Source of the DNA: a virus
DNA: 63,171 nt
Strand: one strand, 5' to 3'
Virus record (IMG/VR): IMGVR_UViG_3300031949_000033
Location: 1-63,171 of that record
In this document: positions 1 through 63,171 of the stretch, in pieces
Layout: the number at the start of each line of letters is the position of its first letter
Numbering within the stretch: position 1 is the first letter of the stretch
The notes under the pieces: generated by a model
The model's input: the letters and a program-made list of their open reading frames with translations, nothing else
Database searches by the model: none
Told to the model about the DNA's origin: nothing
Translations under genes and position numbers: made by a program

Positions 1-559
1 TCGTCGCCGTCGGCGAACCCGTCGGTCCTGCGATGAAGGAGGTCGCTCCACTCGATAGCGATACCGTGTTGCCGCCGCTCACCGAAGATAGCGAGGTGGA
101 GTCCAGCGTCCAGCCGCCGATCGTTCCGAGTCTGGCGATGATGTTGCCGTTGGTGGCGCTCAACGCGAAATTCGTCGTCCCGGCGCCAACGCCCAGGATT
201 CCATCGACTGTCGTCACAACCCCGCTGCCGCCGGTAACCGTCCCTGTCGCGCTGTCCCAGGTCACGTCTCCAACCCGGATACCGGCGTCGAACGTATCGA
301 CATCGATATCCATGATCCCGGTCAGGATGTCGCCGCCCGCCTTGTTCAGTTTGGCGTCAAGCCCTGCCGTCAGCGAGGTCGATGCGTCTCCGGTGAACGT
401 GCCGCCGAACTGGCTGTCAGGATCGTTCGACTTCACCAACCCGCTGGACAAAAACGCCTGCTTGTAGAGATCCCACAGGTATTCGTGGATGCCTCCTATG
501 TCGGCACTGACGTTCCCGGTCAGGCGCGGTGGTTCCTGGAAACTGACGACGTTTGCCAT
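1..559 (-). CDS. Tail fibre, N-terminal part (ATG at 559; frame runs off nt 1 and continues at the window end, see 61616..63171)
   Basis: Manual reverse translation from ATG 559..557 gives MANVVSFQEPPRLTGNVSADIGGIHEYLWDLYKQAF...ARLGTIGGWTLDSTSLSSVSGGNTVSLSSGATSFIAGPTGSPTAT with no stop down to nt 1. Nt 1-72 equal 63100-63171. 559 + 1484 nt (61616..63099) = 681 codons, so the frame closes across the junction. Confidence 0.75.
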   Translation of the reverse strand, partial: MANVVSFQEPPRLTGNVSADIGGIHEYLWDLYKQAFLSSGLVKSNDPDSQFGGTFTGDASTSLTAGLDAKLNKAGGDILTGIMDIDVDTFDAGIRVGDVTWDSATGTVTGGSGVVTTVDGILGVGAGTTNFALSATNGNIIARLGTIGGWTLDSTSLSSVSGGNTVSLSSGATSFIAGPTGSPTAT

Positions 560-561
560 GA

Positions 562-1956
562 TCAGCTCTGCTCGTTTTCTTCAACTTGCACCTGCATGCG
601 TACCAGTTCGACCGGAATGTTGTCGGTCACCATCCATTCGAACTGCCACGTCTTCGCGGCGCCCATCGGGCCGAATTCAAGCGTGTTGTAGGTGTCCCCC
701 GCCGATCCCATGCTCTTCCACTGCCAAGCCGTCCAATACTTGTTGTCGCGCTTGGCTCTCAGGCCAAACAGCGGCGCAGCGCTGTTCTGCGCCACGGCCC
801 CGCGTTTGATGCGGATGCGCACGTTGTTGACCCCAACGTCTCCCCACACGTCGATATGCGCTGTGCGCCCCAGCATTCGCTGCGTGGCACCGTCGTTGGT
901 ATGCGTGGTCGTGACCAGTTCGAGTACCTTGCCGTTGCCGCCCACGAAATGCCGCCCCCACAGGTTCCTGTACGACCAGCCCGGCCAGCGCTGCGGAATC
1001 CCTTGCGTCAGACCGTACAGATTGGACCATCGCCTTGCCCGGTAGTCATAGAGAAACGTCCAGCCCTGCGTGTTGTAGGGATTGGTCGCGTAGGGCATCT
1101 GAAGGATGATGAACTTCTGTCCGTTCACGGCGAGCGATGCCGTCCATGCATCGCGCCAGTCGTCAACGCTTTCCAAGGCGACCCCGATATCGTCGGACTT
1201 CGACTGCCCGGTCTGGCCGACCAAGCGCACGAATTCCTTCTTGCCGTTGACGGCGAAGAAGCCTTGATCCTCGGCGATCAGCGTGTAGGGCGCGTAGACG
1301 CCTTCGCCGGTGGCGTAGCGCCGGTAAAACGGCGTCGATCCCTGCGGCAACGGCTGATAGAGTTCAATGGAATCAGGCCCCACGGTCAGGATTTCGCGGT
1401 ACGGCGTGACGATCATCCCGGTCAGATTGTCCGGCTTGCCGTTGGCAGCGAAAATATCCACAGGGTCCCAACTACCCTCTGCATCCAATGCGGAATGGAA
1501 AAAGTAGCCGGTATGCGGCTCGATCGCCAGCACGTAGCCGTCGATGACGCCGATATGCGTGCTGTTCGGCGCGTCCGCCGAGAGCAGCGATGTCGTGCTG
1601 CCGTTGAACTTGATGATCGGTCCACCGGCCGCCATGAGCAGTGATAGCCCGGTGCGGTCGAACATGACGCGACTGCCGCCGGTAATCGGCACACCAGTCA
1701 CGTCTTCCGCTACCCCGTCCTTGGGGATCCGGTAGAGCCTCGATTGGCTGGCAGCGATCAAATCCCCCTGCCAGTCGTCCAGATAAACCGGGGCGTCTCC
1801 AGGCAGGTCCACAAACTCCGTCAGTCCGGGAAATCTGGTATGCCCCTTGGCATCGTTCAGGTAACTGTTTTCGATGGCCGCCGAGGCGTGACGCAGACTG
1901 GCTTCATCGACATTTAGTACGAGCTTGCCGAAGTCAATGTCCTTAAACTCAGCCAT
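562..1956 (-). CDS. Virion tail-hub-like protein (P22 gp10-like by size, position and overall pattern); ORF-track start 1998, ATG 1956 preferred
   Basis: ORF 562..1998. Met15 (MAEFKDIDFG) lies 4 nt after the tailspike stop. It is about 464 aa and has a repetitive beta-rich body with a C-terminal ...TWQFEWMVTDNIPVELVRMQVQVE. It sits beside a gp4-like adaptor and the tailspike. Family call is from memory only. Confidence 0.5.
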   Translation of the reverse strand: MAEFKDIDFGKLVLNVDEASLRHASAAIENSYLNDAKGHTRFPGLTEFVDLPGDAPVYLDDWQGDLIAASQSRLYRIPKDGVAEDVTGVPITGGSRVMFDRTGLSLLMAAGGPIIKFNGSTTSLLSADAPNSTHIGVIDGYVLAIEPHTGYFFHSALDAEGSWDPVDIFAANGKPDNLTGMIVTPYREILTVGPDSIELYQPLPQGSTPFYRRYATGEGVYAPYTLIAEDQGFFAVNGKKEFVRLVGQTGQSKSDDIGVALESVDDWRDAWTASLAVNGQKFIILQMPYATNPYNTQGWTFLYDYRARRWSNLYGLTQGIPQRWPGWSYRNLWGRHFVGGNGKVLELVTTTHTNDGATQRMLGRTAHIDVWGDVGVNNVRIRIKRGAVAQNSAAPLFGLRAKRDNKYWTAWQWKSMGSAGDTYNTLEFGPMGAAKTWQFEWMVTDNIPVELVRMQVQVEENEQS

Positions 1957-1960
1957 CGGT

Positions 1961-3829
1961 CTATCCCGATGTGACTGTCGCTGCGACGGTCCATTCAAAG
2001 GTCTTGGCTGCCACGCCGGTCACGATGACGCGCACCTTCCCGCCGGTCACACCGAAGATGCAGGCAGTGTTCGCGTCGCTCTCCACGGCTGCGATCAGGC
2101 TCGTAATGGTGCCGAGCAACGCGGCGTTCTGGTGACTCAACACCCCGTTTGCCGCCGCACTTCCCCCTGAATCGTCGGTGATTATTTCGTCGTCCTCGAA
2201 TTCGCCGACTATCTCGCGTAGCGTCAGCGTGCCCGTCACGCCCGCATCGGAGTCCGCAGTGATGGTCGCCGTCGCCCCGGAGGTACCTCCGGTCAGGGTA
2301 TCGCCCAGCGTGAAGTTCACGGTTTGCGCGTCGTAGTTGAGCGTCGAGCCTGTCCGATGCGCACCTTGGCAAATCCTGAATATCGCATAGTCGATGACGT
2401 TTTTGCCGTTGGCAATGACCGTCGCATCGACGACGACACGCTCACCCGGCGCCAGATCGTAGGCCCAGGCTTCCGTTACCGTGGCGTCGGTTGTCGTCCC
2501 GGATGGCCCCGGCGCGTCGTCGATCGAACGCCGCGTGCGCATCCAACGCGTCGTGTCGGTCCCCGCCAGCGTCACGGTATCTGACTCCAGGCAGTCCTGG
2601 ATGATGATCGCGTTATCCACCGATGTCAGCGTATAGGTCCCGGCCAAGAACTCCACGCCGTCGAAACAGATGTCCTGACAGGTGCCGGTGAAGGTCATGT
2701 TCGATGAAATCGTGCCGCCGTGTACCTTGAAGTCGACCACCGTATTTTCAGTGAACGCAGAGGTGTCGCTGCCGTCCTCCACGGTAAGGTCCGTCGTGTT
2801 GCCGCTGAACCAGCAGCGACGCCAGAGATCGGTATGACGCGCCCCGATGATCTTGAGTGCGACTCCCGTATTGTCCGTGAAAGCGACGAAATCCAGCCCG
2901 TTATGCCAGACCTTATCGTCGACGTACTTCAACTCCACACCGACCGTCGTGCAGTTCGACACCTCGCCGCCGGACCAGAGATTGTGCGAGAATTCCGCGG
3001 CGTTGCCGTGCAACAGCGCGCCGTTGGTGCAGGTGTCGATCGAGAGATTCTTCCAGTTGTTGCGCTGCCCGCCCAATGCTTCCAGGCCGGTCACGAAGCG
3101 CTTGACGAGAACATTGTCGAGGACGATGTTGTCGATATCCACTGCGGCCACCCCTACCGAGCCGGCCGTCGTCGTCACGCCGTCGAGGGTGATTTCCCTG
3201 AATCCGCCCAGCGCACCGCTGATCGTGTAGACATCCGATCCCGCCGAGCATTGCAGCACGGTTGCCGACCTGCTCGCCCCTTGGACAACAACGTCCGCCG
3301 GTACGGTGGTTGCGTTGTGCCCGTAGGTGCCGGGCGGAATGACAACGATTCCACCGCCGTAGCCTGTTGCCGCTCCTATGGCCGCGTCCAATGTCGTCGT
3401 GTTCGTCGAGGCCGAATAATTGGGGTCGGTCGTCTCGAGGAAAACGCCGAAATCGGTGACATAGACGTAGCGCGCGAACAACGACGCGATGGTGTGTGCA
3501 GCCGATCCCCCGGTCGCCAAGCCGGTTGCCGCGCTGGCGTCTGCCGCCGAAAGGCTCTGAAGCGGTACGCGTATCTCGCCGCTCGTCTCCGTGGTGTTGA
3601 TGTTGAGCTTGTAGTCGACATCGATGTACAGCGGCGCGGCGAATTTACCGTAGGTGACCGACCCCACGGTTTGCGAACTCAGCGTTTGCGGATTGTCCGC
3701 GGCGACCGATAGCGCCTCATCGGTGTACACGCTCGCCAGCGTTGTCGTACCGGCGAGCCATATCTTCACCGTCGCGCCGGCGTATCCGGCCCGCCAGGTA
3801 TCGAATTCAAGTATGCGGTGTGCCGCCAT
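1961..3829 (-). CDS. Tailspike / depolymerase with pectate-lyase-type right-handed beta-helix
   Basis: 622-aa ORF. It has the cap motif TTLDAAIGAATGYGGGIVVIPPGTYG followed by a long G/N/V/T-rich beta-helix-like region (ITLDGV, VLDNVLV, NLSIDTC, GNAAEFSHN). GGGGG RBS lies before ATG 3829. Confidence 0.8.
   Translation of the reverse strand: MAAHRILEFDTWRAGYAGATVKIWLAGTTTLASVYTDEALSVAADNPQTLSSQTVGSVTYGKFAAPLYIDVDYKLNINTTETSGEIRVPLQSLSAADASAATGLATGGSAAHTIASLFARYVYVTDFGVFLETTDPNYSASTNTTTLDAAIGAATGYGGGIVVIPPGTYGHNATTVPADVVVQGASRSATVLQCSAGSDVYTISGALGGFREITLDGVTTTAGSVGVAAVDIDNIVLDNVLVKRFVTGLEALGGQRNNWKNLSIDTCTNGALLHGNAAEFSHNLWSGGEVSNCTTVGVELKYVDDKVWHNGLDFVAFTDNTGVALKIIGARHTDLWRRCWFSGNTTDLTVEDGSDTSAFTENTVVDFKVHGGTISSNMTFTGTCQDICFDGVEFLAGTYTLTSVDNAIIIQDCLESDTVTLAGTDTTRWMRTRRSIDDAPGPSGTTTDATVTEAWAYDLAPGERVVVDATVIANGKNVIDYAIFRICQGAHRTGSTLNYDAQTVNFTLGDTLTGGTSGATATITADSDAGVTGTLTLREIVGEFEDDEIITDDSGGSAAANGVLSHQNAALLGTITSLIAAVESDANTACIFGVTGGKVRVIVTGVAAKTFEWTVAATVTSG
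2138..2344 (-). repeat. 69-aa shared module, copy in tailspike C-terminal region
   Basis: TLNYDAQTVNFTLGDTLTGGTSGATATITADSDAGVTGTLTLREIVGEFEDDEIITDDSGGSAAANGVL. It includes a near-identical 35-nt stretch (atggtcgccgtcgccccggaggtacc.ccggtcag) shared with 4340..4546. Confidence 0.8.
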
Positions 3830-3838
3830 GCTGGCCCC

Positions 3839-4849
3839 CTAGTGCTTCCAGATCCCGCCGTAGGGTCGCCGGCGCATGCCGCCGCCCTCTCCCCAGCGCG
3901 CCGTCCGCCTGCCCTGCGGCGATACTCGTTCGCGGTTGTAGTGCGCCTCCAACTCCTTGAATATCTTGTCGCGCTCCTTTTTGATCCGCTCCAGTTTCTC
4001 TGACTTCAACTGCCGAATCGGGCCGTCGCCGACTTCCAGCGCGGTCGCCGCCACCATCCATTTCTGGACGACGCGATCGAATCCGTGCGCCGTGTCTCCG
4101 GCGCCGGACTGTACGGAGAGGTCCGTCTTCACGGTCTGCGGATAGGTCATCGCGACCAGCCTGAGCGTGGTCGTCGAGTCCGATGGTACCGGGTAGACGA
4201 AGAGGTTTTGCGTGTTGTTCGCCAGACGGTCGATGTAGATCGCCTCGGGGTCGCCCGTTGCCGTCTTGTCCGGTATTTCCTCGTAGACGCCCCTACGGAT
4301 GATTTCGATAGGCGTGATGGCATCGCTCGCCGAGGACGGCGTTCCGTTCGCCGTAGCGCTGCCGCCCGCCGCATCGGTAATGGTTTCATCGTCCTCGAAG
4401 TCGCCAAAGATGCGCCGCAGCGTCAGCGTGCCGGTTGCGCCGTCATCGTCATCGGCGATAATGGTCGCCGTCGCCCCGGAGGTACCGCCGGTCAGCTTGG
4501 AGCCTACTGTAAAGGCCGCGCTCTGCGCATCGTAGTCGAGCGTCGCCGCCTTGCCGATATACGCCTTCATCGGATAGACGACGCCCAGGTCCGGGAAAGC
4601 ATCGCCGGCGATGGTCGAGAGCAGGTAGTTATCGGTATTCGCCGTCAGCACGAACTCTATCGTCTTCGGAATCAGCCACTGGGCGATGGATGTCCCCGCC
4701 AGCGAGGCGATTTCAATCTCCATGAAGTCCAAGGCGATGAGAAGCAGATTCGAATCTGCTCCGGTATCGCTCGGCGAGTAGGCGCCAACCTTGCGCAGCA
4801 CGAGTTCGCACAACTCTCGTGCAGTGTACAAGCTGACCGGCGTCGTCAT
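3839..4849 (-). CDS. Head-to-tail adaptor, P22 gp4-like N-terminus, with an inserted 69-aa module
   Basis: 336-aa ORF. The N-terminus ARELCELVLRKVGAYSPSDTGADSNLLLIALDFMEIEIASL resembles the gp4-type adaptor helix pattern as I recall it. The gene lies between the capsid genes and the tailspike. Confidence 0.5.
   Translation of the reverse strand: MTTPVSLYTARELCELVLRKVGAYSPSDTGADSNLLLIALDFMEIEIASLAGTSIAQWLIPKTIEFVLTANTDNYLLSTIAGDAFPDLGVVYPMKAYIGKAATLDYDAQSAAFTVGSKLTGGTSGATATIIADDDDGATGTLTLRRIFGDFEDDETITDAAGGSATANGTPSSASDAITPIEIIRRGVYEEIPDKTATGDPEAIYIDRLANNTQNLFVYPVPSDSTTTLRLVAMTYPQTVKTDLSVQSGAGDTAHGFDRVVQKWMVAATALEVGDGPIRQLKSEKLERIKKERDKIFKELEAHYNRERVSPQGRRTARWGEGGGMRRRPYGGIWKH
4340..4546 (-). 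repeat. 69-aa shared module, copy inserted in adaptor-like protein
   Basis: ATLDYDAQSAAFTVGSKLTGGTSGATATIIADDDDGATGTLTLRRIFGDFEDDETITDAAGGSATANGT aligns residue for residue with tailspike aa 496-564. Confidence 0.8.
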
Positions 4850-4864
4850 GGCGCGGCCCTACGC

Positions 4865-5476
4865 TTACGCGGCTTGCCGATCGAGCATCTGTGAGCGCGG
4901 GAACATCTTCTCTGACATCGCCGGCGTCATCTGGTCGGCCGTCAGGTCTCCAGAGGCGATCTTCTCGGCAAGTGCGCGCTCGCCATCGGTCATGCCTTTC
5001 TTGGAGCGATTCCACGCCGTCAGGAAATCCGCGAGTTCCTGATCGCTGGCATCCATCGAGACGTTTTCGCTCCCCGGCAGCACCTTGACGCGCCGCAGCA
5101 ACGCCTCGCGGGAGAGTTCGTCATGCTTGACGACGATCTGGTCGTCGGCGAGCACGGTGATCGGTTTGGATGCGTCGTGTTTGCTGATCGGCTCGATCCT
5201 CGTGCCGCTCGGACCCAGCACCTTGAAGGCGGGATCGCAGAGCAACTTCAGGGCGTGCTCCATGGGCATCTTGCAGGGCTTGCCGGAATACAGTTCGTAG
5301 CTCACGAAGTCGAGTACTTCGATGCGACCGTCGACCGTCTTCGCGGTCTTGGTGATGATTTCGTGCTTGCGCGGCTCCTTGCCCCGCTGGTTCAGATCGT
5401 AGACGTGGTATTCCGGTCGCTTCTCGATCTCCGGTTTTCCGTTGTCCTGTTCTTGCTGCGTGGTCTTGGTCGCCAT
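4865..5476 (-). CDS. Hypothetical protein in the head/tail module
   Basis: 203-aa ORF with AAGGAG RBS (cgaaaggagtagttATG). No recognisable motif. Confidence 0.6.
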   Translation of the reverse strand: MATKTTQQEQDNGKPEIEKRPEYHVYDLNQRGKEPRKHEIITKTAKTVDGRIEVLDFVSYELYSGKPCKMPMEHALKLLCDPAFKVLGPSGTRIEPISKHDASKPITVLADDQIVVKHDELSREALLRRVKVLPGSENVSMDASDQELADFLTAWNRSKKGMTDGERALAEKIASGDLTADQMTPAMSEKMFPRSQMLDRQAA

Positions 5477-5494
5477 AACTACTCCTTTCGTTGG

Positions 5495-5521
5495 AAAAAG
5501 CCCACGGCTCGCGCCGTGGGC
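5495..5521 (-). terminator. Rho-independent terminator (minus strand) after the capsid gene pair
   Basis: Minus-strand RNA reads GCCCACGG-cgcgag-CCGUGGGC followed by UUUUU. It lies in the 84-nt gap between genes 5561..6262 and 4865..5476. Confidence 0.6.
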
Positions 5522-5560
5522 ATGAGGTACCGCCTTGCTGCGCCGCCTTGTTGCCTGCGG

Positions 5561-6262
5561 TTAGTCGAGCGTCGGCGTTCCAGTCGTCATCAACAGGTAC
5601 GGCAGGAAGGCATACGCCTCACCCGTGTCCGCACCCGCCGAGAACGTGAACGTCAAGCTGTCTCCGGCCGCGATGTAGTTCGTGATGGCCGTAATGAGCG
5701 CGCCGTCCACGTCCGCCACCAAACCGGTATTGGTCAGCGACACAGCCGACATCAGACCGTCGGCATCGCCGCCGTCGGCGGGCACCACTTCTCCGGTGCC
5801 TACGTCCAGCGTTTCGGTTGCGTCCGCGGTGTGGACTTTCAGGTGAGGCCACGGCAGGAAGATCATCCCGGTAATGTCGTCCATCCCGGTATCGACTTCC
5901 GTATTGTCACTCACCTGATCGTCGATGCTGATCGGAAGGATGAGCATCTGGCTGCGGTTGCCGCGATCCACGGCGATTTCGTTGACTTCATCCGCCCCGA
6001 CGCTCCACAACTGCACGGAGAAACCCTCGCCGGTCAGGATGAACAAATCGACCGCCGTCAACGTGTTGGCCCCCCAGAACTCGCCGCTTCCCCTGGTGAG
6101 GGAAATCGGGTTGCTCAGGGCGGTACCGTCCTCGTTGTACAGCGTCGCCTTCGCCGGATCGCCTGCAGCGGTGACAGTGCATTTGCCGCCGGCGCCCATG
6201 ATTGCCGGGCCGGAGAACGCACCGATGGGACGATCAACCAGTTGGAATTTGTAGTGCAACAT
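5561..6262 (-). CDS. Hypothetical virion protein immediately downstream of the major capsid gene (possible decoration/auxiliary capsid protein)
   Basis: 233-aa ORF with GGGAGGAG RBS. It is followed by a terminator. The functional suggestion rests on position only. Confidence 0.55.
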   Translation of the reverse strand: MLHYKFQLVDRPIGAFSGPAIMGAGGKCTVTAAGDPAKATLYNEDGTALSNPISLTRGSGEFWGANTLTAVDLFILTGEGFSVQLWSVGADEVNEIAVDRGNRSQMLILPISIDDQVSDNTEVDTGMDDITGMIFLPWPHLKVHTADATETLDVGTGEVVPADGGDADGLMSAVSLTNTGLVADVDGALITAITNYIAAGDSLTFTFSAGADTGEAYAFLPYLLMTTGTPTLD

Positions 6263-6277
6263 GATTGTCTCCTCCCT

Positions 6278-7072
6278 TTAGCTTGCCGCGGCCGCAGTCT
6301 TGACCGACACGATCGAATAGTCTTCGACCGCATTGGCGTCATACCTCGACTTGTACTGAGGCTTGAGCATGCCGATGATGCGTGAAATGCCGATGGCCGG
6401 CCGATTTCCGTAGTCGGTGTTGTCCGACTCGTCCATCCCCGGAGTCCCGTCGTCGAGGCTTGCGAACCCCAACGCCTGCGCGCCCATCAGCAAGGCTTGC
6501 GCGCCGTGCACCGTTCCCGTTGCTCCCCACCGGCTCCCTGAATCCAGGCCAAGGGTGTTGTAGACCTTCTGATGGTCGTAGAGAACGACCTCGTTGATGA
6601 TCTTCTTGGCGTTGGCGAACAGCGGGTTGTTCATGCCGCGCGGCATTGCGGTGGCCTGCAGCGTCTTGTAGTCCGCTGTCTTTTCCAGGTCTCTGCATTG
6701 CTCGGTTGACAGAACCAGAATGTAAAACGACTTCCCGCCTTGGCGAACCGGACGAATCCGCTTGCGCTTAGCGAACGCCTTGGCTTGGGTAACAACGTCC
6801 CAGCTCATGGTGTCGGATGTCGTGAACGTCGCCTCCGATGTCGCCGCCCCGGCATACATCAGCCGGTTCGTCGACGCGGCCACAACGTCTGCGGCGAAGC
6901 TGAGCGACGGAATCTGACTGGTGGCGCGCGTCGAGCCGTCTGTGTTGACGGTGAACGCACGGCCAGCCGACATCAGGAACAGAAGCTCGTCGGCCAGATC
7001 TGCAATCCAGAAGGAAAGCGCGTCTTTCGCCTGCACCCGGAACCGCAGCACGGTCGCTTGCTCGGACATTCT
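6278..7072 (-). CDS. Major capsid protein (N4-gp56-type), exon 2
   Basis: Family-like sequence resumes at RMSEQATVLRFRVQAKDALSFWIADLADELLFLMSAG and runs to ...GAQALLMGAQALGFASL...VKTAAAAS. The first 86 codons of ORF 6278..7330 are not protein-like. Confidence 0.8.
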   Translation of the reverse strand, partial: RMSEQATVLRFRVQAKDALSFWIADLADELLFLMSAGRAFTVNTDGSTRATSQIPSLSFAADVVAASTNRLMYAGAATSEATFTTSDTMSWDVVTQAKAFAKRKRIRPVRQGGKSFYILVLSTEQCRDLEKTADYKTLQATAMPRGMNNPLFANAKKIINEVVLYDHQKVYNTLGLDSGSRWGATGTVHGAQALLMGAQALGFASLDDGTPGMDESDNTDYGNRPAIGISRIIGMLKPQYKSRYDANAVEDYSIVSVKTAAAAS

Positions 7073-7396
7073 CAATGTGTTCACCACGAGTCGCTGGTTC
7101 GTGGCCGTTCCGGAAACCGTGAGTTCCGGAACCGCTGCATGTCGCCATACAGAGCAGACTATATCATCGCCCACGTGGGGCGTTGGGTGCTTCGGGCCGC
7201 TTGGCCCTACGAACTTTCGTTCTAGTCGTTGAACCTTACGATGGCATCGTGCATGTCCATCGTCTCGGCTGCTGATTGTCTGGCATGATATCGCCGCCTG
7301 TTCAGTCATGTGAAGTTGGCGGTATACCATGGCAGAGTTCCCAGCAATTCTCCCAATTTACTCTGCGATTTTCCAATCGCAGGGGGCAAAATGTCT
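7073..7396 (-). mobile_element. Putative ORF-less group I intron interrupting the major capsid gene
   Basis: The 5' exon ends in GGU and the insert ends in UUG. GCCC near the intron 5' end can pair with exon GGGU (U.G pair), giving P1. ACAUUUU pairs with 3' exon AGAAUGU, giving P10. Hairpins include GCGAUU-GGAA-AAUCGC, GAAC-GAAA-GUUC, GGGCC-AAGC-GGCCC, UCCGGAA/UUCCGGA, ACGAUGG/CCAUCGU and CCACGA/UCGUGG. There is an in-frame TAA at 7358-7360. Confidence 0.7.
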
Positions 7397-7717
7397 ACCC
7401 TTCGAGCGCACACCATGGCGAAGCTGATCGATGCGTATGGTTTGGGCGTCGGTGATCAGTGTCGCCTCGTTTCCTTCCAGTTGGTTGTCGCCGACGATAC
7501 CCCCTGAGATATCGCCGACCAGCGGGATGACTGCTTGGGTCCCGCGTTCGGTTTTGGTCAACTCGGTGACCTTGTGAATGGGCCTTGAGGCATCATCGGT
7601 GCTACCACCCATGAAACCGTTGGACATGAAGAAGTTGTCGTCTCTGCCTTGCTTCCTTACGGCAAGGCTCCACGCTTTCTTCTGCAGGTCCGTCAAAGCC
7701 CCGAAGTCTGTAAGCAT
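7397..7717 (-). CDS. Major capsid protein (N4-gp56-type), exon 1
   Basis: MLTDFGALTDLQKKAWSLAVRKQGRDDNFFMSNGFMGG...VTELTKTERGTQAVIPLVGDISGGIVGDNQLEGNEATLITDAQTIRIDQLRHGVRSKG matches my memory of the N4-gp56 capsid family N-terminus. GGAGAA RBS. Exons 1 and 2 joined give 371 aa. Confidence 0.8.
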
Positions 7718-7729
7718 GTTGTTCTCCGG

Positions 7730-8944
7730 TTACCTGGAGACCCTTATTGCGTTGGTCCCCAAGAGCTTGTTGACGTAATTCGGGTTTGCTTCCATCCAGC
7801 GCATGGCTTCGTCTTCGTTGCCACTCAGAGCGGCGTTTGCTGCCGCTTCGCTGATCTCGCCGGCTTGCGCCCCCGAGCCTAGATTTCCGATATCAGGCGG
7901 CATGTCCGATTGCAACCTGAGCTTGGCCTCGCGTTGTTCCGCGGTAGGCTGCGGCTTGAGCGGTTGCTGTGCCGCGGGCGGCTGTGCGCCTGCGGTCGGC
8001 TGCCCTGATCCGGCAGTGTTCGCGTTGCCGGGCGTTCCCGCCGCACGCAGTTTCGCGCGCTCCGGGTCGAATTTCCGCTCGGCCAAAATGGCAATTTGCT
8101 GGCGCAGATACTTGGTGCCGTTGGGCCCCGGCTGAATTTCGCGGCCGTCGAGGTATGCCTGGTCGTAGACCATGCGGGTGATGGCATCGATTTGCCCTTC
8201 GCTCAGCTTGTAAAGGACCGGAAAGTCCTTCGCCAACTGCTCGGCGTGCTCGTCGAGTCCCATCCCGGTCGCCGTCGCGGTTTCCGCGAAGCGCTCGGCT
8301 GTCTCCCTGGCGATGGCTGCTTGGCGGGTATCATGGATCTGCCTGGCTTTCGCCTGCAGTGCCAATTCCTGCCGTTTCCACTCACCAGCGAGCAGATCCC
8401 CACTCTCGAACTTGTCGGCAAGAGCTACGATCTCGGCGTCAATGGCTGCCAGTTCCTCTTCCGGTGTTTGCTTGGCTGGTGTTTCTTTTCCAGCCTCGCC
8501 TTCGCCGGTCGGTTTCTGCGCCGCCATGGCTTGGAATGCCTGCGCTTGACCTTGCGCGAGGAGTTTGGCTTCCCGTTCCTCTGCAAGTGACTTGCGCAAC
8601 GCGATAATCGCTGCGGTCTGCGCGTTCTGGCTCGCCGCTTTTGCTCCTGTCTCCGCTGGCGTCGGCTGCTCGGTCGCTGGTTTATCCGCCGGCTTGCCCT
8701 GTGACGGCTGTGCTGCGGCCGCCGCTGGTTCCGCCTGCGGTTCACCCGCCCCTTGCTCTGCCTTCGCCTTGGCTTCCTTCTCGGCCTTGATTTCTGCCTC
8801 TATGCGCTCAAGCTCGGCATCCTCATCGGCAAACGCGTTGTACAGCGGCTGATCTTCCGGTGTCCCGGCTGTCGTCCCCTGTTCGAGTTCTTCCGGTTTG
8901 GGCGCCTGCTCTGCGATGCCACTTTGTGCTGTTGCTGCCGTCAT
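7730..8944 (-). CDS. Scaffolding protein (putative)
   Basis: 404 aa from Met87 of ORF 7730..9202, with AAGGA RBS. It is extremely A/E/K/Q-rich and coiled-coil-like (ELERIEAEIKAEKEAKAKAEQ). It lies directly upstream of the capsid gene. Confidence 0.6.
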   Translation of the reverse strand: MTAATAQSGIAEQAPKPEELEQGTTAGTPEDQPLYNAFADEDAELERIEAEIKAEKEAKAKAEQGAGEPQAEPAAAAAQPSQGKPADKPATEQPTPAETGAKAASQNAQTAAIIALRKSLAEEREAKLLAQGQAQAFQAMAAQKPTGEGEAGKETPAKQTPEEELAAIDAEIVALADKFESGDLLAGEWKRQELALQAKARQIHDTRQAAIARETAERFAETATATGMGLDEHAEQLAKDFPVLYKLSEGQIDAITRMVYDQAYLDGREIQPGPNGTKYLRQQIAILAERKFDPERAKLRAAGTPGNANTAGSGQPTAGAQPPAAQQPLKPQPTAEQREAKLRLQSDMPPDIGNLGSGAQAGEISEAAANAALSGNEDEAMRWMEANPNYVNKLLGTNAIRVSR

Positions 8945-9096
8945 ACCCTCATCCTTTTTCTGGTTGGAGAACCGACACGCCCGTAGTTTCCCCCCGGCGA
9001 CGGGTCGAGACGGATTAAGGTGCTGTCTCGCGCACCGCAGGACCGATTGCCGCCGTCCACGCGGTCGAACAAATTCTGTTGTCTGGCGCCGTCCAT

Positions 9097-9480
9097 CTAG
9101 TCGCGCTCGATCTCGATAATCAGGTGGCCGCGCGGCGATCCGCCGGCCCCGCCACCGGTTACCGTGAATTGCAGGTAATTGCCTGGGACCAGGCGCGGAC
9201 ATGACTCCGGTACGGCTGAATCCACGTCACCGGCGCCCGAGCCAGCAGTGGCGATGGTGAGAACACCACCGACGATTGTTCCGGCATCGGTGCTCGGCGT
9301 GATGGTGACATTGGCAGTCGACACCGCGCCGTCGATCACCGAGCGCAATTGGCGGTAGTAGCCAACGCACGGCACAGGCACGCAGTAGGCCGCTTCCGCC
9401 GAAAGGTCGGCTATGTCCAAGCCGATGCGAACGGTACGCTCTTCGCTACCTATGCTCGCCGATTGGGTTTGTCCCGTCAT
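9097..9480 (-). CDS. Hypothetical small beta-rich virion-module protein
   Basis: 127-aa ORF with AAGGAG RBS. Confidence 0.55.
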   Translation of the reverse strand: MTGQTQSASIGSEERTVRIGLDIADLSAEAAYCVPVPCVGYYRQLRSVIDGAVSTANVTITPSTDAGTIVGGVLTIATAGSGAGDVDSAVPESCPRLVPGNYLQFTVTGGGAGGSPRGHLIIEIERD

Positions 9481-9494
9481 GGCCGTGCTCCTTT

Positions 9495-10088
9495 TCAGAT
9501 TCCTATGGCCGGCGCCTTGGTGAAGTGCTCAGGCGACACCTGCTCACCCTGAGCGACAGCCTTTTGCTGGGACTTAGAATACTCCATGTGTTTTTGCAAC
9601 TCTACCCACCGCAGATGCGCGGTCGCGCAGATGTGCTCGAAATCGGTCGGCAACCAGTTGCGGATGACCACGTATGGCTTGTCGCACTCGATTGGGATCT
9701 GAAAGTCGCCCCCGGAATCTTTCCACAAGAGGTAAAACTCGCGCCCGCCGCGCACCCAACCGACCAGCCAGGCACCATCGAACGGGACCTGCTGGTTCAG
9801 GTGCTTTGCAACGCGCATGGCGTAGTCGATCCTGAACTGGGCCGGGCGCCACTGGTCGAAGTCCGACGAGCACCAGATCCACTTCCCCTCGGCCGTGTAG
9901 GCGCCGATCCAAAAAGCGAGATCGGGACTTTCCTGCAGCTCCATCCAGCCACGCACGCGCGCCCGCAGCCATGGCTCGGGTACGTTGTGTCCTCCGGCAG
10001 AGAGTTTTTCGGCGACGATAATCCCCGCCGGTTGATCCGTACCCGTAAACGCCCTGTCGTCGTACTGTCCTGCCCTTGCGTCTGTCAT
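9495..10088 (-). CDS. Hypothetical protein
   Basis: 197-aa ORF. Its ATG overlaps the stop of the upstream gene (ATGA coupling). Confidence 0.6.
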   Translation of the reverse strand: MTDARAGQYDDRAFTGTDQPAGIIVAEKLSAGGHNVPEPWLRARVRGWMELQESPDLAFWIGAYTAEGKWIWCSSDFDQWRPAQFRIDYAMRVAKHLNQQVPFDGAWLVGWVRGGREFYLLWKDSGGDFQIPIECDKPYVVIRNWLPTDFEHICATAHLRWVELQKHMEYSKSQQKAVAQGEQVSPEHFTKAPAIGI

Positions 10089-12235
10089 CGCCCATTCACC
10101 CTTTGCAAATAACTGCGGTCATTCGCCGCCTCGCGCCGGTACTCGTCGATCCATGCCACGCGGTAGGGCATGAAGGCTTCGTTGAAGACGGTCTGCGTCG
10201 TCAGTTGCGAGGACGAGAGGGCGGAAAGCCAAACTCGCGTGTTACGGGTTGAACAGAAGCAGCCTAGTCCGATGCCGATGCTCGACAGGTTCCACGTCGT
10301 ATCGTAAGTCCCAGCTACCGCGGCGGTCCCACCGGCAGCAACGGTCATGTCCGTTCCGGTCCAGGTGACGCCCATCTTGACCACACCAGAAGGCGTACCA
10401 GCCGTGCCATTGACGGTATTGGTGCCGTCGTAGCCCTTCACACCTGAATTCGTAGCCAAGGGCATCATGCCTTGCGTTGCGCTGCCGATGATGGAGCCTG
10501 TCGCATTCGCCCAAGCGTCGTAATGGACTTCAGCGTACATCGTGCCTGCCGTGTCGCTGAAGTTGCTCGCCGTCGGGTAGGTCAGACTATCCGCCGCCCT
10601 CGTCACGGCTACGGTGGTTGTCGTGATCCGTGAGGATGGGAAAGTTCCGACTTCATGCTGCACCATTCCCGCGCCGAGCGTTTCCGTTCCTGCCCTCGCC
10701 GCGCTTTCCAGTGTTGCCGTGTCCGTCGCGTTCAGGCTGATCTTGACCGTACCCGCAGCAGCTGCGGCGTTGGCCGTGTTCGTCGTGCAGGCTCGGTACA
10801 CATTCGCTGTTCCCGTCGCTTCAATGGTGCTGGTAGCACCCGCAGATACAGCGCCGACCACGCCATTCAGCAGATCGAAGCTCGCGCCCCATGTCGTCGT
10901 GCCATCGTTGTTGATGATCGCTACCCACCGCTGCGGAGTCGCGGAGACATAGCGCAGATCAGCGCAAGTCGTGTACTTCGCCGCCGTGAACGTGAAGGCT
11001 TGATCGAGCGAATGAACCGCAGTCGTGGCCTTCGGCTGCAACTTGTCCATCGTGGTCGTGCCATCGACGGAGACATACTGATCCGCGACAACAGCTTCCA
11101 TGTCCGCTGCGTTGCTGATGGTCCATGTCGTGCCGAGCGTGTTTGATTGCAGGATTACATTTTCGCGGCTACCCTCCGCCTGATAACCGAACGGCCCGCC
11201 TGCGTCTGTGGTGAGGGCAGAACTGTTCGCGGAGGTGATCGGCGCGCCAGTGGCTTCGGTGACGACGTTATCAGTGACCGTGTTGCCGTTCAGGGTGTCG
11301 AAATACTTGACGCCATCGACATTCGCGCCGTGGTAGGGGGCGGAGAGAACGCCAACACTGACGTACTCAGATGGGTTCTGGTTGGATTGGCCGATGACAA
11401 ACTCAATCTGCCCAGAACCAATTTCAAACTCATCGGATACAGCTACTGTCCCGCCCCCTTCTCCAGTTACTCCAACGCGAAAATTGTCGATCGGCGCCGA
11501 AGTTGCGGCCGTGTCGGTGACGGAATATCTTTTCCATTCCGAGGTCAACGTAACAACTTTTCTCTGATCGCCTTCACCCAACGCCCATACAGGAATTGTT
11601 TTCCCTATCGACCCGCCAAAACCTCGTAAAAAAATAGAGAAAACATTCAACTGCCCAACAACAAATCCGTTAGAAGGCCAGTACACTCTATACTCAGATG
11701 TTCCAACAGAAACACGGTAGGCGGTTGCCGTCCCGTCAGGGGATGTGACGCCAGTGGCCGTTATGGTCCCATTTGCAATAGCTGGTGTATTTACGGAACT
11801 TAACAAGACGTTACTAACCCTTCTCGCCCCCCTGAACCTCGCCTCCCCACTCAACACCTGCTTATGCAGCGCTTCCCAGTCCTGCACGTAGGCAGTCGAG
11901 GCGCGGGTGAAGGTGGGCGTTCCGCTGCCCGCGCTCCACGATGGAACGAGCGTGGTCTGGAGCGGCCAGAATCCATCAGGAATGGGGACTGGAGTTCCGC
12001 TGGTCCCAAACGGCAGCGTTAGCAGCGCGAGCCGATCCGGGGGTGCCTGATGTTGTTGCCACGGCAGCAGCCCATCTTCTCCGGCCGCGTGCCGGAGCCG
12101 GAAGTTCAGCGCCTCGAAATCAATGCCCTGCTCATCCTGTACGACGGGTGCGTTCGGTGCCGCCGGTATCGCCGACCACAGCAGCGACAGCAGGACTACG
12201 AGCAGGAAAGAGAAGAAGCGTCTGAACATGATCAT
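10085..12235 (-). CDS. Large secreted-looking protein (N-terminal signal-peptide-like segment) in the structural module
   Basis: 716 aa from MIMFRRFFSFLLVVLLSLLWSAIPAAPNAP. ATGA coupling to the 12232..12930 stop. The rest is T/G/A/S-rich and beta-like. Confidence 0.65.
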   Translation of the reverse strand: MIMFRRFFSFLLVVLLSLLWSAIPAAPNAPVVQDEQGIDFEALNFRLRHAAGEDGLLPWQQHQAPPDRLALLTLPFGTSGTPVPIPDGFWPLQTTLVPSWSAGSGTPTFTRASTAYVQDWEALHKQVLSGEARFRGARRVSNVLLSSVNTPAIANGTITATGVTSPDGTATAYRVSVGTSEYRVYWPSNGFVVGQLNVFSIFLRGFGGSIGKTIPVWALGEGDQRKVVTLTSEWKRYSVTDTAATSAPIDNFRVGVTGEGGGTVAVSDEFEIGSGQIEFVIGQSNQNPSEYVSVGVLSAPYHGANVDGVKYFDTLNGNTVTDNVVTEATGAPITSANSSALTTDAGGPFGYQAEGSRENVILQSNTLGTTWTISNAADMEAVVADQYVSVDGTTTMDKLQPKATTAVHSLDQAFTFTAAKYTTCADLRYVSATPQRWVAIINNDGTTTWGASFDLLNGVVGAVSAGATSTIEATGTANVYRACTTNTANAAAAAGTVKISLNATDTATLESAARAGTETLGAGMVQHEVGTFPSSRITTTTVAVTRAADSLTYPTASNFSDTAGTMYAEVHYDAWANATGSIIGSATQGMMPLATNSGVKGYDGTNTVNGTAGTPSGVVKMGVTWTGTDMTVAAGGTAAVAGTYDTTWNLSSIGIGLGCFCSTRNTRVWLSALSSSQLTTQTVFNEAFMPYRVAWIDEYRREAANDRSYLQRVNGR

Positions 12236-12930
12236 GCCGTGCAGGTGAAGTTTTGGGCGTCGACAGTGCCGTACCACGTCGTCCCGCCGTCGTAGGTGAA
12301 CCACGTATATTTGTCGCATTGACCACTGGTGCTGGTCGGCGTCGGCGCCGCACCGCCGTTATTGATCCACGTCGCCCCGGACATCCATGCGAGCGTGCGT
12401 GGCGTACCGTCGGCGCGGTAAATCAAGATAAACGAGCTTACCGTCCCCGTCGCCGCCGGGTTGCTCACCGTGGTTGTCGTCACATTGGCATCCAGGGGGA
12501 CAACGAAAAAATTGCTCAGCGCAAGATTGAGGGTGATTACGCCGGCCGCAATCGCGGGCGCAGTTTTCGCAAGATCCGCGCGGATCGCGGTCAGGCTTTT
12601 ATTCGTCAGCGCTTCCGCCCCTGCCAGCGTGCTCAGCGTGCCCGTCGTCGGGAGCGTGACTCCGGTGGTGGCGGTCGTCGTAACAGTCAGCGCGTGATTG
12701 CCGCTACGTGTCAACGTCGCCGCTGAATTGTTCGCAACGCCGGTACCCCCGTAGGCCGGGCCAACCACATCGGCATTCCAAGTTCCGGTCGTGACCGTAC
12801 CGAGCGTATCGATTGTCGTCGATCCCGTGCTCGGCATGAGCGGCGGTTTCGTGTAGATATTCACCTGCCCGACGACGAGCGTGCTGACCGCCGCCAGCGC
12901 TGCAAGCATCCATAGCGTGAGTTTCTTCAT
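12232..12930 (-). CDS. Fibre-like protein with signal-peptide-like N-terminus
   Basis: 232 aa. MKKLTLWMLAALAAVSTLVVGQ is followed by GTVTTGTWNADVVGPAYGGTGVANN, a motif I associate with tail-fibre repeats. Confidence 0.6.
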   Translation of the reverse strand: MKKLTLWMLAALAAVSTLVVGQVNIYTKPPLMPSTGSTTIDTLGTVTTGTWNADVVGPAYGGTGVANNSAATLTRSGNHALTVTTTATTGVTLPTTGTLSTLAGAEALTNKSLTAIRADLAKTAPAIAAGVITLNLALSNFFVVPLDANVTTTTVSNPAATGTVSSFILIYRADGTPRTLAWMSGATWINNGGAAPTPTSTSGQCDKYTWFTYDGGTTWYGTVDAQNFTCTA

Positions 12931-12939
12931 CGTGCGCTC

Positions 12940-13344
12940 CTACTTGTAAAATGCGCCGGTCACCACGCAAGTCGTTGGTGCGATGACCGATATGCTGGTT
13001 ACATCCCTGAGTCCCCACCCGCTTGGGTTGAGCATGGCTGCCGTGCCGTCCGTGGTGTCCCCCGGAACGGTCGCTGTCGCATCGACTCGTGCGTAGAAAT
13101 TGCACGTCGAACTGAAGACGACGCGCGTCGCCCCCGACGGTATCGTGAAGGATTCCGCAACATTGGCCGCCAGCGATAGCGCGTTGACAAAGGTCGGCGC
13201 CTCGGCGAGAAACGAACTGTACTGTCCGCCGGACTCCGAGAATACGTGAAGCGCATTGGCCGCCGCCCTGCCTTGGGTCGGAGCGGTCAAGAAAAGCGCC
13301 ATGCCAAGCAGCAGCGATACACCGATATTCAAGATTCTCATCAT
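12940..13344 (-). CDS. Small secreted-looking protein
   Basis: 134 aa from MMRILNIGVSLLLGMALFLTAPTQGRAAA, with AAGGAG RBS. The ORF-track start at 13398 is less likely. Confidence 0.55.
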   Translation of the reverse strand: MMRILNIGVSLLLGMALFLTAPTQGRAAANALHVFSESGGQYSSFLAEAPTFVNALSLAANVAESFTIPSGATRVVFSSTCNFYARVDATATVPGDTTDGTAAMLNPSGWGLRDVTSISVIAPTTCVVTGAFYK

Positions 13345-13406
13345 GTCTGTCTCCTTATGTGCTCGACGGGCACCCGTTTCCGGGCACCCGTCAAGCATCG
13401 TTTCTA

Positions 13407-16400
13407 CTACTTCTCTGCTTTGGCTTGCGCCAACTGTATCCGCAGTTCGTCGACCTGCGCCCTCAATTCCTTGACGGCGTTGATCAGCGGGTACACGAAC
13501 GCAGCCTCACCCAGCATTTGCTGGCCGTTATCGCATTCCGACCAACCGTGGAACGCCGACTTGTCCGACTGCGCGTCCAGCGCTGCCTTCACGTCCTGCG
13601 CGAACATGCCGAGCACCGTCCTCTCAGTATTGACTTTGTTCTCCGGATCGACGCCCCATTCCTTCGGCCATTCGCTGACCGGCTTGAACGTGAACTCCAC
13701 GGGTTGGAGCATGCAGACGAAATCCAGGCCAAGGCGTGAATCCCACAACAGGTTTTTCATGCGCTTGTCCGAGGGTGCGTCCCAGGTCTGGTCGGTATCG
13801 TAGTTGCAGGTGATCGCCCGCGTGCCGTTGCCGAGCGTGATGGCACCGTCAGCGATGCCGGTTACGCCTCTACCCAGCACGATCTGGTCGATGGCGCCGC
13901 CCGCGGAAACCGTTGAATCCGTCCCGACTACGACGTTCCCGGTACCGCTGGTGAGCGTCGTCCCGCCCGCCAACCGACCTACGAGCGTGTTGTTGACGCC
14001 TGTGGTGACCGTTGCCCCCGCCTCGCTGCCGACCGCCGTATTCTCGCCTGAGGCCGTGCCGTTCATGGCCCGCAGCGCGCCGGTGCCGACGGCCACGCAA
14101 TCGTCATCGGTTGCACCAGCGGCGAGAAGCATGCTGTCCGCACCTACGGCGACGTTGGAATTGCCGGTCACGTTCGCGGTCAGCGCATTGAACCCGACGG
14201 CTACGGTATCGATTGCCGTAGTCGAAGCGAGCATCGCATTGCTGCCCAGCGCAGTATTCCCGCCCGAGGCGGAACCGTTCGCCACTTTGCCTGCGTTTGC
14301 ACCGACGAACACATTGTCATCGTCCGTCGCCCCGGCCTGAGCCGCACCGGCGTCCTCACCCATGGCCACATTGCGCAGACCCGTGATGTTCGCAGCGAGA
14401 GCCCTGGCGCCGACTGCCGTGTTGCCGTTCGCCGTCGAAGCTGAGAGCGCCGCGAAGCCAACCGCAGTTGCATCAATGGTAGTCACCGCAGCGTCGAGTG
14501 CCGTCGAGCCGACCGCCGTATTCCCGCCGCTCGCTGAACCGTTGGCGAGCAGACCGGCGTTGTGACCGATAAACACGTTGTCGTCATCGGTCGCCCCGGC
14601 CTGAGCCGCACCGGCGTCCTCCCCGACCGCTACGTTCCTCAGCCCGGTCACGTTCGCCGTGAGCGCGCGTGCACCGACCGCCGTGTTGCCATCTGCGGTT
14701 GAGGCATTCAACGCTTGGAAGCCGACGGCAGTGGCGTCAATCGACGTTACCGCAGTGGCCAGCGCACCGCTACCTACAGCCACGTCACCGCCCGAGGCCG
14801 TGCCATTCAGCAGCGTGAGCGCTTGGAATCCTACCGCCACGCAGTCGTCATCCGTCGCACCGGCTGCGGTCTTCATCGCATCGGCCCCGACTACCGTGTT
14901 CTGGTTGCCTGTGACCTGCGCGGCAAGGGCATCGAAGCCGACGGCGACGCAATCAATGGAAGTCGTCGAAGCCGTCATCGCGTTACTGCCGACCGCCGTA
15001 TTCCCGCCGCTCGCCGAGCCGTTCGCTGTGGCGCCAGCCAAGTTGCCGAGGAAGGTATTGTCGTTGTCGTTCGCGCCTGCGGACGCCGCGCCCGCATCGA
15101 CCCCCACTGCGACGTTACGCAGTCCAGCGACATTGGCCGTGAGCGCCCGCGCACCCATCGCCGTGTTGCCGTTTGCGGTACTGGCGCCCAGCGCGTTGAA
15201 TCCAACCGCAGTCGCATCGACCGAAGTCACGGCTGCATCCAAGGCTTTCGACCCCACAGCTGTATTGCCGCCCGAAGCCGAACCATTGGCGAGCAGACCG
15301 GCGTTATAGCCGATAAACACGTTGTCGTCGTCCGTTGCACCGGCCTGCGCGCCGCCTGCGTCCTCTCCGACCGCTACGTTCCTCAGGCCAGTCACATTGG
15401 CGTCCAGCGCGCGTGCCCCGACTGCGGTGTTTCCATTCGCCGTGCTCGCCGAAAGAGCGTTGAACCCGAGCGCCGTTGCATCAATCGTGGTAACAGCCGC
15501 GTCCAGTGCGTTCGCACCGACCGCCGTGTTTCCACCTGAAGCGGTACCGTTGATCAACTTTCCGGCGCCGTCCCCAATGAGGGTATTGTCGTCATCGGTT
15601 ACCCCTGCCATCGCCGCACCGGCGTCAACCCCGACCGCGACATTGCGCAAGCCCGTGACATTGGCCGCGAGAGCCCTGGCGCCAAGCGCCGTGTTGCCGT
15701 CAGCCGTTGAAGCCGAAAGGGCGTTGAACCCGACGGCCGTGGCGTCTACGGTCGTGACCGCCGCATCCAGCGCCTTGCTGCCGACCGCCGTGTTGCCACC
15801 CGAAGCCGAACCATTCGACAGTAACCCGGCGTTGTAGCCGATGAACACGTTGTCGTCATCCGTCGCCCCGGCCTGAGCCGCACCGGCGTCCTCGCCCATC
15901 GCCACATTGCGCAAGCCAGTGACATTGGCCGCCAGAGCGCGCGCCCCGACTGCGGTGTTCCCGTTGGCGGTTGAGGCTGAGAGCGCATTGAAGCCGACGG
16001 CAGTCGCATCGATTGTCGTGACTGCGGCGTCTAAAGCTTTCGACCCCACAGCCGTATTGCCGCCCGAAGCCGAGCCATTAGCGAGCAGACCGGCGTTGTG
16101 ACCGATGAAGACGTTGTCGTTGTCGTTCGCCCCGGCCGCCGCACCGCCTGCATCGAGGCCGACCGCGACGTTCCTGACGCCAGCCACATTAGCATCGAGG
16201 GCCCCGGCGCCGACCGCCGTATTCCCCGCTGCCGTGCTGGCTGCCAGCGCATCCTTGCCGAGCGCCGTTGCGCCAGCGCCGGTCTGATTCGCACCCAGCG
16301 CGTTGAACCCAACCGCCGTGCAGTCAATCGCCGTCGTGCCTGCGTTGAATGCCGTCGAGCCGACCACCGTATTGCCGCCGCTGGCACTGCCGTTCGCCAG

Positions 16401-17504
16401 CAACCCGGCGTTGTGACCGATAAACACGTTGTCGTTGTCGTTCGCCCCGGCCGCCGCACCGCCCGCATCAACGCCAACGGCGACGTTGCGTACGCCAGCG
16501 ACATTGGCGTCCAGCGCTCGCGCGCCCACGGCTACGTTCCCGCTCGCCGTGCTGGCACCCAGCGCGTTGAACCCGACAGCGGTTGCATCAATCGATGTCA
16601 CGGCTGCATCCAGCGCCTTGCTGCCGACCGCCGTGTTGCCGCCGCTGGCACTGCCATTCGCCAGCAGACCGGCGTTATAGCCGACGAAGACGTTGTCGTC
16701 GTCCGTTGCACCGGCCTGCGCGCCGCCTGCGTCCTCTCCGACCGCTACGTTCCTCAGCCCGGTCACATTGGCGTCCAGCGCTCGCGCCCCCATCGCCGTG
16801 TTGCCGTTTGCGGTGCTTGCGCCCAGCGCGTTGAATCCAACCGCCGTGGCGTCAATGCTGGTGACTGCCGCATCGAGGGCTCCGCTTCCTACTGCGGTAT
16901 TCCCGCCGCTCGCCGAACCATTGGCCAGCTTCAGCGCGTTGTAGCCGACGGCGACGTTGTTGTCGTCCTCGGTACCAGCTGCCGTGAGCAAGGCATCCTT
17001 GCCGAGCGCAGTGTTCTGGTTGCCGGTAATGTTGGCGCTGAGCGCGCCGATACCGATGGCGACATTATTGGCACCCGTGGTATTGGCGTCCAACGCCGTT
17101 CCGCCGAGCGCCTGGTTCGTCGCCACCGCTCCGGCACCGAGAATGTTCACGAGGCGGAAATCGCCGATATCCTTGTTGCCGTCGACGACCACGGCCTTGC
17201 TGGCGGCTACCGTGCCAGGAGTTACGCCGTCGACCACGGTCCCCACACCGAAGTCGCCGTTGTAAACCCAGTCCGCCGAGGTCGGACCGATGGCGCGGTA
17301 GAAGTCCAAGGCGTCCGCACTGGACGTATTGGCGCACCATTCTCCCCGGAAGTTCGGCGTGATGTTGTTGGTCGGATCCCCTGCGTATTCCCTGTAGCCC
17401 AGCACGCTTGCTACCTCGCCGCGGTTCACCATCGGCGGGACGATTTCCTCCATCACGTCGACACTGCTTTTGCCCTTCTGCTGCATCTTGGTTTGAATTG
17501 CCAT
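13407..17504 (-). CDS. Giant fibre protein: YadA-head-like tandem repeats plus C-terminal S74-type intramolecular chaperone domain
   Basis: 1365-aa ORF. About 12 tandem units read like NTAVGxxALxAxxxxxxATAVGFNAL...NVAVGxDAG...DDDNVFxGxNAG..ANGSASGG. The C-terminal 121 aa start SDKRMKN (SDxRxK auto-cleavage motif) at 13407..13772. Confidence 0.8.
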   Translation of the reverse strand: MAIQTKMQQKGKSSVDVMEEIVPPMVNRGEVASVLGYREYAGDPTNNITPNFRGEWCANTSSADALDFYRAIGPTSADWVYNGDFGVGTVVDGVTPGTVAASKAVVVDGNKDIGDFRLVNILGAGAVATNQALGGTALDANTTGANNVAIGIGALSANITGNQNTALGKDALLTAAGTEDDNNVAVGYNALKLANGSASGGNTAVGSGALDAAVTSIDATAVGFNALGASTANGNTAMGARALDANVTGLRNVAVGEDAGGAQAGATDDDNVFVGYNAGLLANGSASGGNTAVGSKALDAAVTSIDATAVGFNALGASTASGNVAVGARALDANVAGVRNVAVGVDAGGAAAGANDNDNVFIGHNAGLLANGSASGGNTVVGSTAFNAGTTAIDCTAVGFNALGANQTGAGATALGKDALAASTAAGNTAVGAGALDANVAGVRNVAVGLDAGGAAAGANDNDNVFIGHNAGLLANGSASGGNTAVGSKALDAAVTTIDATAVGFNALSASTANGNTAVGARALAANVTGLRNVAMGEDAGAAQAGATDDDNVFIGYNAGLLSNGSASGGNTAVGSKALDAAVTTVDATAVGFNALSASTADGNTALGARALAANVTGLRNVAVGVDAGAAMAGVTDDDNTLIGDGAGKLINGTASGGNTAVGANALDAAVTTIDATALGFNALSASTANGNTAVGARALDANVTGLRNVAVGEDAGGAQAGATDDDNVFIGYNAGLLANGSASGGNTAVGSKALDAAVTSVDATAVGFNALGASTANGNTAMGARALTANVAGLRNVAVGVDAGAASAGANDNDNTFLGNLAGATANGSASGGNTAVGSNAMTASTTSIDCVAVGFDALAAQVTGNQNTVVGADAMKTAAGATDDDCVAVGFQALTLLNGTASGGDVAVGSGALATAVTSIDATAVGFQALNASTADGNTAVGARALTANVTGLRNVAVGEDAGAAQAGATDDDNVFIGHNAGLLANGSASGGNTAVGSTALDAAVTTIDATAVGFAALSASTANGNTAVGARALAANITGLRNVAMGEDAGAAQAGATDDDNVFVGANAGKVANGSASGGNTALGSNAMLASTTAIDTVAVGFNALTANVTGNSNVAVGADSMLLAAGATDDDCVAVGTGALRAMNGTASGENTAVGSEAGATVTTGVNNTLVGRLAGGTTLTSGTGNVVVGTDSTVSAGGAIDQIVLGRGVTGIADGAITLGNGTRAITCNYDTDQTWDAPSDKRMKNLLWDSRLGLDFVCMLQPVEFTFKPVSEWPKEWGVDPENKVNTERTVLGMFAQDVKAALDAQSDKSAFHGWSECDNGQQMLGEAAFVYPLINAVKELRAQVDELRIQLAQAKAEK
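13960..17060 (-). repeat. In-frame tandem coding repeats, about 264 nt (88 aa) per unit, some units longer
   Basis: Long near-identical DNA blocks recur through the region. One example is gttgtcgtcgtccgttgcaccggcctgcgcgccgcctgcgtcctctccgaccgctacgttcctcag at about 15320 and about 16690. Boundaries are approximate. Confidence 0.75.
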
Positions 17505-17576
17505 GGCTAGCTCCTGTTTTCAGTCAATCAATCAAATATGCCGAGTTTGCCCGCCCGGCTCTCGGGGGTGCTACTC

Positions 17577-19760
17577 CTATACCGGCGGCCCTTTGGTTGG
17601 CGGTGCGGCGAGTCGCCCCGACGCCCCTCTGCCCTCTGGCATGCCATGAATGATTCCTGCCGGACTCTCCGGCGGCGCTCCCGGCGTGCCCATCGGTGGC
17701 TCCTGTTTGCCGGGTACGCCGTGCGGCTGCGGTGCCGGGATCTGGTTCGGCAGGATGAGTTGCCCTTGCTTGAGCGCTGCCGCCAAGTCGTCTGCCGTCA
17801 GCAATCCCTGCGCCCGCAAATAAGCCGAGAGCCGCGCCTTGATGAGCGTCTTCTGCGGCGCGCTCGACAGGTCGACGGCGATATCCTGGATCATCGGGAT
17901 CGGCAAGATGCCTTTCTCGATAAGCTCCATAAGCTCCTCGAACTGCGCGTTGAGGAAGGTCGCCGACAGGCTGGTTTCGTCGACCGCCACGTCGTAGCGA
18001 CCGATGGTTACGTCGTTTACGATGCGCCCTGTGGCATCGGCGATGTTGATGCCGACCGCGTTCCAACTCCCGTTGATGTCCTGCACGCGCAACAGGCGCG
18101 GTTCGGTGTAGAAGCTCTGGATGAGTTCGAGCTTCTTGCGGCCACACATGCGCTTGCTGCGGCGCGCGTTGTCCATGTAGATTTCGATGCCGAGGACGGA
18201 TTGTCTCTGCCTGGCTTCGATGGCCCGCCCCGATTGGACGCGATCCAATTGGCCGAGCGCGCTGTCGTTGATGCCGAGTATTTCCTTGAGGTCGCCGGTA
18301 TTGGCTTTCTCCAGACGCTCCAAGGCGTTCGGCGGAAGGGGCGGCCGGATCTGTTCCGGTTTGCCGTCCGAGCCCCCTTTCCACTCAATGTTGATTCCGG
18401 GTGCCGCACCGAAGTTTTCGATCTTCTCTTTCTCGGCGTCCTCGAGCGCGTTCACATGCCACATCCACCCGGCGAAGGCCTGACGGGTGATGACATCCGT
18501 TTCAGCGGATCGGCGCTTGTTGATCTCCGTTTGCGGGTCCAAGCCGTCCTCCACGATGCCGCGCGTCTTGCCGCGCCGGAAGTACGGAAAGAACGGGATC
18601 TGCGTGAAGCTCTTGTACTTGCTCCAGTCGTCGTAGATGATGATATCGCCGAGAATGGTCGTCCAGCGCACACGCTTGGTCGGTCGCCATTGCACGCGCA
18701 GCGGATTGGCCTTGCCCTGTCTGGCGTACTGTTCGGCGCCCCACATGAGAATTCTTTGCACCGCGGCTTGATCCAGGCGATCTGGAAGCGGTATCTTGTC
18801 GCCGGTCTCCAGGTTGATGATATGCCTGACCATGCTGCGGATACGGTGCTGCATTTCGATCAACCTGATGTTCTTGCGGTAGGGATCGACGACGTTGGCG
18901 ATGTAGTTGTGCACGCTGTAGCCGCCCACCATGCCGTCAGGCTGCTGACCGCCAAAGGTGCGCCATGGCGTGACCTCGGCAAGAGCATCCATCATGTCAG
19001 AGGGCACCCCGCCACGGTACCCGGAACTCCGCACCAGCGGTTCCACCAAACCCGATATCTGCCGCCCGTAGGTGTACTCGACCTCATCCAGGTTGACCCA
19101 TCGGCCCTCGCTGACATGGCCCCAGTCGTCCGGGTCGTAGCTGTCCGCATCGGCGTCCGGCCGGATCGTAAACGGGTCCTTCGAGGTTACCCGCGCGTCG
19201 CCGAGATCGTTGCGCTCGAAACTCAGCCGCCAGTCGTAATAGCCCCTGCCGCCGACGATACCGTCCAGGAAGCACTCGGCATCGACATAGGCTTCGTCGC
19301 AGTTCATGGCGATTTGCTTGGACTGCTTGGTCAACAGATCGGCGACGGCCTCGTCGCTCGCCGTATCGTCGGTGGGCAGATAACGGTTGTCGACGCGGTT
19401 GTTACGGTGATAGCCAATAACCAAACGTACCAGGGCACCGAGCTTGTTGAGGGTGAGCGTGGGGCGGTCTTCCTCGATCGCCTGTCTTATCTCGTCCGCG
19501 CTCCACTGTTTCCCCTCCACGAAGTCGAAGCACTTCTTGGCGATATCCGACCACGCCTGCAAGGCCATGTCGTCGCGCTGGTAGCGCTCGACCATGAGCA
19601 GCAACAGTTCCGGGTTGTGAGCTGCCGGTAGAATCCCGTTGGCGCCCATCATCGGGTTCCACGTCGGATCTTCCCCCCAGATCGGGTCGGTTTTCGCACC
19701 CGGGATCGGCGGCGCCCAGGAAAACCTGCTGGGTATGAAGAGGTTGTCAACGGCTCCCAT
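17577..19760 (-). CDS. Portal protein
   Basis: 727 aa from Met52 of ORF 17577..19913. Its ATG overlaps the TerL stop (TGATG). It contains FVEGKQWSADEIRQAIEEDRPTLTLNKL, a portal/connector-like motif, and lies downstream of the terminase. Confidence 0.75.
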   Translation of the reverse strand: MGAVDNLFIPSRFSWAPPIPGAKTDPIWGEDPTWNPMMGANGILPAAHNPELLLLMVERYQRDDMALQAWSDIAKKCFDFVEGKQWSADEIRQAIEEDRPTLTLNKLGALVRLVIGYHRNNRVDNRYLPTDDTASDEAVADLLTKQSKQIAMNCDEAYVDAECFLDGIVGGRGYYDWRLSFERNDLGDARVTSKDPFTIRPDADADSYDPDDWGHVSEGRWVNLDEVEYTYGRQISGLVEPLVRSSGYRGGVPSDMMDALAEVTPWRTFGGQQPDGMVGGYSVHNYIANVVDPYRKNIRLIEMQHRIRSMVRHIINLETGDKIPLPDRLDQAAVQRILMWGAEQYARQGKANPLRVQWRPTKRVRWTTILGDIIIYDDWSKYKSFTQIPFFPYFRRGKTRGIVEDGLDPQTEINKRRSAETDVITRQAFAGWMWHVNALEDAEKEKIENFGAAPGINIEWKGGSDGKPEQIRPPLPPNALERLEKANTGDLKEILGINDSALGQLDRVQSGRAIEARQRQSVLGIEIYMDNARRSKRMCGRKKLELIQSFYTEPRLLRVQDINGSWNAVGINIADATGRIVNDVTIGRYDVAVDETSLSATFLNAQFEELMELIEKGILPIPMIQDIAVDLSSAPQKTLIKARLSAYLRAQGLLTADDLAAALKQGQLILPNQIPAPQPHGVPGKQEPPMGTPGAPPESPAGIIHGMPEGRGASGRLAAPPTKGPPV

Positions 19761-22700
19761 CAGAGGCGCCCTCCACGCCGGCGCCATGGCTTGGTTCCTG
19801 CCACGCCACGCGCGGTCAATCGCCTCTGCCATTGCGGCGTTGTGTTCAACATGGCCCCCACGGATTCGACGGTGACATATTTCAACGCCAGATACTGTAA
19901 CCCATCGTGACAATTCGAGACGAGCACCCCGTTTGCGTAGAATGTGTGGGTATCCTCGACGGTCAAGTCATAGACGCGCTCTCTTCGACCGTGACAGGGC
20001 TTTACGCCAGCAACCGTTAGAGCATGTTCTGGTGCGTGCGTAGCGGTTGATCTTGAAAGCTGACCCGCAGACTGCACAGCTTCGTTCCTCGTCGTCGACT
20101 CCTGAATCGCGTCTCGCCTTTGACTGACAGGCTGCCGAACAATATCCCTTCTTCGGCGCAAGGGTAACATATCGTTTTTCGCATATCCTGCAAATTCTCT
20201 CCACTGGCTGTCGATTGCTCCAAGCGCGCTTTGCCTGCTCTGCATGCCAACGTCTCCCTTCGTCGCTCGCGTGCCATTGCCTTGCCGCCGGGATAACGCA
20301 GTCGAGCATGTGTCGTTTTGCCTCGTCGGGGTTTTCTCTGACGCGTTTTCGTGAGTGATATGCTGCGTGCGCAGTGTCGCTAAGTAAGTGAAGATTTTCG
20401 ATCGCGTTATGGTCTTTATCTTCGTCGCCGTGATGAATGTCGAACCCGTGAGGGATCGGCCCATTGTGATGCCGCCAAATATCCCGATGCAGATACGTGC
20501 CGCCGAACCTATTGTCGCAACGGTAGTATCCTTCAGGCTTGCGATAATACGTGCGAGCGTTGAAGACAACGGCTTTGTTCTTTCTTGGTCTTCCCATTGT
20601 GCCCCGGCCATCGTTTTCAATACGTCGCCGTATTGTAGTGCATCTGCTCTGACCCTGCCGCGATCCAGGATAAACTCGTGGTCCGCCGTGCAGCACACCG
20701 AATCACAATTTGAGAATCGCACGGTGACGAGGTTGTTAGACATCCTGTTCATCGTCGCCGTTACCCTGCGCGCTCCGTTATGCGTTAGCACCACGTCGCC
20801 GACACTGATCGATTCGATTGGTACACCACCCTCTGCCGTGGCTACGAGCGTGCCCGCGACGAAACAGTGCGAGTATTTGTTTTTGTAAGCCTCATTCTGG
20901 TATCTGGCCTCTCCTGTGACCTGAATGCGCCTATAGTGGTAGCCTCCCTTGAATCCCTTGAGCAATGTTTTCGCGGAACTGTCGATGAGGATGGCCGGTT
21001 CACCGTCGGTCAGTTTGGTGAGAAACCAGGCCACCGCCTCGCGCCGCGGCTGGAATTCGTAGGCTTTGGCCTTCTCCCATTCCCAGTGCCCCTCGTCGAG
21101 AATATCGGCGCAACTGACCTCATCGGACTGCGCCCGCTCTCCAACCTGCGGATCGCAGACGATCCTGTAGCGCCTGTCAACACCGAATCGGTTGGCAAGG
21201 TAGGGCTTCAGAGCGTCGCTCAAAAACGCGCGCAACCCCATACTGCGTTCCCTGGCGCAGCACTCTCCCAATACGAGTAGTTGCCCTTTCGGGCTGCACT
21301 GCCCGGGGACCGCCGCCGGCGACAGTCCGAAGTCCAGGCCGATGTCGATCGGCATGCCTGATATCGGCGTGAGATCGCGTTTCACCCCATGGATTCGCTG
21401 ATTGAATTCCGGGTAACACGGGATGCCGTCAATGACCTTGCCGTAGTTGTTCAGCAGGTAGGTGCTGATCCAGTCCTCGCTCTTGCCGGCGACCAGTTGC
21501 AGCCAGTAGGCCATGCCCATCGGCTGATTGACGACGTTCTCCGCCTCAGGATTCGGGAAGTAACTGCCGTCGATCTTGAGCAGCGCCGGTGGCTGGTCGA
21601 AAAATTCGATGAGCGGTCGATGCACACCGATGCTGGCCAGAACCGCGCGCAGCTTCGCCATCATTTCCTGAATTTCCTTTCCGCGCTCTTCGTCGTCCGG
21701 TCCGACATCCAGGTCGTGCCACCAGTGGTCGTCGTCCATGGAGTTCGTGTCCATGATCACGCCCGCCCAGGTGAACGGAGCACCATCCTTCTTCAGCGGG
21801 AAGCGGCCGACCCGGGCGCTGCCGTCGTCCAATACGAGCTTGTCGAGTTGTCCGGCCTCGTTCAACCATAGCCCGGTCAGGTCCAGCGATTTCAGCTTGC
21901 CGATCGCCGCAGGGTGATCACAGGACATGAAGAGCACTTCCAAATGCATGATGGTGCCGTCGTCCAAAGCAAGCTTGACCGTTGCCTCAATCGGGGCCCC
22001 CCAATTCATCTTGACAACGTCTTCCCCAAACCATGACAAGAACGTGAAAATAGTTGTCGACTCAAGCTGCGGGTAGGTATTACGTATAGCCGCCCAGCGC
22101 GTCCGCCGTATGCCGCGGTCATCCGGTTCCTGCTGGACTGCGCGTAGCGCTATCTCGGCGACGCAGGCGACCGATTTGCCGCTGTTTCCAGTGACGCAGA
22201 TCGAGTCGTTGCGGCGCGTGACGAAAAACCCGGTGGATGTGTGGAAGCAGTATTTCTTGCCGTCCACGGAAGGCACGCGCTCGATGGGTATTTTCCGGCT
22301 GCCGTTGCGGATACCGGCGTATCCTCGCGACGATCCTATCACCCTGTATGACCGACTCCAGCCCGGCTTACGTCCTTCTTGAGTTCCAACCGATGCACGC
22401 CGTCCGCACGCCGAAAACGCGTAGGCGACGAATTCCGCGCAGGCACGATCGGTCGTGTAGTAGCCCCAGTCGCCGTAACCCTGGTCTTCGCTGCCGTCCC
22501 AGCGCAAGCATTCGGCGGCGATGATCTTTAGTTGCGCCGCGCTCGCCTGCCAGTATTTGGCCAAACTCTTGTTGCGCTCCGGCGCTTCGAAGCGAAACGT
22601 GGTTTCGGTAGGACGGTTCGGGTTGTCGTATTCGCTCCATGCGATGCCGGCCATGACAAGCAATTGTCGGACCCGCAATTTTTTGTCGGCGCGACGCACG

Positions 22701-23263
22701 CAGACCGTACAACGCGTCGTTTTTGTGCGCTGCGAAAACGAGCCGTCCGCGCAGACCATGACCATGACGCGCAGCTCGGCGTCGTTGAGGCCGACACCCA
22801 CAGCGTTCTCCGGCGGCGGGAAGCAGCACGGAACCAATCCGGGCCAGCCGTCTTTCAGGTGCTGGTGCTGGAATGCCAAGCCGGCCGCCCTGATTTGCCT
22901 GAGCACGCCGGGTTTGGCTTTGACGAAATACGGGATCAAGTGCTCGTCGCTCGCCATGATGTCGAGCCCGCGCGACTTCAGATGGATGAAAGCGTCGCAG
23001 TCGGCCACGATACGCGAGACCGCCTCGAACCATGAACGGTTGTTCTCCGGGTCGACGACGAGAATTTCCTCGCCTGCCCAGCGATCCATGCGCACCCAGC
23101 CGGTGCGGGTCATAACCTCGTGGTCTGCGGAATTGCACCCGTATGGACCGCGGATACCGCGGATGAACGCGTTGCTCTTGTGAAATCGGGCCGGAGTTTT
23201 CTCGGCGCGGTAGTGGAATCGGAATTCCTGACGCCTGCTGCCGTAGCTTTGGATGGATGTCAT
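19760..23263 (-). CDS. terL: Terminase large subunit precursor (1167 aa) carrying two inteins; mature extein about 531 aa
   Basis: Walker A GPYG/SGKS is split by insert 1. Walker B-like LDLTGLWLNEA is present. The nuclease motif KNKYSH/CHDGLQYL is split by insert 2. The gene lies upstream of the portal. Confidence 0.85.
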   Translation of the reverse strand: MTSIQSYGSRRQEFRFHYRAEKTPARFHKSNAFIRGIRGPYGCNSADHEVMTRTGWVRMDRWAGEEILVVDPENNRSWFEAVSRIVADCDAFIHLKSRGLDIMASDEHLIPYFVKAKPGVLRQIRAAGLAFQHQHLKDGWPGLVPCCFPPPENAVGVGLNDAELRVMVMVCADGSFSQRTKTTRCTVCVRRADKKLRVRQLLVMAGIAWSEYDNPNRPTETTFRFEAPERNKSLAKYWQASAAQLKIIAAECLRWDGSEDQGYGDWGYYTTDRACAEFVAYAFSACGRRASVGTQEGRKPGWSRSYRVIGSSRGYAGIRNGSRKIPIERVPSVDGKKYCFHTSTGFFVTRRNDSICVTGNSGKSVACVAEIALRAVQQEPDDRGIRRTRWAAIRNTYPQLESTTIFTFLSWFGEDVVKMNWGAPIEATVKLALDDGTIMHLEVLFMSCDHPAAIGKLKSLDLTGLWLNEAGQLDKLVLDDGSARVGRFPLKKDGAPFTWAGVIMDTNSMDDDHWWHDLDVGPDDEERGKEIQEMMAKLRAVLASIGVHRPLIEFFDQPPALLKIDGSYFPNPEAENVVNQPMGMAYWLQLVAGKSEDWISTYLLNNYGKVIDGIPCYPEFNQRIHGVKRDLTPISGMPIDIGLDFGLSPAAVPGQCSPKGQLLVLGECCARERSMGLRAFLSDALKPYLANRFGVDRRYRIVCDPQVGERAQSDEVSCADILDEGHWEWEKAKAYEFQPRREAVAWFLTKLTDGEPAILIDSSAKTLLKGFKGGYHYRRIQVTGEARYQNEAYKNKYSHCFVAGTLVATAEGGVPIESISVGDVVLTHNGARRVTATMNRMSNNLVTVRFSNCDSVCCTADHEFILDRGRVRADALQYGDVLKTMAGAQWEDQERTKPLSSTLARIIASLKDTTVATIGSAARICIGIFGGITMGRSLTGSTFITATKIKTITRSKIFTYLATLRTQHITHENASEKTPTRQNDTCSTALSRRQGNGTRATKGDVGMQSRQSALGAIDSQWREFAGYAKNDMLPLRRRRDIVRQPVSQRRDAIQESTTRNEAVQSAGQLSRSTATHAPEHALTVAGVKPCHGRRERVYDLTVEDTHTFYANGVLVSNCHDGLQYLALKYVTVESVGAMLNTTPQWQRRLTARGVAGTKPWRRRGGRL
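19913..20866 (-). mobile_element. Intein 2 (aa 800-1117 of TerL), inserted in the nuclease motif
   Basis: Begins CFVAGTLVATAEGGVPIESISVGDVVLTHNG, contains CTADHEF (block B), and ends VYDLTVEDTHTFYANGVLVSN followed by Cys. The in-frame middle part is not protein-like. Confidence 0.75.
19968..20597 (-). CDS. HNH homing endonuclease ORF nested out of frame inside intein 2
   Basis: MGRPRKNKAVVFNARTYYRKPEGYY...GFDIHHGDEDKDHNAIENLHLLSDTAHAAYH (HNH motif) plus two C-terminal CxxC...CxxxC clusters. The frame is offset by 2 relative to TerL. The full ORF-track extent is 19968..20696. Confidence 0.7.
   Translation of the reverse strand: MGRPRKNKAVVFNARTYYRKPEGYYRCDNRFGGTYLHRDIWRHHNGPIPHGFDIHHGDEDKDHNAIENLHLLSDTAHAAYHSRKRVRENPDEAKRHMLDCVIPAARQWHASDEGRRWHAEQAKRAWSNRQPVERICRICEKRYVTLAPKKGYCSAACQSKARRDSGVDDEERSCAVCGSAFKINRYARTRTCSNGCWRKALSRSKRARL
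22184..23137 (-). mobile_element. Intein 1 (aa 43-360 of TerL) with LAGLIDADG-type endonuclease, inserted in the Walker A P-loop
   Basis: Begins CNSADHEVMTRTGW and has a SDEH block. It carries two LAGLIDADG-like motifs (LRVMVMVCADGSF and IAAECLRWDGSE) and ends FFVTRRNDSICVTGN followed by Ser. Excision restores GPYGSGKS. Confidence 0.75.
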
Positions 23264-23532
23264 CGGCGCCTGAGTTGGTATAGGTCTGCTTTACCGACAA
23301 AGCCGGTGCGCTCTATCTGGTGCTTGGCGGCTTGGATGGCCGAGTAGGCGACGAAACGGTTCAGCCCGGTCCTGACTGCGATTTCGTTGACGGTAAGAGG
23401 GCGCTTTGTTTTCTTCAGCGCTTCTATGACCTGGTTGATGTGTTTTTTAACTATTGAGATCTGCGGCTGCCATGGCGGCGAGGTGATGAGGGCCAGAAAT
23501 GGGTTGGTTCCCACTGCCGGCCGCCTCGCCAT
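23260..23532 (-). CDS. Winged-helix DNA-binding protein immediately upstream of TerL (candidate small terminase or packaging specificity factor)
   Basis: 90 aa from Met29. HINQVIEALKKTKRPLTVNEIAVRTGLNRFVAYSAIQAAKHQIERTG looks like a wHTH. Its stop overlaps the TerL ATG (ATGA). Confidence 0.5.
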   Translation of the reverse strand: MARRPAVGTNPFLALITSPPWQPQISIVKKHINQVIEALKKTKRPLTVNEIAVRTGLNRFVAYSAIQAAKHQIERTGFVGKADLYQLRRR

Positions 23533-23540
23533 GGCCGCTC

Positions 23541-23810
23541 TCAAGCCGCAGACCCCGACAATCGCCTGACCACCATGCGCCAGAACGTCTCGCCTATGAC
23601 GGCCTTGCGTAGCCAACTACCGTCTATGCCCAGCATTGTGCTGGTGCCGGTCCATGATGGGAGTGGACCCCATTGCGCCCAGCCGAACGAGACGCCGATC
23701 CAGTGCCGCCACCGATAGCCGACAAAGAGGTCGAAACCGACGACGGTCACGGTGACCCCCCATTTTCTGGCGTAGTCTTCCTCGCCGATGTCGATGGCAG
23801 CAATCCTCAT
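23541..23810 (-). CDS. Hypothetical protein (Trp-rich, hydrophobic)
   Basis: 89-aa ORF in the operon, coupled to its neighbours. Confidence 0.5.
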   Translation of the reverse strand: MRIAAIDIGEEDYARKWGVTVTVVGFDLFVGYRWRHWIGVSFGWAQWGPLPSWTGTSTMLGIDGSWLRKAVIGETFWRMVVRRLSGSAA

Positions 23811-24040
23811 AGCCGTCTCCCGGCATCGATGACGGCGATGCGCGCGGCGAGGATTGCGCTGTAGTCCTGCATGGCGCCGCGCTGGGCGAGCAGCCGATAA
23901 TACTCGTCTGCCGTGATGGTGCTCGAAGCCCTATCGCGATTGGCTTCGATGAATGTACGCAGGCTGGCGAGCTTCTGGTCGAGTTCGCGCTTTTCCTCGA
24001 CTACCCGCTCGTACCACGCTAAGCCTTTGGCTTCGGCCAT
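23807..24040 (-). CDS. Hypothetical helical protein
   Basis: 77-aa ORF with an ATGA overlap to the downstream gene. Confidence 0.55.
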   Translation of the reverse strand: MAEAKGLAWYERVVEEKRELDQKLASLRTFIEANRDRASSTITADEYYRLLAQRGAMQDYSAILAARIAVIDAGRRL

Positions 24041-24351
24041 GGCTTTCTGCCGTGGACCACGGCGCCCTCGGTGATTTCAGCGGTGGGCGGCATATCGCGG
24101 GCGCGGATTTCGCGGTACGTGAACTCCGCCGAGGGTATCTTGTCCTCTGCTTCGACGTAGAAAACCCGGCCGCTGTTGTGCTGCGCCCGATAGACTGTTC
24201 GGTTGGGATCCCGCCCGACCGTCGCGCCCGTCGCGTTCATTTCGCCTGTCCGCAATAGGCCGAATGTCGAATCAACGCTCCCGAAACGCACTACGCTGGG
24301 TGCCGAATCAACGCTCCCTAGACCGTCGCCACGGTCGTCCTGTCTCGCCAT
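24019..24351 (-). CDS. Hypothetical protein
   Basis: 110-aa ORF with an internal GSVDS duplication. Confidence 0.5.
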   Translation of the reverse strand: MARQDDRGDGLGSVDSAPSVVRFGSVDSTFGLLRTGEMNATGATVGRDPNRTVYRAQHNSGRVFYVEAEDKIPSAEFTYREIRARDMPPTAEITEGAVVHGRKPWPKPKA

Positions 24352-24368
24352 AGCTGCCCCCTTTTTTC

Positions 24369-24674
24369 CTAGATGAGTTGACCCAGGGAATCGAGCGTGT
24401 CCTCGAAGCGCAGCCTGAGGTCATTCAGGCGATCCAGGACCATGCCCAATTCGGTGTCGAGCGACGGTTTTGCTGCGACGACATTCGAGTCTGCGGGCCG
24501 CGGTGCCTGGGCATTATGCCTTACCGGATTGCCAAGGCGATGCACGGCGTTTTCGAGTTTCGACTGCAACTCGTTTTGAGTCGTTATTGCTGCGTGGATG
24601 TTTCTTGCCAACGAAGAAAGTGTCGGCGGTAGTTTCTGCTCAGCCTGTTGATCTGGCTCTTTGTACATGGTCAA
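24369..24674 (-). CDS. Hypothetical helical protein
   Basis: 101-aa ORF. Confidence 0.55.
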   Translation of the reverse strand: MTMYKEPDQQAEQKLPPTLSSLARNIHAAITTQNELQSKLENAVHRLGNPVRHNAQAPRPADSNVVAAKPSLDTELGMVLDRLNDLRLRFEDTLDSLGQLI

Positions 24675-24692
24675 TCTCCTGTTTTGGTTGAA

Positions 24693-24947
24693 CTACGATC
24701 CGACCCTCTCGTCAGTCCCGGTCCAAACGTAATGCGCCACCGGGAAATGGCTCTTGCAGGTCGGGCAAAACGTGGTCGAGTAGTGCCCGGTGTCGCGGGC
24801 GAAGTTCTCCGCGGTGCGCCCCGGGATCGTCGTCGGTTTCCCGCAGCCCGGGCTCGACCCATCCTCAGGCCCTACGTGGGTGTAACTCGGTCGCACGGGG
24901 CGCACAAAGCCCTTGGCACGCTCGTCATCGGTCAATGTGATGTTCAT
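24693..24947 (-). CDS. Small Cys-containing protein, paralogue A of 25842..26210
   Basis: 84 aa from MNITLTDDERAKGFVRPVRPSYTHVG...GCGKPTT...TTFCPTCKSHFPVAHYVWTGTDERVGS, with AAGGGAGA RBS. The pattern is shared with the 122-aa paralogue. Confidence 0.6.
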   Translation of the reverse strand: MNITLTDDERAKGFVRPVRPSYTHVGPEDGSSPGCGKPTTIPGRTAENFARDTGHYSTTFCPTCKSHFPVAHYVWTGTDERVGS

Positions 24948-24957
24948 CGTATCTCCC

Positions 24958-25224
24958 TTAGGGATTCTGATATTCCAGCCGCCGATCGTTCCCGATGGCG
25001 TGCCCGGTATGAAAGTCCCGCGTTTCGCCATTACCCACTCCTTGGTTGGTCTTCGCATTGCGCACTGGCAGGATGCACGCCACCACGCCTTCGCAGATTG
25101 TTTCACGTGGAACCCTGTCCTGCCTTGGTTTGACGTTCAATACCTTCCCCAGCACGTCGCAGGCGCGCTCTTCGTAGAGATCGTCCGGCGTGAACAACAA
25201 ATCGAGCACTGTGCGCGGTTTCAT
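24958..25224 (-). CDS. Hypothetical protein
   Basis: 88-aa ORF that fills the gap between the HNH gene and paralogue A. Confidence 0.4.
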   Translation of the reverse strand: MKPRTVLDLLFTPDDLYEERACDVLGKVLNVKPRQDRVPRETICEGVVACILPVRNAKTNQGVGNGETRDFHTGHAIGNDRRLEYQNP

Positions 25225-25325
25225 CGGTCGCTATCATCCCATCTTTTTGGCAATACGGGAAGCCTTTTGGGATAAGTACGGTTTCTCCAACCGCACGCGG
25301 GCTTGGTAGTGCTGAGCGGCGGCGT

Positions 25326-25670
25326 TCATGCGAATAAATCCCGCACGGCCTTGCGCTTATGCCGTGTCTGGCTGGCATTGCGCATGTGGTGCTCGTGATC
25401 GTAGGCAAGATGGCACCTGTTACACCATGCCTTGAGGTTCGGCCTGTTACCTGGGACTCCGACATCTTCGGGAACATGATTAAGGTGGGCAACGGTAAGT
25501 ACAACTTTTGATCCAGTCACCGGATGTTTCGCATAGTTCGCCACCCGACAATCTGGAAACATCGGCGATCCTTCGCACTTATGACCGGCACGCTCCAGCA
25601 CCTCCTGTCGGATCTGTTTCCAGTCCCTCGGGTAGCGCACGGCGTTCTCTTTTTTAATCGGCATTGCCAC
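25326..25670 (-). CDS. Free-standing HNH endonuclease
   Basis: 114 aa: ...RAGHKCEGSPMFPDCRV...VLTVAHLNHVPEDVG..NRPNLKAWCNRCHLAYDHEHH. This gives a CxxxxxxxC ... H-N-H ... CxxCH layout. Confidence 0.7.
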   Translation of the reverse strand: MAMPIKKENAVRYPRDWKQIRQEVLERAGHKCEGSPMFPDCRVANYAKHPVTGSKVVLTVAHLNHVPEDVGVPGNRPNLKAWCNRCHLAYDHEHHMRNASQTRHKRKAVRDLFA

Positions 25671-25841
25671 AGCCCAGCTTTTCCAAAATTCGCTTCGCCA
25701 CGTCCGAGAGCGTACCTTCAGCCTCCAGAATCGACAGGAGGGAGAAAAGTGGCATGGTATACTCGCATCGGCGCTCGGTAGCCCGCTTGACCTTTGCGAT
25801 ACGCAGGAAAAATCTGCTTCTCGCGCGTCTGGCTAGAACGC

Positions 25842-26210
25842 TCACGACCCAACCACCTGCCCGTCCGCAGACCACACAAACTCAGCCACTGGCCGATGCA
25901 TCTGACACCCGCAGCAGTACGTCGCTCCGTAGAACTCCGGATCGCGAGCATAGGTCGCGGACAGTTTCTCGCCCATCGTCGTCTCGACACCACAGGCATT
26001 ACCTGTCCTACCGTGCTTGGCTGGATCGTTTGGATCAACCTCGTGGCCACCGATGCCGACGTGGATGTATTTGTCGCGGAACGGGCGCACATACCCCTTC
26101 GCCAACTCCGCGTCGCTCAGCACGAGATATTTCGTGTTTTGCGGTACGGGCTTGTTGTCGCTGCCGTGACCGAGTGCAGGATCATTCGGATCTGTAGTCA
26201 AGTCGCTCAT
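25842..26210 (-). CDS. Small Cys-containing protein, paralogue B of 24693..24947
   Basis: 122 aa: ...LSDAELAKGYVRPFRDKYIHVG...GNACGVETT...ATYCCGCQMHRPVAEFVWSADGQVVGS. Confidence 0.6.
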   Translation of the reverse strand: MSDLTTDPNDPALGHGSDNKPVPQNTKYLVLSDAELAKGYVRPFRDKYIHVGIGGHEVDPNDPAKHGRTGNACGVETTMGEKLSATYARDPEFYGATYCCGCQMHRPVAEFVWSADGQVVGS

Positions 26211-26265
26211 TGCTTTCTCCTTAGCTCATGATGTGCCGTGCAGATGTATTTGGCGGTCATTCACA

Positions 26266-26736
26266 TCACCACTGATGAAACCGCGAAGCGTAGATTGTCT
26301 TCGGAACAATCGTCCCGTCCCCGCAGTCGATCCAATCGGTCGCGTCCTCGCCGGGATGGTCGTAGCCCATCGCGTGAGAATACAGAACGCCTTCTGCCGG
26401 TGTACCGACTTCATGGCGACGGACGCATTCCTTGTCTTCAGGCGACAGTCCGCGACGGATATAGGCGATACCCATGTAGGGCACATAGCAGCCGTTGCTC
26501 CGTGTCGTATCTGCACGCGTCCATTTGGTGCAGATCGCGGTAGGATCGTCAATCTCCAAGACGCGCGCATGCGGGTTCGGAAGACGCGCTGCTTGGACCC
26601 AGTAGCCATCAGGGGCCCGCCACGCGACCGGAGTCAGAAGCACGGCACTCCCGGCGAGCAGGAGCACGGCGATGACGAGCGCGCCGACCATGGCGAGGCT
26701 GGGACGGCAGGAGAGAGCGGATAGAAGGCGCTTCAT
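26266..26736 (-). CDS. Signal-anchored / secreted Cys-containing protein
   Basis: 156 aa. MKRLLSALSCRPSLAMVGALVIAVLLLAGSAVLL is a hydrophobic N-terminus. Confidence 0.55.
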   Translation of the reverse strand: MKRLLSALSCRPSLAMVGALVIAVLLLAGSAVLLTPVAWRAPDGYWVQAARLPNPHARVLEIDDPTAICTKWTRADTTRSNGCYVPYMGIAYIRRGLSPEDKECVRRHEVGTPAEGVLYSHAMGYDHPGEDATDWIDCGDGTIVPKTIYASRFHQW

Positions 26737-27293
26737 GTCGATCTCCTAGCAGTGTCGATTGCAACATCCAGGGCTTCTTCGCACAGTATTTCAAGCCCGT
26801 ACTCGTCTATGCGGCGCTGAATAACTTCTGCCGTTGGCGATTCTTTCGCACGCAACCATCGATACCGCTCGGCATCTTCCTTGTCCCTGTGCGCCTCGGC
26901 TGCGAGGTCTGCGGGGATGAGGGCGCGGATGGCGAGTGCATGTTGCAGACAGTCCCAAGCGTATGACTTCGCGTTTCGGTCTAGTCCATTACCCTCGTCT
27001 TCCCCCCACTTATCTACGTAGTCCTTACCATGTCGCTCAATTAGTGCTGCCGCCTGCTCAAGCGCCTGCGCGACGGCGAGGCTGTCTGGTAGAGAAGCAT
27101 TGCTCAAATATTCGCGCGACATGCGAACAGAATCACATAACAGTGCAATTAGCGCATTGTCTGGAGCGATTTTAGCCTGTTCCTCGACGATGTAGTGCTC
27201 GGCACGCCTTACGTGCTCAGCGATGGTCTGCTCCATCCAGTTGCCACCGACTATTTCTTGCTGGTCGGCTCTGCCAGTGCGGTCGGTGGTCAT
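26733..27293 (-). CDS. Hypothetical helical protein
   Basis: 186-aa ORF with an ATGA overlap to the downstream gene. Confidence 0.55.
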   Translation of the reverse strand: MTTDRTGRADQQEIVGGNWMEQTIAEHVRRAEHYIVEEQAKIAPDNALIALLCDSVRMSREYLSNASLPDSLAVAQALEQAAALIERHGKDYVDKWGEDEGNGLDRNAKSYAWDCLQHALAIRALIPADLAAEAHRDKEDAERYRWLRAKESPTAEVIQRRIDEYGLEILCEEALDVAIDTARRST

Positions 27294-27472
27294 CAGTTGA
27301 ATCCTTGTATGTATCGCGTAATGCGTTCTTCAGTCGGGTTGTTCATCAACTCAAATATTCCTAATTGAGCTAGAACACCACCAGCAGATGTTTTCGTTTC
27401 CTCGTGCTTGTTTAGATCCGAAAGCATTGAAGTAACCGCCTGGTTGAAGTCGCCAACCTTCACATATTTCAT
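27293..27472 (-). CDS. Hypothetical small protein
   Basis: 59 aa from MKYVKVGDFNQ. Its ATG overlaps the stop of the zinc-ribbon ORF (ATGA). The alternative start at 27514 cannot be excluded. Confidence 0.45.
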   Translation of the reverse strand: MKYVKVGDFNQAVTSMLSDLNKHEETKTSAGGVLAQLGIFELMNNPTEERITRYIQGFN

Positions 27473-27612
27473 TGCTCGCTCTTTGCACAGTTGCAAGTGT
27501 TCTGCTCGTGCCATTTCGTCCTCCAGGTTGTCCAGCAAACGTGGCACTTGTGCCTGTAGCCGTAGCACCAGCGTTGGAACGGTGCTGCACCGCAGCGCGG
27601 ACACTTGGTCAT
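27469..27612 (-). CDS. Zinc-ribbon mini-protein
   Basis: 47 aa: MTKCPRCGAAPFQRWCYGYRHKCHVCW... Coupled on both sides. Confidence 0.5.
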   Translation of the reverse strand: MTKCPRCGAAPFQRWCYGYRHKCHVCWTTWRTKWHEQNTCNCAKSEQ

Positions 27613-27731
27613 GTTATTACCTTTAGTCCTCTCAGTATTAGCAGAATGCCGTTGACGGTCAGACATATGCCTAACCCTGACATTGCGATACCGGCGATAT
27701 ACAGCAAGGCGAATCGTATGACCTCGGTCAT
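27609..27731 (-). CDS. 40-aa transmembrane mini-protein
   Basis: Manual translation gives MTEVIRFALLYIAGIAMSGLGICLTVNGILLILRGLKVIT. ATGA overlaps on both sides. Confidence 0.4.
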   Translation of the reverse strand: MTEVIRFALLYIAGIAMSGLGICLTVNGILLILRGLKVIT

Positions 27732-27904
27732 TGTCCTTTCTCCTCATCTTTCAACCGTTCGCCGAGAATCACCAGAGCTTTGACCTGCCCCGGCCTACAA
27801 CCAACCAACCTAGCGATATGACGCGTAGTAAAGCCTAACGCGCGCATCTTGGCGGCACGTTTGGCATCGGCGTGCGCCCGTTTTCGTGCTCCTGATCCAG
27901 GCAT
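27728..27904 (-). CDS. Small HTH protein
   Basis: Manual translation gives MPGSGARKRAHADAKRAAKMRALGFTTRHIARLVGCRPGQVKALVILGERLKDEEKGQ. AAGGAG RBS (tgtaaggagaatgtgATG). Confidence 0.5.
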   Translation of the reverse strand: MPGSGARKRAHADAKRAAKMRALGFTTRHIARLVGCRPGQVKALVILGERLKDEEKGQ

Positions 27905-27986
27905 CACATTCTCCTTACACCATCAATTTGGTTTCGCGGAGTATGGCCCGTGCAGACTTTGAGGTCGTCTTCAGTAGCGACGAGTC

Positions 27987-28547
27987 TCAGCGCCAAGGCA
28001 TCCCAAGCGCTTCCAACTCGGTCGCCAACTGCGCGGTAGCTTCCCTTAGAGATTCGAGTGTGGTCACTTCCAGACCGACGTCTTCTGCCATCTGAAGGAT
28101 AGCTGCCACGCGCCTGTCGAACGCATTCTCGGATTCTTTCATGCCTTCCAACTCGCGTTTGGCGTCGGCGAGTTCAGCTTCCGCTTTTTCTGCGCGTTCG
28201 TGTGCAGCCTTCAGCACTTGCGCCAGGTCTTCTTCGCCAATGCCTAGATCGATTGGCGGCGGAAGATGCATTGGGTCGAATGTACCCAGTATCCATGCCC
28301 TGAGCAGTTCGCGCGCCCGGCCGGTACTGATGGTCCATTCCTGCACGGCGCTCAAGATCGGTTGCGCGTCTAGGGTATCGAGCCCGAGAAGAGTCACGGC
28401 CCGAATATTTGCCTTGAACGCCTCGGTGGATTCGTGCATCAGTTGCTTGCGCTCGGCCACAAGTTCGCACCACGGGCAAACGGAATATGCACCAAAGCCG
28501 ATGTACGCGTGCCCCTTGTAGCATTTGAGAATTGGTGTATCACTCAT
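27987..28547 (-). CDS. Hypothetical protein with N-terminal Cys/His cluster and C-terminal coiled coil
   Basis: 186 aa from MSDTPILKCYKGHAY...CPWC. ATGA coupling. Confidence 0.55.
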   Translation of the reverse strand: MSDTPILKCYKGHAYIGFGAYSVCPWCELVAERKQLMHESTEAFKANIRAVTLLGLDTLDAQPILSAVQEWTISTGRARELLRAWILGTFDPMHLPPPIDLGIGEEDLAQVLKAAHERAEKAEAELADAKRELEGMKESENAFDRRVAAILQMAEDVGLEVTTLESLREATAQLATELEALGMPWR

Positions 28548-28693
28548 ATCGAACCATCCACAAGAACGTACATCCACCGTGTTTGGTCATCAGCGGTGTC
28601 GAGCGAATCTACGATAATACGTATGGTAGCTCGTTCGTGATCCTTCCACGCTCGGTACGCGACGTATATGCTGTACAGCGATAGGTCGCTCAT
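28544..28693 (-). CDS. Hypothetical mini-protein
   Basis: 49 aa (MSDLSLYSIYVAYRAWKDHERATIRIIVDSL...), coupled on both sides. Confidence 0.4.
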   Translation of the reverse strand: MSDLSLYSIYVAYRAWKDHERATIRIIVDSLDTADDQTRWMYVLVDGSI

Positions 28694-28959
28694 AACCCCT
28701 CCTCTTCCGCGACGAGCGCGGCCAGGTCTAGAAACTGGAACCGCGCGCCTTGGCGCTGTTTGATGTCGTGGAATTCGGTGAACTCGCGATTTCCCAGAAA
28801 GTCCACTCCACATCGGTTCACGAAAAGCAGAATGTCCCAGCACGAAAGAGAACTGGCCATGGAGGCATGCGCACGGCGGATGGCGTCGCACGAATAGTCG
28901 TCCTCGAACGGATTGAGTTCTTCATCCGCCGCACGTCGCAGGACTTCGCTTATTTTCAT
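28690..28959 (-). CDS. Hypothetical protein
   Basis: 89-aa ORF (MKISEVLRRAADEELNPFEDDYSCDAIRR...). Confidence 0.55.
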   Translation of the reverse strand: MKISEVLRRAADEELNPFEDDYSCDAIRRAHASMASSLSCWDILLFVNRCGVDFLGNREFTEFHDIKQRQGARFQFLDLAALVAEEEGL

Positions 28960-28975
28960 GGCTTCTCTCCTCTGA

Positions 28976-29143
28976 TCAGCGCCCCCTCGGCTTCAGATCC
29001 CTGCGATTCCAGTTCGGCGACTGACAGCGCGGACACTTCACCGGAACACCCGCCAGCCGCGGAATCCAGCCGTGCCCGCAACGCAGGCACTCCCACCTCG
29101 GCAATTCAATCGGCTTCGACGTTGCTCTTTTTGCCGGTTTCAT
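28976..29143 (-). CDS. Zinc-ribbon mini-protein
   Basis: Manual translation gives MKPAKRATSKPIELPRWECLRCGHGWIPRLAGVPVKCPRCQSPNWNRRDLKPRGR (CxxC...CxxC). Confidence 0.5.
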   Translation of the reverse strand: MKPAKRATSKPIELPRWECLRCGHGWIPRLAGVPVKCPRCQSPNWNRRDLKPRGR

Positions 29144-29148
29144 GCCAC

Positions 29149-29517
29149 TCACATCGGCTCCAGATGCTTCAGTTCCCCGCGCACGAAATACGCGGAGAAG
29201 TTCATGTGCTGAAATGACCCGCTGTAGAATCTGATCTCGCCAGTCAGGATGACACGCTCCCAGCGGTACTTGTACGGCTCGCCCATGCCTGCTCGTTTCC
29301 TGATGTTCATGTTGGCTTTAGTTGCCCGATCTTCAAGCCTACGCATTCTATTGTCTACATCGTAGGCTTGGTGCCACAGTGTCCCGTCCTCGCGGATTTC
29401 GTAGAGGTCCAGAGACTGAGCGTTCGTGTCCTTGGTCTGGAACTCCAAGTCGTTCACACCCTCGACACCGTCAACCGGCAGCGGGTACTTGCAGATGAGA
29501 TAATCGGATAGTTCCAT
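29149..29517 (-). CDS. Hypothetical protein, first gene after the 29.85-kb promoter
   Basis: 122 aa from MELSDYLICKYPLPVDG, with AAGGAGG RBS (gcaaggaggtatataccATG). Confidence 0.6.
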   Translation of the reverse strand: MELSDYLICKYPLPVDGVEGVNDLEFQTKDTNAQSLDLYEIREDGTLWHQAYDVDNRMRRLEDRATKANMNIRKRAGMGEPYKYRWERVILTGEIRFYSGSFQHMNFSAYFVRGELKHLEPM

Positions 29518-29552
29518 GGTATATACCTCCTTGCTCTTTGACGTTCGTGGAA

Positions 29553-29730
29553 AAATTTGGCTCACTTCCGCCAATTGGTTGTCTATCTGCTTTTGGTCTC
29601 GCTATTTCTTAGCGGCTGTCTTCCGGGGTCCGGCGCGCTGGCCTTGAATGGTTTTCTCTAAGAATGTGGCGCGCTGCAAACATGTGGTTGTCTTGCCTAC
29701 TTTGGCTCGCTTCCGCGCCCTGGTTGTCTC
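29553..29730 (-). repeat. Iterated motif cluster in the leader: AGACAACCA x3, two of them extended to AGACAACCA-N3/4-GCGGAAGYGAGCCAAA
   Basis: Plus-strand tggttgtct occurs at 29576-29584, 29685-29693 and 29721-29729. tttggctcacttccgc and tttggctcgcttccgc lie at about 29556 and about 29701. Confidence 0.6.
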
Positions 29731-29825
29731 AAGCAGTGTGGCTCCTGGTGGCCGGGATCTGTCCTGACCTCGGCGAATAGAGGGGATGCGGATCACAAAC
29801 TCTCCGATTCCTCCACGATGACCTT

Positions 29826-29853
29826 ATATTATCATCATGGAAACGATTGTCAA
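29826..29853 (-). promoter_or_regulatory. Sigma70-type promoter (minus strand) for the long late/structural operon
   Basis: The reverse complement reads TTGACA-atcgtttccatgatga-TAATAT, with a 16-nt spacer and TG immediately upstream of the -10. It lies about 300 nt upstream of the first gene. Confidence 0.6.
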
Positions 29854-30116
29854 GCCCCTTCCACATCCGCGCGCGCGTAACAGTTTTTTGAAACCCGGCT
29901 ACCACCAGTATCAGTCAAGCATCTTGTTCACGTCAAAACCCGGCCCGACGTGCACACCGGCTCGCGTAACGGCTTCGCGAAAGATCCGTGCGGCAAAAAG
30001 TGTGGAGGGAGAGGGAAGGACAGCCCCAATACTGATCTCGCCATGGGGACCCCTGCTGAAGAGACATCGGTTTTCCCCGACGGTCGGGGCGGGAGCGATC
30101 GCGGGTGAGGGCGGAT

Positions 30117-30932
30117 CTAGGCGGGCCAGGGCTTGGTCGGATCTGGCGTCGAACTGGGGATAACTGCGGGGATATCCTGTGGATATGTGGGTGGAGTGCC
30201 GATAACGGGCGTTATGTCAAGCGCGTCCTGCCCTGCCCGATCCGTAGGCAACTGATCGATGACCCGGCCGCGGATGTCGGTCGTCCTGCCATCGACAATG
30301 AACGTGAACGAGGCCCTGAGCAACCCTCCCCCGGGCGCCACCTGGCCGCCGAACTCGGACGGGAATCGGCGCTCAGCCACCCACTGCCAGTATCGGGCCG
30401 TGCGTTCGGCAATCTCGGCGGACACCTTGGCGACCTTGGCCAGGCTGTCCCCGAGGAGGGCCCACTTTTCCATTTTTCCGCCGCCGACTTGGACCATTTT
30501 TTCATCGAGAATCATCTCGGTCGCGGCCTGAGCGTCGGCTTGGGCGCCCTCGAGGGCCCGGCCGGCAGCTGACATACGTTCGCCGACGTGTGTCCGCAGA
30601 GCGTCCGTGTACTCCTGGTTGGCGCCAGCGATCAGCCAACCACTGAGCGTTGCGCAGCTGATCCCGAACTGCTCGGCGACCGCGTAAACGGGTTGGCCAG
30701 CCGCAATTAACGGTAGTGCGCGCTCACACATTGCGATTCGCTGCGACGCGGAATAGACGACGCGACCGCCAGTTTTGATCCCTAGCGGCGATAGGCCGTA
30801 GTATTCGCTATTCGGCCGCGGTCTATCTGGCCGAGATTTCGAGTTGGTCGCTACTGCCGTAGGTTGCTCGGCGTCGACGCTGGCATCAGAGTCGAACGCG
30901 GCTGGCATGCTATCGAGGATTGAAAGGTCCAT
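30117..30932 (-). CDS. HTH protein resembling small terminase subunits
   Basis: 271 aa. HTH QPVYAVAEQFGISCATLSGWL and the later motif WQWVAERRFPSEFG resemble small-terminase families from memory. The gene is separated from TerL by about 7 kb. Confidence 0.45.
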   Translation of the reverse strand: MDLSILDSMPAAFDSDASVDAEQPTAVATNSKSRPDRPRPNSEYYGLSPLGIKTGGRVVYSASQRIAMCERALPLIAAGQPVYAVAEQFGISCATLSGWLIAGANQEYTDALRTHVGERMSAAGRALEGAQADAQAATEMILDEKMVQVGGGKMEKWALLGDSLAKVAKVSAEIAERTARYWQWVAERRFPSEFGGQVAPGGGLLRASFTFIVDGRTTDIRGRVIDQLPTDRAGQDALDITPVIGTPPTYPQDIPAVIPSSTPDPTKPWPA

Positions 30933-31007
30933 CGGTAATGGCTTAAGAAAGACCCACCCCCCGGCCCCCTCCCTTATTGTACTGAGGGGAACCGTGAGGT
31001 GGATAGG

Positions 31008-31493
31008 TCAGGATTCTGGGCCAATGTGGATAACTTTGTCAATACCTGGTTCGGATTCCGGGGTTTCGCACCTGAGTTTGTGGATCAGGACGACTAGAGT
31101 ACGAATAGGGACAAGGGGGGGGATGAGCTTGAGCTTGAGCTTGCTCTTGGCTCGGACGGTTCGGCGGGCGAACTCGACCGCAACGAGGCAGGCGGGTTTG
31201 TGCTGGTAGGGCCTGGGACGGCGGACCGCGACGACCAGGGCGATGCGCCCGCGGTAGGCGTCCGGGGTGCCTCGGCTGTCGACGCGCTCCCGGGTCGACG
31301 TCAGAAGGCCGTGCTGCCGGCATTCCGCTGCCAGCGCTCGGCGGATCGCTGCGGGGCGGCTTGCCGTGCCGCCGTGCTTGAGGTCGAGGGCGAGCCTGCA
31401 GACCAAGTCTAGGAGGGCGTCGACGTCCATTACTGCGATAGTGTGCACGGGATCGGCGGAGGGGTCAAAAAAATCGTCATCTGGCCTTGACAC
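31008..31493 (-). CDS. Hypothetical protein, divergent from the early plus-strand operon
   Basis: 161-aa ORF. Its start overlaps the -35 of the divergent promoter. No recognisable motif. Confidence 0.4.
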   Translation of the reverse strand: MSRPDDDFFDPSADPVHTIAVMDVDALLDLVCRLALDLKHGGTASRPAAIRRALAAECRQHGLLTSTRERVDSRGTPDAYRGRIALVVAVRRPRPYQHKPACLVAVEFARRTVRAKSKLKLKLIPPLVPIRTLVVLIHKLRCETPESEPGIDKVIHIGPES

Positions 31494-31515
31494 TGGCCCA
31501 TGGGGATACTACTAT
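31487..31515 (+). promoter_or_regulatory. Consensus sigma70 promoter of the plus-strand early operon
   Basis: TTGACA (31487-31492), 17-nt spacer, TACTAT (31510-31515). Confidence 0.7.
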
Positions 31516-31529
31516 GATAGTGTGATAGT
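31515..31529 (+). promoter_or_regulatory. Operator-like direct repeat TGATAGT x2 at the transcription start
   Basis: tgatagtgtgatagt lies immediately after the -10. Confidence 0.4.
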
Positions 31530-31574
31530 ACCCCGATGCTGGCGGGATGACCGGCACAAACAGGAGTAGCGAAA

Positions 31575-31730
31575 ATGACCGAATACCGAGTAATTATCCT
31601 CCCGACCGGCGCGCATTACGACTGCGCTTCGTTGGACGAGGCCAACGATGTGTTTGACAACGCGCCGCAGTCTGACGAGGAGACCGGCCGGCAGATCACC
31701 GCTGACGGCATCGTTATACGGGAAGAGTAG
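31575..31730 (+). CDS. Hypothetical mini-protein
   Basis: Manual translation gives 51 aa: MTEYRVIILPTGAHYDCASLDEANDVFDNAPQSDEETGRQITADGIVIREE. CAGGAG RBS. Confidence 0.5.
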   Translation: MTEYRVIILPTGAHYDCASLDEANDVFDNAPQSDEETGRQITADGIVIREE

Positions 31731-31766
31731 ATTCCCCCCCGTCACCTAAACCCAATGGAGAAAATC

Positions 31767-31931
31767 ATGCGCAGAATGACCCACGCGGACGTGATCGCCG
31801 GCATCGACGCGATCGCGAAAAAGTACAAGCAACACACGCGTGACCAGATTCTTGGCTGGTACGCCGAGGGCCTGATAACCGAGACCGAACGCACCGTCTG
31901 GCTCGCGGAAATCGAGGAGCCCGCACCATGA
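31767..31931 (+). CDS. Hypothetical mini-protein
   Basis: Manual translation gives 54 aa: MRRMTHADVIAGIDAIAKKYKQHTRDQILGWYAEGLITETERTVWLAEIEEPAP. GGAG RBS. Its stop overlaps the next ATG (ATGA). Confidence 0.5.
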   Translation: MRRMTHADVIAGIDAIAKKYKQHTRDQILGWYAEGLITETERTVWLAEIEEPAP

Positions 31932-33505
31932 CCGAAACCCTTTCCGCCGGTTCGCGTGCCGCCGCTGATGTAGCGGCCTTGCTGCGCGCGAGGAATCCGT
32001 TGATCTGGATTACCAGTCGCGAGGAGGCGCGCGTTGAGCGCCTTCTGATGGAAGCGGCACAGGCGGCCCAGTACGAGCCCCGATTTTGGGACTGTGCAAA
32101 CGGTATCACGGACTACGCCGGAGCCCCACAGGAAGGCGGCGCGAGCGGCACGGACCCGGCGCAGGCGATATCCGTTATCCGCGATAGTCGCAGGCGCCAA
32201 GTGTGGATACTGCGCGATCTGCCGGCGTGGTTGCGGGATCCAACCGTGAACCGTGCGCTGCGCTCGTTGGTCCGAGGGCTGACGCTCTCACCCAGGGACG
32301 AGGCGCGCGCCGTGATTGTGCTAACGCCTTCGAGCGAGGTCCCGCCCGAGCTGGCCGGGCACGCCGTGGTGATTGACTTCCCGCTCCCGGACCGCGCGGA
32401 GATAGCGCAGATCCTAGACGCGGCGATTGCCGCCCTGCCGGATGAGATCCGCGACCAGGCAGCGCCAAACGGCGCCCGCGATGCGGCGATCGATGCCGCC
32501 GTCGGGCTCACCGCTGAGGAGGCGCAAGCCTGCTATGCGAAATCGCTGGTCAGCACACGCCGGATAGATCCGGCCACGGTGGCCGCCGAGAAAAAGCGCG
32601 TCATCGCCAGGGAGAAGATCCTCGAATGGATCGATCCGATGCCAGGCGGGTTAGACGCCGTTGGAGGACTGGAAGCGCTGAAGGCGTGGCTCACCTCACG
32701 GCGCGCCGCGTTCGGCCCGCGCGCGCGCGCCTACGGCCTGCCTGCACCCAAAGGCGCCTTGCTCGTCGGTGTGCCGGGGTGCGGGAAGTCCCTCACCGCG
32801 AAGGCGATCGCTACCGCTTGGGGTATGCCCTTGTTGCGACTCGACATGGGCGCTCTTAAGTCGAAATGGGTTGGCGAAAGCGAAGGGAACATTCGCAAGG
32901 CGTTGCGCGTCGCTGAGACCGTTGCGCCGTGCGTGCTCTGGCTCGACGAAATCGAGAAAGCGCTCGCCGGCGCAACCCAGGGCGCAGCCGACGGTGGCAC
33001 GTCCGCCGATGCGCTGGGTGCCGTCCTATCCTGGATGCAGGACCGGGCCGGCAGTGTCTTCGTTGTCGCGACCGCGAACGACGTAACCGCCCTGCCGCCT
33101 GAACTGCTACGCAAGGGGCGGTTCGACGAACTTTTCTTTGTCGACCTGCCGAGCGCCATCGAGCGCGGCGCCATCGTACAAGCGGCGCTACGGCAGTATG
33201 GGCGCGACGCTGGCCCCGGTGCCGAAATCTATCTAGCCGACGTGGCAACGGCTACCGCTGATTTCACAGGCGCCGAAATCGCCGCCCTAGTCCCCGAGGC
33301 CCTCTATTCAGCCTTCGCGGACGGTGAGCGCGCCATTACGACCGCCGACCTAGTCGCCGCGGCGGCCGCTACTGTTCCTCTCGCCCGCACCGCAGCCGAG
33401 AAAATCGACAAGCTGCGCGCCTGGGCGAAGGGACGTGCCCGGCCGGCGAGCGTCACCCCGATCACCAGGACGAGCAGCGCCGCGCGCGCGTTGGATATCG
33501 CCTAG
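31928..33505 (+). CDS. AAA+ ATPase (classical clade, CDC48/FtsH-like module) with a degenerate N-terminal half
   Basis: 525 aa. Walker A GVPGCGKSLTAKA, Walker B VLWLDEIEKA, and sensor/arginine-finger region VFVVATANDVTALPPELLRKGRFDELFFVDLP. Confidence 0.8.
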   Translation: MTETLSAGSRAAADVAALLRARNPLIWITSREEARVERLLMEAAQAAQYEPRFWDCANGITDYAGAPQEGGASGTDPAQAISVIRDSRRRQVWILRDLPAWLRDPTVNRALRSLVRGLTLSPRDEARAVIVLTPSSEVPPELAGHAVVIDFPLPDRAEIAQILDAAIAALPDEIRDQAAPNGARDAAIDAAVGLTAEEAQACYAKSLVSTRRIDPATVAAEKKRVIAREKILEWIDPMPGGLDAVGGLEALKAWLTSRRAAFGPRARAYGLPAPKGALLVGVPGCGKSLTAKAIATAWGMPLLRLDMGALKSKWVGESEGNIRKALRVAETVAPCVLWLDEIEKALAGATQGAADGGTSADALGAVLSWMQDRAGSVFVVATANDVTALPPELLRKGRFDELFFVDLPSAIERGAIVQAALRQYGRDAGPGAEIYLADVATATADFTGAEIAALVPEALYSAFADGERAITTADLVAAAAATVPLARTAAEKIDKLRAWAKGRARPASVTPITRTSSAARALDIA

Positions 33506-33580
33506 AGTTTCCATTCTCGCGCCCCGGAGGAGGGGCGCCGGAATGCGGAATTCACCGCAGACTATTGTGGAGACCATGCC

Positions 33581-34375
33581 ATGAAAACGTCAGTGCTGAA
33601 ACCGGGCTACCTCGTTAGCCTGAAAACCTCCTTGCGTGGAGGTGTGAACTACGCCCGTATCGATATCGAACCCGACCACGAAACCGCAGACGGCGCCCGC
33701 GTCGCGAAATGGGAAACCCGGCGCGCCATTCCCGACCCTGAAGAGTTCGAGCGCGCCAGTTCGGCGCGATCCAAGGCGCGCGCGCTCGTGGCGTCGGTGT
33801 GCTGCACATCGAGCTTTGGCCTGCTCTGTCCCTCTTCCGATGAGGAAAAATTGTTCGATGCTATCGGCGCCGCGCGCGAAGTCGCGGACGCTCATAACGG
33901 CGGGGCCAGCCTTACCCGCGTCGAGGTGTTTGTCTTAGTCGGGCGCGTCGCGCAGGACGACGCAGAGGCCGCGCGGGCGATCGGCTCAGAAATCCGCGAA
34001 TTGCTTGAGGCTATGCGTGCGGGAATCGCCGCGGCTGACCCACGCGCGATCCGCGAAGCAGCCACGAAGGCGAAAAATTTGGGCGCCATGCTGAGCGCAG
34101 ATGTCGCCGCCCAGGTGAGTGGCGCAATCGTTGAGGCCCGCGCTGCCGCGCGCGCAATTGTCGCCCGCATCGAAAAAGCGGGGGAGACCGCCGCTAGCGT
34201 GGTCGCGCAATGCTCAACGGCGCGTATCGAGTCCGCCCGCTTCGCGTTCCTGGACTTGGACGAAGGCACCCAGGCAACAAGCGAGGCCCCGGCAGCGCGC
34301 GGGATCGATATCGATATCTCAGCGTCAGCCGCCGAAGTCTACGCGACACCGGCGCCGATGCTGGAGCTTTTCTAA
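33581..34375 (+). CDS. Hypothetical protein (Ala-rich helical C-terminal half)
   Basis: 264-aa ORF. Its stop overlaps the next ATG (TAATG). Confidence 0.6.
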   Translation: MKTSVLKPGYLVSLKTSLRGGVNYARIDIEPDHETADGARVAKWETRRAIPDPEEFERASSARSKARALVASVCCTSSFGLLCPSSDEEKLFDAIGAAREVADAHNGGASLTRVEVFVLVGRVAQDDAEAARAIGSEIRELLEAMRAGIAAADPRAIREAATKAKNLGAMLSADVAAQVSGAIVEARAAARAIVARIEKAGETAASVVAQCSTARIESARFAFLDLDEGTQATSEAPAARGIDIDISASAAEVYATPAPMLELF

Positions 34376-34695
34376 TGCCCTGCATCGCAGCGGCAACCAC
34401 TCCCGAGGCGCGTGTGCGCCAGCAATCGGCAATCGAGCGCCTTGAGCGCGCCCTCGGGAGTAACGAGGCGCAACTCGTCATCGGTGCGTCCGGGTCCATC
34501 GCCTTCAAGGGCTGGACCGATCGCGCCGGAGTATCCGACCTGTGCGCTTACCGCAAGCTCGCTAGTTCGAATAGCGCGACCTTGCGACGCGCCATCATGC
34601 GCGCCGAGGCGATGGCCGGTCGGAAGATCGACGCGCGCGCCATCGCTACAGGACACCATTCGCACGACGGAGGTGCTACCTGGGGCACGCACTAG
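34375..34695 (+). CDS. Hypothetical protein
   Basis: 106 aa from MPCIAAATTPEARVRQQSAIERLERAL (Met56 of ORF 34210..34695). Confidence 0.55.
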   Translation: MPCIAAATTPEARVRQQSAIERLERALGSNEAQLVIGASGSIAFKGWTDRAGVSDLCAYRKLASSNSATLRRAIMRAEAMAGRKIDARAIATGHHSHDGGATWGTH

Positions 34696-34772
34696 CAGTT
34701 CAATCCTCATTCTCGGCCGGCTGGAGACCGGCCCGGAATGCGCGATTGGCGCAGATACAAGGAGACACTGAC

Positions 34773-35207
34773 ATGACCAAACCGCAACATACGCCGGAGC
34801 CGTGGGAAAACGCGGGCCGTACCATCTATACCGTGGGCGGGAACTGCATCGCATCGGTATGGTGCGAGCGCGACATGGAGGACGGATTGATGACGATTGA
34901 AACGACCATCGACGACGACGAAGCGGCTGCCAATTCCGCGCGCATCGTCGCCTGCGTCAACGCCTGCACGGGGATCGACGATCCCGCTGCCCTTCGCGCA
35001 CAGGGGGACGGCAACAGCCTCGGACCCTTTCAAATGATCTATGAATGCCGCAAGTGCGGTACCGAAGCAAATCACAACACACAGTATGTCAGCATGACCG
35101 ACTTCATGTCCTCGTTTTTCATTCTGGAGGAACCGCTTAGCGAGTACCTTAGGCGCATCTGCATTAAATGCGGGCATGTTGTGTTACAAAAGTGCAGGGA
35201 GGAATGA
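34773..35207 (+). CDS. Hypothetical protein with TPEPW N-terminal motif and C-terminal CxxC pairs
   Basis: 144 aa from MTKPQHTPEPWENAG, with AAGGAG RBS. ...ANSARIVACVNAC... recalls a common phage early-protein family. The C-terminus has CRKCG...CIKCG. Confidence 0.55.
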   Translation: MTKPQHTPEPWENAGRTIYTVGGNCIASVWCERDMEDGLMTIETTIDDDEAAANSARIVACVNACTGIDDPAALRAQGDGNSLGPFQMIYECRKCGTEANHNTQYVSMTDFMSSFFILEEPLSEYLRRICIKCGHVVLQKCREE

Positions 35208-35374
35208 TGCTCAGCGAACAAGACCTATCCGTAATCAAAAGTATCTCTTTGTCCGGTCTCAATCCCTTTGATTTCAGGGCTTCATAAAAACCTACGCCCG
35301 GCAGCATGGCGGGGTCGTCTATGCGGTCGACGGCCCCGACGACCCACAGCAACAGTCAAAGTCAAGGAGTTCCA

Positions 35375-35677
35375 ATGCCGTTGATCCTGCTACGCCAGCC
35401 CTCACAGATCATCTTGGCTTCTGACCGCGGTACCGGGTTGACGCGGCGCGAGGCGATCGTGCCAGGCACCGGCGAGCATGAAGCGGCTCAAGCCGAGCGC
35501 TTGATGATGTCGTACAACAGTTGCGAAGCGCTCAGCGTGTCGCGGCTGGCGAGCTTGTCCCGTCCTGATCTGAGCGTACCTCTTCAGGACATTCTTGCCG
35601 TGCTCGATTTACTCGTCAAGCACAGCCCGAACGAAGTCCACCGCATGCTGCAAATCGTAAGGAGACCTAAACTATGA
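35375..35677 (+). CDS. Hypothetical protein
   Basis: 100 aa from MPLILLRQPSQ, with AAGGAG RBS. Confidence 0.5.
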   Translation: MPLILLRQPSQIILASDRGTGLTRREAIVPGTGEHEAAQAERLMMSYNSCEALSVSRLASLSRPDLSVPLQDILAVLDLLVKHSPNEVHRMLQIVRRPKL

Positions 35678-35874
35678 GCGCTAGAGAGGGAATTGTCTAT
35701 CTCAAACACACAGATTCGAAAGGCCACAGTTACATCGAAGCGCATTACTGCTGGGATGTGGAGCGCTTCCTGCAACACAGTGACGAGGCGGCCCGTGCCG
35801 AAGGCGGCAGCATCAGCGTCGCTACGGCTGAAGACTATCGCAGACAGATGTTAGCCGATGCGCGCAAATCCTGA
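35674..35874 (+). CDS. Hypothetical protein
   Basis: 66-aa ORF with ATGA coupling. Confidence 0.5.
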   Translation: MSAREGIVYLKHTDSKGHSYIEAHYCWDVERFLQHSDEAARAEGGSISVATAEDYRRQMLADARKS

Positions 35875-36088
35875 CTTCCGTCAAAGGCGCCTGCTGTCGG
35901 TGCTCGCCCATGTCGGCGTGGTCTACGCCGAGGCTAGGCGCATCGGCGCCAGGGCACAAGAGAGCACCTGCGCGAGCACGTACTATCTTCGCTTACTCGT
36001 TGCCGCCGGCCGAGTCCAAGCTCGTTACAACTGGCGCCGGAGACATTACGAATACAGGTTGATCGTGACAAGGAGGAAGAAATCATGA
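35858..36088 (+). CDS. Hypothetical basic protein (possible DNA binding)
   Basis: 76-aa ORF. Confidence 0.4.
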   Translation: MRANPDFRQRRLLSVLAHVGVVYAEARRIGARAQESTCASTYYLRLLVAAGRVQARYNWRRRHYEYRLIVTRRKKS

Positions 36089-36324
36089 ACGAATTGGGGT
36101 TAGAACTCGCCATCGTATTAGCGCATCTTCGCCGCTGGTGGGTCGCGCGCACGCTGCGCGCCACCTACCGCAATATCGCCATGTGTGAGCGCGAACTCGC
36201 GCAGGCGGACGCCGATGCCGAGTTCTATACACAGCTGCTGAGCGAAGCTCGGTTGCGGATCTCTCGCCTTCGACATGAGCGGCGCACCTCTACACGCAAT
36301 GCACCGCAGCGGGGCAGCCGATGA
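36085..36324 (+). CDS. Hypothetical protein with N-terminal hydrophobic helix
   Basis: 79-aa ORF with ATGA coupling. Confidence 0.45.
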   Translation: MNELGLELAIVLAHLRRWWVARTLRATYRNIAMCERELAQADADAEFYTQLLSEARLRISRLRHERRTSTRNAPQRGSR

Positions 36325-36506
36325 CCTGGGATGATTTCAGGCGTCAGTTGTCCGAGCGTGGACTCACGCAAGCGGAGTTCAGCCGCCACACCGGGTACGA
36401 TGAGCACACCATCAGTCGATGGCGTCACCGTGCCCGCGGCGTCCCCAAATGGGTTACTACGTGGTTGCGCCTGTATCGAATACCACGGGTAACGGCAGAT
36501 CGCTAA
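36321..36506 (+). CDS. Cro/XRE-like HTH protein
   Basis: 61 aa: GLTQAEFSRHTGYDEHTISRWRH. Confidence 0.55.
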   Translation: MTWDDFRRQLSERGLTQAEFSRHTGYDEHTISRWRHRARGVPKWVTTWLRLYRIPRVTADR

Positions 36507-37458
36507 GGGCGTAGCGGGCCCCCTCGACCCCGTCGATGTTCAGGCCGATGCTCTTGGCCGACATCAGGGAGAGCATTTTCTGGTTGCGCGCTGCCACGTG
36601 CTTCGCGATCTCGAAGAGGTTGAGCTTGTGTTTCGTAGTTTTGACCGTGGTGATCGTCCTGCCGAGTTGATCGGCCGCAGCGTAGCCGACAATGACAATC
36701 ATGACCTGCTTGTCGGCTTCGCGCTCGGCGCGCTTTAACTGGCCGACGTACTTGCTGAACTTGGTCGCGTTAAAGAGCGTATCCGGGCTCAACCACTTCC
36801 TGTTTTCCTGATCGGTTCCCCAGTCCGCTGTCTTGGCGTCGATGACGGCGCGGCATAGTTCCTCCGTGGCGCCTTCGAGTAGCCTCGAGGTGATCAGCTT
36901 GACGTGCGCCTTCGCGCCTTCGTACTGGAACCCAGCCCGCTGGTTCAGGTACTCGATCAGGCGCCGTGCTGTTTGCTCGGCTTGGCGGCGTTCCTCGTTG
37001 GGGGGTAGGGGGGTGTCTTTATTATTGGTTATTGGTTCTTGGTTAGCTTGCCCTTGAGCTTGCCCTTGAGCTTGAGGTGAACCCCTCCCATAAGCTTGGC
37101 TTTGGCTGGGGATAACAATCATCTTTCGGCGACTCGATGTCATACCTCCAATGCGCCCTCCTGCTATCCGTTTTTCGTTCAAAATCCTGTACTTCTCTAT
37201 CTCGGCGTCGCACTTGGCATGTCTCCAGTAACCGTCCTGCTGGTAGAAAAATCGCGCCAGCATCTTATCCACAGTCACCTGCTCCTCTGGTGTCAGGGCG
37301 CCGGCGATCCGGTAGGTTGCGGAAGCATAAGGTATAGCATAACCTTGCTCGGTCGCGTAGTAGTGGTCCATCAGTCGGTCGTACGCGCCCATTTCTGCGA
37401 GCGTCAGCCCAGACGTGGCGGTTGTGACGTCGCCGATGTGCCGCGTGTACCACTTCAT
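36457..37458 (-). CDS. Replication protein: DUF1376 (YdaU-like) N-domain plus conserved phage C-terminal domain
   Basis: 333 aa. MKWYTRHIGDVTTATSGLTLAEMGAYDRLMDHYY is a DUF1376-like pattern. The C-terminal LIEYLNQRAGFQYEGAKAHVKLITSRLLEGATEELCRAVIDAKTADW resembles the phage replication C-terminal domain. Confidence 0.65.
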   Translation of the reverse strand: MKWYTRHIGDVTTATSGLTLAEMGAYDRLMDHYYATEQGYAIPYASATYRIAGALTPEEQVTVDKMLARFFYQQDGYWRHAKCDAEIEKYRILNEKRIAGGRIGGMTSSRRKMIVIPSQSQAYGRGSPQAQGQAQGQANQEPITNNKDTPLPPNEERRQAEQTARRLIEYLNQRAGFQYEGAKAHVKLITSRLLEGATEELCRAVIDAKTADWGTDQENRKWLSPDTLFNATKFSKYVGQLKRAEREADKQVMIVIVGYAAADQLGRTITTVKTTKHKLNLFEIAKHVAARNQKMLSLMSAKSIGLNIDGVEGARYALSDLPLPVVFDTGATT

Positions 37459-37615
37459 GCAGTCAGGCTCTGTGACGTGGACCGACGCTTGGCCAGCCCA
37501 CGGGTCGCTATCAATGAATGCTGCGTTCAGCGCGGCTTCTTGCCGCCGCCCCTGCCCTTACCTTTTTGCTTTGGCTTGGCCATACGGATCACCTCCTTTC
37601 GGTCGTTGTGGTTAA

Positions 37616-39304
37616 TTAAGCTGCCTGCGCTTGCGCCTGCGCGAGCGGGTCAGCGTTCCCGTCCTTCATCCAGTACGATGCCCCGAGTCCAGCAGTGGCC
37701 AAGTCTGGCAGCTTGTCTCTCGACGATACCGTCATGGCCACCAGGAAGTACAGCTCCTCGTCTGACGCCAACATGTCGATGAGCCCGTTGCGGCCTTCGG
37801 CATCCAAGATATCGGCGCCGTCGAGGACGACGAGAACGGAACCATCGAGCTTTGCGATCGCCACCTGCAGGACTGCCCGGGCCCGCCACTTCTCGGATTC
37901 CGAGCACAGATAGTACGGGCGCCCGCCGTAGACGATGTCTAAGTCGTCGTTCAGCGCGACCAGTGGATACCCGGCAGCCCGGCAGAGCGGGTCCAGGTAT
38001 TCCCCGTTGAAGCGGGTCAAGGCTTGCGCCAGCTTCTGCCGCCGCAGACCGTCCGGTGCCAGAATCTCGACAATCTTCAACTGCTCGACGATCTCACGAT
38101 AGGCCAGATCGGCGTGCGACTTGGCTGTCATCGCCGAGCGGCGCTGCTCCAGGCTTGCGTACAGGTCCCTGGCGATGTCCAGAGCTTCTTGGCTACCCGA
38201 GCGCTTGCCAAGGGCCCGCCAGCGCTCCGTGGCGCCAGCGACTGCCCCTAGTTTCATTTTGAGCCCTTGCAGTTCCTTCCCGGCAATATCCATGGCGAGA
38301 CCGGCCTCACCGGCGGTTTTCTCTGCTGCACTGCGGCGACACTGTAAACCGACGACCTGATCGGCACTCAGCGACGCCTTCTTGACACCCTCAGCGCCGG
38401 TCTGCAACGGTTTGCTGCAGTGCGGGCATTCAAAGATGCGCGGTACGACGATGACCTCGACGGTCTTTTTGCAGTTCTCGTACTCCTGGCGGGCGCGCTG
38501 ATGTTCGAGTTCCTGCTTCTGGACCGCGGCGAGCAATTCTTTTTCTTGTTTGGCCTGCTCCCCGATGTGCTGGAGTTCTGCGGTGTCCACCGCCAGAGCG
38601 CCGATCGCGTTGTCGACCTGTTGCTTCGCCGTGGCACACTGTTCCTCGAGCTGGGCCAGCGTGGTCTGGTTGAGGTCCGCCGGAAAGTCCGGGGGCAGCC
38701 AACCGGCAGCCTTCTTCAGGCCGAAATCCGTCCCGGTGGCTGCTTCCCAGCGGCCCTTGATCTTGGCGCCGCGTTCGCGTGCCAGCCGGTGCGCGACATC
38801 CCATCCCTGCTGTCGGATCTGGCTCCACGTCTCGTTGGCCGTGTCGACGCCGAGCCCGACATCGGTGCAGGCGAGCAACAGGTGCTGTTGGCTCGGTGCG
38901 GCATCCAACAGGACCGACAGAAACTTTTGGCGCTCGACGTCTTCCATTTCCGCCGGGCTGATCAAGCCCGCCGCGACCTTACTGGAGACCGGCGGTTCCC
39001 CCTCACTCTTGATCTCATGTCGGGGCCAGCCGACGGTTGTCCGGCCCGAGCCGGATGTGAGGGTGATGACACCTGTGTCCATGCCACCGCGCACGAGCCC
39101 CTTGGCGTCGGTCTTGGTCAGCAATGCCTTGTCCGGGCGGGTGCTGCGAAAGAACGGGATCGACTCCATGGTGAGCGCTGCGGCGACGGCTTGGCAGACG
39201 CTCGACTTTCCGTGAAAATTGTTGCCTCCGATCAGCGCGATCGGATCGATTGTGATATCGGCGCGTTCGGCGCCCCTGAATCCCTTCACCAATGCCTTCA
39301 TCAT
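37616..39304 (-). CDS. SbcC/Rad50-like coiled-coil ATPase
   Basis: 562 aa from MMKALVKGF, with AAGGAG RBS. Walker A GGNNFHGKSS, long coiled-coil middle with CPHC, and Walker B VLVVLDGADILD. Confidence 0.55.
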   Translation of the reverse strand: MMKALVKGFRGAERADITIDPIALIGGNNFHGKSSVCQAVAAALTMESIPFFRSTRPDKALLTKTDAKGLVRGGMDTGVITLTSGSGRTTVGWPRHEIKSEGEPPVSSKVAAGLISPAEMEDVERQKFLSVLLDAAPSQQHLLLACTDVGLGVDTANETWSQIRQQGWDVAHRLARERGAKIKGRWEAATGTDFGLKKAAGWLPPDFPADLNQTTLAQLEEQCATAKQQVDNAIGALAVDTAELQHIGEQAKQEKELLAAVQKQELEHQRARQEYENCKKTVEVIVVPRIFECPHCSKPLQTGAEGVKKASLSADQVVGLQCRRSAAEKTAGEAGLAMDIAGKELQGLKMKLGAVAGATERWRALGKRSGSQEALDIARDLYASLEQRRSAMTAKSHADLAYREIVEQLKIVEILAPDGLRRQKLAQALTRFNGEYLDPLCRAAGYPLVALNDDLDIVYGGRPYYLCSESEKWRARAVLQVAIAKLDGSVLVVLDGADILDAEGRNGLIDMLASDEELYFLVAMTVSSRDKLPDLATAGLGASYWMKDGNADPLAQAQAQAA

Positions 39305-39318
39305 TTCCTGCTCCTTGT

Positions 39319-39492
39319 TCAAAGTTTGCTGCGTAGCCACGGTCTGGCCGTAAGCTGGCTGCATGCGTCCAAGTAGGCGTAGTGCACCGTCAGGCCGCGA
39401 CCTATGACCGTGGGCTCCTTGCCCTCGATTTTGACCTTCCAGCGTCCGTTACTCTTGGTCCAGTAGACGCTGATGCGCCAGACGCGCTCCAT
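39319..39492 (-). CDS. Hypothetical mini-protein
   Basis: 57 aa from MERVWRISVYW, coupled to the upstream stop. Confidence 0.4.
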   Translation of the reverse strand: MERVWRISVYWTKSNGRWKVKIEGKEPTVIGRGLTVHYAYLDACSQLTARPWLRSKL

Positions 39493-39719
39493 CAGTCCGG
39501 GGTCTTGCGCACCGGCCAATCCCGCATGGCTTGTGCGATGTGTCTGGCTTCATCGCACTTTTCCTTCGGGCAGCCGCGTTTCTCGGCGCGGTTCGCCCAT
39601 TGTTCGACGAGCCCGTCGGCTGTGAGATCCTGCGCCCGTAGAATGAATATCGGCTCATCGGCGAACGCCTTGTTGAGCGTACTTGTCGGGTCGGTCAATT
39701 CAAAGTTTTTCGTGCCCAT
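39492..39719 (-). CDS. Hypothetical protein
   Basis: 75-aa ORF (MGTKNFELTDPTSTLNKAFADEPIFILRAQD). Confidence 0.55.
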   Translation of the reverse strand: MGTKNFELTDPTSTLNKAFADEPIFILRAQDLTADGLVEQWANRAEKRGCPKEKCDEARHIAQAMRDWPVRKTPD

Positions 39720-39848
39720 GATTTCCTCTCGAAATTAGGTGGAGGCGCCGACCGGATTGGTTGCCGGTCAGTGCCTCTCAAGAGTTCCCGGAGACCAGCG
39801 TTCCCTTGAGTCGGTGCTGCGCGCACCCCGCGGCGCCCCCGTTGATCG

Positions 39849-41120
39849 TCAGTCCGGCGAAAACAGGGATCCGCCCCCGCGTCTGCCGCGCTTTGCCGGC
39901 TGCGGCTTGGCTTCCTCGGCGACTTCTCGCTCCGGAGGACCGGCATGCGACTGGTCATTCGTCGGCCATTCAGAGTCCATTTTCGCTTCCGAAAGCGGTT
40001 CTTGGTGTGTGGCTTGGACCGACGGCATCGGTGTCACGATGGCCACGTAGCGGTCTCCGTCCTCGGAATACTCACTGATGCGATACTGAGCGTTCTGGAA
40101 GTCGACGATCAACCCGGTGTCAATGCCGCGGACTTGCATGCTGCCCAGCGCCTTCCCTGACGTGAGAAACAGGTGAACCGACTTCTCCGGCGCGCTCGGT
40201 TCTTCGGTCCTTGCTTGAGGTGGGGCTTCTTGTGGTGCCTGCGGTTTCGCTGCCGGTGCCGGGGCGGCTTGGCTTGGTTTCGCGGTGCCGCGCCTGGGCT
40301 TGGTTTCCTGTTCGTGCTGCGGCTTCGTTCCCTCGTCGTCGTCAGGCCAGACATCTTCCGGGTTGACCATGCCGTCGATGACCCCGCGCAGCTCCGTGTA
40401 AATCTTCGCCATGTCCGGTACCGTCCAGTTGGCCGACTGCCGGCCGTAGATACGCTCGACGCGCCTGCGATCGATCTGCAACTTTTCCAGTTGCTGAACG
40501 ATGTAGGTGCGCGCCTCTTCTGGACTCTTCGCGATGCGTCCGACGATGGCGCGTTTGGCCTCCTCGACGGTGAATTCCGAGAGGGTCTGCAGGGCGTTCG
40601 TGACGACGTTGCGGATGGCCTTGGATTGGCCGATCTGCAGGATCATGTCCATGGCGCGCTGCTCGTCTTCCATGCCGACCTTCTGCGCTTTGCGCTGCTG
40701 GTAGGCGCGCGTCATGTTGGCCCCGGTTTCCAGGTCGATGAACCTGGCATAAAACATCCAGTGCGCGCCCTCGTCGCGGACCCTGACATCGACGACGCAA
40801 TTCCCGAATTCGCGCCAGAGGTCGTTGGCGAGCTTGATGGTCGGGCCCTCGATTCGCACGACGCGATTGTTGCGCCGGTCCTTCACGTCCCAGCCGTAGA
40901 CGTACTTGTCCCCTGCTGCGGCGGCGAGCGCCCGCATGCGTTCCATGATGAGCCCGTACTTGCGCGGCTGCGGCACGCGCTGGGCGACGATGAATTCCGC
41001 CTGTCCCATGGGTGGCATCTGCGGCGCCGCCACTGGGAGGTTTTGCAACTGATGGCCTGCGTTATCGAACGCCGAGGCGTCCAATATTTGAGCCATTGGG
41101 TCCATTGTCTGCTGATTCAT
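39849..41120 (-). CDS. Putative single-strand annealing / recombination protein
   Basis: 423 aa from MNQQTMDP, with AAGGAG RBS. Core is YGWDVKDRRNNRVVRIEGPTIKLANDLWREFGN...IGQSKAIRNVV, with a Pro/Ala-rich acidic tail. It lies two genes downstream of the exonuclease in the same operon. Assignment is tentative. Confidence 0.4.
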   Translation of the reverse strand: MNQQTMDPMAQILDASAFDNAGHQLQNLPVAAPQMPPMGQAEFIVAQRVPQPRKYGLIMERMRALAAAAGDKYVYGWDVKDRRNNRVVRIEGPTIKLANDLWREFGNCVVDVRVRDEGAHWMFYARFIDLETGANMTRAYQQRKAQKVGMEDEQRAMDMILQIGQSKAIRNVVTNALQTLSEFTVEEAKRAIVGRIAKSPEEARTYIVQQLEKLQIDRRRVERIYGRQSANWTVPDMAKIYTELRGVIDGMVNPEDVWPDDDEGTKPQHEQETKPRRGTAKPSQAAPAPAAKPQAPQEAPPQARTEEPSAPEKSVHLFLTSGKALGSMQVRGIDTGLIVDFQNAQYRISEYSEDGDRYVAIVTPMPSVQATHQEPLSEAKMDSEWPTNDQSHAGPPEREVAEEAKPQPAKRGRRGGGSLFSPD

Positions 41121-41320
41121 GCGTTTGTCTCCTTGTTGAAAAGTCTCAGCCACCACAACGGCGGCCAATGCCACTGCATCCACCATGCTCGTACGCTGAC
41201 ATCGCCACGTGTTGACAGCGCGGAATGGTCGTCGTCGGGGGGCTCCTCGACAACTTTCAATAACCGTTCTCCTTTCAGCATGTAAACGTCTTTATGTTCC
41301 AGCCACTCCATTCCGATCAT
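41117..41320 (-). CDS. Hypothetical Trp-rich mini-protein
   Basis: 67 aa, with ATGA coupling on both sides. Confidence 0.4.
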   Translation of the reverse strand: MIGMEWLEHKDVYMLKGERLLKVVEEPPDDDHSALSTRGDVSVRAWWMQWHWPPLWWLRLFNKETNA

Positions 41321-42114
41321 CGTCTGTACTCCATGCAAAAATCAGTATGCCTGCAAGGACAAAATTTGTCGGCGCACAGTACACTATTCGGATTCGCCGG
41401 AAACACCATGTTATCTCCGGTCGCGATAAATTCGTCGTACATCTGCTCAACCCGTGCAACCGCATTCGCGGCGACGCGCTCGGCCAAGGCGACATCGTAG
41501 GCGATCTCGACCGGCGCTGGCTGCTCGTCGTCTACCTTGACGCGCGCAATGTAGTCCTCGATGATGTGCTGCACCGATCTTCCGCCAGCCCGTACCAGCA
41601 TGCTGTAGCATCCGTATTGGGCGAGATTCGAGCGCGCCGTGACCCCGGTTTTCAGATCCCGTATGCCATCGTCTGTCAGGTCGATGCCTCCGGAGAGCAC
41701 GTTACCGCGTCGGGTCCTGCATTCGATGCGCTGCTCGACCGCGATTGGAATGACGCGATTGGCTGTCGTACCACGATAGGCCCGGTATTGCCTCACCACC
41801 TGCCGCTTGCCGGTGCCTGCATTCGGCGTCGTTGCATCCCAAGACACACCATAGCTGATCTGCTTGCCGAATTCCTCGACCCCGCGGTCCTCGTCTTCGC
41901 TCTGGTTGCCCAGTTCACCGGTCGCCATCTTCGCCGTCATGCAGGAGGCCACCGCGCTGTGCGTCGCAGTGCCGACGCTGGCGCCGACACTCGAGGCGAT
42001 CTGGCGCAACTGGTAACCGGCTGAGACGATCTCGACCGGAAACGAGCGTGCTGCTTGACGCCGAGCACAGTCAAAAAACATAGGTAGCGACGATGGGCGG
42101 ATGATGAAAGTCAT
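41317..42114 (-). CDS. PD-(D/E)XK exonuclease, Cas4/RecB-like with C-terminal Cys cluster
   Basis: 265 aa. GGIDLTDDGIRDLKTG (D...D.K), QYGCY (QxxxY), and C-terminal CADKFCPCRHTDFC. Confidence 0.7.
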   Translation of the reverse strand: MTFIIRPSSLPMFFDCARRQAARSFPVEIVSAGYQLRQIASSVGASVGTATHSAVASCMTAKMATGELGNQSEDEDRGVEEFGKQISYGVSWDATTPNAGTGKRQVVRQYRAYRGTTANRVIPIAVEQRIECRTRRGNVLSGGIDLTDDGIRDLKTGVTARSNLAQYGCYSMLVRAGGRSVQHIIEDYIARVKVDDEQPAPVEIAYDVALAERVAANAVARVEQMYDEFIATGDNMVFPANPNSVLCADKFCPCRHTDFCMEYRR

Positions 42115-42464
42115 ACCTTTTTGATCAGTCTTCGCAGCGTTCTTTGCATTCTCTGGCGTTCAGTAGGAATGCGCTCCTGCTGGCGCCCGACTGCATCCAG
42201 CAATTTTCGCACTCTTTGTTCGGCGAGCATTCTTTGACTCGTCCCAGGGATCGCCCTGAATGTCTCGGCGTTCCTGTCAAACGCGGCCTGCCCGCCGACA
42301 CCGCGCGACCACTTCATCAGGCGCCATGCGGCAAACTCGCGCCAGCGCCAAAACAGTTTGGTCAGTTTTTCTCGGATCAAGATTCCACCCATTCCTGAAA
42401 TGTCATCCCGCACCTCGGACACCTCGTTTCTGCGTCCGGCGTCTTGGGCCACTGGTGAGCGCAT
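42111..42464 (-). CDS. Hypothetical basic protein
   Basis: 117-aa ORF. Its stop overlaps the exonuclease ATG. The start is uncertain (42464 or 42392). Confidence 0.4.
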   Translation of the reverse strand: MRSPVAQDAGRRNEVSEVRDDISGMGGILIREKLTKLFWRWREFAAWRLMKWSRGVGGQAAFDRNAETFRAIPGTSQRMLAEQRVRKLLDAVGRQQERIPTERQRMQRTLRRLIKKV

Positions 42465-42871
42465 GGGCCCGCCACTCCCACCGTCTCAGGCTCGACCGTG
42501 TGCTGCGATGGCGCCTCGCTAGCACTCGACACATCCTGCTCGACGATGAGAGGGCGGATTTCACCCGTTTCGTGATCCTTTATGGCGTAGTTTTCGTCCA
42601 TGGTGAAGCGCGGCTTGTTCCCGGGCAGCATCGCGTCGGCGTCTATGCCCAACTGGCGACACCGCAGCTCGAACAACTCCTGCCAGTCGTCGTCCTGGCC
42701 CGCCTCGCGTCGTGCCTCTCGCAATGCCCGGATCGCGGTACGGTGCTTGAGCAGATCAACCGGAGCGCCGTGTTTTCGCGGATTGGTCGCGACGGCATCC
42801 GCTATGATCTCCTCCGGCGTGCGGTCCGGGAGGATATCGTCCGCATCGATGTGTTCGAGAGTGTTGGCCAT
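42377..42871 (-). CDS. Hypothetical protein with C-terminal CxxC
   Basis: 164 aa from MANTLEHIDADDILPD, with GAGGAA RBS. Confidence 0.5.
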   Translation of the reverse strand: MANTLEHIDADDILPDRTPEEIIADAVATNPRKHGAPVDLLKHRTAIRALREARREAGQDDDWQELFELRCRQLGIDADAMLPGNKPRFTMDENYAIKDHETGEIRPLIVEQDVSSASEAPSQHTVEPETVGVAGPCAHQWPKTPDAETRCPRCGMTFQEWVES

Positions 42872-42875
42872 TATG

Positions 42876-43079
42876 TCAGTTCCTCGGCTGCCCCGCGCAA
42901 GTTGTCGTCCATAACGGCCTTCGATACTGGCGGACGCGGAAACGATCATCAGGATTCTGGCGCTGCCACGCGTGCTTGTCATATCGCGCGGCATCACGAG
43001 TCTGGTCAACACTGACAGTCGGCACCCATCGGCGACCAATATACATCTCGACCACCCACACTCTATTCACTCGTTTCAT
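42876..43079 (-). CDS. Hypothetical mini-protein
   Basis: 67 aa from MKRVNRVWVVEMYIGRRW. Confidence 0.4.
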   Translation of the reverse strand: MKRVNRVWVVEMYIGRRWVPTVSVDQTRDAARYDKHAWQRQNPDDRFRVRQYRRPLWTTTCAGQPRN

Positions 43080-43579
43080 CATTTCTCCCATGCCCACATC
43101 GGCATCAGCAGCCCGAGGGCGTCGCCTTTACGAATCCATGCGGCATCCTTATGACCGCCCGGAGATATCTCCCAGCCGGGAATGAGCGCGAGATAGCAGT
43201 GTGCGAATCTCGCATCGCCTATTGCTGTTTGCACCTCGCGGTCAAGTCGCTTGCCGGTCCCATTGCAGTAGCCGCACGGATGGCTATTGCCATCCCCACA
43301 ACTGCACTCATGGAAGCCACTGCCATCACAGGAATGGCAGTCGTCTAACGGCATTGCGACTGTCGGAACCGACTGCCACTCGCAGTCGCGCCCATTTTTC
43401 TCGAATATTAGGGCTGCATCAGGCGCGGCGGGGCAATTCTCGACGCCATCAATCGCCGGCACGCGGACGAGAATTTTCCCGTTTGTCGCCCAGGTATAGT
43501 CGCCACGGGTCCACGGCACCGCGAGGTTGGCCCGACCGGGGTCGGTCGAGCAAAACGTCTGGAGTTCGTCGAGGGTCAT
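43079..43579 (-). CDS. Protein with DnaJ-type CxxCxGxG zinc-finger repeats
   Basis: 166 aa, containing CHSCDGSG and CGYCNGTG. Confidence 0.6.
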   Translation of the reverse strand: MTLDELQTFCSTDPGRANLAVPWTRGDYTWATNGKILVRVPAIDGVENCPAAPDAALIFEKNGRDCEWQSVPTVAMPLDDCHSCDGSGFHECSCGDGNSHPCGYCNGTGKRLDREVQTAIGDARFAHCYLALIPGWEISPGGHKDAAWIRKGDALGLLMPMWAWEK

Positions 43580-44055
43580 GGTCGATTTCCAAGATTGACG
43601 ATCTTTTCTTCGGTCGGTGCTGGCAACATCTTTTGCTCCTCAGCGGTTTCCAGGATCGTTTTGCCGTTCGGCAGGAGTATCTGTCCGAGAAACGCACCCT
43701 CGAAACTGAGCACCCCGGTTTCAATCGCCGTGATCTGGCCCTTGATCCAATCGCGCAGAATCGAGTAGACGGCCTTCGCGCCGATCTCTTTGGCTTTACG
43801 CTCGTGTGCGATTTTGCTGACGCGCGTCCATGAATTGTACGGATGCTCTTTCAGCCATGCAGCGGCGTATCCTGAAACACTTGCCTGCACACTTACCTGT
43901 CGGCCTCGATAATCGAACTGCACCAGCAATACGCCCTTGTCGAAGTCCATCATGTGACCGAACTTACCACAGCCGAATCCGCGCAGGATTTTTTGCATGT
44001 CATTGATGGCGCGCTCGCCGCTCGTCGCTGTTTCGTAGGGTAAGCTCATCAGCAC
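43576..44055 (-). CDS. Hypothetical protein
   Basis: 159-aa ORF with ATGA coupling. Confidence 0.55.
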   Translation of the reverse strand: MLMSLPYETATSGERAINDMQKILRGFGCGKFGHMMDFDKGVLLVQFDYRGRQVSVQASVSGYAAAWLKEHPYNSWTRVSKIAHERKAKEIGAKAVYSILRDWIKGQITAIETGVLSFEGAFLGQILLPNGKTILETAEEQKMLPAPTEEKIVNLGNRP

Positions 44056-44243
44056 ACCTTCTCCGACATCGCGAGCGCCGCGCGCAGCATCGGCAGGATG
44101 ATCGTCTCGCCCGTACCGTTCGTGCCGGTGACGCGCGGCTCCAGATAGGCCAAGGCTTCCGTGGTGGCAGCGCGCAATGCCCGAAGCTGAGCTTTCATGT
44201 CGTCGAATTCGCGACTAGAAATTAGGATTGCACCATGGTCAAT
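44049..44243 (-). CDS. Hypothetical mini-protein
   Basis: 64 aa from MIDHGAILISSREFDD. Confidence 0.4.
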   Translation of the reverse strand: MDHGAILISSREFDDMKAQLRALRAATTEALAYLEPRVTGTNGTGETIILPMLRAALAMSEKVC

Positions 44244-44542
44244 CATCGCCTGACCCCCAGCGCTGTGCAGACGGCCCATCTGAACTCCGGCGAGCCGTCT
44301 TCCCCTGCCTGCCAGACCCCAGTCTTGGCGAGCACCGCGGAACGCTGCATGCGGTACGTTTCCGCCTCGATCGCGGCAGTCGTTTGTCGTTGCTGCTCGG
44401 CTACGAACAGGTCCTGCTCGCTGCGCCAGTAGTTGGCGATTCCGAAGGTCACAGCAGCCCCTCCGACTAGGACACCAAGCAGAAAAACGGGAACGATTTC
44501 GTACTTCCGGTAACTCGTAGAGGGTACCTCTGGATTGTACAT
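44243..44542 (-). CDS. Membrane protein (one TM helix)
   Basis: 99 aa from MYNPEVPSTSYRKYEIVPVFLLGVLVGGAAVTFGIANYW. Confidence 0.5.
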   Translation of the reverse strand: MYNPEVPSTSYRKYEIVPVFLLGVLVGGAAVTFGIANYWRSEQDLFVAEQQRQTTAAIEAETYRMQRSAVLAKTGVWQAGEDGSPEFRWAVCTALGVRR

Positions 44543-44558
44543 AGTTAGTCCCGCCGCT

Positions 44559-45566
44559 TTACAGCTTATCGATCTCTTTGCCGCACGCTTTGATGAACTC
44601 ATATGTCAAATGCGGAGGCAGCGTGATGTTCTCTGGCAGAATCGCGCCCCCCAGGTAGACTAGGCCACCTACCGTTTGCGGCAGCGCGATGTTCTCTGGG
44701 ATAGTCGCGCTGCTCAGGTCGAGCCAGCGACCCACCGTCAGCGGCAGCGCGATGTTCTCGGGCAGAATCGCATAGCTCAGGTCGAGCCAACCGTCCACCG
44801 CCAGCGGCAGTATTATGTCCTCGGGCAGAATCGCGCCGCTCAGGTTGAGCCAACCGCTTACCGTCTGCGGCAACGTGACGCCATTAAGATCACAGCAGCT
44901 CAGGTTGAGCGATCCGTCGGTCGTCTGCGGCAGCGTGACGCCATTAAGATCACAGCAGCTCAGGTCGAGCCAACCGCTTACCGTCTGCGGCAACGTGACG
45001 CCATTAAGATCACAGCAGCTCAGGTCGAGCCAACCGCTTACCGTCTGCGGCAACGTGACGCCATTAAGATCACAGCAGCTCAGGTCGAGCGCACCACGTA
45101 TCGTTAGCGGCAGCGTGACGCCATTGAGATCGCAGCCGCTCAGGTTGAGCCAACCGCTTACCGTCTGCGGCAGCGTGACATCTTTCAGGTCGCAGCAGCT
45201 CAGATCAAGTGATCCACCCCAGTGGTCCTGGCAGCAAAAGGCAAGGGCGTCGACTGCGTCTTTACCGACGTAGAGGATTCGCGCCACCTGCACCTTGATT
45301 TTATTGCCATCGACGCTGATCCTCCGACCAGCGGTCTCGCAGAACACGAATCTGGTGCCACTCGATGCATAGCCCATGCCGCCCGGTCCCTGCCCGAATA
45401 GCCCGCCAGACGTGCAGTCGTCTTTTGTTTTCTTGCTCCATCGCTGGCAAACAGTCCACTGGCCAATTGGAGCCCAAATGAACCCGTTATGCCCGACACC
45501 GTTCATGTCGGTGCGTACCATCCATCGGTCGCCAAGAGCGGCGAGTAGATTTTTGTCGATGGTCAT
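44559..45566 (-). CDS. Repeat protein: N-terminal globular domain plus about 11 tandem 20-aa Cys-Cys leucine-rich-type repeats
   Basis: 335 aa with AAGGAG RBS. It is the first gene of the early minus-strand operon. The repeat consensus is LDLSCCDLNGVTLPQTVSGW. Confidence 0.7.
   Translation of the reverse strand: MTIDKNLLAALGDRWMVRTDMNGVGHNGFIWAPIGQWTVCQRWSKKTKDDCTSGGLFGQGPGGMGYASSGTRFVFCETAGRRISVDGNKIKVQVARILYVGKDAVDALAFCCQDHWGGSLDLSCCDLKDVTLPQTVSGWLNLSGCDLNGVTLPLTIRGALDLSCCDLNGVTLPQTVSGWLDLSCCDLNGVTLPQTVSGWLDLSCCDLNGVTLPQTTDGSLNLSCCDLNGVTLPQTVSGWLNLSGAILPEDIILPLAVDGWLDLSYAILPENIALPLTVGRWLDLSSATIPENIALPQTVGGLVYLGGAILPENITLPPHLTYEFIKACGKEIDKL
44606..45218 (-). repeat. 60-nt in-frame tandem repeats (several copies nearly identical)
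   Basis: gccattaagatcacagcagctcaggt(c/t)gagc(c/g)a.ccg... recurs with a 60-nt period between about 44880 and 45120. Flanking copies are more diverged. Confidence 0.8.
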
Positions 45567-45593
45567 TCTACGGTCTCCTTGTGGCTATGCCGA

Positions 45594-45622
45594 TTGGCTT
45601 TCGGCGATATGTGTTGTATTAT
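45594..45622 (+). promoter_or_regulatory. Sigma70-type promoter for the HTH-RusA pair
   Basis: TTGGCT, 17-nt spacer, TATTAT. Confidence 0.5.
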
Positions 45623-45646
45623 GAGGATAAGCTATGTAGAATGCAA
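45618..45646 (-). promoter_or_regulatory. Sigma70-type promoter for the early minus-strand operon
   Basis: The reverse complement reads TTGCAT, 17-nt spacer, CATAAT. Its -10 overlaps the -10 of the plus-strand promoter. Confidence 0.5.
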
Positions 45647-45666
45647 GTATTATTTTAGGAGCCCCC

Positions 45667-45927
45667 ATGCGCCCACCCCGAAAAGTGACCGCCCGCCCGA
45701 TTACGGCGCCTCAATTCTTCCGCCAGCACATCCTGCGGATGACCGTCTCTGAGCTTGCCGCAGCCCTGCAGATCAGCGGCCCGGTCGTAACCCAGTGCGA
45801 AATCAGGGGAAAATTCCCGATGCGGCACTACGAGACCCTGATTCGAATGGCCAAGGAGCGCGGTCGCAAGATCAAACTGTCCTGGCTTGAGCGCGTTCCG
45901 TGGGCTGACGACGTGCCCAGTGACTAA
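45667..45927 (+). CDS. HTH DNA-binding protein
   Basis: 86 aa: MTVSELAAALQISGPVVTQCEIRG. TAGGAG RBS. Confidence 0.6.
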   Translation: MRPPRKVTARPITAPQFFRQHILRMTVSELAAALQISGPVVTQCEIRGKFPMRHYETLIRMAKERGRKIKLSWLERVPWADDVPSD

Positions 45928-46500
45928 ATGGTGCGGTGGCTTGGCATCGAGACTGTTCGCCGGCTGGAGGCGCAGGGCCGGATCAAAACTCATGTCCTGC
46001 CCCAGGCCCGGCTTGCCTACGCCGATGCCGAGTTGACCAAGCTGGGAGTTCCCGCGGTCCTCTTGGCGACACCGTTGGTTCGCTTGGATCTGCCGATGCC
46101 ACCCTCGGCCAACAAGTATTGGGTTCCGGTGCCGACGTTCTCGGGGTCCGGCAAGATCATCGCAAGACACATCCTCAGCCGCGACGGGAAATCCTATCGG
46201 CGCGAAGTCTGGCTGGCCGTGCGGCAGGCTGGGATTCGCTCTGCCTTGGTCTGTCGGCTGCGCATGGTTACCGTGCTCCACTTTCGCACCCGCGGCATTG
46301 CCGACATCAAGAATCGCTGCAAGTGCTTGGACGATGCGCTTGCGTATGCCGGCGTCTACGTCGACGACAGTCAAATCGACCACGGTGAGCAGATCCGCGG
46401 TCAGATCGTGCGCGGCGGGCGCGTCGTCGTCTACCTGTACGAGAACGACTCGCCCTACCCTGCCTATCCCCCTACGGCGCCTCAAGCGGCGGGCGTTTAG
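45928..46500 (+). CDS. rusA: RusA-type Holliday junction resolvase
   Basis: 190 aa. PPSANKYW near the start of the core and DIKNRCKCLDDALAYAGVYVDDSQI (the D..N..K...DAL....DD.QI pattern). Confidence 0.7.
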   Translation: MVRWLGIETVRRLEAQGRIKTHVLPQARLAYADAELTKLGVPAVLLATPLVRLDLPMPPSANKYWVPVPTFSGSGKIIARHILSRDGKSYRREVWLAVRQAGIRSALVCRLRMVTVLHFRTRGIADIKNRCKCLDDALAYAGVYVDDSQIDHGEQIRGQIVRGGRVVVYLYENDSPYPAYPPTAPQAAGV

Positions 46501-46897
46501 TCGCCGGATCGGCGGCCGGTCCACCACCCAGCCTGACGCCGTGATAGACCCACCAGGCCCGCAGCCATGACATCCCGTCCTCGCGCACCAGTCGTCTGAG
46601 AATCTTGTCGGCCGCCTCTCTGCAGTCCTGGCTCAATCGGCCCTCACGCATGAGCGCGTAGAGCGCGTCATGCACGAGGGAACCACGCATGAAATTCTTG
46701 GTGTCGATTGCTGGCCAACTTGGACCATCAAATGCATAGCCATCCGCAATGCGCAGTTTGCCCTTCATGTCGAGACGGATGTATTCCGTGATGATCGGCA
46801 CCGGCGGTCGAATGTCTACCTGGATGCGGTAGGCTTGGGTGAGCTGGTACTTATAGCCCGATTTGTATCGAATCTTCTCTCGCTGGCGTGTATTCAT
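46472..46897 (-). CDS. DUF1353-like protein, last gene of the long minus-strand operon
   Basis: 141 aa. ...IADGYAFDGPSWPAIDTKNFMRGSLVHDALY resembles the DUF1353 pattern. Confidence 0.55.
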   Translation of the reverse strand: MNTRQREKIRYKSGYKYQLTQAYRIQVDIRPPVPIITEYIRLDMKGKLRIADGYAFDGPSWPAIDTKNFMRGSLVHDALYALMREGRLSQDCREAADKILRRLVREDGMSWLRAWWVYHGVRLGGGPAADPATKRPPLEAP

Positions 46898-47114
46898 AGC
46901 GGTAGGTGTTTGGAGTCGGTTTGTCTTGCGCCTGAGATTCGTTGTCCTTGAGCGCGCCTTCTTTCGTGGCCTCGGTCGTTTCCACTCCCGGCATCATCAC
47001 GCTTTGCGTGACCGCCGGTGTGTTGTAGGAGGCCGTGGCCACCCAGTTCACATGCAGCCCGGAGCACCCGGACAGCATCGCCGCCGCCGTCAGCATGAAC
47101 AAAACATTCTTCAT
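46851..47114 (-). CDS. Lipoprotein (o-spanin candidate)
   Basis: 87 aa from MKNVLFMLTAAAMLSGCSG (lipobox LSGC), with GGGAGA RBS. Confidence 0.6.
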   Translation of the reverse strand: MKNVLFMLTAAAMLSGCSGLHVNWVATASYNTPAVTQSVMMPGVETTEATKEGALKDNESQAQDKPTPNTYRYEYTPAREDSIQIGL

Positions 47115-47133
47115 CGTTTTCTCCCTGTGGTTG

Positions 47134-47355
47134 CTAGAGTGATCGCCTGCCCGTCTCGCGCATGAGCTGGGTAAGCAACTGTACAGCACCTGTTTCCCCG
47201 CGCTGTTTCCTGACGGCGCCGATGTAGGCTCGGCGGTCCTCATAACTCTGTCTGGCCAACCACCGCGCCTCGCAGGCTGCCTTGAATTCAGCCGTGTACG
47301 TCGCGCCCACGTTCCCGGGCGAGCAGTCCTCGCAGAGGCAAGCGCTCGACATCAA
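47134..47355 (-). CDS. Hypothetical Cys-containing protein in the lysis cassette
   Basis: 73-aa ORF. Its ATG overlaps the endolysin stop (ATGA). Confidence 0.5.
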   Translation of the reverse strand: MMSSACLCEDCSPGNVGATYTAEFKAACEARWLARQSYEDRRAYIGAVRKQRGETGAVQLLTQLMRETGRRSL

Positions 47356-47831
47356 CTATCCTCGGCGCCGTATTCGAGGTTGGCCGCGATCCTGTTGCAC
47401 CAGCCGCGACCGAACCGATCGAATACCGACAGGCGCGCCATGTAACGCAATCGTTGGGCGTTGAGGTGCATGATCTGGTCGGTCTCACTCATCGCCTTGG
47501 CTGCCGCCGCACTGATTGGCCCCCAGTAGCCGTCATCGGCAACACCGAGCGCGGCCTGCAGCTTGCGTATTGCGGTCTCGATGCCGCTGTTGACGGCGAA
47601 GTCGAATGTCTGAAAGGCGACGCCATCATACAGCTCGTCGGCATTGATTCGGTGCCAGAAGTCCATCCGGTAAATCTGCTTGGCTCCCTCGCGGGTCAGG
47701 TGCTTGATGTCGACTCCGGGATAGCTGCGTTTGCTCACACCCCAATTCGTCTCTTGCCCTGGATCATCCGGGTCGTTGACATATCCACCTTCATGACCCA
47801 GCAAACGATCGAATGCGGTCTCGAAGTTCAC
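47352..47831 (-). CDS. Endolysin, glycoside hydrolase family 108 N-domain plus PG-binding C-domain
   Basis: 159 aa. MNFETAFDRLLGHEGGYVNDPDDPGQETNWGVS is the typical GH108 opening (catalytic EGGY). The C-terminal part is GYWGPISAAAA...RLRYMARL. Confidence 0.8.
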   Translation of the reverse strand: MNFETAFDRLLGHEGGYVNDPDDPGQETNWGVSKRSYPGVDIKHLTREGAKQIYRMDFWHRINADELYDGVAFQTFDFAVNSGIETAIRKLQAALGVADDGYWGPISAAAAKAMSETDQIMHLNAQRLRYMARLSVFDRFGRGWCNRIAANLEYGAEDS

Positions 47832-48151
47832 GGTCGCCGATCGTCCTGATTGAGGCGCCCACGGACTTCGCGCAACTTGGAAATCGCACGATTGAGCTTT
47901 GCGCGCTGCACGTCGGTGCGCTTGTCCTCGGGCACGAGGTCGAGTTCGAAAATCTTGTCTTCGAGCATCTGCTTGCGCAAGTTGTCCGTCGCCCTCCTGG
48001 AATCCTTCTTGACGCTATCGGCGAGGTTTCGCAGGTCCACGGCTTTGGCATAACGGTCATCGGCGAACAGGGCAGCGGAAATGATGGTGCCGCAGAACAG
48101 CAGCACCCCCACGACAGCCTTGATGCTCGTTTCGCGTTGCGGCATGTTCAT
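47828..48151 (-). CDS. N-terminally anchored coiled-coil membrane protein (i-spanin or holin-associated candidate)
   Basis: 107 aa. It has the TM helix AVVGVLLFCGTIISAALFA followed by a charged helical region. ATGA coupling to the endolysin. Confidence 0.5.
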   Translation of the reverse strand: MNMPQRETSIKAVVGVLLFCGTIISAALFADDRYAKAVDLRNLADSVKKDSRRATDNLRKQMLEDKIFELDLVPEDKRTDVQRAKLNRAISKLREVRGRLNQDDRRP

Positions 48152-48288
48152 CTACGTCCTCCTTCCTTCTTGGTTTTTCTTGGAAAGCAAATGTACCCGC
48201 CCAGCGTCTTGATCGCCGTCGCCAGACAAAGATACGTCCACGTCAAAACGGCAATCAACATCAGGATAGGCGCTGCAACCAAAGCCAC
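48148..48288 (-). CDS. Small membrane protein (holin candidate); start uncertain
   Basis: The hydrophobic ALVAAPILMLIAVLTWTYLCLATAIKTLGGYICF is followed by the basic tail RKTKKEGGRR. GTG 48288 was chosen because the upstream part of the ORF overlaps the giant gene. Confidence 0.35.
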   Translation of the reverse strand: MALVAAPILMLIAVLTWTYLCLATAIKTLGGYICFPRKTKKEGGRR

Positions 48289-48295
48289 GGCTACG

Positions 48296-51200
48296 CTACC
48301 TATCGCTGTTATACAATTCCCCGATTTTCGCTCTTTGTGCTCGCATCTGCTTGGGGACACGTTTTTCCCTCGATTTCGGCCCGATCAACTCGGCTGTTAT
48401 CGCCGCATTTAGCGACTTGTTCGTGATAGTGATGCGCTCGTGATCCGGTCTGCCTTCATTCCAAGCATCGATCTGCGCTTGGGTGGCGTCGATCCGCCGC
48501 TGGTACTCGGTGGCTGCTTTGGCGTCCCTGCGCTCCTCGGCGCGAATCTTCCTGGCATGGGCCACGGCCAGCCGATAGCGATAGGTACGCTTCATTTCGT
48601 TCAGTCCATACGACAGCCGACTTTTCGCGTATTCGGATTCTGTGATTTCGGCGATCTTCCGCGTCCTGGCGCCCAAGCCGCGCATGAGCACGTCCCAGTC
48701 GTTGATCTGGCTCTCATGTATGATCTTGTTGCCGTACTTCTTGCTGCGCAGCCCGCTCTCACGCAAGGCCGATGCCTCGAGCCAATTCTTGATGAAGTTC
48801 GGCGAGGCCGCGGCAATCGCAAGCTTCGGCTCGCCGCGCTGCGACTGTTCCAGCACGCCGCCAGCTCCCAAACCCCGCTTGATCCACAAGTCGAACGGAA
48901 TGCCCAGCATGCTCGCCGGGTCCATGGGACTCGGCAGGATGTCGCCCATGCCGATCCTGCCGCTTATCTCAGGCGCGTGTTTGAAAGACCTGGCGGCGCC
49001 ATAGGATGCAATCTCTGCGGCGCGCGGCGAACCCGTGATCTCGGTCACAAACTGGCGGAACTCAAGCTTCAGGTCTGTGTCAATGTCCCTCGTCGTCTTC
49101 GAGAGCATTTCGATGACTTTGCGGATATTCTCGGCGAACGGGAACGCCCACAAGCCCCCGGTGATCAGAAGCAGCGTCCACATGGCGAGCAGCGCGACTC
49201 TGCCGCGGTTGCCGTGCAGCCCAACCCCCAGCCTCGCGTACAACTCGATGGTCTGCCAACTGAACCCCTTGAACTGAACGATCGGCGCCATCACATGGCG
49301 GCCGGCTTCCGGGCGATTGCCTTTGCCCATTTCGTAATGCGTCTCATAGACGACCCATTCTGCGAAGACTCTGGCGAAGTCCTCTTTGGATGCCTGCCCG
49401 AGTTCACTCGCCGCTAAGGCGTTGTCCTGCAGGATCTCCAGAATCTTCTCGCGCATCCCGGATAATTTGGCGATCCGGTAGGCGGCAATATAAGTCACGA
49501 TCCGGTTGTGCCTCTCGGCGAGCGTGAACATGCTGGCGAGCGCATCGATTGTCTCCCGCGACGCCTTGGAGAGCTTTCTCAACTGTACCTGCCGATGGTA
49601 GGCCGTACCCATCATTTCCATGGTCGCCAGCGGCACGAAGAAGCCTTCGTCTGAGGATAGCTTCATGTCCCGCTGCATGTCCTTCGGCGCCCTGGAGATA
49701 TCGAATACTTCGTCGCTCTTGACCGCGGTGGCGCCGATAATCCCGCCGGCGACGGCACCGGCCGGTCCTGCTGCCCATCCTCCCAAAGCTGCGCCGAGCG
49801 CTGCGCTGCCTGCCAGTCGCATCGCCCCGGCGTTTTTCAGGACCAGCGGATTGATCATGGCAGTCGCTGAGGTGTAGGCGCGCGTCATTTCTAGACCCAC
49901 CCTCCCCGGGCTGGCGAATTGCATCAGGTAGGGCACGGTGATCATCGGAACCTGCGACAGATTGACCATCGCGGTTGAGGGCACCGCCGCCAAGTAATAG
50001 ACGTAGGCGACCTGCCTGAGATACTGGAATTCCTCGGTCGGCGAATTGATGTAGCTGCGGTAGCGTTGCGCGTACTGCCTCAATTTAGGCTTGCCGCTCG
50101 GTATTGCCTGGATCGCCGCGTCCCACTGCGGGGCGAACCGGCGTCTGGCCAGATAGCCGGCCAGCGACACCGTGTAATCGGCAAGCGCACGCTCGAAGTC
50201 GACGCTGTACCCGGCGATGTTTTGAGCGCCGAGGAAGTGCTTTCTGAAACCGCGCTTCTTCAAGGCGATTCTCATTCGTTCTTCGATGTCGTTGCGCACG
50301 GCTTCATCGACGAAGGCCATGCGCATGAGCTGATCGAACGCAGGCATGTCGATCTGCGGCGCCTCGGCACCCGTCACGAGATCGAACGGCTTCGATACCT
50401 CATAGCCTTGGGATGCCGGGAATTCTTTGCGCAAGGCGTCCAAGCGCTTCTGTACGCGGCGCGTCTTGCGCCAGCGCTTGAAGTCTATGCGTGGTTCTTC
50501 GAGCGCCTCGAAATGCGCCGTCCGGTCGTCTTTGCTCACTGCGATACCGACATTGCCGAACCGGGTGAACGGCACATAGCCGCGCCGCTTGCTCTGGTGG
50601 ATTTCCTCAACCTTGTCGGCCAACCATTTCAGTTGATCGCTTTCTACTTTCGGCATGCCAGCCTTGATTGCCGCGAGCACCTGTTTTGCCGTCTTGACGG
50701 TCTTGGGATCGAGTCCGGCCTCAAGCACAAGCTCGGCGATGAAACGATCCAGCGCCTTGTCCATGGCACGCCTGACGCTCCAGTAGGCAGACTTCTGTCG
50801 GTCGGTGAGCGTGATGGTCTCGCCGACCTTTGACAATTGCGCCTGCGGAAACTCGGTATTCTTGGCTGTCGCGACATCTTTACCCTTCCCGTATACCTCC
50901 CCGGCGAGTCGCCCGAGTTCCAGCAAGGCATCGACCGGCCTGCGATCGGCGGCATTCAAGTCCTGATAGCGCCGGTATGTCTCGGCGATCTCGGCGACGA
51001 TTTCATCGCGGAGTTGATACTGCATGCTCTGCGTGCGCTTGACCAGCGTAAAGTCCGAATCGAACGCCGCAATCGTCCGCGGGTGGACCCCGAAGCGCGT
51101 CAGTATCGACAGGTCCACTGTTGGCTCGTATTTACCGGAGGGCTCCGGCAATGCTTCGGTCACGGCTTCCAATGCCGCGTCTTGCTGTTCGGGGCTGAAG

Positions 51201-54200
51201 AGGATGTCCGGGTTCGTTGGGTCGAACGCACCAGTGTTGCCGGTGGCGGACTTAACCTGGGTATTATTCCGCAAGAGCCACGAATCATGTGTTCTTCCAC
51301 CGTCTGGCGCTACATCTTCAAACACGATAGCATCGTAACCTTGTTTGAATGCCTCAGATAGGATTCCTTCGTCCTCAAAGAACCTGTAGATCGCTTTGTC
51401 CTTGTACTTATCCTCTAACTCGTATTTGGCATCTTCGTCGAGATTGACCCACGCATCTTCGGTGGCTAACATCCCTTTGTCTTTTAATGTTGTCCACAGA
51501 CCTTCAACATCACCTACGTCGGTACCAAATTCGCGCAGATCAAGAGGATTGTTGGCTACGGCATACAGAGACGAAACATGGCCGTTTGAATCAGGCGATA
51601 GATCAATGCCATTTGCGTCGGCGATGTCTCGTAATGCTTTTGGTCCAAGATCGGTAATAGATTCGCCACCTTCTTCCGCCAGGATGTCGCTGACAATTTC
51701 ACCGAGAGCGTCATTCTTATCAACTTCAATTTGAAGCGCCTTTAGTTCCGCATATGCCGACGCGGCCGATTCATCGTTTGTTACAAAAATGCCGCCGTCA
51801 AATATATGTCGTTCGGCATCGCTACCGTGATACACCACAAGCGGCCTCCCGCCCGTCTTGCCATCTGCCGTGACGACACTCTTTCCGAACCACCGCTTGA
51901 ACTCCGGCGTCTGCGTCTGGTCCTGCTTCGCGTCTTCTGCGGCATTCATTTTTTCTATAAGAGTGTCCTCCGTTTGCGCCTGTATTCTAGCTATACGCTC
52001 GCTCAGTGGCATCTCTGCTGCGAGAAGCGGCGCCCCAAGATCAACAAACGCGCTCCGCATCAGAGCGGCCTTTATAGTGAGCGGATTTACCCCTTTGGCG
52101 AGCGCAATTGAAACATCAGCGGCCTCTTTTTTTGTTTGACCCGGATAGAACAAAGACTTTCTCAAAGCCGGGTCCTTGCGCGCTGCCGCTTCACGTTCTG
52201 CCATCCTGCGTTTGATAGCATCAAGCGATTCCGGCGTCTGGTCCTGGGAGCGGGAGAATGCCGCTTCGCGCATGGCGTCCAGCTTCTCGCCGTTGCGCTC
52301 AAGCAGGGCGATGCGGTCCTTGGAAACAAATTTGTCGTTTTCAAGGAAACCGACATTACTCGTGTCTTCGGTCTTCTCGTTGTACACATCCCTGCGCAAT
52401 CGCTCACGCACGCCGTTGCCCATAACATCGCTCGGCGCACTGAGAATGGCTTCTTCGTGCGTCGCCCCGGTATAGACCTCGCCGGTTTCCGGGTCGCGCA
52501 CTGCGGCAATACTGCCTTCTGTCGCCCTCTGTTTGGCAAGAATCTGTTCGTATGTATTCTTCTGCCTGCGGCTAAACAGCGTCCCTTGTGTATTAAAGAG
52601 GTCGGCCTGATCTGCCGTCACTTTCTTCCCGGCGCGCGCCTTCTCCGCCTTCCTTTCTTCCGCCGCTTTCTCTTTCTCTGCGGCTTTGGCCTGTTCTTCG
52701 CGCCGTTGCAATGCCTCCGGTGTCGGCTGGTTGAGCAACGGCTGCTCGTCCTGTTTTGTCGCGTATTCAGCTATCGCTTTCGCAATCGCCTCGCGAGCGA
52801 GCTTCATATCCGATACGAACCGCTCTGCGCGAAGGCTGCGCCTGCCCAGCACCGAGTTGACGACGCGCTGGATAAACCGCAGGATTTCCTTCGCCAGTCC
52901 CTGAAACTTTGTCGGATCTATCGCCGCCACGCGCGACCAGAACTGCGGGTCGGTGAAATTCGACCCCACGGCGTCGCCGATCATTTCCTCGGTCACCTTA
53001 TCGACCGGCGCACCAAGCCGTATGCCATAGATGCGACGGAATTCCGCGTGATTGATGAGTACCGGCGCGACAAGGGCGTGCAAATCCTTATAGAGGTCCG
53101 GGCGTTCTGATCGCAGGAAGTGCGTCAGTTCATGCCCGACGATCTGGATGTACGGATGCTTGGTATCGACGGAGACGAAGATGAATTTGTCCCAGCCGGG
53201 CTCGCGCAGAACAGCGCCATTCAGGCGGTACGCTTCGCCGAACTCGACCCACACGACCTCTTTGTTGTGGTGCCTGGCGATTTCTTCGGCGAGGCTGGCG
53301 TCATCCGTTCCGGGCGATGCCACTGCCCTGACTATCGCCTCAGGGTGAGCGATCTTGCGCAACGCCTCTTGAAGTCTGCCGGCCGCGCCATGCCCAGTCA
53401 GCGCTCGGCCACCTGGGGCTGTCTCGCTTCCGCGCTGCTCCTTCGAGAACGGAACATCGGGCAGTTCTTCATCCTCTTCCGGCAACGGTCCCTGCAGGTC
53501 TCCGGGCTCCTCTTCGACCGCGCGGCGGTTTTCGTCCTCGATCTCGGCCCTGATCCTGGCTTCCTCGGCGAGTTCTTCTTCGTATTTCTTGCTGTGAACA
53601 GACCAGTGTTTGCGCAGTCCCATCAATTCGTCGCGGATGCGTTCGCTCAACAGATTGATGGCGCCGTTGTCGCCTGCGCTGTCGATGTCATCCTGCAGGA
53701 TGTAGCTGAGGTCAGGCGAACTCAAGTCGACGGCCAAGTTGTCCAGCGTGTTGCCGTCCTCGCGAAACAGATTCCCGAGACCTGGAATGAACTGCTGGCC
53801 GTTACGTTCTCCCGTCAGGTCGCTGCGCTCGCGGTTCGTGATTCCGCCCATCTTGGCGACCGCCACGAGAATCGAGTCGCGATCAACATCGACAACCTTC
53901 CTGCGCTTGGCTGCCGCGACCTGCGCTGGCGAGGGTGGCCGATTGGCAATCTCGTCTCGCCGGTTCAATTCGTCCTGCGCGACACCCGCATTGGGTCCGG
54001 GACCGGCCGTCAAGCGCTGGAGGATCTGCTTGTTGATCCTGTTTGCCGGGCGCCTCGTGCCGTCCGGTGCGACGAGATAGCCTATTTTTTCCTTGCGTGG
54101 ACCCTCAGCAGCGGGTTGCTCTTCTTCTTGCGCGGGGCGCCCTCCGGGTGCGCTGCCGACATCGGCCGGTTCCTGTGGCTCGCGTTGTAGATAGCCGCCG

Positions 54201-56812
54201 CCTTGGACTGCGCCAGGTTGTAGGCCGGACTGTCCACCGGGGCTCCGTGGGCGAACTTGTCTCGCATCTGGGTATACTGTTTCGGCATAGGTCACCGCCT
54301 TTTTGAGTTTGTCGGACTTGGCGAGCGCAATCCACTGCTCGACTGGCATCGCCGTAATCTCTCCGATCCGCGCCACCGCAAGATCGTCGGAGTCGGAAAA
54401 TGACCCCGTATAGGCTGCAAACGCTTCTGCCTTTGAAGAGAACCCGAGCATCGACTTCGTTTCATCGAACGCGCCGGTCTTCGGATCGATCTGATCGATC
54501 ACGTAGACTTCCTTGACCAGCGGGTTGTCGCCGATGAACACATCAGCCTTGTCACCATCCGACCCTTCGGCCGCCATCAGATGGCCGTAATGCGCTGGCA
54601 TATTGGGCACGCTCCAGGAACCATCGGCAGCCGTCCTAGTTGCCCCTTTTGGCGTCTCGATGGCAATCTGACCGATGCCCTCCAGGGGACCATCGGCGAA
54701 CCGAATCCTCGCCTTTTTGTAGTTGTCAGCCAGCTTCTGGCCCGGGCTCGCGTCGACATCGGTCTGACTGGCAGCAAAATCGGCACCCACGGAGTCGGTC
54801 ACGATGAACGGGTCCTCCGGCGTTCCCTTGCCTTTGGGCAGCACAACAAGTTGGGTGCCGGTTTCCGCGTCGATTTCCAAGCGCGTACCGTCCTCGGTCA
54901 GAAAATCGATCATCGGCCCGTTTTCCCCGGCCCTGACGGCAGTCACCTTCCCCGGTATCCGCTCGCCCGATGGCGTCACGGCTATGGACGGGTAGGGCAG
55001 TTTCGCGATGCCTGCCTGCTCTCTGGCCGCCGCGTCTTGCGCCTCTTTGACCTTGGCCGCCGCGGCATCGCGCTCGGCTTGTGACTGGCCTGGCTGCTGC
55101 GTTCCGGCAACGATCGCATCGAGTTCGGCACGACTGCCTGGTTCCGGGGTTTTGACTGGTTCCGGTGGCTCCGGTGCAGCCTTGGCCGGCGGCGGCTGGC
55201 CCGCCGTCTTGGTCGTCTGCAGGCTGGATACGCCCTCGGAACCGGATAGCGCCGCTACGGCCGCCCGCCTGGCGCCCTCTGGTGAGAAGGCGCGCTCATC
55301 GATATCGCCAGCCAGCGCCCTGCCTACGGCCGCTCCCGGCCTGATTCTCTCGTCTACTCGCTGCGCGAGGCGCGTGGCGCCGATAATCCCGCCGCCCAGC
55401 CCGCCCATGCCGGCTACCGTCAACAGGGTCGGTCCGGCGACTTCCTCAAACGATTTCCACCAGTCCGCTGCGCTCGTGAACGACCTCGGGGCCTCGCGCG
55501 TGATCCCGGCCTGCGATTCGGCGCGTTGCTGGCCCATTTGCGTCGGTACTTCAGTGGCCACCTCGCCTGCCGTACCGCCTGCGATCCCGAGCGCTGGTTT
55601 TATGATGCTCTTTTTCAATGCATGTTCAAGGATGTACTTGCCTGCACCCAGCATGATCAGGTTGCCGACGGCCTCCGATCCAGCCTCCCAGAGACCATGC
55701 CGCAGTGCAATATCCTGTGCGCTACCACTATCACGAATAGCAATGCCGATTTCCTTGGCTGCCGCCTGCATTTCCGGTGCCTGGGCGATATCGATGAATT
55801 CCTTGTCGGTCAGCGCTCTACCCATCTGCTCCTGGGCGGCTTTGTCCATGGCGTCGCGCAGATTTCGCATGAAATCGTTGGTATCCATCCTGTACGAAAG
55901 CATGCCGCCGCCAAGCATTCGTCCTCCGGTGAGGCCAGCGCGTCCGCCTACGGGCCCACCAACGAGCGTACCGACGGCGAGCCCGCCGAGCCCCCCCAAC
56001 AGCGACCCCGCCATCGAGACGACCGAGAACATGAACTGTTGCGGCATCGTGCGCACGACTTGGCGGTTGATCTTGATGCCGAGCATATCGACGTAATTGC
56101 CTTGGGCGTTCGGGACCTTGGAGGCTTCCTCGGCATTGCGCCTTGCGTCCATGATGGCCTCCTCCATCCATCCTGGATCGCTGAAGATTGCCTCCGGGTC
56201 GCCCCCCTGAATCGCTGCGGCCGGTGTGGCGACGAGGTTCGCCGGAACTGATCTGGCCGCCGCCGCTATGTCCTCGCCCAGTTCGCCGATGGTTGGGGTC
56301 TGTGGCGGTGCTGGCGTGGTCAGAGTGTTGAGAACCGCCTCGGCATTGGTCGGCGCGGAAATGTTCTGCCCGGTTCGGACGCGTTCGACATCCTCTATAG
56401 CCCCTGGGATGGCGCTGCGCACCGCGGTGCCGGTCACGTCCGGCCTGAATGCTGCTGCCGCGACGTTTTCGACGGGCATGCGTGGAATCGCCCGCTGGAT
56501 CTGGTCGTAGTAGGACTGGCGCATCGGCGCTACCGGCGATGGCTGGTCCTCTATCGCTATCTGTTCCTGCGGTGGCTGCTCGACTGGTGCCGGCTGAGGG
56601 CGCAGTTCGACGACCGTCTGGATCGGTCGAATCGGCCTGTAATTGAGCGCTGGCTTGGCGGCTGCCTCGAGCTCGTCCGGCGTCGGCTCCGGTTCTGCCT
56701 GCTCTACGGGTGCCGCAAGTCCGAAACGATTCCTGATGGAGCGGGCGACGATTTCATTCGGCGTGCCGTCGGGAAACTCGAAGACGATCCCGTTGGATTC
56801 GACTTCGCGCAC
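48296..56812 (-). CDS. Giant (2838 aa) polyvalent virion/ejection-type protein
   Basis: Single uninterrupted ORF among ejection-protein-like genes. Blocks in order: N-terminal Gly-zipper hydrophobic segment (about 55950-56040), pyrophosphatase-like block, HExxH block, ART-like block, and a C-terminal part with at least three hydrophobic segments (about 49130-50000). Confidence 0.8.
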   Translation of the reverse strand: MREVESNGIVFEFPDGTPNEIVARSIRNRFGLAAPVEQAEPEPTPDELEAAAKPALNYRPIRPIQTVVELRPQPAPVEQPPQEQIAIEDQPSPVAPMRQSYYDQIQRAIPRMPVENVAAAAFRPDVTGTAVRSAIPGAIEDVERVRTGQNISAPTNAEAVLNTLTTPAPPQTPTIGELGEDIAAAARSVPANLVATPAAAIQGGDPEAIFSDPGWMEEAIMDARRNAEEASKVPNAQGNYVDMLGIKINRQVVRTMPQQFMFSVVSMAGSLLGGLGGLAVGTLVGGPVGGRAGLTGGRMLGGGMLSYRMDTNDFMRNLRDAMDKAAQEQMGRALTDKEFIDIAQAPEMQAAAKEIGIAIRDSGSAQDIALRHGLWEAGSEAVGNLIMLGAGKYILEHALKKSIIKPALGIAGGTAGEVATEVPTQMGQQRAESQAGITREAPRSFTSAADWWKSFEEVAGPTLLTVAGMGGLGGGIIGATRLAQRVDERIRPGAAVGRALAGDIDERAFSPEGARRAAVAALSGSEGVSSLQTTKTAGQPPPAKAAPEPPEPVKTPEPGSRAELDAIVAGTQQPGQSQAERDAAAAKVKEAQDAAAREQAGIAKLPYPSIAVTPSGERIPGKVTAVRAGENGPMIDFLTEDGTRLEIDAETGTQLVVLPKGKGTPEDPFIVTDSVGADFAASQTDVDASPGQKLADNYKKARIRFADGPLEGIGQIAIETPKGATRTAADGSWSVPNMPAHYGHLMAAEGSDGDKADVFIGDNPLVKEVYVIDQIDPKTGAFDETKSMLGFSSKAEAFAAYTGSFSDSDDLAVARIGEITAMPVEQWIALAKSDKLKKAVTYAETVYPDARQVRPRSPGGQSGLQPGAVQGGGYLQREPQEPADVGSAPGGRPAQEEEQPAAEGPRKEKIGYLVAPDGTRRPANRINKQILQRLTAGPGPNAGVAQDELNRRDEIANRPPSPAQVAAAKRRKVVDVDRDSILVAVAKMGGITNRERSDLTGERNGQQFIPGLGNLFREDGNTLDNLAVDLSSPDLSYILQDDIDSAGDNGAINLLSERIRDELMGLRKHWSVHSKKYEEELAEEARIRAEIEDENRRAVEEEPGDLQGPLPEEDEELPDVPFSKEQRGSETAPGGRALTGHGAAGRLQEALRKIAHPEAIVRAVASPGTDDASLAEEIARHHNKEVVWVEFGEAYRLNGAVLREPGWDKFIFVSVDTKHPYIQIVGHELTHFLRSERPDLYKDLHALVAPVLINHAEFRRIYGIRLGAPVDKVTEEMIGDAVGSNFTDPQFWSRVAAIDPTKFQGLAKEILRFIQRVVNSVLGRRSLRAERFVSDMKLAREAIAKAIAEYATKQDEQPLLNQPTPEALQRREEQAKAAEKEKAAEERKAEKARAGKKVTADQADLFNTQGTLFSRRQKNTYEQILAKQRATEGSIAAVRDPETGEVYTGATHEEAILSAPSDVMGNGVRERLRRDVYNEKTEDTSNVGFLENDKFVSKDRIALLERNGEKLDAMREAAFSRSQDQTPESLDAIKRRMAEREAAARKDPALRKSLFYPGQTKKEAADVSIALAKGVNPLTIKAALMRSAFVDLGAPLLAAEMPLSERIARIQAQTEDTLIEKMNAAEDAKQDQTQTPEFKRWFGKSVVTADGKTGGRPLVVYHGSDAERHIFDGGIFVTNDESAASAYAELKALQIEVDKNDALGEIVSDILAEEGGESITDLGPKALRDIADANGIDLSPDSNGHVSSLYAVANNPLDLREFGTDVGDVEGLWTTLKDKGMLATEDAWVNLDEDAKYELEDKYKDKAIYRFFEDEGILSEAFKQGYDAIVFEDVAPDGGRTHDSWLLRNNTQVKSATGNTGAFDPTNPDILFSPEQQDAALEAVTEALPEPSGKYEPTVDLSILTRFGVHPRTIAAFDSDFTLVKRTQSMQYQLRDEIVAEIAETYRRYQDLNAADRRPVDALLELGRLAGEVYGKGKDVATAKNTEFPQAQLSKVGETITLTDRQKSAYWSVRRAMDKALDRFIAELVLEAGLDPKTVKTAKQVLAAIKAGMPKVESDQLKWLADKVEEIHQSKRRGYVPFTRFGNVGIAVSKDDRTAHFEALEEPRIDFKRWRKTRRVQKRLDALRKEFPASQGYEVSKPFDLVTGAEAPQIDMPAFDQLMRMAFVDEAVRNDIEERMRIALKKRGFRKHFLGAQNIAGYSVDFERALADYTVSLAGYLARRRFAPQWDAAIQAIPSGKPKLRQYAQRYRSYINSPTEEFQYLRQVAYVYYLAAVPSTAMVNLSQVPMITVPYLMQFASPGRVGLEMTRAYTSATAMINPLVLKNAGAMRLAGSAALGAALGGWAAGPAGAVAGGIIGATAVKSDEVFDISRAPKDMQRDMKLSSDEGFFVPLATMEMMGTAYHRQVQLRKLSKASRETIDALASMFTLAERHNRIVTYIAAYRIAKLSGMREKILEILQDNALAASELGQASKEDFARVFAEWVVYETHYEMGKGNRPEAGRHVMAPIVQFKGFSWQTIELYARLGVGLHGNRGRVALLAMWTLLLITGGLWAFPFAENIRKVIEMLSKTTRDIDTDLKLEFRQFVTEITGSPRAAEIASYGAARSFKHAPEISGRIGMGDILPSPMDPASMLGIPFDLWIKRGLGAGGVLEQSQRGEPKLAIAAASPNFIKNWLEASALRESGLRSKKYGNKIIHESQINDWDVLMRGLGARTRKIAEITESEYAKSRLSYGLNEMKRTYRYRLAVAHARKIRAEERRDAKAATEYQRRIDATQAQIDAWNEGRPDHERITITNKSLNAAITAELIGPKSREKRVPKQMRAQRAKIGELYNSDR
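51113..51850 (-). other. ADP-ribosyltransferase-like block of the giant protein (tentative)
   Basis: GRPLVVYHGSDAERHIFDGGIFVTNDESAASAYAE (VVYHGS at 51821-38) resembles the opening of the ART domains found in phage polyvalent proteins, as I recall them. The catalytic Glu is not assigned. Confidence 0.4.
52913..53305 (-). other. Zn-metallopeptidase-like block (HExxH) of the giant protein
   Basis: IQIVGHELTHFLRSERPDLY. HELTH is encoded at 53120..53134. Confidence 0.55.
54410..54667 (-). other. Inorganic-pyrophosphatase-like block of the giant protein
   Basis: IAIETPKGATRTAADGSW...YGHLMAAEGSDGDKADVFIG...VIDQIDPKTGAFDETKSMLGF parallels the PPase motifs EIPKG...YE, YG.IP and DGDP.DV. Confidence 0.5.
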
Positions 56813-56814
56813 AT

Positions 56815-58038
56815 CTACTCCTCGACGACAGAGAATTCGCCGGTTGTCGCGTCAAATCGCTCGCGCGGCTGTTTGACTGCCGCCGGGTTCGCGCCGGCGA
56901 CTTGCGGTTTCTGAAGGAACGCGTCGGCCACGCGACCAAGTTCATCGAGGCTCTTGCCTTGATTGTTTGGCTGTTGGGCCAATATCCTGATGACATTGAC
57001 TCTCATCTGGTCGGCCTGCCGCGGATTGGTAGCGGCTGTGCGGATTTGCGTCCATGCGTCCTGCGTATCCTTCGCAACGCCTTCGCTGACTAGGAATCGA
57101 ATCAGCTTGACTTGGGCCGGGTCAGGACCGGCGCCTCCTCCCATCTGGCCTTTTGTCGGTCGCGCCTTCGGGAAGGGCTTGCCCGGGGCGTTGATGTTCT
57201 CGCCTCCTTTGCCAACTAAAACCGGAGCATCCCGTTCGTCGAAGTAAAGCTTGCCGACCTGCGGTGTCGGTTTCACTTGCAGCGCTGCCGCGCGTCCGGC
57301 TTCGGTTGCCTTACCGATATCGCCGGATTGGTCGTGCATGAAGGCGCCGACGAACGTCAGGGCCTGATCGCCAGTCAGCTTGGGCATCTTTGAGGCGACA
57401 TTCGTGGCGATCCTCAATCGCGTCATCACGGCGCGATTCGACCAGACCGCATCCGGAATCGCGATCCCGTACTGTCTGGCGAGTACCTTTGCCATTCCGA
57501 CATTGCCATCATTGATCGCCTTGAAGACCAGTTCCGTGCCTTTGATGCGGGTGCTCACATCGGCACTCGCTTGGAGACGCGCTGCTTTCCTGTCTTCGCC
57601 GTAGAGTGTCGCCATCGTCCGACCTGTACCCGGCGTTTGGGCGAGTTCGCGCATCACCGGCGCCATACCGCTGCTCTGCGGCCGGCTATCTGCCGTCACG
57701 GCTGACAATGGATTCGCTGCGGGCGGCGCGGCGGTCGGTGCCGGTGTTGCTGGCGCCGGTGCAGGCATCGGCCCTGCGCTCGGCAGTGCCGGTGCTGGCG
57801 CAGCTGCGGGCGGTGCGGCGGGTGCCATGGTGGGCGCAGTCGTCGCCGGTTGCTGGGTCGCGTAGGGCAGCGAAAAGCCCCTGCGCATGGCCGCGTCGGC
57901 TTCCTGAGCTTGGCGCCATTCGGTGAACGCCCGGTCGTCGATTTCGCGCTGGCGTCGCTGCTGATCGCCCCTGGCAAGTTCAGAGTTGAACCGCGAGATT
58001 CCAGGGCTGTTGCTTGCCATTCGCACGTTCATCGGCAC
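56815..58038 (-). CDS. Internal virion / ejection-type protein (putative)
   Basis: 407 aa with a Pro/Ala-rich linker. The call rests on its position between ejection-like genes. Confidence 0.45.
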   Translation of the reverse strand: MPMNVRMASNSPGISRFNSELARGDQQRRQREIDDRAFTEWRQAQEADAAMRRGFSLPYATQQPATTAPTMAPAAPPAAAPAPALPSAGPMPAPAPATPAPTAAPPAANPLSAVTADSRPQSSGMAPVMRELAQTPGTGRTMATLYGEDRKAARLQASADVSTRIKGTELVFKAINDGNVGMAKVLARQYGIAIPDAVWSNRAVMTRLRIATNVASKMPKLTGDQALTFVGAFMHDQSGDIGKATEAGRAAALQVKPTPQVGKLYFDERDAPVLVGKGGENINAPGKPFPKARPTKGQMGGGAGPDPAQVKLIRFLVSEGVAKDTQDAWTQIRTAATNPRQADQMRVNVIRILAQQPNNQGKSLDELGRVADAFLQKPQVAGANPAAVKQPRERFDATTGEFSVVEE

Positions 58039-58050
58039 GGCGTCCTCCTA

Positions 58051-58746
58051 TTACCCGAAGGGTTTGTAGCCAGAATACCGGCTGGGCCGGTTTTCGTCTT
58101 TGTTCGCGTTGGCTATGACGCTCGCGATCTGGGCGAAGGTATCGACATCGGATTGCGCGTTTGACGTTGCCGCGTTGGCCGCGACGCTCCCGGCGCCGGT
58201 GTTTTCCGCGGCGATGTTCGAGGCGTTACCCGTGGCGATATTGGCGAGTGCCGGTGCTGCCGTGCGTTGGGTTGCCAATCCTTGGTTCACGAGCGTGCCT
58301 GCCGCCTGATCTGCGCGTGACTGATTCTGCGCGAACATGGCGTTGCGCGCGGTATCGACCCCTTTGTTCGTGATGGCCGTTGCCGTGCGCCCCGATCCGC
58401 GCAGCGAAAACGGTACGCTACGCTGGGCGTTCATCGTGATATCGCCCATTGCAGAGCGCTGCTGCTGATTCAGTTGATACGGGTTGCTCGCCGTGACCGT
58501 CTTCAGGTATTGAAGCCCCGGCGCCGCGATCGATTTGCCTTGATGGAGAAGCGGCGTGATGTAGCCGGTGGCCTTGTCGCCTGCTTCCCGAAAGAGTTGG
58601 GCATTGGTGGATGCGGTGTCGCGCGCGATATTTGCCGCCTGGTCGTTCGCCTTGGAGGCGCGATTGGAGCCGATCAGAGACGATCCGATACTCAGAATCG
58701 CATCCCATGCCCACGTCGACGGATCGAGAAAACTGAATGATGCCAT
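58051..58746 (-). CDS. Internal virion / ejection-type protein (putative)
   Basis: 231 aa, A/N/Q/S/T-rich and low in complexity, typical of podovirus DNA-transfer proteins. Confidence 0.45.
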   Translation of the reverse strand: MASFSFLDPSTWAWDAILSIGSSLIGSNRASKANDQAANIARDTASTNAQLFREAGDKATGYITPLLHQGKSIAAPGLQYLKTVTASNPYQLNQQQRSAMGDITMNAQRSVPFSLRGSGRTATAITNKGVDTARNAMFAQNQSRADQAAGTLVNQGLATQRTAAPALANIATGNASNIAAENTGAGSVAANAATSNAQSDVDTFAQIASVIANANKDENRPSRYSGYKPFG

Positions 58747-58749
58747 GGT

Positions 58750-61173
58750 CTATCTCCCAGCAAAAACCTGCCCGAGCGGCGGGCGTTTCTGCATCGGTCG
58801 CCTTGTCGCCATCGGCATGGCTCCAGGCATACCGGGATTCGCCGCCGGACCGACGGCCGGCCCCGGAGCGAATCCGTGCATGGGCGATGGCATCCCCTGC
58901 ATGGGTGCTCCTGGGCTGGCGCTCCCCCCGCCGGTCATCATGTTCCCGGGCCCGTGCATCACCGATGCCTGCGTGTCGGTGACGGTGCCGGTGAATTCAG
59001 GCGAACTGGCCACGGCTTGCGCGGTCTCGCCGAAACCTTCGATATCGGCGTCGATGCCTTCGCCACCGGGCTCGCCGAGGAATTGAGTCACATAGGCGAT
59101 CATTTGCGCGTAGGTCTGGAGCGCCCGCTGGTTATCGCCTGCTTTTGCCGCCTCGACGGCCGGGTCGATGAATTCGCCCTTGATCTGCTGGAATATCTGC
59201 AATCCGTCCGGGCGCTGCGCTATGGCCTCGACTACCATGGGCGCAATGGCGTAATACTCCTGTACCAGTGCCTGCCCCTGCGGTGTGGCTGACATGACGG
59301 TATCGCGGAACTGCCGCAATACCTGAAGTTCTTCAGCGTTGTCGCCGACCCCGGCCGCCGAGGTTACGGCTTCCGTGATGAAACAGTCGTTCGGGTCGTA
59401 GCCTGCGGCGCGCACGTAGTCCGATGCCTGTTGATGACTGACGCCCAGAGCGCGCTCTGCGTCGGCTAGGGTCGCGCCGCTCGCAATACCCTGCTCGATC
59501 AACTGTTGCGGTGTCCCGCCGGACTGCTGCCATGCGGCTTGGATATCCTGATCCGAGGGGCCGCTCGCCTGTGGCTGTACCGTGCCTTGCGTCGTGCCTT
59601 GATCCGTAGCCGACTGCTCTTGCTGCACTGTAATTCTCGGTGCCGATTGCAGCACTGCGTTCACCGTTTCCTGAGGATAACCGAGCGTAGCCACCGCCTC
59701 TTCGGCGAGCTTGCCAAGCAAGGCATTCCACGCCTGATCCAGCGTCGTATCCGGGCCGGAAATGACCTCATGCTGCACCTCGCGAAGTGATGCCTTCATG
59801 TCTTCGGGCAAGGTGCCCATCCAGGTGTTGATGGCGTTGATTTGCGGCGCCAGAACAGCGGAGTTATCGCCGACGTTCGATGCACCGCCGAAGTTTCTGG
59901 CGTCGAAAAACGGCTGATTGGTGTTCGGGTCGGTCAGAATGACCGCCTCGCTCGGCTTTCTGTTGTCCTGGTTGAGAATCGAATTGATTATCGAGTAGGC
60001 TGCAATCGCCCAGCCCACGTAGGGCACCATCGCCGCGGCCTGCGCCCCGATGGTTTCGACAAGCGCCGCGTTGATCGCCGCCGATGCGCCGCTCTGCTTC
60101 ATGATCGTTGCAACCGCTATGTTCTTTGCAGCACCAACCGGATCGTTGTTCACTAGCGCGGCTACGGCGCCAAGAGGGACCGTGAGTCCCAAACTGTCCG
60201 CAGTCGCCAGGTCGTCCATGTTGATGTCAGAACCAAAGGCGTCGGCAAGATTGTCGATTGGTGCTGTGCTCGTGGCTGTCGCGTCGCCAAAGGTCAGCCC
60301 CCCGGCATTCGTGGTGTCGTTCTTCAGCCCCAGGCCGCCGCCATCGAGTCTCAGGCCGGGACCTGTATCGCCAGCACCCAATCCGGGTGCGGTTTCCGGG
60401 CCGGTCGTCGTGATGTCTGCCCCGCTCGCGAAGTCGCTGATATGCTGCGGTCCGGCGGTGAGTCCGCTGCCGAGCGTAGTCGGATCGTCGAAGCCGGGCC
60501 TGATGACATTCGTCGGTACCGTGTTGGTGCCGAAATTGCCGGGTGTCGGTATGGCAGCTTCAACTTGTTGTGGCGAGACTTCGAGCCCTCCTCCGATATC
60601 GGTTTTGTCGAATCCTGGCGCTATGGTCACTGGCCGCTCGCCGGTACCACCGAAGTTCTTCGACGTCGGGTAGAAACTCTCCGCATCCGTATCGCTCGGG
60701 ACAAATCCCTGACCGGGATCCGTCACGCCGAATCCGGGTACCAAGCCCTTGGACCAGCCACTGATTTCGTCTCTGGTGATGAACTTGTCTTTGTCGTCCA
60801 CCACCAACCCGGTGCCAGCATCTTCCCCGGGCGTCCACAAGTCCGCGTCGCCGATGTCTGCACCCGGATCACCGTCATCGGTTGGCGGATTCGTTATGGC
60901 ATCGCCAAGCGTCAGCCCAGGCGCCAAAATCGTAGAAATGATGGGCAGATCAGGTCCCGGCGGTTTAGGCGCAGGCGGCGTTGTCGTCGTGTCCGGCCCC
61001 GGCTCTTTGGGTGCGTCTGGTTTCGGTGGCGGTTCCTGTCCGACGGCGCCCTCGCCTCTGAAACCAATGGCCTTGGAGGTCCCGTAGCGCGTCTCACGGA
61101 TGGCCGACGGCGATCTGGCGTAGACGCCCGCCAGTGGGTTCGGACCTCTTGAACTGACGCCTGTCACAGCCAT
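58750..61173 (-). CDS. Large virion protein with Pro-rich N-terminus and conserved-looking Cys-initiated C-terminal block
   Basis: 807 aa. PPPKPDAPKEPGPDTTTTPPAPKPPGP near the N-terminus. The C-terminal block is NDCFITEAVTSAAGVGDNAEELQVLRQFRDTV...YYAIAPMVVEAI. Confidence 0.55.
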   Translation of the reverse strand: MAVTGVSSRGPNPLAGVYARSPSAIRETRYGTSKAIGFRGEGAVGQEPPPKPDAPKEPGPDTTTTPPAPKPPGPDLPIISTILAPGLTLGDAITNPPTDDGDPGADIGDADLWTPGEDAGTGLVVDDKDKFITRDEISGWSKGLVPGFGVTDPGQGFVPSDTDAESFYPTSKNFGGTGERPVTIAPGFDKTDIGGGLEVSPQQVEAAIPTPGNFGTNTVPTNVIRPGFDDPTTLGSGLTAGPQHISDFASGADITTTGPETAPGLGAGDTGPGLRLDGGGLGLKNDTTNAGGLTFGDATATSTAPIDNLADAFGSDINMDDLATADSLGLTVPLGAVAALVNNDPVGAAKNIAVATIMKQSGASAAINAALVETIGAQAAAMVPYVGWAIAAYSIINSILNQDNRKPSEAVILTDPNTNQPFFDARNFGGASNVGDNSAVLAPQINAINTWMGTLPEDMKASLREVQHEVISGPDTTLDQAWNALLGKLAEEAVATLGYPQETVNAVLQSAPRITVQQEQSATDQGTTQGTVQPQASGPSDQDIQAAWQQSGGTPQQLIEQGIASGATLADAERALGVSHQQASDYVRAAGYDPNDCFITEAVTSAAGVGDNAEELQVLRQFRDTVMSATPQGQALVQEYYAIAPMVVEAIAQRPDGLQIFQQIKGEFIDPAVEAAKAGDNQRALQTYAQMIAYVTQFLGEPGGEGIDADIEGFGETAQAVASSPEFTGTVTDTQASVMHGPGNMMTGGGSASPGAPMQGMPSPMHGFAPGPAVGPAANPGMPGAMPMATRRPMQKRPPLGQVFAGR

Positions 61174-61211
61174 GGTTGCCCTCCCTATGGGCGAATGATA
61201 CCGATTGTGCG

Positions 61212-61343
61212 CTAAGTCGGCACTGCGTCGGCCGCCTCTTCTTTCTTGCCGACCTTCTGCTTTGCCGCCCCGTCCCCATCGTAAATGTGATTTGTGAAGC
61301 GGTCGGCGAGGTTGTTCCAGACGAAGCGGACGTTGGCGGTCAT
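61212..61343 (-). CDS. Possible 43-aa mini-protein
   Basis: Manual translation gives MTANVRFVWNNLADRFTNHIYDGDGAAKQKVGKKEEAADAVPT. It starts 1 nt after the upstream stop. Confidence 0.3.
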   Translation of the reverse strand: MTANVRFVWNNLADRFTNHIYDGDGAAKQKVGKKEEAADAVPT

Positions 61344-61344
61344 G

Positions 61345-61605
61345 TCAGGTTGCGGCCATGCTCAGTTGCGCGTCCAGATCGGCGAGCAGTGCCTCACGCG
61401 TTTCGATTTGACGATCCTGGACAATCAGCATGTTCTGCGCTGTTTCGGCCGTGCGCTGAAAATCGGCGTCCAACGCCTTGTTGTTCACGCTCGTCGCGGC
61501 ATCGGTAACCTTGGCCTGCTGCAGGATTCGGTTCGCATGCAAGCTGCGCAGTTCCTGCTTCAGCGCGTCGCACTGTACGGCAATTCGTTCTTGGTCAGTT
61601 AGCAT
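61345..61605 (-). CDS. Small coiled-coil protein downstream of the tail fibre
   Basis: 86-aa ORF. Confidence 0.5.
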   Translation of the reverse strand: MLTDQERIAVQCDALKQELRSLHANRILQQAKVTDAATSVNNKALDADFQRTAETAQNMLIVQDRQIETREALLADLDAQLSMAAT

Positions 61606-61615
61606 TGTTTCCTCG

Positions 61616-63171
61616 CTAGTGGATGGTGGATAAATGTGCGTCGAATTTGGCGCTTAGCTGCTGAATGGCGTTGACAATAGGTCCAATCAATTGCGGTGCG
61701 CCCATACCGCGCGTGCCATCAGCATTCCGGTGATGCAGTCCATCATGTTCAGTCTGCAACAGGTCCCCGAGATCATCAGCGATAAAGCCGTGGTGAAGCA
61801 GGGCAGGATCATGTCTCATGCGGAAGATGCGTGGCTTCAACGTGCGGATAAAATCTAGCCCGAGCGCCTCGGGCATGATCGCCAATTTCAAACGGCTGTC
61901 CGATATATCCGTTGCCGTTACGGTGTTGCCGGAGCACGCGAACTTGTACCCCCCGCCCAAACTCCCACCCATAGTAAAATAAACGTTAGAGATAATAGGA
62001 GTAGCGTAGGTCCCGTCGTAGCTACTGGTTATACGTTTACACCAATTAACCCAACTGGTCCCTCCCAATGCGTTGGAGTTCGATGCAGTTGTCGCAGTCG
62101 CCGCATTGCCGGAGCACGCGCCAGAGGTGAGCCCGGAAGCCGTGCCCGTGCAGTTCGTGAGTACACCACTCGACGGCGTGCCGAGTGCGCCACCACTTAC
62201 TAGATTGCCACTCGCTGTGCCAATGAGCGTACCGGTAAACGTACCGGCAGTCACCGTTCCGGTACTACCGGATGCTGAAACTGTTGGAGTACCTACGCTA
62301 TTGTAGAGTTGCAGTGCTCCATAAGTTGGATAGTTCGTCAATGTCACGCGAGCTACACCGTTGTTACTCATCGCGAGTTCTGTAACGTTACTTCCGCCAC
62401 TATCGAACGCGTTCAACCGCGCAAAGGCCAAGCCGCGAGTCGTTGTGAATCGACCCAAAGATGCATCTATAGTAATGGTATTTCCACTTGCTGTTGCAGA
62501 AAGAGAATTGGTGGCAATGGTCATGCCGCCAATGGTTCCACTTGTTGAGGTCAGGGCACCCGTACTTCCATTCACGGTGAAGACATTGTTTCCGATACCG
62601 ATACCGTCACTTCCTATATGCACCCCCGCATTGGTATCGTTCCACGCGGTCTTCGAGCCTGTATAGAGATAGGTTCCGATCGTGAAGCTGCCGATAGTGC
62701 CGCTGTTCGCCGTGATCGCACCGCTTACATTCGCGCTTGTTGCTACCAGGGCACCCGCTTCAGAAACTCTAAACGGCGCACTCGCAGGCGTTGCGTGCCC
62801 TGCCCAAAACCGAATGTCGTCCCCGCCAGTAACGGCAGAAGACATTCCAACCAGTCCGGCGGCGTCGGTAAAAGAATCTGCCCCTAGCGTCCAGCCGCCG
62901 ATCGTTCCCGATGTCATCGTGACGACGCCAGAGCGCGTGATCGTCGCCGTCGGCGAACCCGTCGGTCCTGCGATGAAGGAGGTCGCTCCACTCGATAGCG
63001 ATACCGTGTTGCCGCCGCTCACCGAAGATAGCGAGGTGGAGTCCAGCGTCCAGCCGCCGATCGTTCCCGATGTCATCGTGACGACGCCAGAGCGCGTGAT
63101 CGTCGCCGTCGGCGAACCCGTCGGTCCTGCGATGAAGGAGGTCGCTCCACTCGATAGCGATACCGTGTTGC
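61616..63171 (-). CDS. Tail fibre, C-terminal part (continuation of 1..559), with S74-type intramolecular chaperone end
   Basis: Reiterated SGTIGGWT/SGTIGSFT/SGTIGGMT motifs. The C-terminal 95 aa start SDSRLK (61616..61903). 63100-63171 duplicates nt 1-72. Confidence 0.8.
   Translation of the reverse strand, partial: NTVSLSSGATSFIAGPTGSPTATITRSGVVTMTSGTIGGWTLDSTSLSSVSGGNTVSLSSGATSFIAGPTGSPTATITRSGVVTMTSGTIGGWTLGADSFTDAAGLVGMSSAVTGGDDIRFWAGHATPASAPFRVSEAGALVATSANVSGAITANSGTIGSFTIGTYLYTGSKTAWNDTNAGVHIGSDGIGIGNNVFTVNGSTGALTSTSGTIGGMTIATNSLSATASGNTITIDASLGRFTTTRGLAFARLNAFDSGGSNVTELAMSNNGVARVTLTNYPTYGALQLYNSVGTPTVSASGSTGTVTAGTFTGTLIGTASGNLVSGGALGTPSSGVLTNCTGTASGLTSGACSGNAATATTASNSNALGGTSWVNWCKRITSSYDGTYATPIISNVYFTMGGSLGGGYKFACSGNTVTATDISDSRLKLAIMPEALGLDFIRTLKPRIFRMRHDPALLHHGFIADDLGDLLQTEHDGLHHRNADGTRGMGAPQLIGPIVNAIQQLSAKFDAHLSTIH
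62886..63171 (-). repeat. 159-nt (53-aa) in-frame tandem repeat in the tail-fibre gene, spanning the contig junction
   Basis: 62941-63099 is repeated at 63100-63171 and continues into nt 73-127. 62886-62940 equals 63045-63099. The unit is TSGTIGGWTLDSTSLSSVSGGNTVSLSSGATSFIAGPTGSPTATITRSGVVTM. Confidence 0.8.

Follow-up and report, generated by a model that had tools for sequence, protein, structure and literature searches.

In the virus record IMGVR_UViG_3300031949_000033 of IMG/VR, of which the whole stretch of 63,171 nucleotides was analyzed (hereafter the window), the gene for the terminase large subunit (TerL) contains an intein whose middle part is overprinted, in a different frame of the same strand, by a gene for an HNH endonuclease. 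We consider it quite probable that this element, intein 2, is a mini-intein that carries a homing endonuclease translated on its own, with its splicing, the translation of the nuclease and the target of the latter being deduced from sequence. Across the loci compared, the layout proves to be real, recurring in over 80 phage lineages. The comparative tests that we ran thus support the proposal of a preliminary description of this DNA that a gene of a free-standing type is nested here out of frame while the host frame is kept open.

The host gene and its first intein lie as follows:

19760..23263, minus strand: TerL precursor ORF, 1167 aa, with two inteins and no internal stop
22184..23137, minus strand: intein 1, aa 43-360 of the TerL precursor

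The spliced TerL extein (531 aa) matches PHROG 2, terminase large subunit (E=6.4e-14), and a P22-like portal gene lies downstream of the precursor ORF; a sequence search of the spliced extein against the PDB and a blastn search of the TerL gene against GenBank phages returned no match. Intein 1, which shares the precursor with intein 2 and is outside the main finding, is inserted at the Walker A motif (GPYG/C...TGN/SGKS, slashes marking the junctions). The equivalent insert in its homologues has a precomputed match to PF14528 (LAGLIDADG_3); the intein 1 copy alone gave no match against Pfam. Two other ORFs were considered as extra genes and rejected: an alternative-frame ORF at 22368..23300, whose length is not kept in a 94% identical relative from an independent metagenome (L089), and a plus-strand ORF at 20388..20888. 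Both have low-complexity, Arg/Pro-rich translations and are treated as chance ORFs of GC-rich DNA.

The second intein comprises the following elements:

19913..20866, minus strand: intein 2, aa 800-1117 (318 aa), from Cys1 (CFVAGTLV) to the terminal Asn (VLVSN)
20615..20866, minus strand: N-terminal splicing lobe with blocks A and B; block B, TADHEF, at 20672..20689
20027..20614, minus strand: read-through of the HNH gene in the TerL frame, a 'nonsense-like' linker, aa 884-1079, with no stop codon
19913..20017, minus strand: C-terminal splicing lobe, IntC-like, about 35 aa, with blocks F and G
19958..19975, minus strand: block F, VYDLTV, in the C-terminal lobe
19910..19912, minus strand: +1 Cys codon of the C-extein (C/HDGLQY); Pro in intein-less alleles (THPHDALQY)

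Intein 2 passes the Pfam cutoff for Intein_splicing by a narrow margin (36.8 bits against 35.8), and also those for Hint_2 (33.7 against 28.4) and PT-HINT (29.2 against 27.7). It displays the features expected of a class 1 intein, namely an N-terminal Cys at C800 (CFVAGTLV), a block B of the form TADHEF at aa 859-864, and blocks F and G ending in an Asn that is followed by a +1 Cys (VYDLTVEDTHTFYANGVLVSN/C). The penultimate residue of its block G is Ser, not the usual His, with relatives showing either VHN or VSN. It is inserted in a conserved motif near the TerL C-terminus (...KYSH/C...SN/CHDGLQY), which we take to be a motif of the TerL nuclease domain, and the insertion site ...N/C.DA..Y is common to all nested loci within about one residue. 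An AlphaFold2 model of intein 2, built from an alignment of 6 sequences and with a mean pLDDT of 44, has a beta-strand region in the N-terminal lobe (fragment residues 5-89, pLDDT about 60-81) and strands in the C-terminal lobe at fragment residues 289-321, where the pLDDT is 72-79 over approximately residues 289-310 and below 50 from residue 311. Between these confidently folded Hint lobes the pLDDT of the linker drops to about 26-34, and is about 29 over the DNA shared with the HNH gene, with a single low-confidence helix at residues 107-124. These features point to a class-1 mini-intein, which is presumably competent for splicing.

The nested gene has the following parts:

19968..20696, minus strand: maximal ORF in the HNH frame, 242 codons, offset +2 relative to TerL ((23263-20696) mod 3 = 2)
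19968..20597, minus strand: HNH endonuclease gene, likely true CDS, 209 aa plus stop, from a conserved ATG
20598..20696, minus strand: upstream extension of the HNH-frame ORF, from GTG 20696, interrupted by a stop in L089
20602..20605, minus strand: weak Shine-Dalgarno-like GGGG, 4 nt upstream of the HNH ATG, of putative function
20364..20495, minus strand: HNH catalytic core (LHRDIW...IHHGDEDKDHNAIENLHLL...H), the HNH_3 stretch, residues 68-111 of the 242-aa ORF
20010..20192, minus strand: two zinc-ribbon-like CxxC...CxxxC clusters in the C-terminal half of the HNH protein
19968..19970, minus strand: HNH stop TGA, built from the block F codons TAT-GAC (Tyr-Asp)

The earlier reading of this ORF as a well-formed HNH nuclease with two zinc clusters is borne out by its matches to Pfam HNH_3 (E=2.1e-12, 46.9 bits against a cutoff of 24.8) and, over its full length, to PHROG 15471, 'HNH endonuclease' (E=1.2e-37). 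The core residues H55, H56, D58, N64, N68, H77 and H81 are invariant in our alignments, as are the cysteines of the two clusters (C136/C139/C153/C157 and C174/C177/C192/C196). The protein is modelled by AlphaFold2 with a mean pLDDT of 86.9, and the top PDB match found by Foldseek is the homing endonuclease I-HmuI (1u3e; probability 0.98, E=8e-3), but at a low TM-score of 0.24-0.29, the model being elongated and multi-domain; the zinc clusters show local similarity to YacG-type zinc fingers.

The gene had been described as opening just after block B, but GTG 20696, where the maximal ORF begins, is not the conserved start. In L089 a stop codon lies downstream of the position of GTG 20696 and the open stretch begins 21 codons later; ATG 20597 is conserved there and, at the equivalent position, in other relatives. 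Therefore, the HNH gene starts about 25 codons past block B, just beyond the predicted N-terminal splicing lobe, and the upstream extension is probably not translated. Many relatives have stronger AGGAG or GGAGG sites at a similar spacing from the start, and several have no Shine-Dalgarno-like site. At the other end the stop does fall at block F, as had been noted: the TGA lies within the VYDLTV codons, so that the first 15 or so codons of the C-terminal lobe overlap the 3' end of the HNH gene. The same construction is found in many relatives, with TAT GAx yielding TGA or TAT AAT yielding TAA.

Two parts of the preliminary description, namely that the HNH ORF overprints an uninterrupted TerL frame (at the +2 offset) and that the local GC (0.51-0.55) is below that of the flanks (about 0.60), agree with our results; its contention that a stop-free frame of this length is unlikely by chance does not hold for this window alone. 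When the synonymous codons of the window's HNH gene are permuted, the probability of no stop in the TerL frame is 0.18, and redrawing the codons from the usage of the window's extein and portal gene lowers it to 0.07; only a naive base-composition model gives 1e-4. In the same TerL gene, a junk ORF of 310 codons (22368..23300) lies over intein 1 at this offset, too. Taken by itself, the open TerL frame of this window is hence not significant (P about 0.07-0.18), and the significance comes from the relatives. In the low-GC phages Highwayman and phiCDHM19 the corresponding probability is 2e-4 each. TerL-frame stops in relatives, which had been named beforehand as an observation that would speak against the arrangement, are absent from all 85 nested copies (the window and 84 relatives), whereas each of the 31 non-nested homologues has at least one stop in the equivalent frame, with 1-14 in the free-standing ones. 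As a control, the +2 frame has 0-36 stops over the nested loci, and 8-36 in the first five examined.

A tblastn search with the HNH protein recovered it nested in the genes annotated as terL in four unrelated phages, which range in GC from 0.31 to 0.58 (Acinetobacter phage Highwayman, Tetrasphaera phage TJE1, Rhodobacteraceae phage LS06-2018-MD07 and Clostridium phage phiCDHM19), always at the +2 offset and with no stops in the TerL frame. In IMG/VR, where a scan with the window's HNH protein alone yielded no confirmed relative, an alignment-based scan retrieved 80 loci, 63 of them with the nested layout inside ORFs of 730-960 aa. It is likewise seen in 16 of 26 bacterial or MAG contigs, including those of Prevotella, Streptomyces, Nocardiopsis, Coprococcus, Burkholderiaceae, Sutterella and Planctomycetales. 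The nested loci, 85 independent ones in total, share the HNH family, the offset and the TerL insertion site of the intein, and span Pseudomonadota, Bacillota, Bacteroidota, Actinomycetota, Planctomycetota and others. Blocks F and G come after the HNH stop in all of the 69 nested loci checked. In the nested copies the start codon, usually ATG and otherwise GTG, precedes the LHRxIW motif by 27-56 codons (mostly 34-49), a position resembling that of the start in free-standing HNH genes, and an HNH-frame stop often lies 0-4 codons upstream of this start. A protein search found only five called HNH homologues, and the four published phage genomes annotate terL alone: gene callers report just the long TerL ORF, so the nested nuclease genes are invisible in databases.

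These data bear directly on the concern, generic to any single assembly, that the HNH domain is truly in frame and that two compensating indels near 20700 and 19965 created the offset as a sequencing or assembly artefact. L089, a contig of an independent metagenome, has the same frames with no length difference; the same offset is seen in 85 loci from phage isolates, IMG/VR and bacterial genomes; and the HNH gene has its own start and stop, with an HNH-frame stop just upstream of the start in many relatives. The frameshift errors that the preliminary description had asked to be checked for are excluded by these comparisons and find support in none of our results, and we regard the chance of such an artefact as practically nil.

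A comparison of the substitutions between the window and the 94% identical L089 revealed a switch of phase at the overlap. Outside it, 131/160, 23/36 and 9/10 changes are at TerL codon position 3; inside it, 26/41 are at HNH position 3. Over the 210 codons of the overlap there are 14 amino-acid changes in the HNH frame against 29 in the TerL frame, i.e., the TerL-frame protein evolves about twice as fast as the HNH-frame protein. When eight close pairs are pooled, 450 of 804 changes fall at HNH position 3 (chi-square P=4e-41). This shift to HNH third positions, which answers the call for a comparison of constraint among relatives, shows purifying selection on the HNH frame in the overlap. It also argues against the HNH ORF being a decaying relic, with the junk-linker intein alone mattering and the second frame being open by chance in GC-rich DNA. 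The window-only probabilities of 0.07-0.18 for an open TerL frame given the HNH protein and the long chance ORFs in the TerL gene, such as 22368..23300, would fit such a relic; however, the catalytic and zinc-binding residues are invariant over relatives only 25-47% identical, the ORF is intact in all 111 HNH sequences analyzed, and its product is modelled with the high pLDDT given above. We therefore hold a relic to be extremely unlikely.

Another way of accounting for the two frames is programmed frameshifting, whereby ribosomes would make a -1 shift into the HNH frame after block B and shift back or terminate at the HNH stop, so that the nuclease is made as part of the intein or precursor and not from its own start. 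Phages use programmed frameshifts, the HNH stop lies exactly at block F, and stop codons are the kind of site used for +1 shifts, as in prfB; moreover, on one contig (L092) the HNH is in frame with blocks F and G and the C-extein. Yet an intein made functional by a shift needs no open TerL frame, which is open in 85 of 85 cases, and in many loci HNH-frame stops lie 0-4 codons upstream of the start, leaving no room for an upstream shift site. A start codon, in most loci ATG, is retained where one would expect it; inspection by eye of the window near 20600 revealed no canonical slippery heptamer; and CTA, the P-site codon preceding the stop, is poorly suited to re-pairing in the +1 frame. Frameshifting thus appears very unlikely, and translation of the nuclease from its own start is the reading that we follow below.

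The distribution of intein 2 and its HNH gene is that of a mobile element. Two TerLs 70% and 58% identical to that of the window (P0002 and P0003) have intein 1 but neither intein 2 nor the HNH gene, and read ...KYTHPHDALQ... uninterrupted at the intein 2 site. In the close TerL relatives L090 and L091 intein 2 is absent, and no HNH homologue is present in the loci retrieved; in L090, whose terL abuts the portal gene, the intein-less allele reads ...AAGTACACGCAC/CCGCACGACGCG.... Median pairwise identity is 0.39 for the HNH and 0.38 for the Hint part, against 0.18 for the extein. Between L020 and L027 an island of 71-90% DNA identity covers the intein, with flanks at about 50-60%; L086 and L088 have 2 differences in the overlap against 214 outside it, and L037 and L041 have 0 against 283. 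On the strength of these comparisons, near-identical islands of intein plus HNH gene in diverged terL genes are a signature of mobility. The HNH family combines the patchy distribution and horizontal spread of homing endonucleases, and its free-standing homologues, which in the cases checked directly adjoin the 3' end of terL, occupy the usual position of a homing endonuclease gene near its target.

The constant association with terL, inside the intein or right beside its 3' end, could instead indicate a terminase accessory nuclease like HK97 gp74 that is not, or is no longer, a homing endonuclease and stays at terL because it cooperates with the terminase. HNH proteins that aid terminases, some of them required for DNA packaging, are known. 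Zinc-ribbon HNH enzymes adjoining terminase genes are on record (PMC3592412), and a packaging role of HNH proteins has been discussed (PMC11855218, section 4.2). Against this stand the islands just described and the patchiness of the family, with only 3 Pseudomonas phage records by tblastn. Further, a gp74-type protein should be a constant partner of terminase, while the HNH is absent from the closest relatives without intein 2, L090 and L091, and is therefore dispensable. The HNH of gp74 is reportedly of the small PF01844 type, unlike the HNH_3, I-HmuI-like core seen here. On balance, an accessory nuclease is unlikely. The accessory and homing roles are not mutually exclusive.

Two origins had been offered for the arrangement: invasion of a mini-intein by a free-standing gene, and slippage of an intein endonuclease domain out of frame. 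The first fits better, because no relative with the HNH in frame on both sides was found among the IMG/VR loci and bacterial contigs, and each nested copy begins and ends with a start and a stop of its own; the second fits less well. In a rough neighbor-joining tree of 111 HNH sequences nested and free-standing copies are intermixed with at least 13 state changes, at a resolution too poor to tell a single from a repeated origin of nesting. It is conceivable, though we advance this only tentatively, that the family keeps all stages of the association of an endonuclease with an intein side by side. These would be a free-standing gene beside its terL target (PAE1, CL2, SN1); a gene out of frame within an unbroken intein (the window plus 84 other loci); a 'fractured' terL with a split intein (L079, perhaps L053); and an in-frame fusion to the C-terminal splicing lobe (L092). 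In L079 the TerL frame is closed, and an ORF for IntC and the C-extein starts with GTG at the HNH stop, after AAGGTGG; it looks like a split-intein form, as possibly does L053.

Taken together, these observations suggest a composite selfish element, in which a class-1 mini-intein would be joined to an HNH gene of a free-standing type with an I-HmuI-like HNH_3 core and two zinc ribbons, lodged in a dispensable loop between the two splicing lobes. Ribosomes translating TerL would read through the HNH gene and produce a disordered linker of about 195 residues, which would be discarded if, as we assume, the intein splices across it, so that TerL function is restored. The nuclease would be made apart and at a low level by internal initiation, probably at ATG 20597. 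By analogy with other homing systems, it would cut the intein-less terL alleles of co-infecting phages, and repair would then copy the whole block of intein and HNH gene into the cut alleles. Selection would keep the TerL frame free of stops, any of which would destroy an essential gene. The +2 offset is probably the only workable one, since stop codons are scarcest in the frame that lies one base downstream of a coding frame.

An overprinted homing endonuclease gene in an intein is hence not a rarity of actinobacteriophages: the nesting is a stable and widespread solution in phages of many bacterial phyla that involves a second, unrelated nuclease family. The HNH family offers clean material on how inteins gain endonucleases and on how split inteins arise, and if all stages are preserved, the model of splicing first, followed by invasion by a free-standing endonuclease, becomes testable within one family. 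Its Hint domains are natural examples that would tolerate about 200 residues of junk inserted at the canonical split site, which is relevant to intein engineering. If true, a +2 offset common to the endonuclease VII-like case as well would amount to a general rule, whereby a coding gene threads a host frame only in the frame poorest in stops.

Among known systems, canonical bifunctional inteins (with LAGLIDADG or in-frame HNH domains) likewise have the nuclease coding region between blocks B and F and a presumed life cycle of homing plus protein splicing; their nuclease is a domain of the intein, whereas that of the window is a separate protein from another frame. Free-standing members of PHROG 15471 (PAE1 Orf3, CL2 gp3, Shemara gp03) are homologous over their full length at 33-39% identity, share the HNH core and the zinc ribbons, and lie next to terL; unlike the window's gene they are intergenic, overlap nothing and have stops in the TerL-equivalent frame. 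In the 'fractured genes' (Dassa et al. 2009, PMC2677866), the gene of a free-standing homing endonuclease separates the halves of a split intein; as in the window, it occupies the point at which split inteins break, with N and C lobes of about 100 and about 35 aa. There, however, the host gene is split into two ORFs, while the TerL of the window is one ORF with a contiguous intein, and the nuclease family, as summarized in the preprint discussed below, is VSR-like where that of the window is HNH_3.

A DNA methylase gene of mycobacteriophages contains a comparable 'hidden' HNH endonuclease out of frame, the ShiLan domain (Arsenault et al., Genes 2025, PMC11855218). It, too, is an HNH ORF with its own start and stop overprinted in an open host gene, with a patchy, homing-like distribution and the same puzzle over how the nuclease is translated. 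It has no intein or splicing element, so the insert is thought to remain in the host protein as a loop; in the window, the nuclease is flanked by the conserved intein blocks A, B, F and G, through which the junk peptide could be excised.

The statement of the preliminary description that no such case was known is outdated: inteins with a homing endonuclease in reading frame 3, counted from that of the intein, have been described by Gosselin, Arsenault and Gogarten (bioRxiv 10.1101/2025.01.02.630785) in phages such as Keitabear, Sedona and Affeca; antisense endonucleases in inteins are credited there to Gorbalenya 1998. As in intein 2, the nuclease ORF lies on the same strand between the splicing lobes, and the intein frame is uninterrupted through it; their structure predictions found no recognizable structure in the HEN region of the intein frame (bioRxiv 10.1101/2025.01.02.630785). 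We translated the Keitabear intein from the preprint supplement and found the nuclease in frame 3 with its stop just before block F, the same +2 offset as in the window. The nucleases differ: theirs is of the Endonuclease_7 type (CxxC...DHDH, PDB 1E7D over residues 1-67, IPR004211), whereas that of the window belongs to HNH_3 and PHROG 15471, with two C-terminal zinc ribbons and I-HmuI as the best structural match, and shows no Endonuclease_7 match in Pfam at E<=0.1. We accordingly rejected membership in their out-of-frame family, since the Endonuclease_7-type frame-3 product of Keitabear has no resemblance to the window's HNH; the in-frame HNH inteins of the preprint, the sole form in which it lists HNH, were rejected as cousins because they carry an unrelated small HNH type. 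Their survey covers actinobacteriophages only, while the window's HNH family spans many phyla. As the architectural class was reported in 2025 for another nuclease family, the HNH_3 form is therefore a new member of it, apparently hitherto undescribed and widespread.

Once both inserts are removed, the TerL (terminase large subunit) product of the window matches PHROG 2, terminase large subunit (E=6.4e-14), and a P22-like portal gene comes after the TerL ORF. The features discussed here are listed below, with slashes marking intein junctions.

Features of the window
19760..23263, minus strand: TerL precursor ORF of 1167 codons (ORF calling)
22184..23137, minus strand: intein 1, aa 43-360, interrupting the Walker A motif (GPYG/C...VTGN/SGKS)
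19913..20866, minus strand: intein 2, aa 800-1117 (intein blocks and Pfam)
19968..20696, minus strand: maximal ORF of the HNH frame, at offset +2, within intein 2
20602..20605, minus strand: weak putative ribosome-binding site (GGGG) of the HNH gene
22368..23300, minus strand: 310-codon junk ORF at offset +2, spanning the N-extein of TerL together with intein 1
13407..17504, minus strand: gene for a 1365-aa repeat protein, downstream of the portal gene

Intein 2 lies above the Pfam thresholds for Intein_splicing, Hint_2 and PT-HINT, and displays blocks A (CFVAGTLV), B (TADHEF) and F/G (VYDLTVEDTHTFYANGVLVSN/C). Intein 1 ends in Gly-Asn and contains a LAGLIDADG-like motif, LRVMVMVCADGSF. Elsewhere in the window, the 1365-aa protein is made up of many ~100-aa Ala/Gly/Asn-rich repeats (GGNTAVGSxALDAAVT..DATAVGFNAL...) with a weak, under-cutoff C-terminal match to Peptidase_S74 (endosialidase chaperone; E=0.0012); such a sequence probably belongs to a tail fibre or spike that bears a self-cleaving chaperone domain.

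The preliminary description of the HNH ORF in intein 2 was accurate: the ORF matches Pfam HNH_3 (E=2.1e-12) and, over its full length, PHROG 15471 'HNH endonuclease' (E=1.2e-37), its TGA stop is formed out of the Tyr-Asp codons of block F, and GC over the region is 0.51-0.55 as against ~0.60 in its surroundings. Its start needs amending, as the GTG at 20696 is not the conserved one; the conserved start is the ATG at 20597, from which the protein is 209 aa long, and in L089, a 94%-identical relative from an independent metagenome, a stop closes the extension upstream of that ATG. Third-position GC of the HNH gene (19968..20597, minus strand) is 0.55, compared to 0.77 for the extein and portal genes of the window. 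The nested gene thus lacks the codon bias of its host phage, which might reflect either dual-coding constraint or recent arrival.

A stop-free second frame of this length had been held to be unlikely by chance; for the window alone, it is not improbable in itself. The probability of an open TerL frame is 1e-4 when only base composition is considered, rising to 0.07 when codons are redrawn from the extein and portal usage of the window and to 0.18 when the HNH gene's own synonymous codons are permuted. The ORF at 22368..23300 is a reminder that openness by itself means little in this GC-rich DNA: its translation is Arg/Pro-rich and of low complexity, its length is conserved neither in L089 (230 codons) nor in L090, a more distant relative, and we reject it as a gene in favor of a chance ORF.

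Comparison with relatives is more telling. In a tblastn search of GenBank phages, the matches of the HNH protein were of two kinds: genes for a free-standing 'HNH endonuclease', and stretches within genes annotated as terL. Those of the second kind come from four phages unrelated to one another (Acinetobacter Highwayman, Tetrasphaera TJE1, Rhodobacteraceae LS06-2018-MD07 and Clostridium phiCDHM19), in all four of which the HNH lies at +2 from an annotated terL frame that has no stop; for the two of low GC, Highwayman and phiCDHM19, an open frame would arise by chance, with the HNH protein as given, at a probability of 2e-4 apiece. In the published genomes of the four (GenBank OZ038341, HQ225832, OP947163 and LK985322), the region is annotated only as 'terminase large subunit', leaving both the intact HNH in the other frame and the inteins unannotated. 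A scan of IMG/VR with an alignment yielded 80 loci; in 63, the HNH is again at +2 within an ORF of 730-960 aa, with blocks F/G and a ...N/C.DA..Y junction directly 3' of the HNH stop. Among bacterial and MAG contigs, 16 of 26 were nested, including ones from Prevotella, Streptomyces, Nocardiopsis, Coprococcus, Burkholderiaceae, Sutterella, Planctomycetales, Rhodospirillaceae, Kangiellaceae and Gemmatimonadaceae. As a control, the TerL-equivalent frame is closed by 1-14 stops in all 31 non-nested homologues, while the third frame over the nested loci has 0-36 stops (8-36 in the five examined first). In none of the loci compared is the HNH in frame with both the upstream and the downstream part of the intein. 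Comparison with relatives excludes a sequencing artefact as the cause of the frame offset, and at the sequence level the nested arrangement is confirmed as real. The earlier interpretation, a separate HNH gene nested out of frame in an open intein, is thus supported by comparative evidence.

Related sequences had also been proposed as the place to look for constraint on the two frames, and overlap substitutions indeed concentrate at HNH third positions. Between the window and L089, TerL third codon positions outside the overlap take 131/160, 23/36 and 9/10 of the substitutions; inside it, HNH third positions, which are TerL second positions, take 26/41, and the overlap differs at 14 amino acids when read as HNH and at 29 when read as TerL. 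When eight close pairs are pooled, HNH position 3 holds 450 of 804 overlap differences (P=4e-41), and the flanking TerL shows the usual third-position excess. Structure prediction with AlphaFold2 agrees with the substitutions as to which frame is selected. From just six sequences the HNH-frame protein was modeled with a mean pLDDT of 86.9, its best PDB match being the HNH homing endonuclease I-HmuI (probability 0.98, albeit with a low TM-score), whereas the same DNA translated in the TerL frame gives a pLDDT of ~29 and a single low-confidence helix as its secondary structure. This TerL-frame linker runs between two predicted lobes, the N lobe at pLDDT 60-81 and the C lobe, of ~35 residues, at 72-79 over approximately the first 20. 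The nuclease gene therefore sits where natural split inteins break, and it shares its last ~15 codons with the first C-lobe strand.

The start codon of the nested copies, an ATG in most and otherwise a GTG, lies 27-56 codons (mostly 34-49) before an LHRxIW motif, often with an AGGAG/GGAGG site, and free-standing genes have their start likewise placed. These sequence features favor internal initiation, by which the nuclease would be separately translated, over a -1 frameshift upstream, out of the TerL frame. In many nested copies an HNH-frame stop just 0-4 codons before the start leaves no room for such a shift; moreover, a frameshift giving a functional intein would make the open TerL frame needless.

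Several lines of evidence point to mobility. Two TerL relatives, at 70% (P0002, locus L090) and 58% identity (P0003, L091), retain intein 1 but lack intein 2, implying that the two inteins come and go independently; they read ...KYTHPHDALQ... where the window has ...KYSH/intein/CHDGLQ..., the intein-less site of L090 being AATGAGCCCTACGACAACAAGTACACGCAC/CCGCACGACGCGCTGCAG, and a search of both loci for an HNH homologue found none. A third relative, the 868 aa P0005, has an intein of the same type one residue further along (...KYSHP/C...HN/CEAAQY, as against ...KYSH/C...SN/CHDGLQY in the window), indicating that the insertion point in the motif is not strictly fixed. Over 62 nested loci, the HNH has a median identity of 0.39 and the Hint (splicing) lobes one of 0.38, compared to just 0.18 for the exteins. 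Between the loci L020 and L027, an island of 71-90% DNA identity covers the intein, with flanks at ~50-60%; two further pairs differ at 2 positions in the overlap versus 214 outside (L086/L088) and at 0 versus 283 (L037/L041). Free-standing homologues, in one orientation or the other, directly adjoin terL at its 3' end. These patterns fit a homing endonuclease that would target terL. They accord less well with an accessory role in packaging, as for the nuclease HK97 gp74, and such a role appears improbable.

Certain relatives depart from the nested state. In two IMG/VR contigs (L079:1-700 and L053:1-700) stops close the TerL frame across the HNH, and in L079 a separate ORF, which has an AAGGTGG site ahead of it and opens with a GTG where the HNH stops, encodes a ~35 aa IntC and the TerL C-extein. 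L079, and possibly L053, looks like a 'fractured' split-intein terL of the type in which a free-standing nuclease gene lies between the intein halves (Dassa et al., 2009; PMC2677866), the N-terminal half falling outside these contigs, which begin within the HNH. In L092:436-1245 (ENA k141_1357277; P0042), a single 1.5 kb contig, the HNH has no stop and runs in frame into blocks F/G and the C-extein; upstream, the TerL/IntN frame continues through the linker to its own stop; this is either a genuine HNH-IntC fusion/split form or a single-base assembly error. One family would, if these variants are real, include split and partly fused forms alongside nested and free-standing ones. Nested and free-standing HNH forms are interspersed in a rough NJ tree, which does not settle their history.

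In the literature searched, we found no description of this HNH_3/PHROG 15471 family. The claim that no such arrangement is described is weakened by reports from 2025: Gosselin, Arsenault and Gogarten (bioRxiv 10.1101/2025.01.02.630785) report inteins of actinobacteriophages, many in TerL, whose LAGLIDADG or VSR-like nuclease is antisense, as well as ones with an endonuclease VII-like nuclease in reading frame 3 of the intein, and the ShiLan element from the same group has an out-of-frame HNH in a methylase gene, without an intein (PMC11855218). The architectural class, an out-of-frame nuclease in an intein, is hence already described, albeit very recently. When translated here, the Keitabear intein of that preprint has its nuclease also at +2, with a stop just before block F; however, this nuclease is of the Endonuclease_7 type and unrelated to the HNH_3 protein of the window, as are the small HNH domains of another kind in the preprint's 'in-frame HNH' inteins. 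That two unrelated nuclease families share an offset hints at a constraint: of the alternative frames, the one lying a base downstream of a coding frame holds the fewest stops. Common descent need not be invoked for the shared offset. The principle itself is no longer new, but its breadth, stability and hiddenness are notable to the specialist, and the HNH/intein family lends itself to work on a long-standing question of how inteins evolve. Relative to the known systems, the present one has a different nuclease family, is cosmopolitan rather than restricted to actinophages, and comes with direct evidence of dual-frame constraint.

Follow-up and report, generated by a model that had tools for sequence, protein, structure and literature searches.

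Polyvalent phage proteins that combine domain types such as those treated here were described in 2017 by Iyer, Burroughs, Anand, de Souza and Aravind; that paper predicts that such proteins are packaged and injected, and defines the InPase and ART-PolyVal families (PMC5512222). An IVP-D-like ejection module fused to domains that act inside the cell was described in 2016 by Hardies et al., who reported that the giant proteins of the F116 group have a homologue of T7 IVP-D at their C-terminus and who cite the GenBank annotation of H66 gp60 as a structural protein (PMC4819975). The giant proteins JC1 gp69 and Bcep22 gp75 were detected in virions by mass spectrometry (PMC9144972), and phi24B gp47 was abundant in the virion proteome, and a role in ejection was proposed for it (bioRxiv 10.64898/2026.04.10.717836). 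N4 gp50 is a beads-on-a-string protein of ~3500 aa that is packaged and ejected with two smaller ejection proteins, and it shows that a chain of this length can traverse the tail channel (PMC13434306). Its C-terminal region was assigned to the IVP-D family (PMC4819975) and has an HExxH domain (PMC5512222).

The window, which is the whole stretch of viral DNA analyzed here (63171 nt), has a 72-bp direct repeat at its ends and was therefore taken to be a circular assembly of ~63.1 kb. The gene under study is the following.

48296..56812, minus strand: giant ORF, 2838 aa plus stop, with a GTG start and a GAGGAG ribosome-binding site

As the initial annotation had reported, this single ORF takes up 13.5% of the genome (8517 of 63171 nt). 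The GTG start at 56812 lies 7-8 nt past GAGGAG and 2 nt past the TAG of the upstream gene, and the start residue was the same in two collinear homologues, P0002 and P0003. The identical 2838-aa protein was called on two independent assemblies, so the giant ORF is not an assembly chimera, and the G+C across it (0.56-0.63) overlapped that of the remaining window (0.555-0.661). The giant ORF is real. The gene product is likely to be a polyvalent ejection protein, internal to the virion, of a podovirus of the F116/Bcep22/KPP25 type. The protein appears to be organized as beads on a string, in which an N-module and a C-module would form a constant frame around an exchangeable cargo array, with disordered linkers. 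The cargo array consisted, in order, of a family-I pyrophosphatase-like domain, a module of ~110 aa, a probable zincin-type metallopeptidase, and an ART-PolyVal domain. All five motifs of the initial annotation were recovered where it had placed them in the 2838-aa protein; a motif search located IETPKG at aa 718-723, DGDKADVFIG at aa 752-761, VGHELTHF at aa 1225-1232, and VVYHGSD...YAE at aa 1659-1689.

The neighbourhood of the giant gene was analyzed on both sides.

56815..61173, minus strand: three upstream low-complexity ORFs of 807, 231 and 407 aa, candidate co-ejected proteins by position only
46851..48360, minus strand: lysis cassette of four ORFs downstream of the giant gene
in the lysis cassette: 70-aa ORF whose hydrophobic stretches fit two TM helices
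in the lysis cassette: 107-aa ORF with a hydrophobic stretch at its N-terminus
47352..47831, minus strand: GH108 endolysin of the lysis cassette
46851..47243, minus strand: lipobox lipoprotein of the lysis cassette

The three upstream genes had been called ejection-protein-like, a description that applies to them by position only. The 807-, 231- and 407-aa ORFs gave no PHROG or Pfam family match and the 407-aa ORF gave none by tblastn; homology to known ejection proteins was not detected in these searches. A comparable ORF series was also present upstream of the giant gene in P0002, and in phage JC1 the two ORFs upstream of the giant gene encode virion proteins (PMC9144972). A tail-fibre ORF with a Peptidase_S74 chaperone domain was found on the upstream side as well. 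The lysis cassette expected downstream was confirmed by the GH108 endolysin and the lipobox lipoprotein among its ORFs. The giant gene is located in a late, virion-gene context, between the tail-fibre and unknown ORFs and the lysis cassette, and the order of tail fibre, three unknown ORFs, giant gene and lysis cassette is that of F116-/Bcep22-type podoviruses. The F116 giant gene is followed by holin, glycoside hydrolase and spanin genes, in the same order as in the window. The window capsid protein was related to those of the KPP25, AP1 and Bcep22 groups, with a distant 31% identity to the Bcep22-like protein.

At the N-terminal end of the protein, a leader and a conserved module were distinguished.

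56717..56812, minus strand: N-terminal leader, aa 1-32 (...GIVFEFPDGTPNEIV...), a short motif that recurs at the extreme N-terminus in some relatives
55343..56305, minus strand: conserved N-terminal module (N-module), aa ~170-490, from the alignment of relatives
55943..56035, minus strand: Gly-zipper hydrophobic segment, aa 260-290 (FMFSVVSMAGSLLGGLGGLAVGTLVGGPVGG), KD19 maximum 1.67

A loose regex placed the leader motif among the first 60 residues in 13 of 187 relatives, of which ~10 were convincing; the background elsewhere was ~0.005 occurrences per 60 aa. Gly-rich hydrophobic segments of the N-module were located at aa 258-290, 381-399, and 458-483. The Gly-zipper segment at aa 260-290, already recognized in the initial annotation, was conserved in the alignment of N-module relatives. 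A phmmer search with the N-module against 1.84 billion representatives returned 281 proteins at E<=1e-3, of which 128 reached E<=1e-10; in position it was always close to the N-terminus, and the proteins carrying it were 149-5719 aa long among the matches listed. The N-module had no Pfam, PHROG or PDB match, and hhalign comparisons with T7 gp13-16, epsilon15 gp17 and RIO-1 gp37 were negative. The frame was shared by P0002 and P0003 at 49-68% identity, whereas their central cargo was different. An N-terminal N-module and a C-terminal C-module were also found in proteins with other domains, namely RadC/JAB, ParB-like, helicase, methylase, and SLT.

The first cargo domain was the one described as an inorganic-pyrophosphatase-like block.

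54332..54742, minus strand: InPase domain, family-I pyrophosphatase-like, aa 691-827, Pfam PF18823

This assignment was borne out by a PF18823 match well above the curated cut-off (E 2e-29; 102.5 bits vs 26.8; model positions 2-133 of 135) and by the conservation of metal-binding residues. In an alignment of 15 sequences with 37-66% identity to the window protein, the residues E, R, Y, D752, D757, and FDE.K were invariant, and the middle Asp of DGDxxD (D754) was D or E in all 15. The InPase profile retrieved ~20 true inorganic pyrophosphatases in the PDB (E 0.06-1.7), aligned on IExPkG and YG...DGDxxD. The same profile also matched the C-terminal end of the portal protein of Pa193 (9b41; E 2e-43); this part of the portal (aa 529-765) has no density in the cryo-EM map (PMC11456595).

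The next part of the array contained the ~110-aa module and the HExxH domain.

53573..53920, minus strand: recurrent ~110-aa module, aa 965-1080, shared with other giant proteins
52613..53365, minus strand: HExxH domain, aa 1150-1400, probably zincin-like metallopeptidase
53120..53134, minus strand: HELTH motif, aa 1227-1231, in the HExxH domain
52973..52990, minus strand: conserved EEMIGD, aa 1275-1280, in the HExxH domain

The ~110-aa module, with the pattern ..AIxKMGGI..D.TGE...LF..G..LD..A..L...GY...., was common to at least nine other giant proteins at 25-53% identity and had no PDB or Pfam match. In the HExxH domain, H1227, E1228, H1231, E1275, E1276, and D1280 were invariant in six sequences of 24-57% identity. 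The AF2 model of the domain (pLDDT 74.8) gave the order helix, strands, HExxH helix and Glu helix, with helix 21-32, strands 36-42 and 61-65, helix 71-87 (HExxH), and helix 121-135 (EE), and the predicted order fits a zincin. The Pfam domain scan that had been proposed as a check supported InPase and ART-PolyVal above threshold, and gave no match to MPTase-PolyVal or other peptidase models; for the HExxH region of the window protein no Pfam peptidase matched at E<=1. Other members of the domain family gave sub-threshold Pfam matches to M48 (E 0.033) and M78 (E 0.017). A PDB profile search found nothing significant, and neither did Foldseek, in which the best peptidase was ZMPSTE24 (rank 34, E 2.3). 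The metallopeptidase motif VGHELTHF of the initial annotation is thus present with invariant key residues, and a significant peptidase-family or structure match was not obtained. From the invariant residues and the predicted secondary-structure order, the HExxH domain is probably a zincin-type metallopeptidase.

The last cargo domain was the ADP-ribosyltransferase (ART).

51188..51919, minus strand: ART-PolyVal domain, aa 1632-1875, with two insertions, Pfam PF18760

The ART-like opening noticed in the initial annotation belonged to a PF18760 match of 38.9 bits (cut-off 31.2), which lay in two stretches split by the insertions. The candidate active-site residues were H1662, F1676, and D1827. 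The active-site configuration of ART-PolyVal is given as H-Y-D in its defining paper (PMC5512222), and Tyr was expected at the position of F1676 in strand 2; this replacement by Phe makes ART activity uncertain. Among 12 aligned units (the window unit and 11 relatives), the strand-2 aromatic was Y in six, W in three, F in two, and H in one, while the His was conserved and the Asp was conserved in 11 of 12. In another index, the precomputed ART-PolyVal match is flagged as 'faint'.

A short motif, FSxxQ, was found at four junctions of the array.

53435..53449, minus strand: FSKEQ, aa 1122-1126, between the ~110-aa module and the HExxH domain
52562..52576, minus strand: FSRRQ, aa 1413-1417, past the HExxH domain and conserved as FSQIQ at that junction in P0002
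52244..52258, minus strand: FSRSQ, aa 1519-1523, junction motif with ALLERNGEKLDAMRE directly before it
51185..51199, minus strand: FSPEQ, aa 1872-1876, where the ART unit ends, family consensus NPDIRFS(R/K)

FSxxQ, a motif defined post hoc, occurred four times in the giant protein against 0.2 expected, and none of 5000 shuffles reached four. The ALLERNGEKLDAMRE stretch before FSRSQ was also present in P0002, where the flanking cargo differs. The junction motif could mark processing or recombination sites. The excess of FSxxQ at domain junctions, and its presence at the same junctions in relatives with other cargo, led us to a more specific and doubtful reading, a self-processing injected polyprotein in which the FSxxQ junctions would be cut by the embedded HExxH peptidase after ejection and the N-module would be a second, hitherto unrecognised membrane- or portal-docking domain. 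If this were true, cleavage would release the pyrophosphatase-like and ART domains into the cytoplasm and leave the N- and C-modules behind in the envelope, and the N-module, which is N-terminal in all of its 281 cluster representatives, would mark out a large superfamily of ejection proteins that carry cargo.

The C-terminal part of the protein was a single large module.

48311..50953, minus strand: PLxRFG or 'tail-700' module (C-module), aa ~1954-2834 (~880 aa), NCBIfam NF032893, putative IVP-D-like ejection part
50555..50575, minus strand: PLxRFG signature, here VPFTRFG with Phe for Leu, aa 2080-2086, followed by a predicted beta-hairpin
49133..49204, minus strand: strongest hydrophobic segment, aa 2537-2560 (GRVALLAMWTLLLITGGLWAFPFA), KD19 maximum 1.98

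The membrane-inserting ejection module suggested in the initial annotation corresponded to this domain, which scored 192.3 bits with NF032893 (cut-off 100) and matched phrog_11358 at E 2e-45. The C-module was at the extreme C-terminus in all relatives examined, and in its alignment the Y, P, R, and G of the PLxRFG signature were invariant. At least three C-terminal hydrophobic segments had been claimed, and three were found at a Kyte-Doolittle(19) value >=1.0 (aa 2267-2293, 2330-2366, and 2536-2563). In the whole protein, only aa 2536-2563 and the N-terminal aa 260-289 exceeded 1.4. The segment at aa 2537-2560 was family-conserved and GLPFA.D comes next, while aa 2330-2366 was an insertion found, among 21 aligned sequences, only in the window protein and its two closest relatives; the conserved hydrophobic segments of the C-module are thus two, one strong and the other moderate.

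The AF2 model of the C-module was mostly helical, with moderate confidence (pLDDT 65.5). Foldseek against BFVD matched it to the C-terminal pieces of giant polyvalent proteins (E 1e-20 to 1e-13) and, more weakly, to proteins of P12053L (1.3e-6), ICP2 (9e-6), CRP-4 (2.9e-5), and CW02 (4.4e-5), all with probability 1.00; for these φRIO-1-clade and CRP-4 fold matches the TM-scores were low (0.17-0.36) and the query model was of moderate confidence. The CRP-4 protein is annotated 'Internal virion protein D', and the matched proteins of φRIO-1-clade podoviruses are ~1400 aa long. From their size and clade, we take the P12053L, ICP2 and CW02 proteins to be the gp37/IVP-D homologues of that clade. 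In the literature, φRIO-1-clade gp37 is assigned to the T7 gp16 (IVP-D) family. The C-module model had no match in the PDB, and hhalign gave no significant relation to T7 gp16 (probability 1.5-1.9%, P 0.03), RIO-1 gp37 (8.1%, P 0.004) or epsilon15 gp17 (0.8%). The published link to the IVP-D family (E 8e-19) required joined intermediate profiles (PMC4819975).

The window protein was then compared with the described systems. On its predicted domains it is a polyvalent protein, since at least two unrelated effector or enzymatic domains are present in one phage polypeptide, and the initial annotation was right in matching it to that concept; InPase and ART-PolyVal pass the Pfam gathering thresholds and PLxRFG passes the NCBIfam cut-off. 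As in the proteins described by Iyer et al., unrelated effector domains are joined in one giant polypeptide, and like ~36% of those proteins it has an HExxH domain (PMC5512222). The gene also shares their late context adjoining virion genes. In contrast to the described polyvalent proteins, its HExxH domain, N-module, and ~110-aa module are outside Pfam models. Polyvalent proteins are said, in the same paper, to lack the fixed organisational themes of secreted toxins (PMC5512222), whereas the window subfamily has constant N- and C-modules and variable cargo. The PLxRFG module is shared with H66 gp60 and F116 p59+p60 (Hollowayvirus; tblastn E 1e-16 to 1e-17, 25% identity, aa ~2002-2312), and in other relatives the tblastn C-module alignment ran up to aa 2836. 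However, F116 and H66 carry methyltransferase cargo in place of InPase, HExxH and ART, the F116 giant protein is split into two ORFs whereas the window protein is single, and the ~25% identity is limited to the C-module. Bcep22 gp75, JC1 gp69 ('DarB-like', ~4500 aa) and phi24B gp47 (2811 aa) resemble it as giant polyvalent proteins encoded at the end of the virion module, before the lysis genes, but they contain helicase and methylase domains or else LPD1/LPD5/LPD38 and MuF-C, and none of these was found in the window protein. N4 gp50 differs in its RNA polymerase domain, which the window protein lacks; the latter carries an ART, a pyrophosphatase-like domain, and a probable peptidase. With T7 gp16 it would share the proposed role of a large helical internal protein that is ejected to form the inner-membrane end of a DNA conduit, and a weak local resemblance was seen at '..G..G....QFK.F..' just before the hydrophobic segment. 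T7 gp16 has no ART or InPase cargo, and the window protein has no SLT domain, although an N-terminal SLT domain as in T7 gp16 was present in the relatives P0007-P0009 and P0050. T4 Alt is comparable in concept, as a capsid-delivered ART that enters with the DNA and modifies host proteins at once. However, the Alt ART belongs to the R-S-E clade and ART-PolyVal is of the H-Y-D type (PMC5512222), and Alt is a small separate myovirus protein, whereas the window ART is a domain of a giant ejection protein.

Other explanations of the protein were also considered. It could be a structural core or ejectosome protein whose enzyme-like domains are inactive relics or serve packaging, DNA binding or docking in the capsid. 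The Pa193 portal, which ends in the same InPase-like domain in a part without density (PMC11456595), would be in line with this, as would the Phe and the two large insertions of the ART and the lack of a curated peptidase family for the HExxH domain. However, the 15 aligned sequences conserve the key pyrophosphatase-site residues, H-E-x-x-H and the downstream Glu are invariant, the ART His and Asp are conserved, and its aromatic varies as Y/W/F/H, so that Phe is within the family range. The turnover of cargo between close relatives also looks like effector diversification rather than structural constraint, and we regard a purely structural protein as unlikely.

A DarB-like antirestriction protein guarding the incoming DNA from type I restriction is far less probable still. 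PHROG 10089 ('DarB-like antirestriction') matched aa 542-835, and Klebsiella and Burkholderia phage homologues bear the DarB-like label (PMC9144972). This match, the sole PHROG one to carry that label, covers the InPase region only, and the window protein has no helicase or DNA methyltransferase domain in Pfam, while the relatives so labelled do have such domains (PF13871/PF13872/PF04851). The label follows the shared C-module and not DarB function, and DarB-like identity was rejected. The least probable explanations, with hardly any weight, are an N4-type virion RNA polymerase, which the initial annotation had named as the competing identity, and an artefact, either of assembly (a chimera) or of ORF calling (a false fusion). 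The size and position of the gene resemble those of N4 gp50, and the phiC725A homologue is annotated 'putative internal virion polymerase', but no RNA polymerase family was found in Pfam, NCBIfam or PHROGs, no PDB match to the N4 vRNAP structures was obtained, and the polymerase was rejected. The identical protein on independent assemblies, the collinear homologues with the same start, and the overlapping G+C speak against an artefact.

For the preferred reading, a virion-internal polyvalent ejection protein, the following course can be proposed. Judging from relatives and the literature, the giant protein would be made late and packaged into the head, and at infection it would leave through the tail, accompanied by the proteins that the three upstream ORFs encode. 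The C-module, which shares its fold class with the large internal virion proteins of the φRIO-1 clade, would join a trans-envelope DNA conduit at the inner membrane, and the cargo domains would act in the host cytoplasm during the first minutes. There the InPase-like domain may hydrolyze PPi or a nucleotide-like signal and the ART may modify host proteins, while the metallopeptidase may process the polyprotein or attack host targets.

The novelty seen in the initial annotation was overrated, since the polyvalent domain combinations (2017, PMC5512222) and the fusion to an IVP-D-like ejection module (2016, PMC4819975) had been described; the domain families, the polyvalent concept itself, and the connection of the C-module with ejection proteins had likewise been published. 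The small additions made here are a widespread N-module without a database model, an HExxH family and a ~110-aa module outside Pfam, and the junction motif. Many podoviruses probably depend mainly on giant polyvalent proteins to deliver several anti-host activities along with their DNA. To our knowledge, almost none of these proteins has been studied biochemically. The 2838-aa protein is compact, with two recognisable cargo enzymes, a third probable one, and clear module boundaries, and it would be a reasonable template for studying cargo activity, polyprotein cleavage, and the passage of a ~300-kDa chain through the tail.

The giant ORF was found as the initial annotation had described it, at 48296..56812 on the minus strand, with 2838 codons and a 13.5% share of the assembly. 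It starts with GTG, 7-8 nt past a GAGGAG sequence and 2 nt past the stop codon of the upstream gene, and the start residue is identical in the two closest relatives of the protein, P0002 and P0003. The window carries an exact 72-bp direct repeat at its ends (1..72 and 63100..63171), which indicates a circular assembly of about 63.1 kb. The giant ORF ranges from 0.56 to 0.63 in G+C content, and the remainder of the window has an overlapping range. An assembly chimera or other assembly artefact was considered and ruled out, since two assemblies made independently, one a 63,081-bp ENA contig and the other a 17,773-bp Logan contig, both encode an identical giant protein. Megablast of the giant ORF against 50,697 phage records returned no match; the phage is one without a close cultured relative. 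All the motifs quoted earlier for this protein were located at the expected places.

Motifs and the conserved N-terminal module of the giant protein (encoded on the minus strand)
aa ~170-490 (window 55343..56305, minus strand): conserved N-terminal module (N-module), delimited by alignment with relatives
aa 260-290: Gly-zipper segment
from aa 718: IETPKG
from aa 752: DGDKADVFIG
from aa 1225: VGHELTHF
aa 1659-1689: opening of the ART domain

The pyrophosphatase-like block was analyzed using Pfam, which placed an InPase domain (PF18823) at aa 691-827 (window 54332..54742) with an E value of 2e-29. In an alignment of 15 InPase domains, 37-66% identical to that of the giant protein, the Glu of IExPkG, an Arg, a Tyr-Gly pair and FDE.K were kept, as were the two outer Asp of DGDxxD, with Asp or Glu at the middle position. 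Searching the PDB with the InPase profile recovered about 20 true family-I inorganic pyrophosphatases, at sub-threshold E values of 0.06-1.7, and these always aligned on the same catalytic motifs. Because the catalytic residues are kept and the structural entries align on the same motifs, the assignment of aa 691-827 as a pyrophosphatase-like domain, predicted from sequence, is sound. The same profile matched the C-terminus (aa 634-761) of the portal protein of the Pbunavirus Pa193 (PDB 9b41 chain L) at E 2e-43, which shows that a cultured phage has a member of the InPase-like family in one of its virion proteins. Residues 529-765 of this portal have no density in the cryo-EM map (PMC11456595), and its InPase-like domain is probably on the capsid-interior side of the portal. 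Two other PDB entries, the designed repeat protein 7rdr and the SPP1 gp17-like 9fkb, were rejected as relatives, their matches being of low complexity or marginal score.

The ART-like module scored 38.9 bits against ART-PolyVal (PF18760; cut-off 31.2 bits), the match being broken into two stretches by two insertions in the domain. The active site of this family is given as H-Y-D in PMC5512222. Alignment of the giant protein with 11 related units showed that H1662 and D1827 are present, and that the strand-2 aromatic, at the position of the Tyr, is Phe (F1676); across the aligned units this residue is Tyr in 6, Trp in 3, Phe in 2 and His in 1. The domain belongs to the ART-PolyVal family by its sequence, and may be catalytically competent.

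The metallopeptidase proposed around VGHELTHF was supported in part. The region at aa 1150-1400 (window 52613..53365) is related to P0002 and to four further proteins (P0015, P0023, P0033 and P0035) at 24-57% identity, and H1227, E1228, H1231, E1275, E1276 and D1280 are invariant in the giant protein and these five relatives. An AF2 model (pLDDT 74.8) consisted of a helix, strands, the HExxH helix, two short helices and a Glu-bearing helix, the order of the zincin core as given in PMC5512222. However, the region matched no curated Pfam model, the six members giving only sub-threshold scores with Peptidase_M48 (E 0.033) and Peptidase_M78 (E 0.017), and neither a profile search of the PDB nor Foldseek with the AF2 model gave a significant match. 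The conserved residues and the modelled order suggest that aa 1150-1400 is probably a zincin-type metallopeptidase of a family outside Pfam.

The N-module had no match in Pfam, PHROG or the PDB, and its hhalign comparisons with T7 gp13, gp14, gp15 and gp16, epsilon15 gp17 and RIO-1 gp37 were negative. An exhaustive phmmer search with this module found 281 cluster representatives at E<=1e-3 and 128 at E<=1e-10. Among the matches listed, which range from 149 to 5719 aa in length, it was always close to the N-terminus, and in some proteins an SLT domain was N-terminal to it. A module of about 110 aa (aa 965-1080), which had no Pfam or PDB relation, was common to at least nine other giant proteins. 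The leader (aa 1-32, window 56717..56812) has '..GIVFEFPDGT..' at the extreme N-terminus; a loose regular expression detected similar 'PDGT' leaders in 13 of 187 relatives within their initial 60 aa (about 10 of these were convincing), compared with about 0.005 per 60 aa elsewhere, and the leader may be a targeting signal. The stretches at aa 33-170, 490-690, 830-960, 1085-1150 and 1400-1630, for which no match was found, consist of linkers rich in Pro, Ala and Glu, of short helices, or of one small piece rich in beta structure (aa ~600-670).

The C-terminal module (C-module, aa ~1954-2834) scored 192 bits against NF032893, the 'tail-700'/PLxRFG domain of NCBIfam (cut-off 100), and PHROG 11358 spans aa 2005-2826; the PLxRFG signature reads VPFTRFG (aa 2080-2086). 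The AF2 model of aa 1990-2838, of moderate confidence (pLDDT 65.5, pTM 0.55), was nearly all helical, with a beta-hairpin past the PLxRFG motif. Profile and Foldseek searches of the PDB with the C-module gave nothing significant, and the T7 gp16 and N4 ejection-protein entries were not recovered. In BFVD, the model matched C-terminal pieces of giant proteins of uncultured phages (E 1e-20 to 1e-13, TM ~0.5), whose annotations read methyltransferase, helicase or 'large polyvalent protein-associated domain'. A second group comprised four large proteins (E 1e-6 to 4e-5, probability 1.00), from Celeribacter phage P12053L (1487 aa), Vibrio phage ICP2 (1416 aa), Salinivibrio phage CW02 (1413 aa) and Roseobacter phage CRP-4 ('Internal virion protein D'). 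P12053L, ICP2 and CW02 belong to the φRIO-1 clade, the gp37 of which was assigned to the extended family of T7 IVP-D (gp16, internal virion protein D) because the giant proteins of the F116 group bridge both sets (Hardies et al., PMC4819975). From their size and clade, we infer that the three matched proteins are gp37 homologues.

Comparison of the C-module with T7 gp16 by hhalign, with single sequences or with profiles of 21 and 18 sequences, gave non-significant probabilities of 1.5-1.9%. The value for RIO-1 gp37 was 8.1% (P 0.004), also non-significant, and that for epsilon15 gp17 was 0.8%; enlarging the gp37 family from viral contigs gained only 4 loci. The aligned patch of T7 gp16 was the same in each run, 'GALGKMVMQFKSF', directly before a hydrophobic stretch. 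For the link to T7 gp16, the published E value is 8e-19. With fold matches and literature on one side and non-significant profile comparisons on the other, the designation of the C-module as an IVP-D-class ejection module is supported by modelled fold similarity and the literature, not by the sequence statistics obtained here.

At least three hydrophobic segments had been claimed for the C-terminal region, and three were indeed detected at a moderate threshold (aa 2267-2293, 2330-2366 and 2536-2563). The only strongly hydrophobic segments of the protein were aa 2537-2560 and, near the N-terminus, aa 260-289. The segment at aa 2330-2366 (window 49715..49825) is a Gly/Ala-zipper insertion in the C-module, present only in the giant protein, P0002 and P0003 among 21 aligned C-modules. 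This insertion resembles the Gly-zipper of the N-module.

A word-index search with the full-length query found 41 related proteins. P0002 (3751 aa) and P0003 (3245 aa) are collinear with the giant protein over aa 1-855 (55% identity), 864-1417 (49%) and 1867-2836 (68%); between these blocks they carry RadC/JAB, a ParB-like domain and a second HExxH domain, and they are without ART. More distant relatives share only the N-module, only InPase, only ART or only the C-module, and add SLT, helicase, methylase, GNAT, LPD1/5/38/39 and MuF-C domains. Among 187 proteins, the N-module started at a median residue of 60 and the C-module ended at a median of 2.5 residues from the C-terminus, and a detectable PLxRFG C-module was present in 24 of the 96 long N-module proteins. 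The subfamily is thus built on a constant frame, and the cargo in its middle part can be exchanged.

The motif FSxxQ was found at four domain junctions of the giant protein (aa 1122, 1413, 1519 and 1872; window 51185..53449), and also at the corresponding junctions of P0002 and P0003. Where 0.2 occurrences were expected there were four, a number that none of the 5000 shuffles attained; a looser motif, [hydrophobic]FS[RKPQ], had 175 occurrences across the 187 proteins, compared with 99±10 in shuffled sequences. As the motif was defined post hoc, these figures serve only as an indication. The FSxxQ sites could be processing sites, or conserved linkers or recombination joints for cargo exchange.

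The structural genes lie on the minus strand, and their module wraps around the assembly ends, spanning the junction of the circle.

Genes of the structural and lysis modules
19760..23263, minus strand: terminase large subunit, 1167 aa
13407..17504, minus strand: tailspike-like ORF, 1365 aa
6278..7330, minus strand: major head protein
562..1998, minus strand: P22-type head-closure or tail-hub protein
61616..63076, minus strand: tail-fibre ORF with a Peptidase_S74 chaperone domain, across the junction
between the tail-fibre ORF and the giant ORF, minus strand: three low-complexity ORFs of 807, 231 and 407 aa
after the giant ORF, minus strand: lysis cassette of a 70-aa ORF, a 107-aa ORF, a GH108 endolysin and a lipobox lipoprotein

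Among podoviruses, the Pseudomonas KPP25/phiR18, Acidovorax AP1 and Burkholderia Bcep22-like phages have capsid proteins that share 31-39% identity with the one encoded here. The terminase ORF is unusually long, with a match to a PhoH-like ATPase PHROG (aa 39-293) ahead of the terminase match. In the 1365-aa ORF, which has a tailspike-like C-terminus, 12 separate stretches matched a 'virion structural protein' PHROG, and the product appears to be a tail protein with internal repeats.

The three upstream genes, previously called ejection-protein-like, do occupy the position before the giant gene, but they matched no PHROG or Pfam family, and the 407-aa ORF had no tblastn match in phages, so that 'ejection-like' refers to their position only. 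The giant gene of P0002 is preceded by a similar series of ORFs (569, 463, 234 and 465 aa). The placement of the giant ORF before the lysis cassette was confirmed by the endolysin, the lipoprotein and the two small hydrophobic ORFs downstream: the 70-aa ORF has hydrophobic stretches consistent with two TM helices, and the 107-aa ORF has an N-terminal hydrophobic stretch. The order seen here recurs in phage F116, where the giant gene(s) are followed by genes for a holin, a glycoside hydrolase and an Rz-like spanin. Counted from its first start codon, the 70-aa holin-like ORF (48148..48360, minus strand) shares 65 nt with the 3' end of the giant ORF, and its true start may be further downstream. 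Past the lysis genes (window 45655..46897, minus strand, and L072/L073) are DUF7696, DUF1353 (PHROG 'tail assembly chaperone') and RusA-like ORFs; the DUF7696 and RusA ORFs are also on the P0002 contig.

Two other identities were weighed for the giant protein. An N4-type virion RNA polymerase was rejected, as no RNAP domain was found and there was no match to the N4 vRNAP structures. A DarB-like protein was suggested by a PHROG 'DarB-like' match, but this covers the InPase domain only, and the giant protein, having neither a helicase nor a methylase domain, is not DarB-like. Instead, with InPase and ART-PolyVal both above their cut-offs in one chain, it falls within the definition of a polyvalent protein, as first proposed, and is a member of the InPase, ART-PolyVal and PLxRFG families.

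We established here the domain identities, the frame-plus-cargo architecture and the position in the virion module. A place in the virion is supported by relatives: JC1 gp69 and Bcep22 gp75 were detected there by mass spectrometry (PMC9144972), and H66 gp60 is annotated in GenBank as a structural protein, as cited in PMC4819975. The 2811-aa gp47 of phi24B, abundant in the virion proteome and invisible in the reconstruction, was proposed to be an ejection protein (bioRxiv 10.64898/2026.04.10.717836). By our proposal, the giant protein would be packaged in the head and, when the phage infects, would exit via the tail along with the products of the upstream genes. The C-module, whose conserved hydrophobic segment (aa 2537-2560) precedes GLPFA.D, would help build an envelope-spanning conduit, and the cargo domains would act in the cytoplasm. 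Following PMC5512222, the ART domain would likely ADP-ribosylate host proteins, InPase would likely remove PPi or a nucleotide-like signal, and the HExxH domain would likely serve in polyprotein autoprocessing or in cleavage of a host target.

The combination of modules had been put forward as deserving characterisation. A multi-enzyme protein, packaged, injected and fused to an ejection module, has in all these elements already been published; the giant protein therefore adds to an established class, from an uncultured phage lineage. Modestly new are the N-module, which is widespread yet unannotated, two unclassified modules (HExxH and ~110-aa), the Gly/Ala-zipper insertion that is specific to this lineage of the C-module, and the junction motif.
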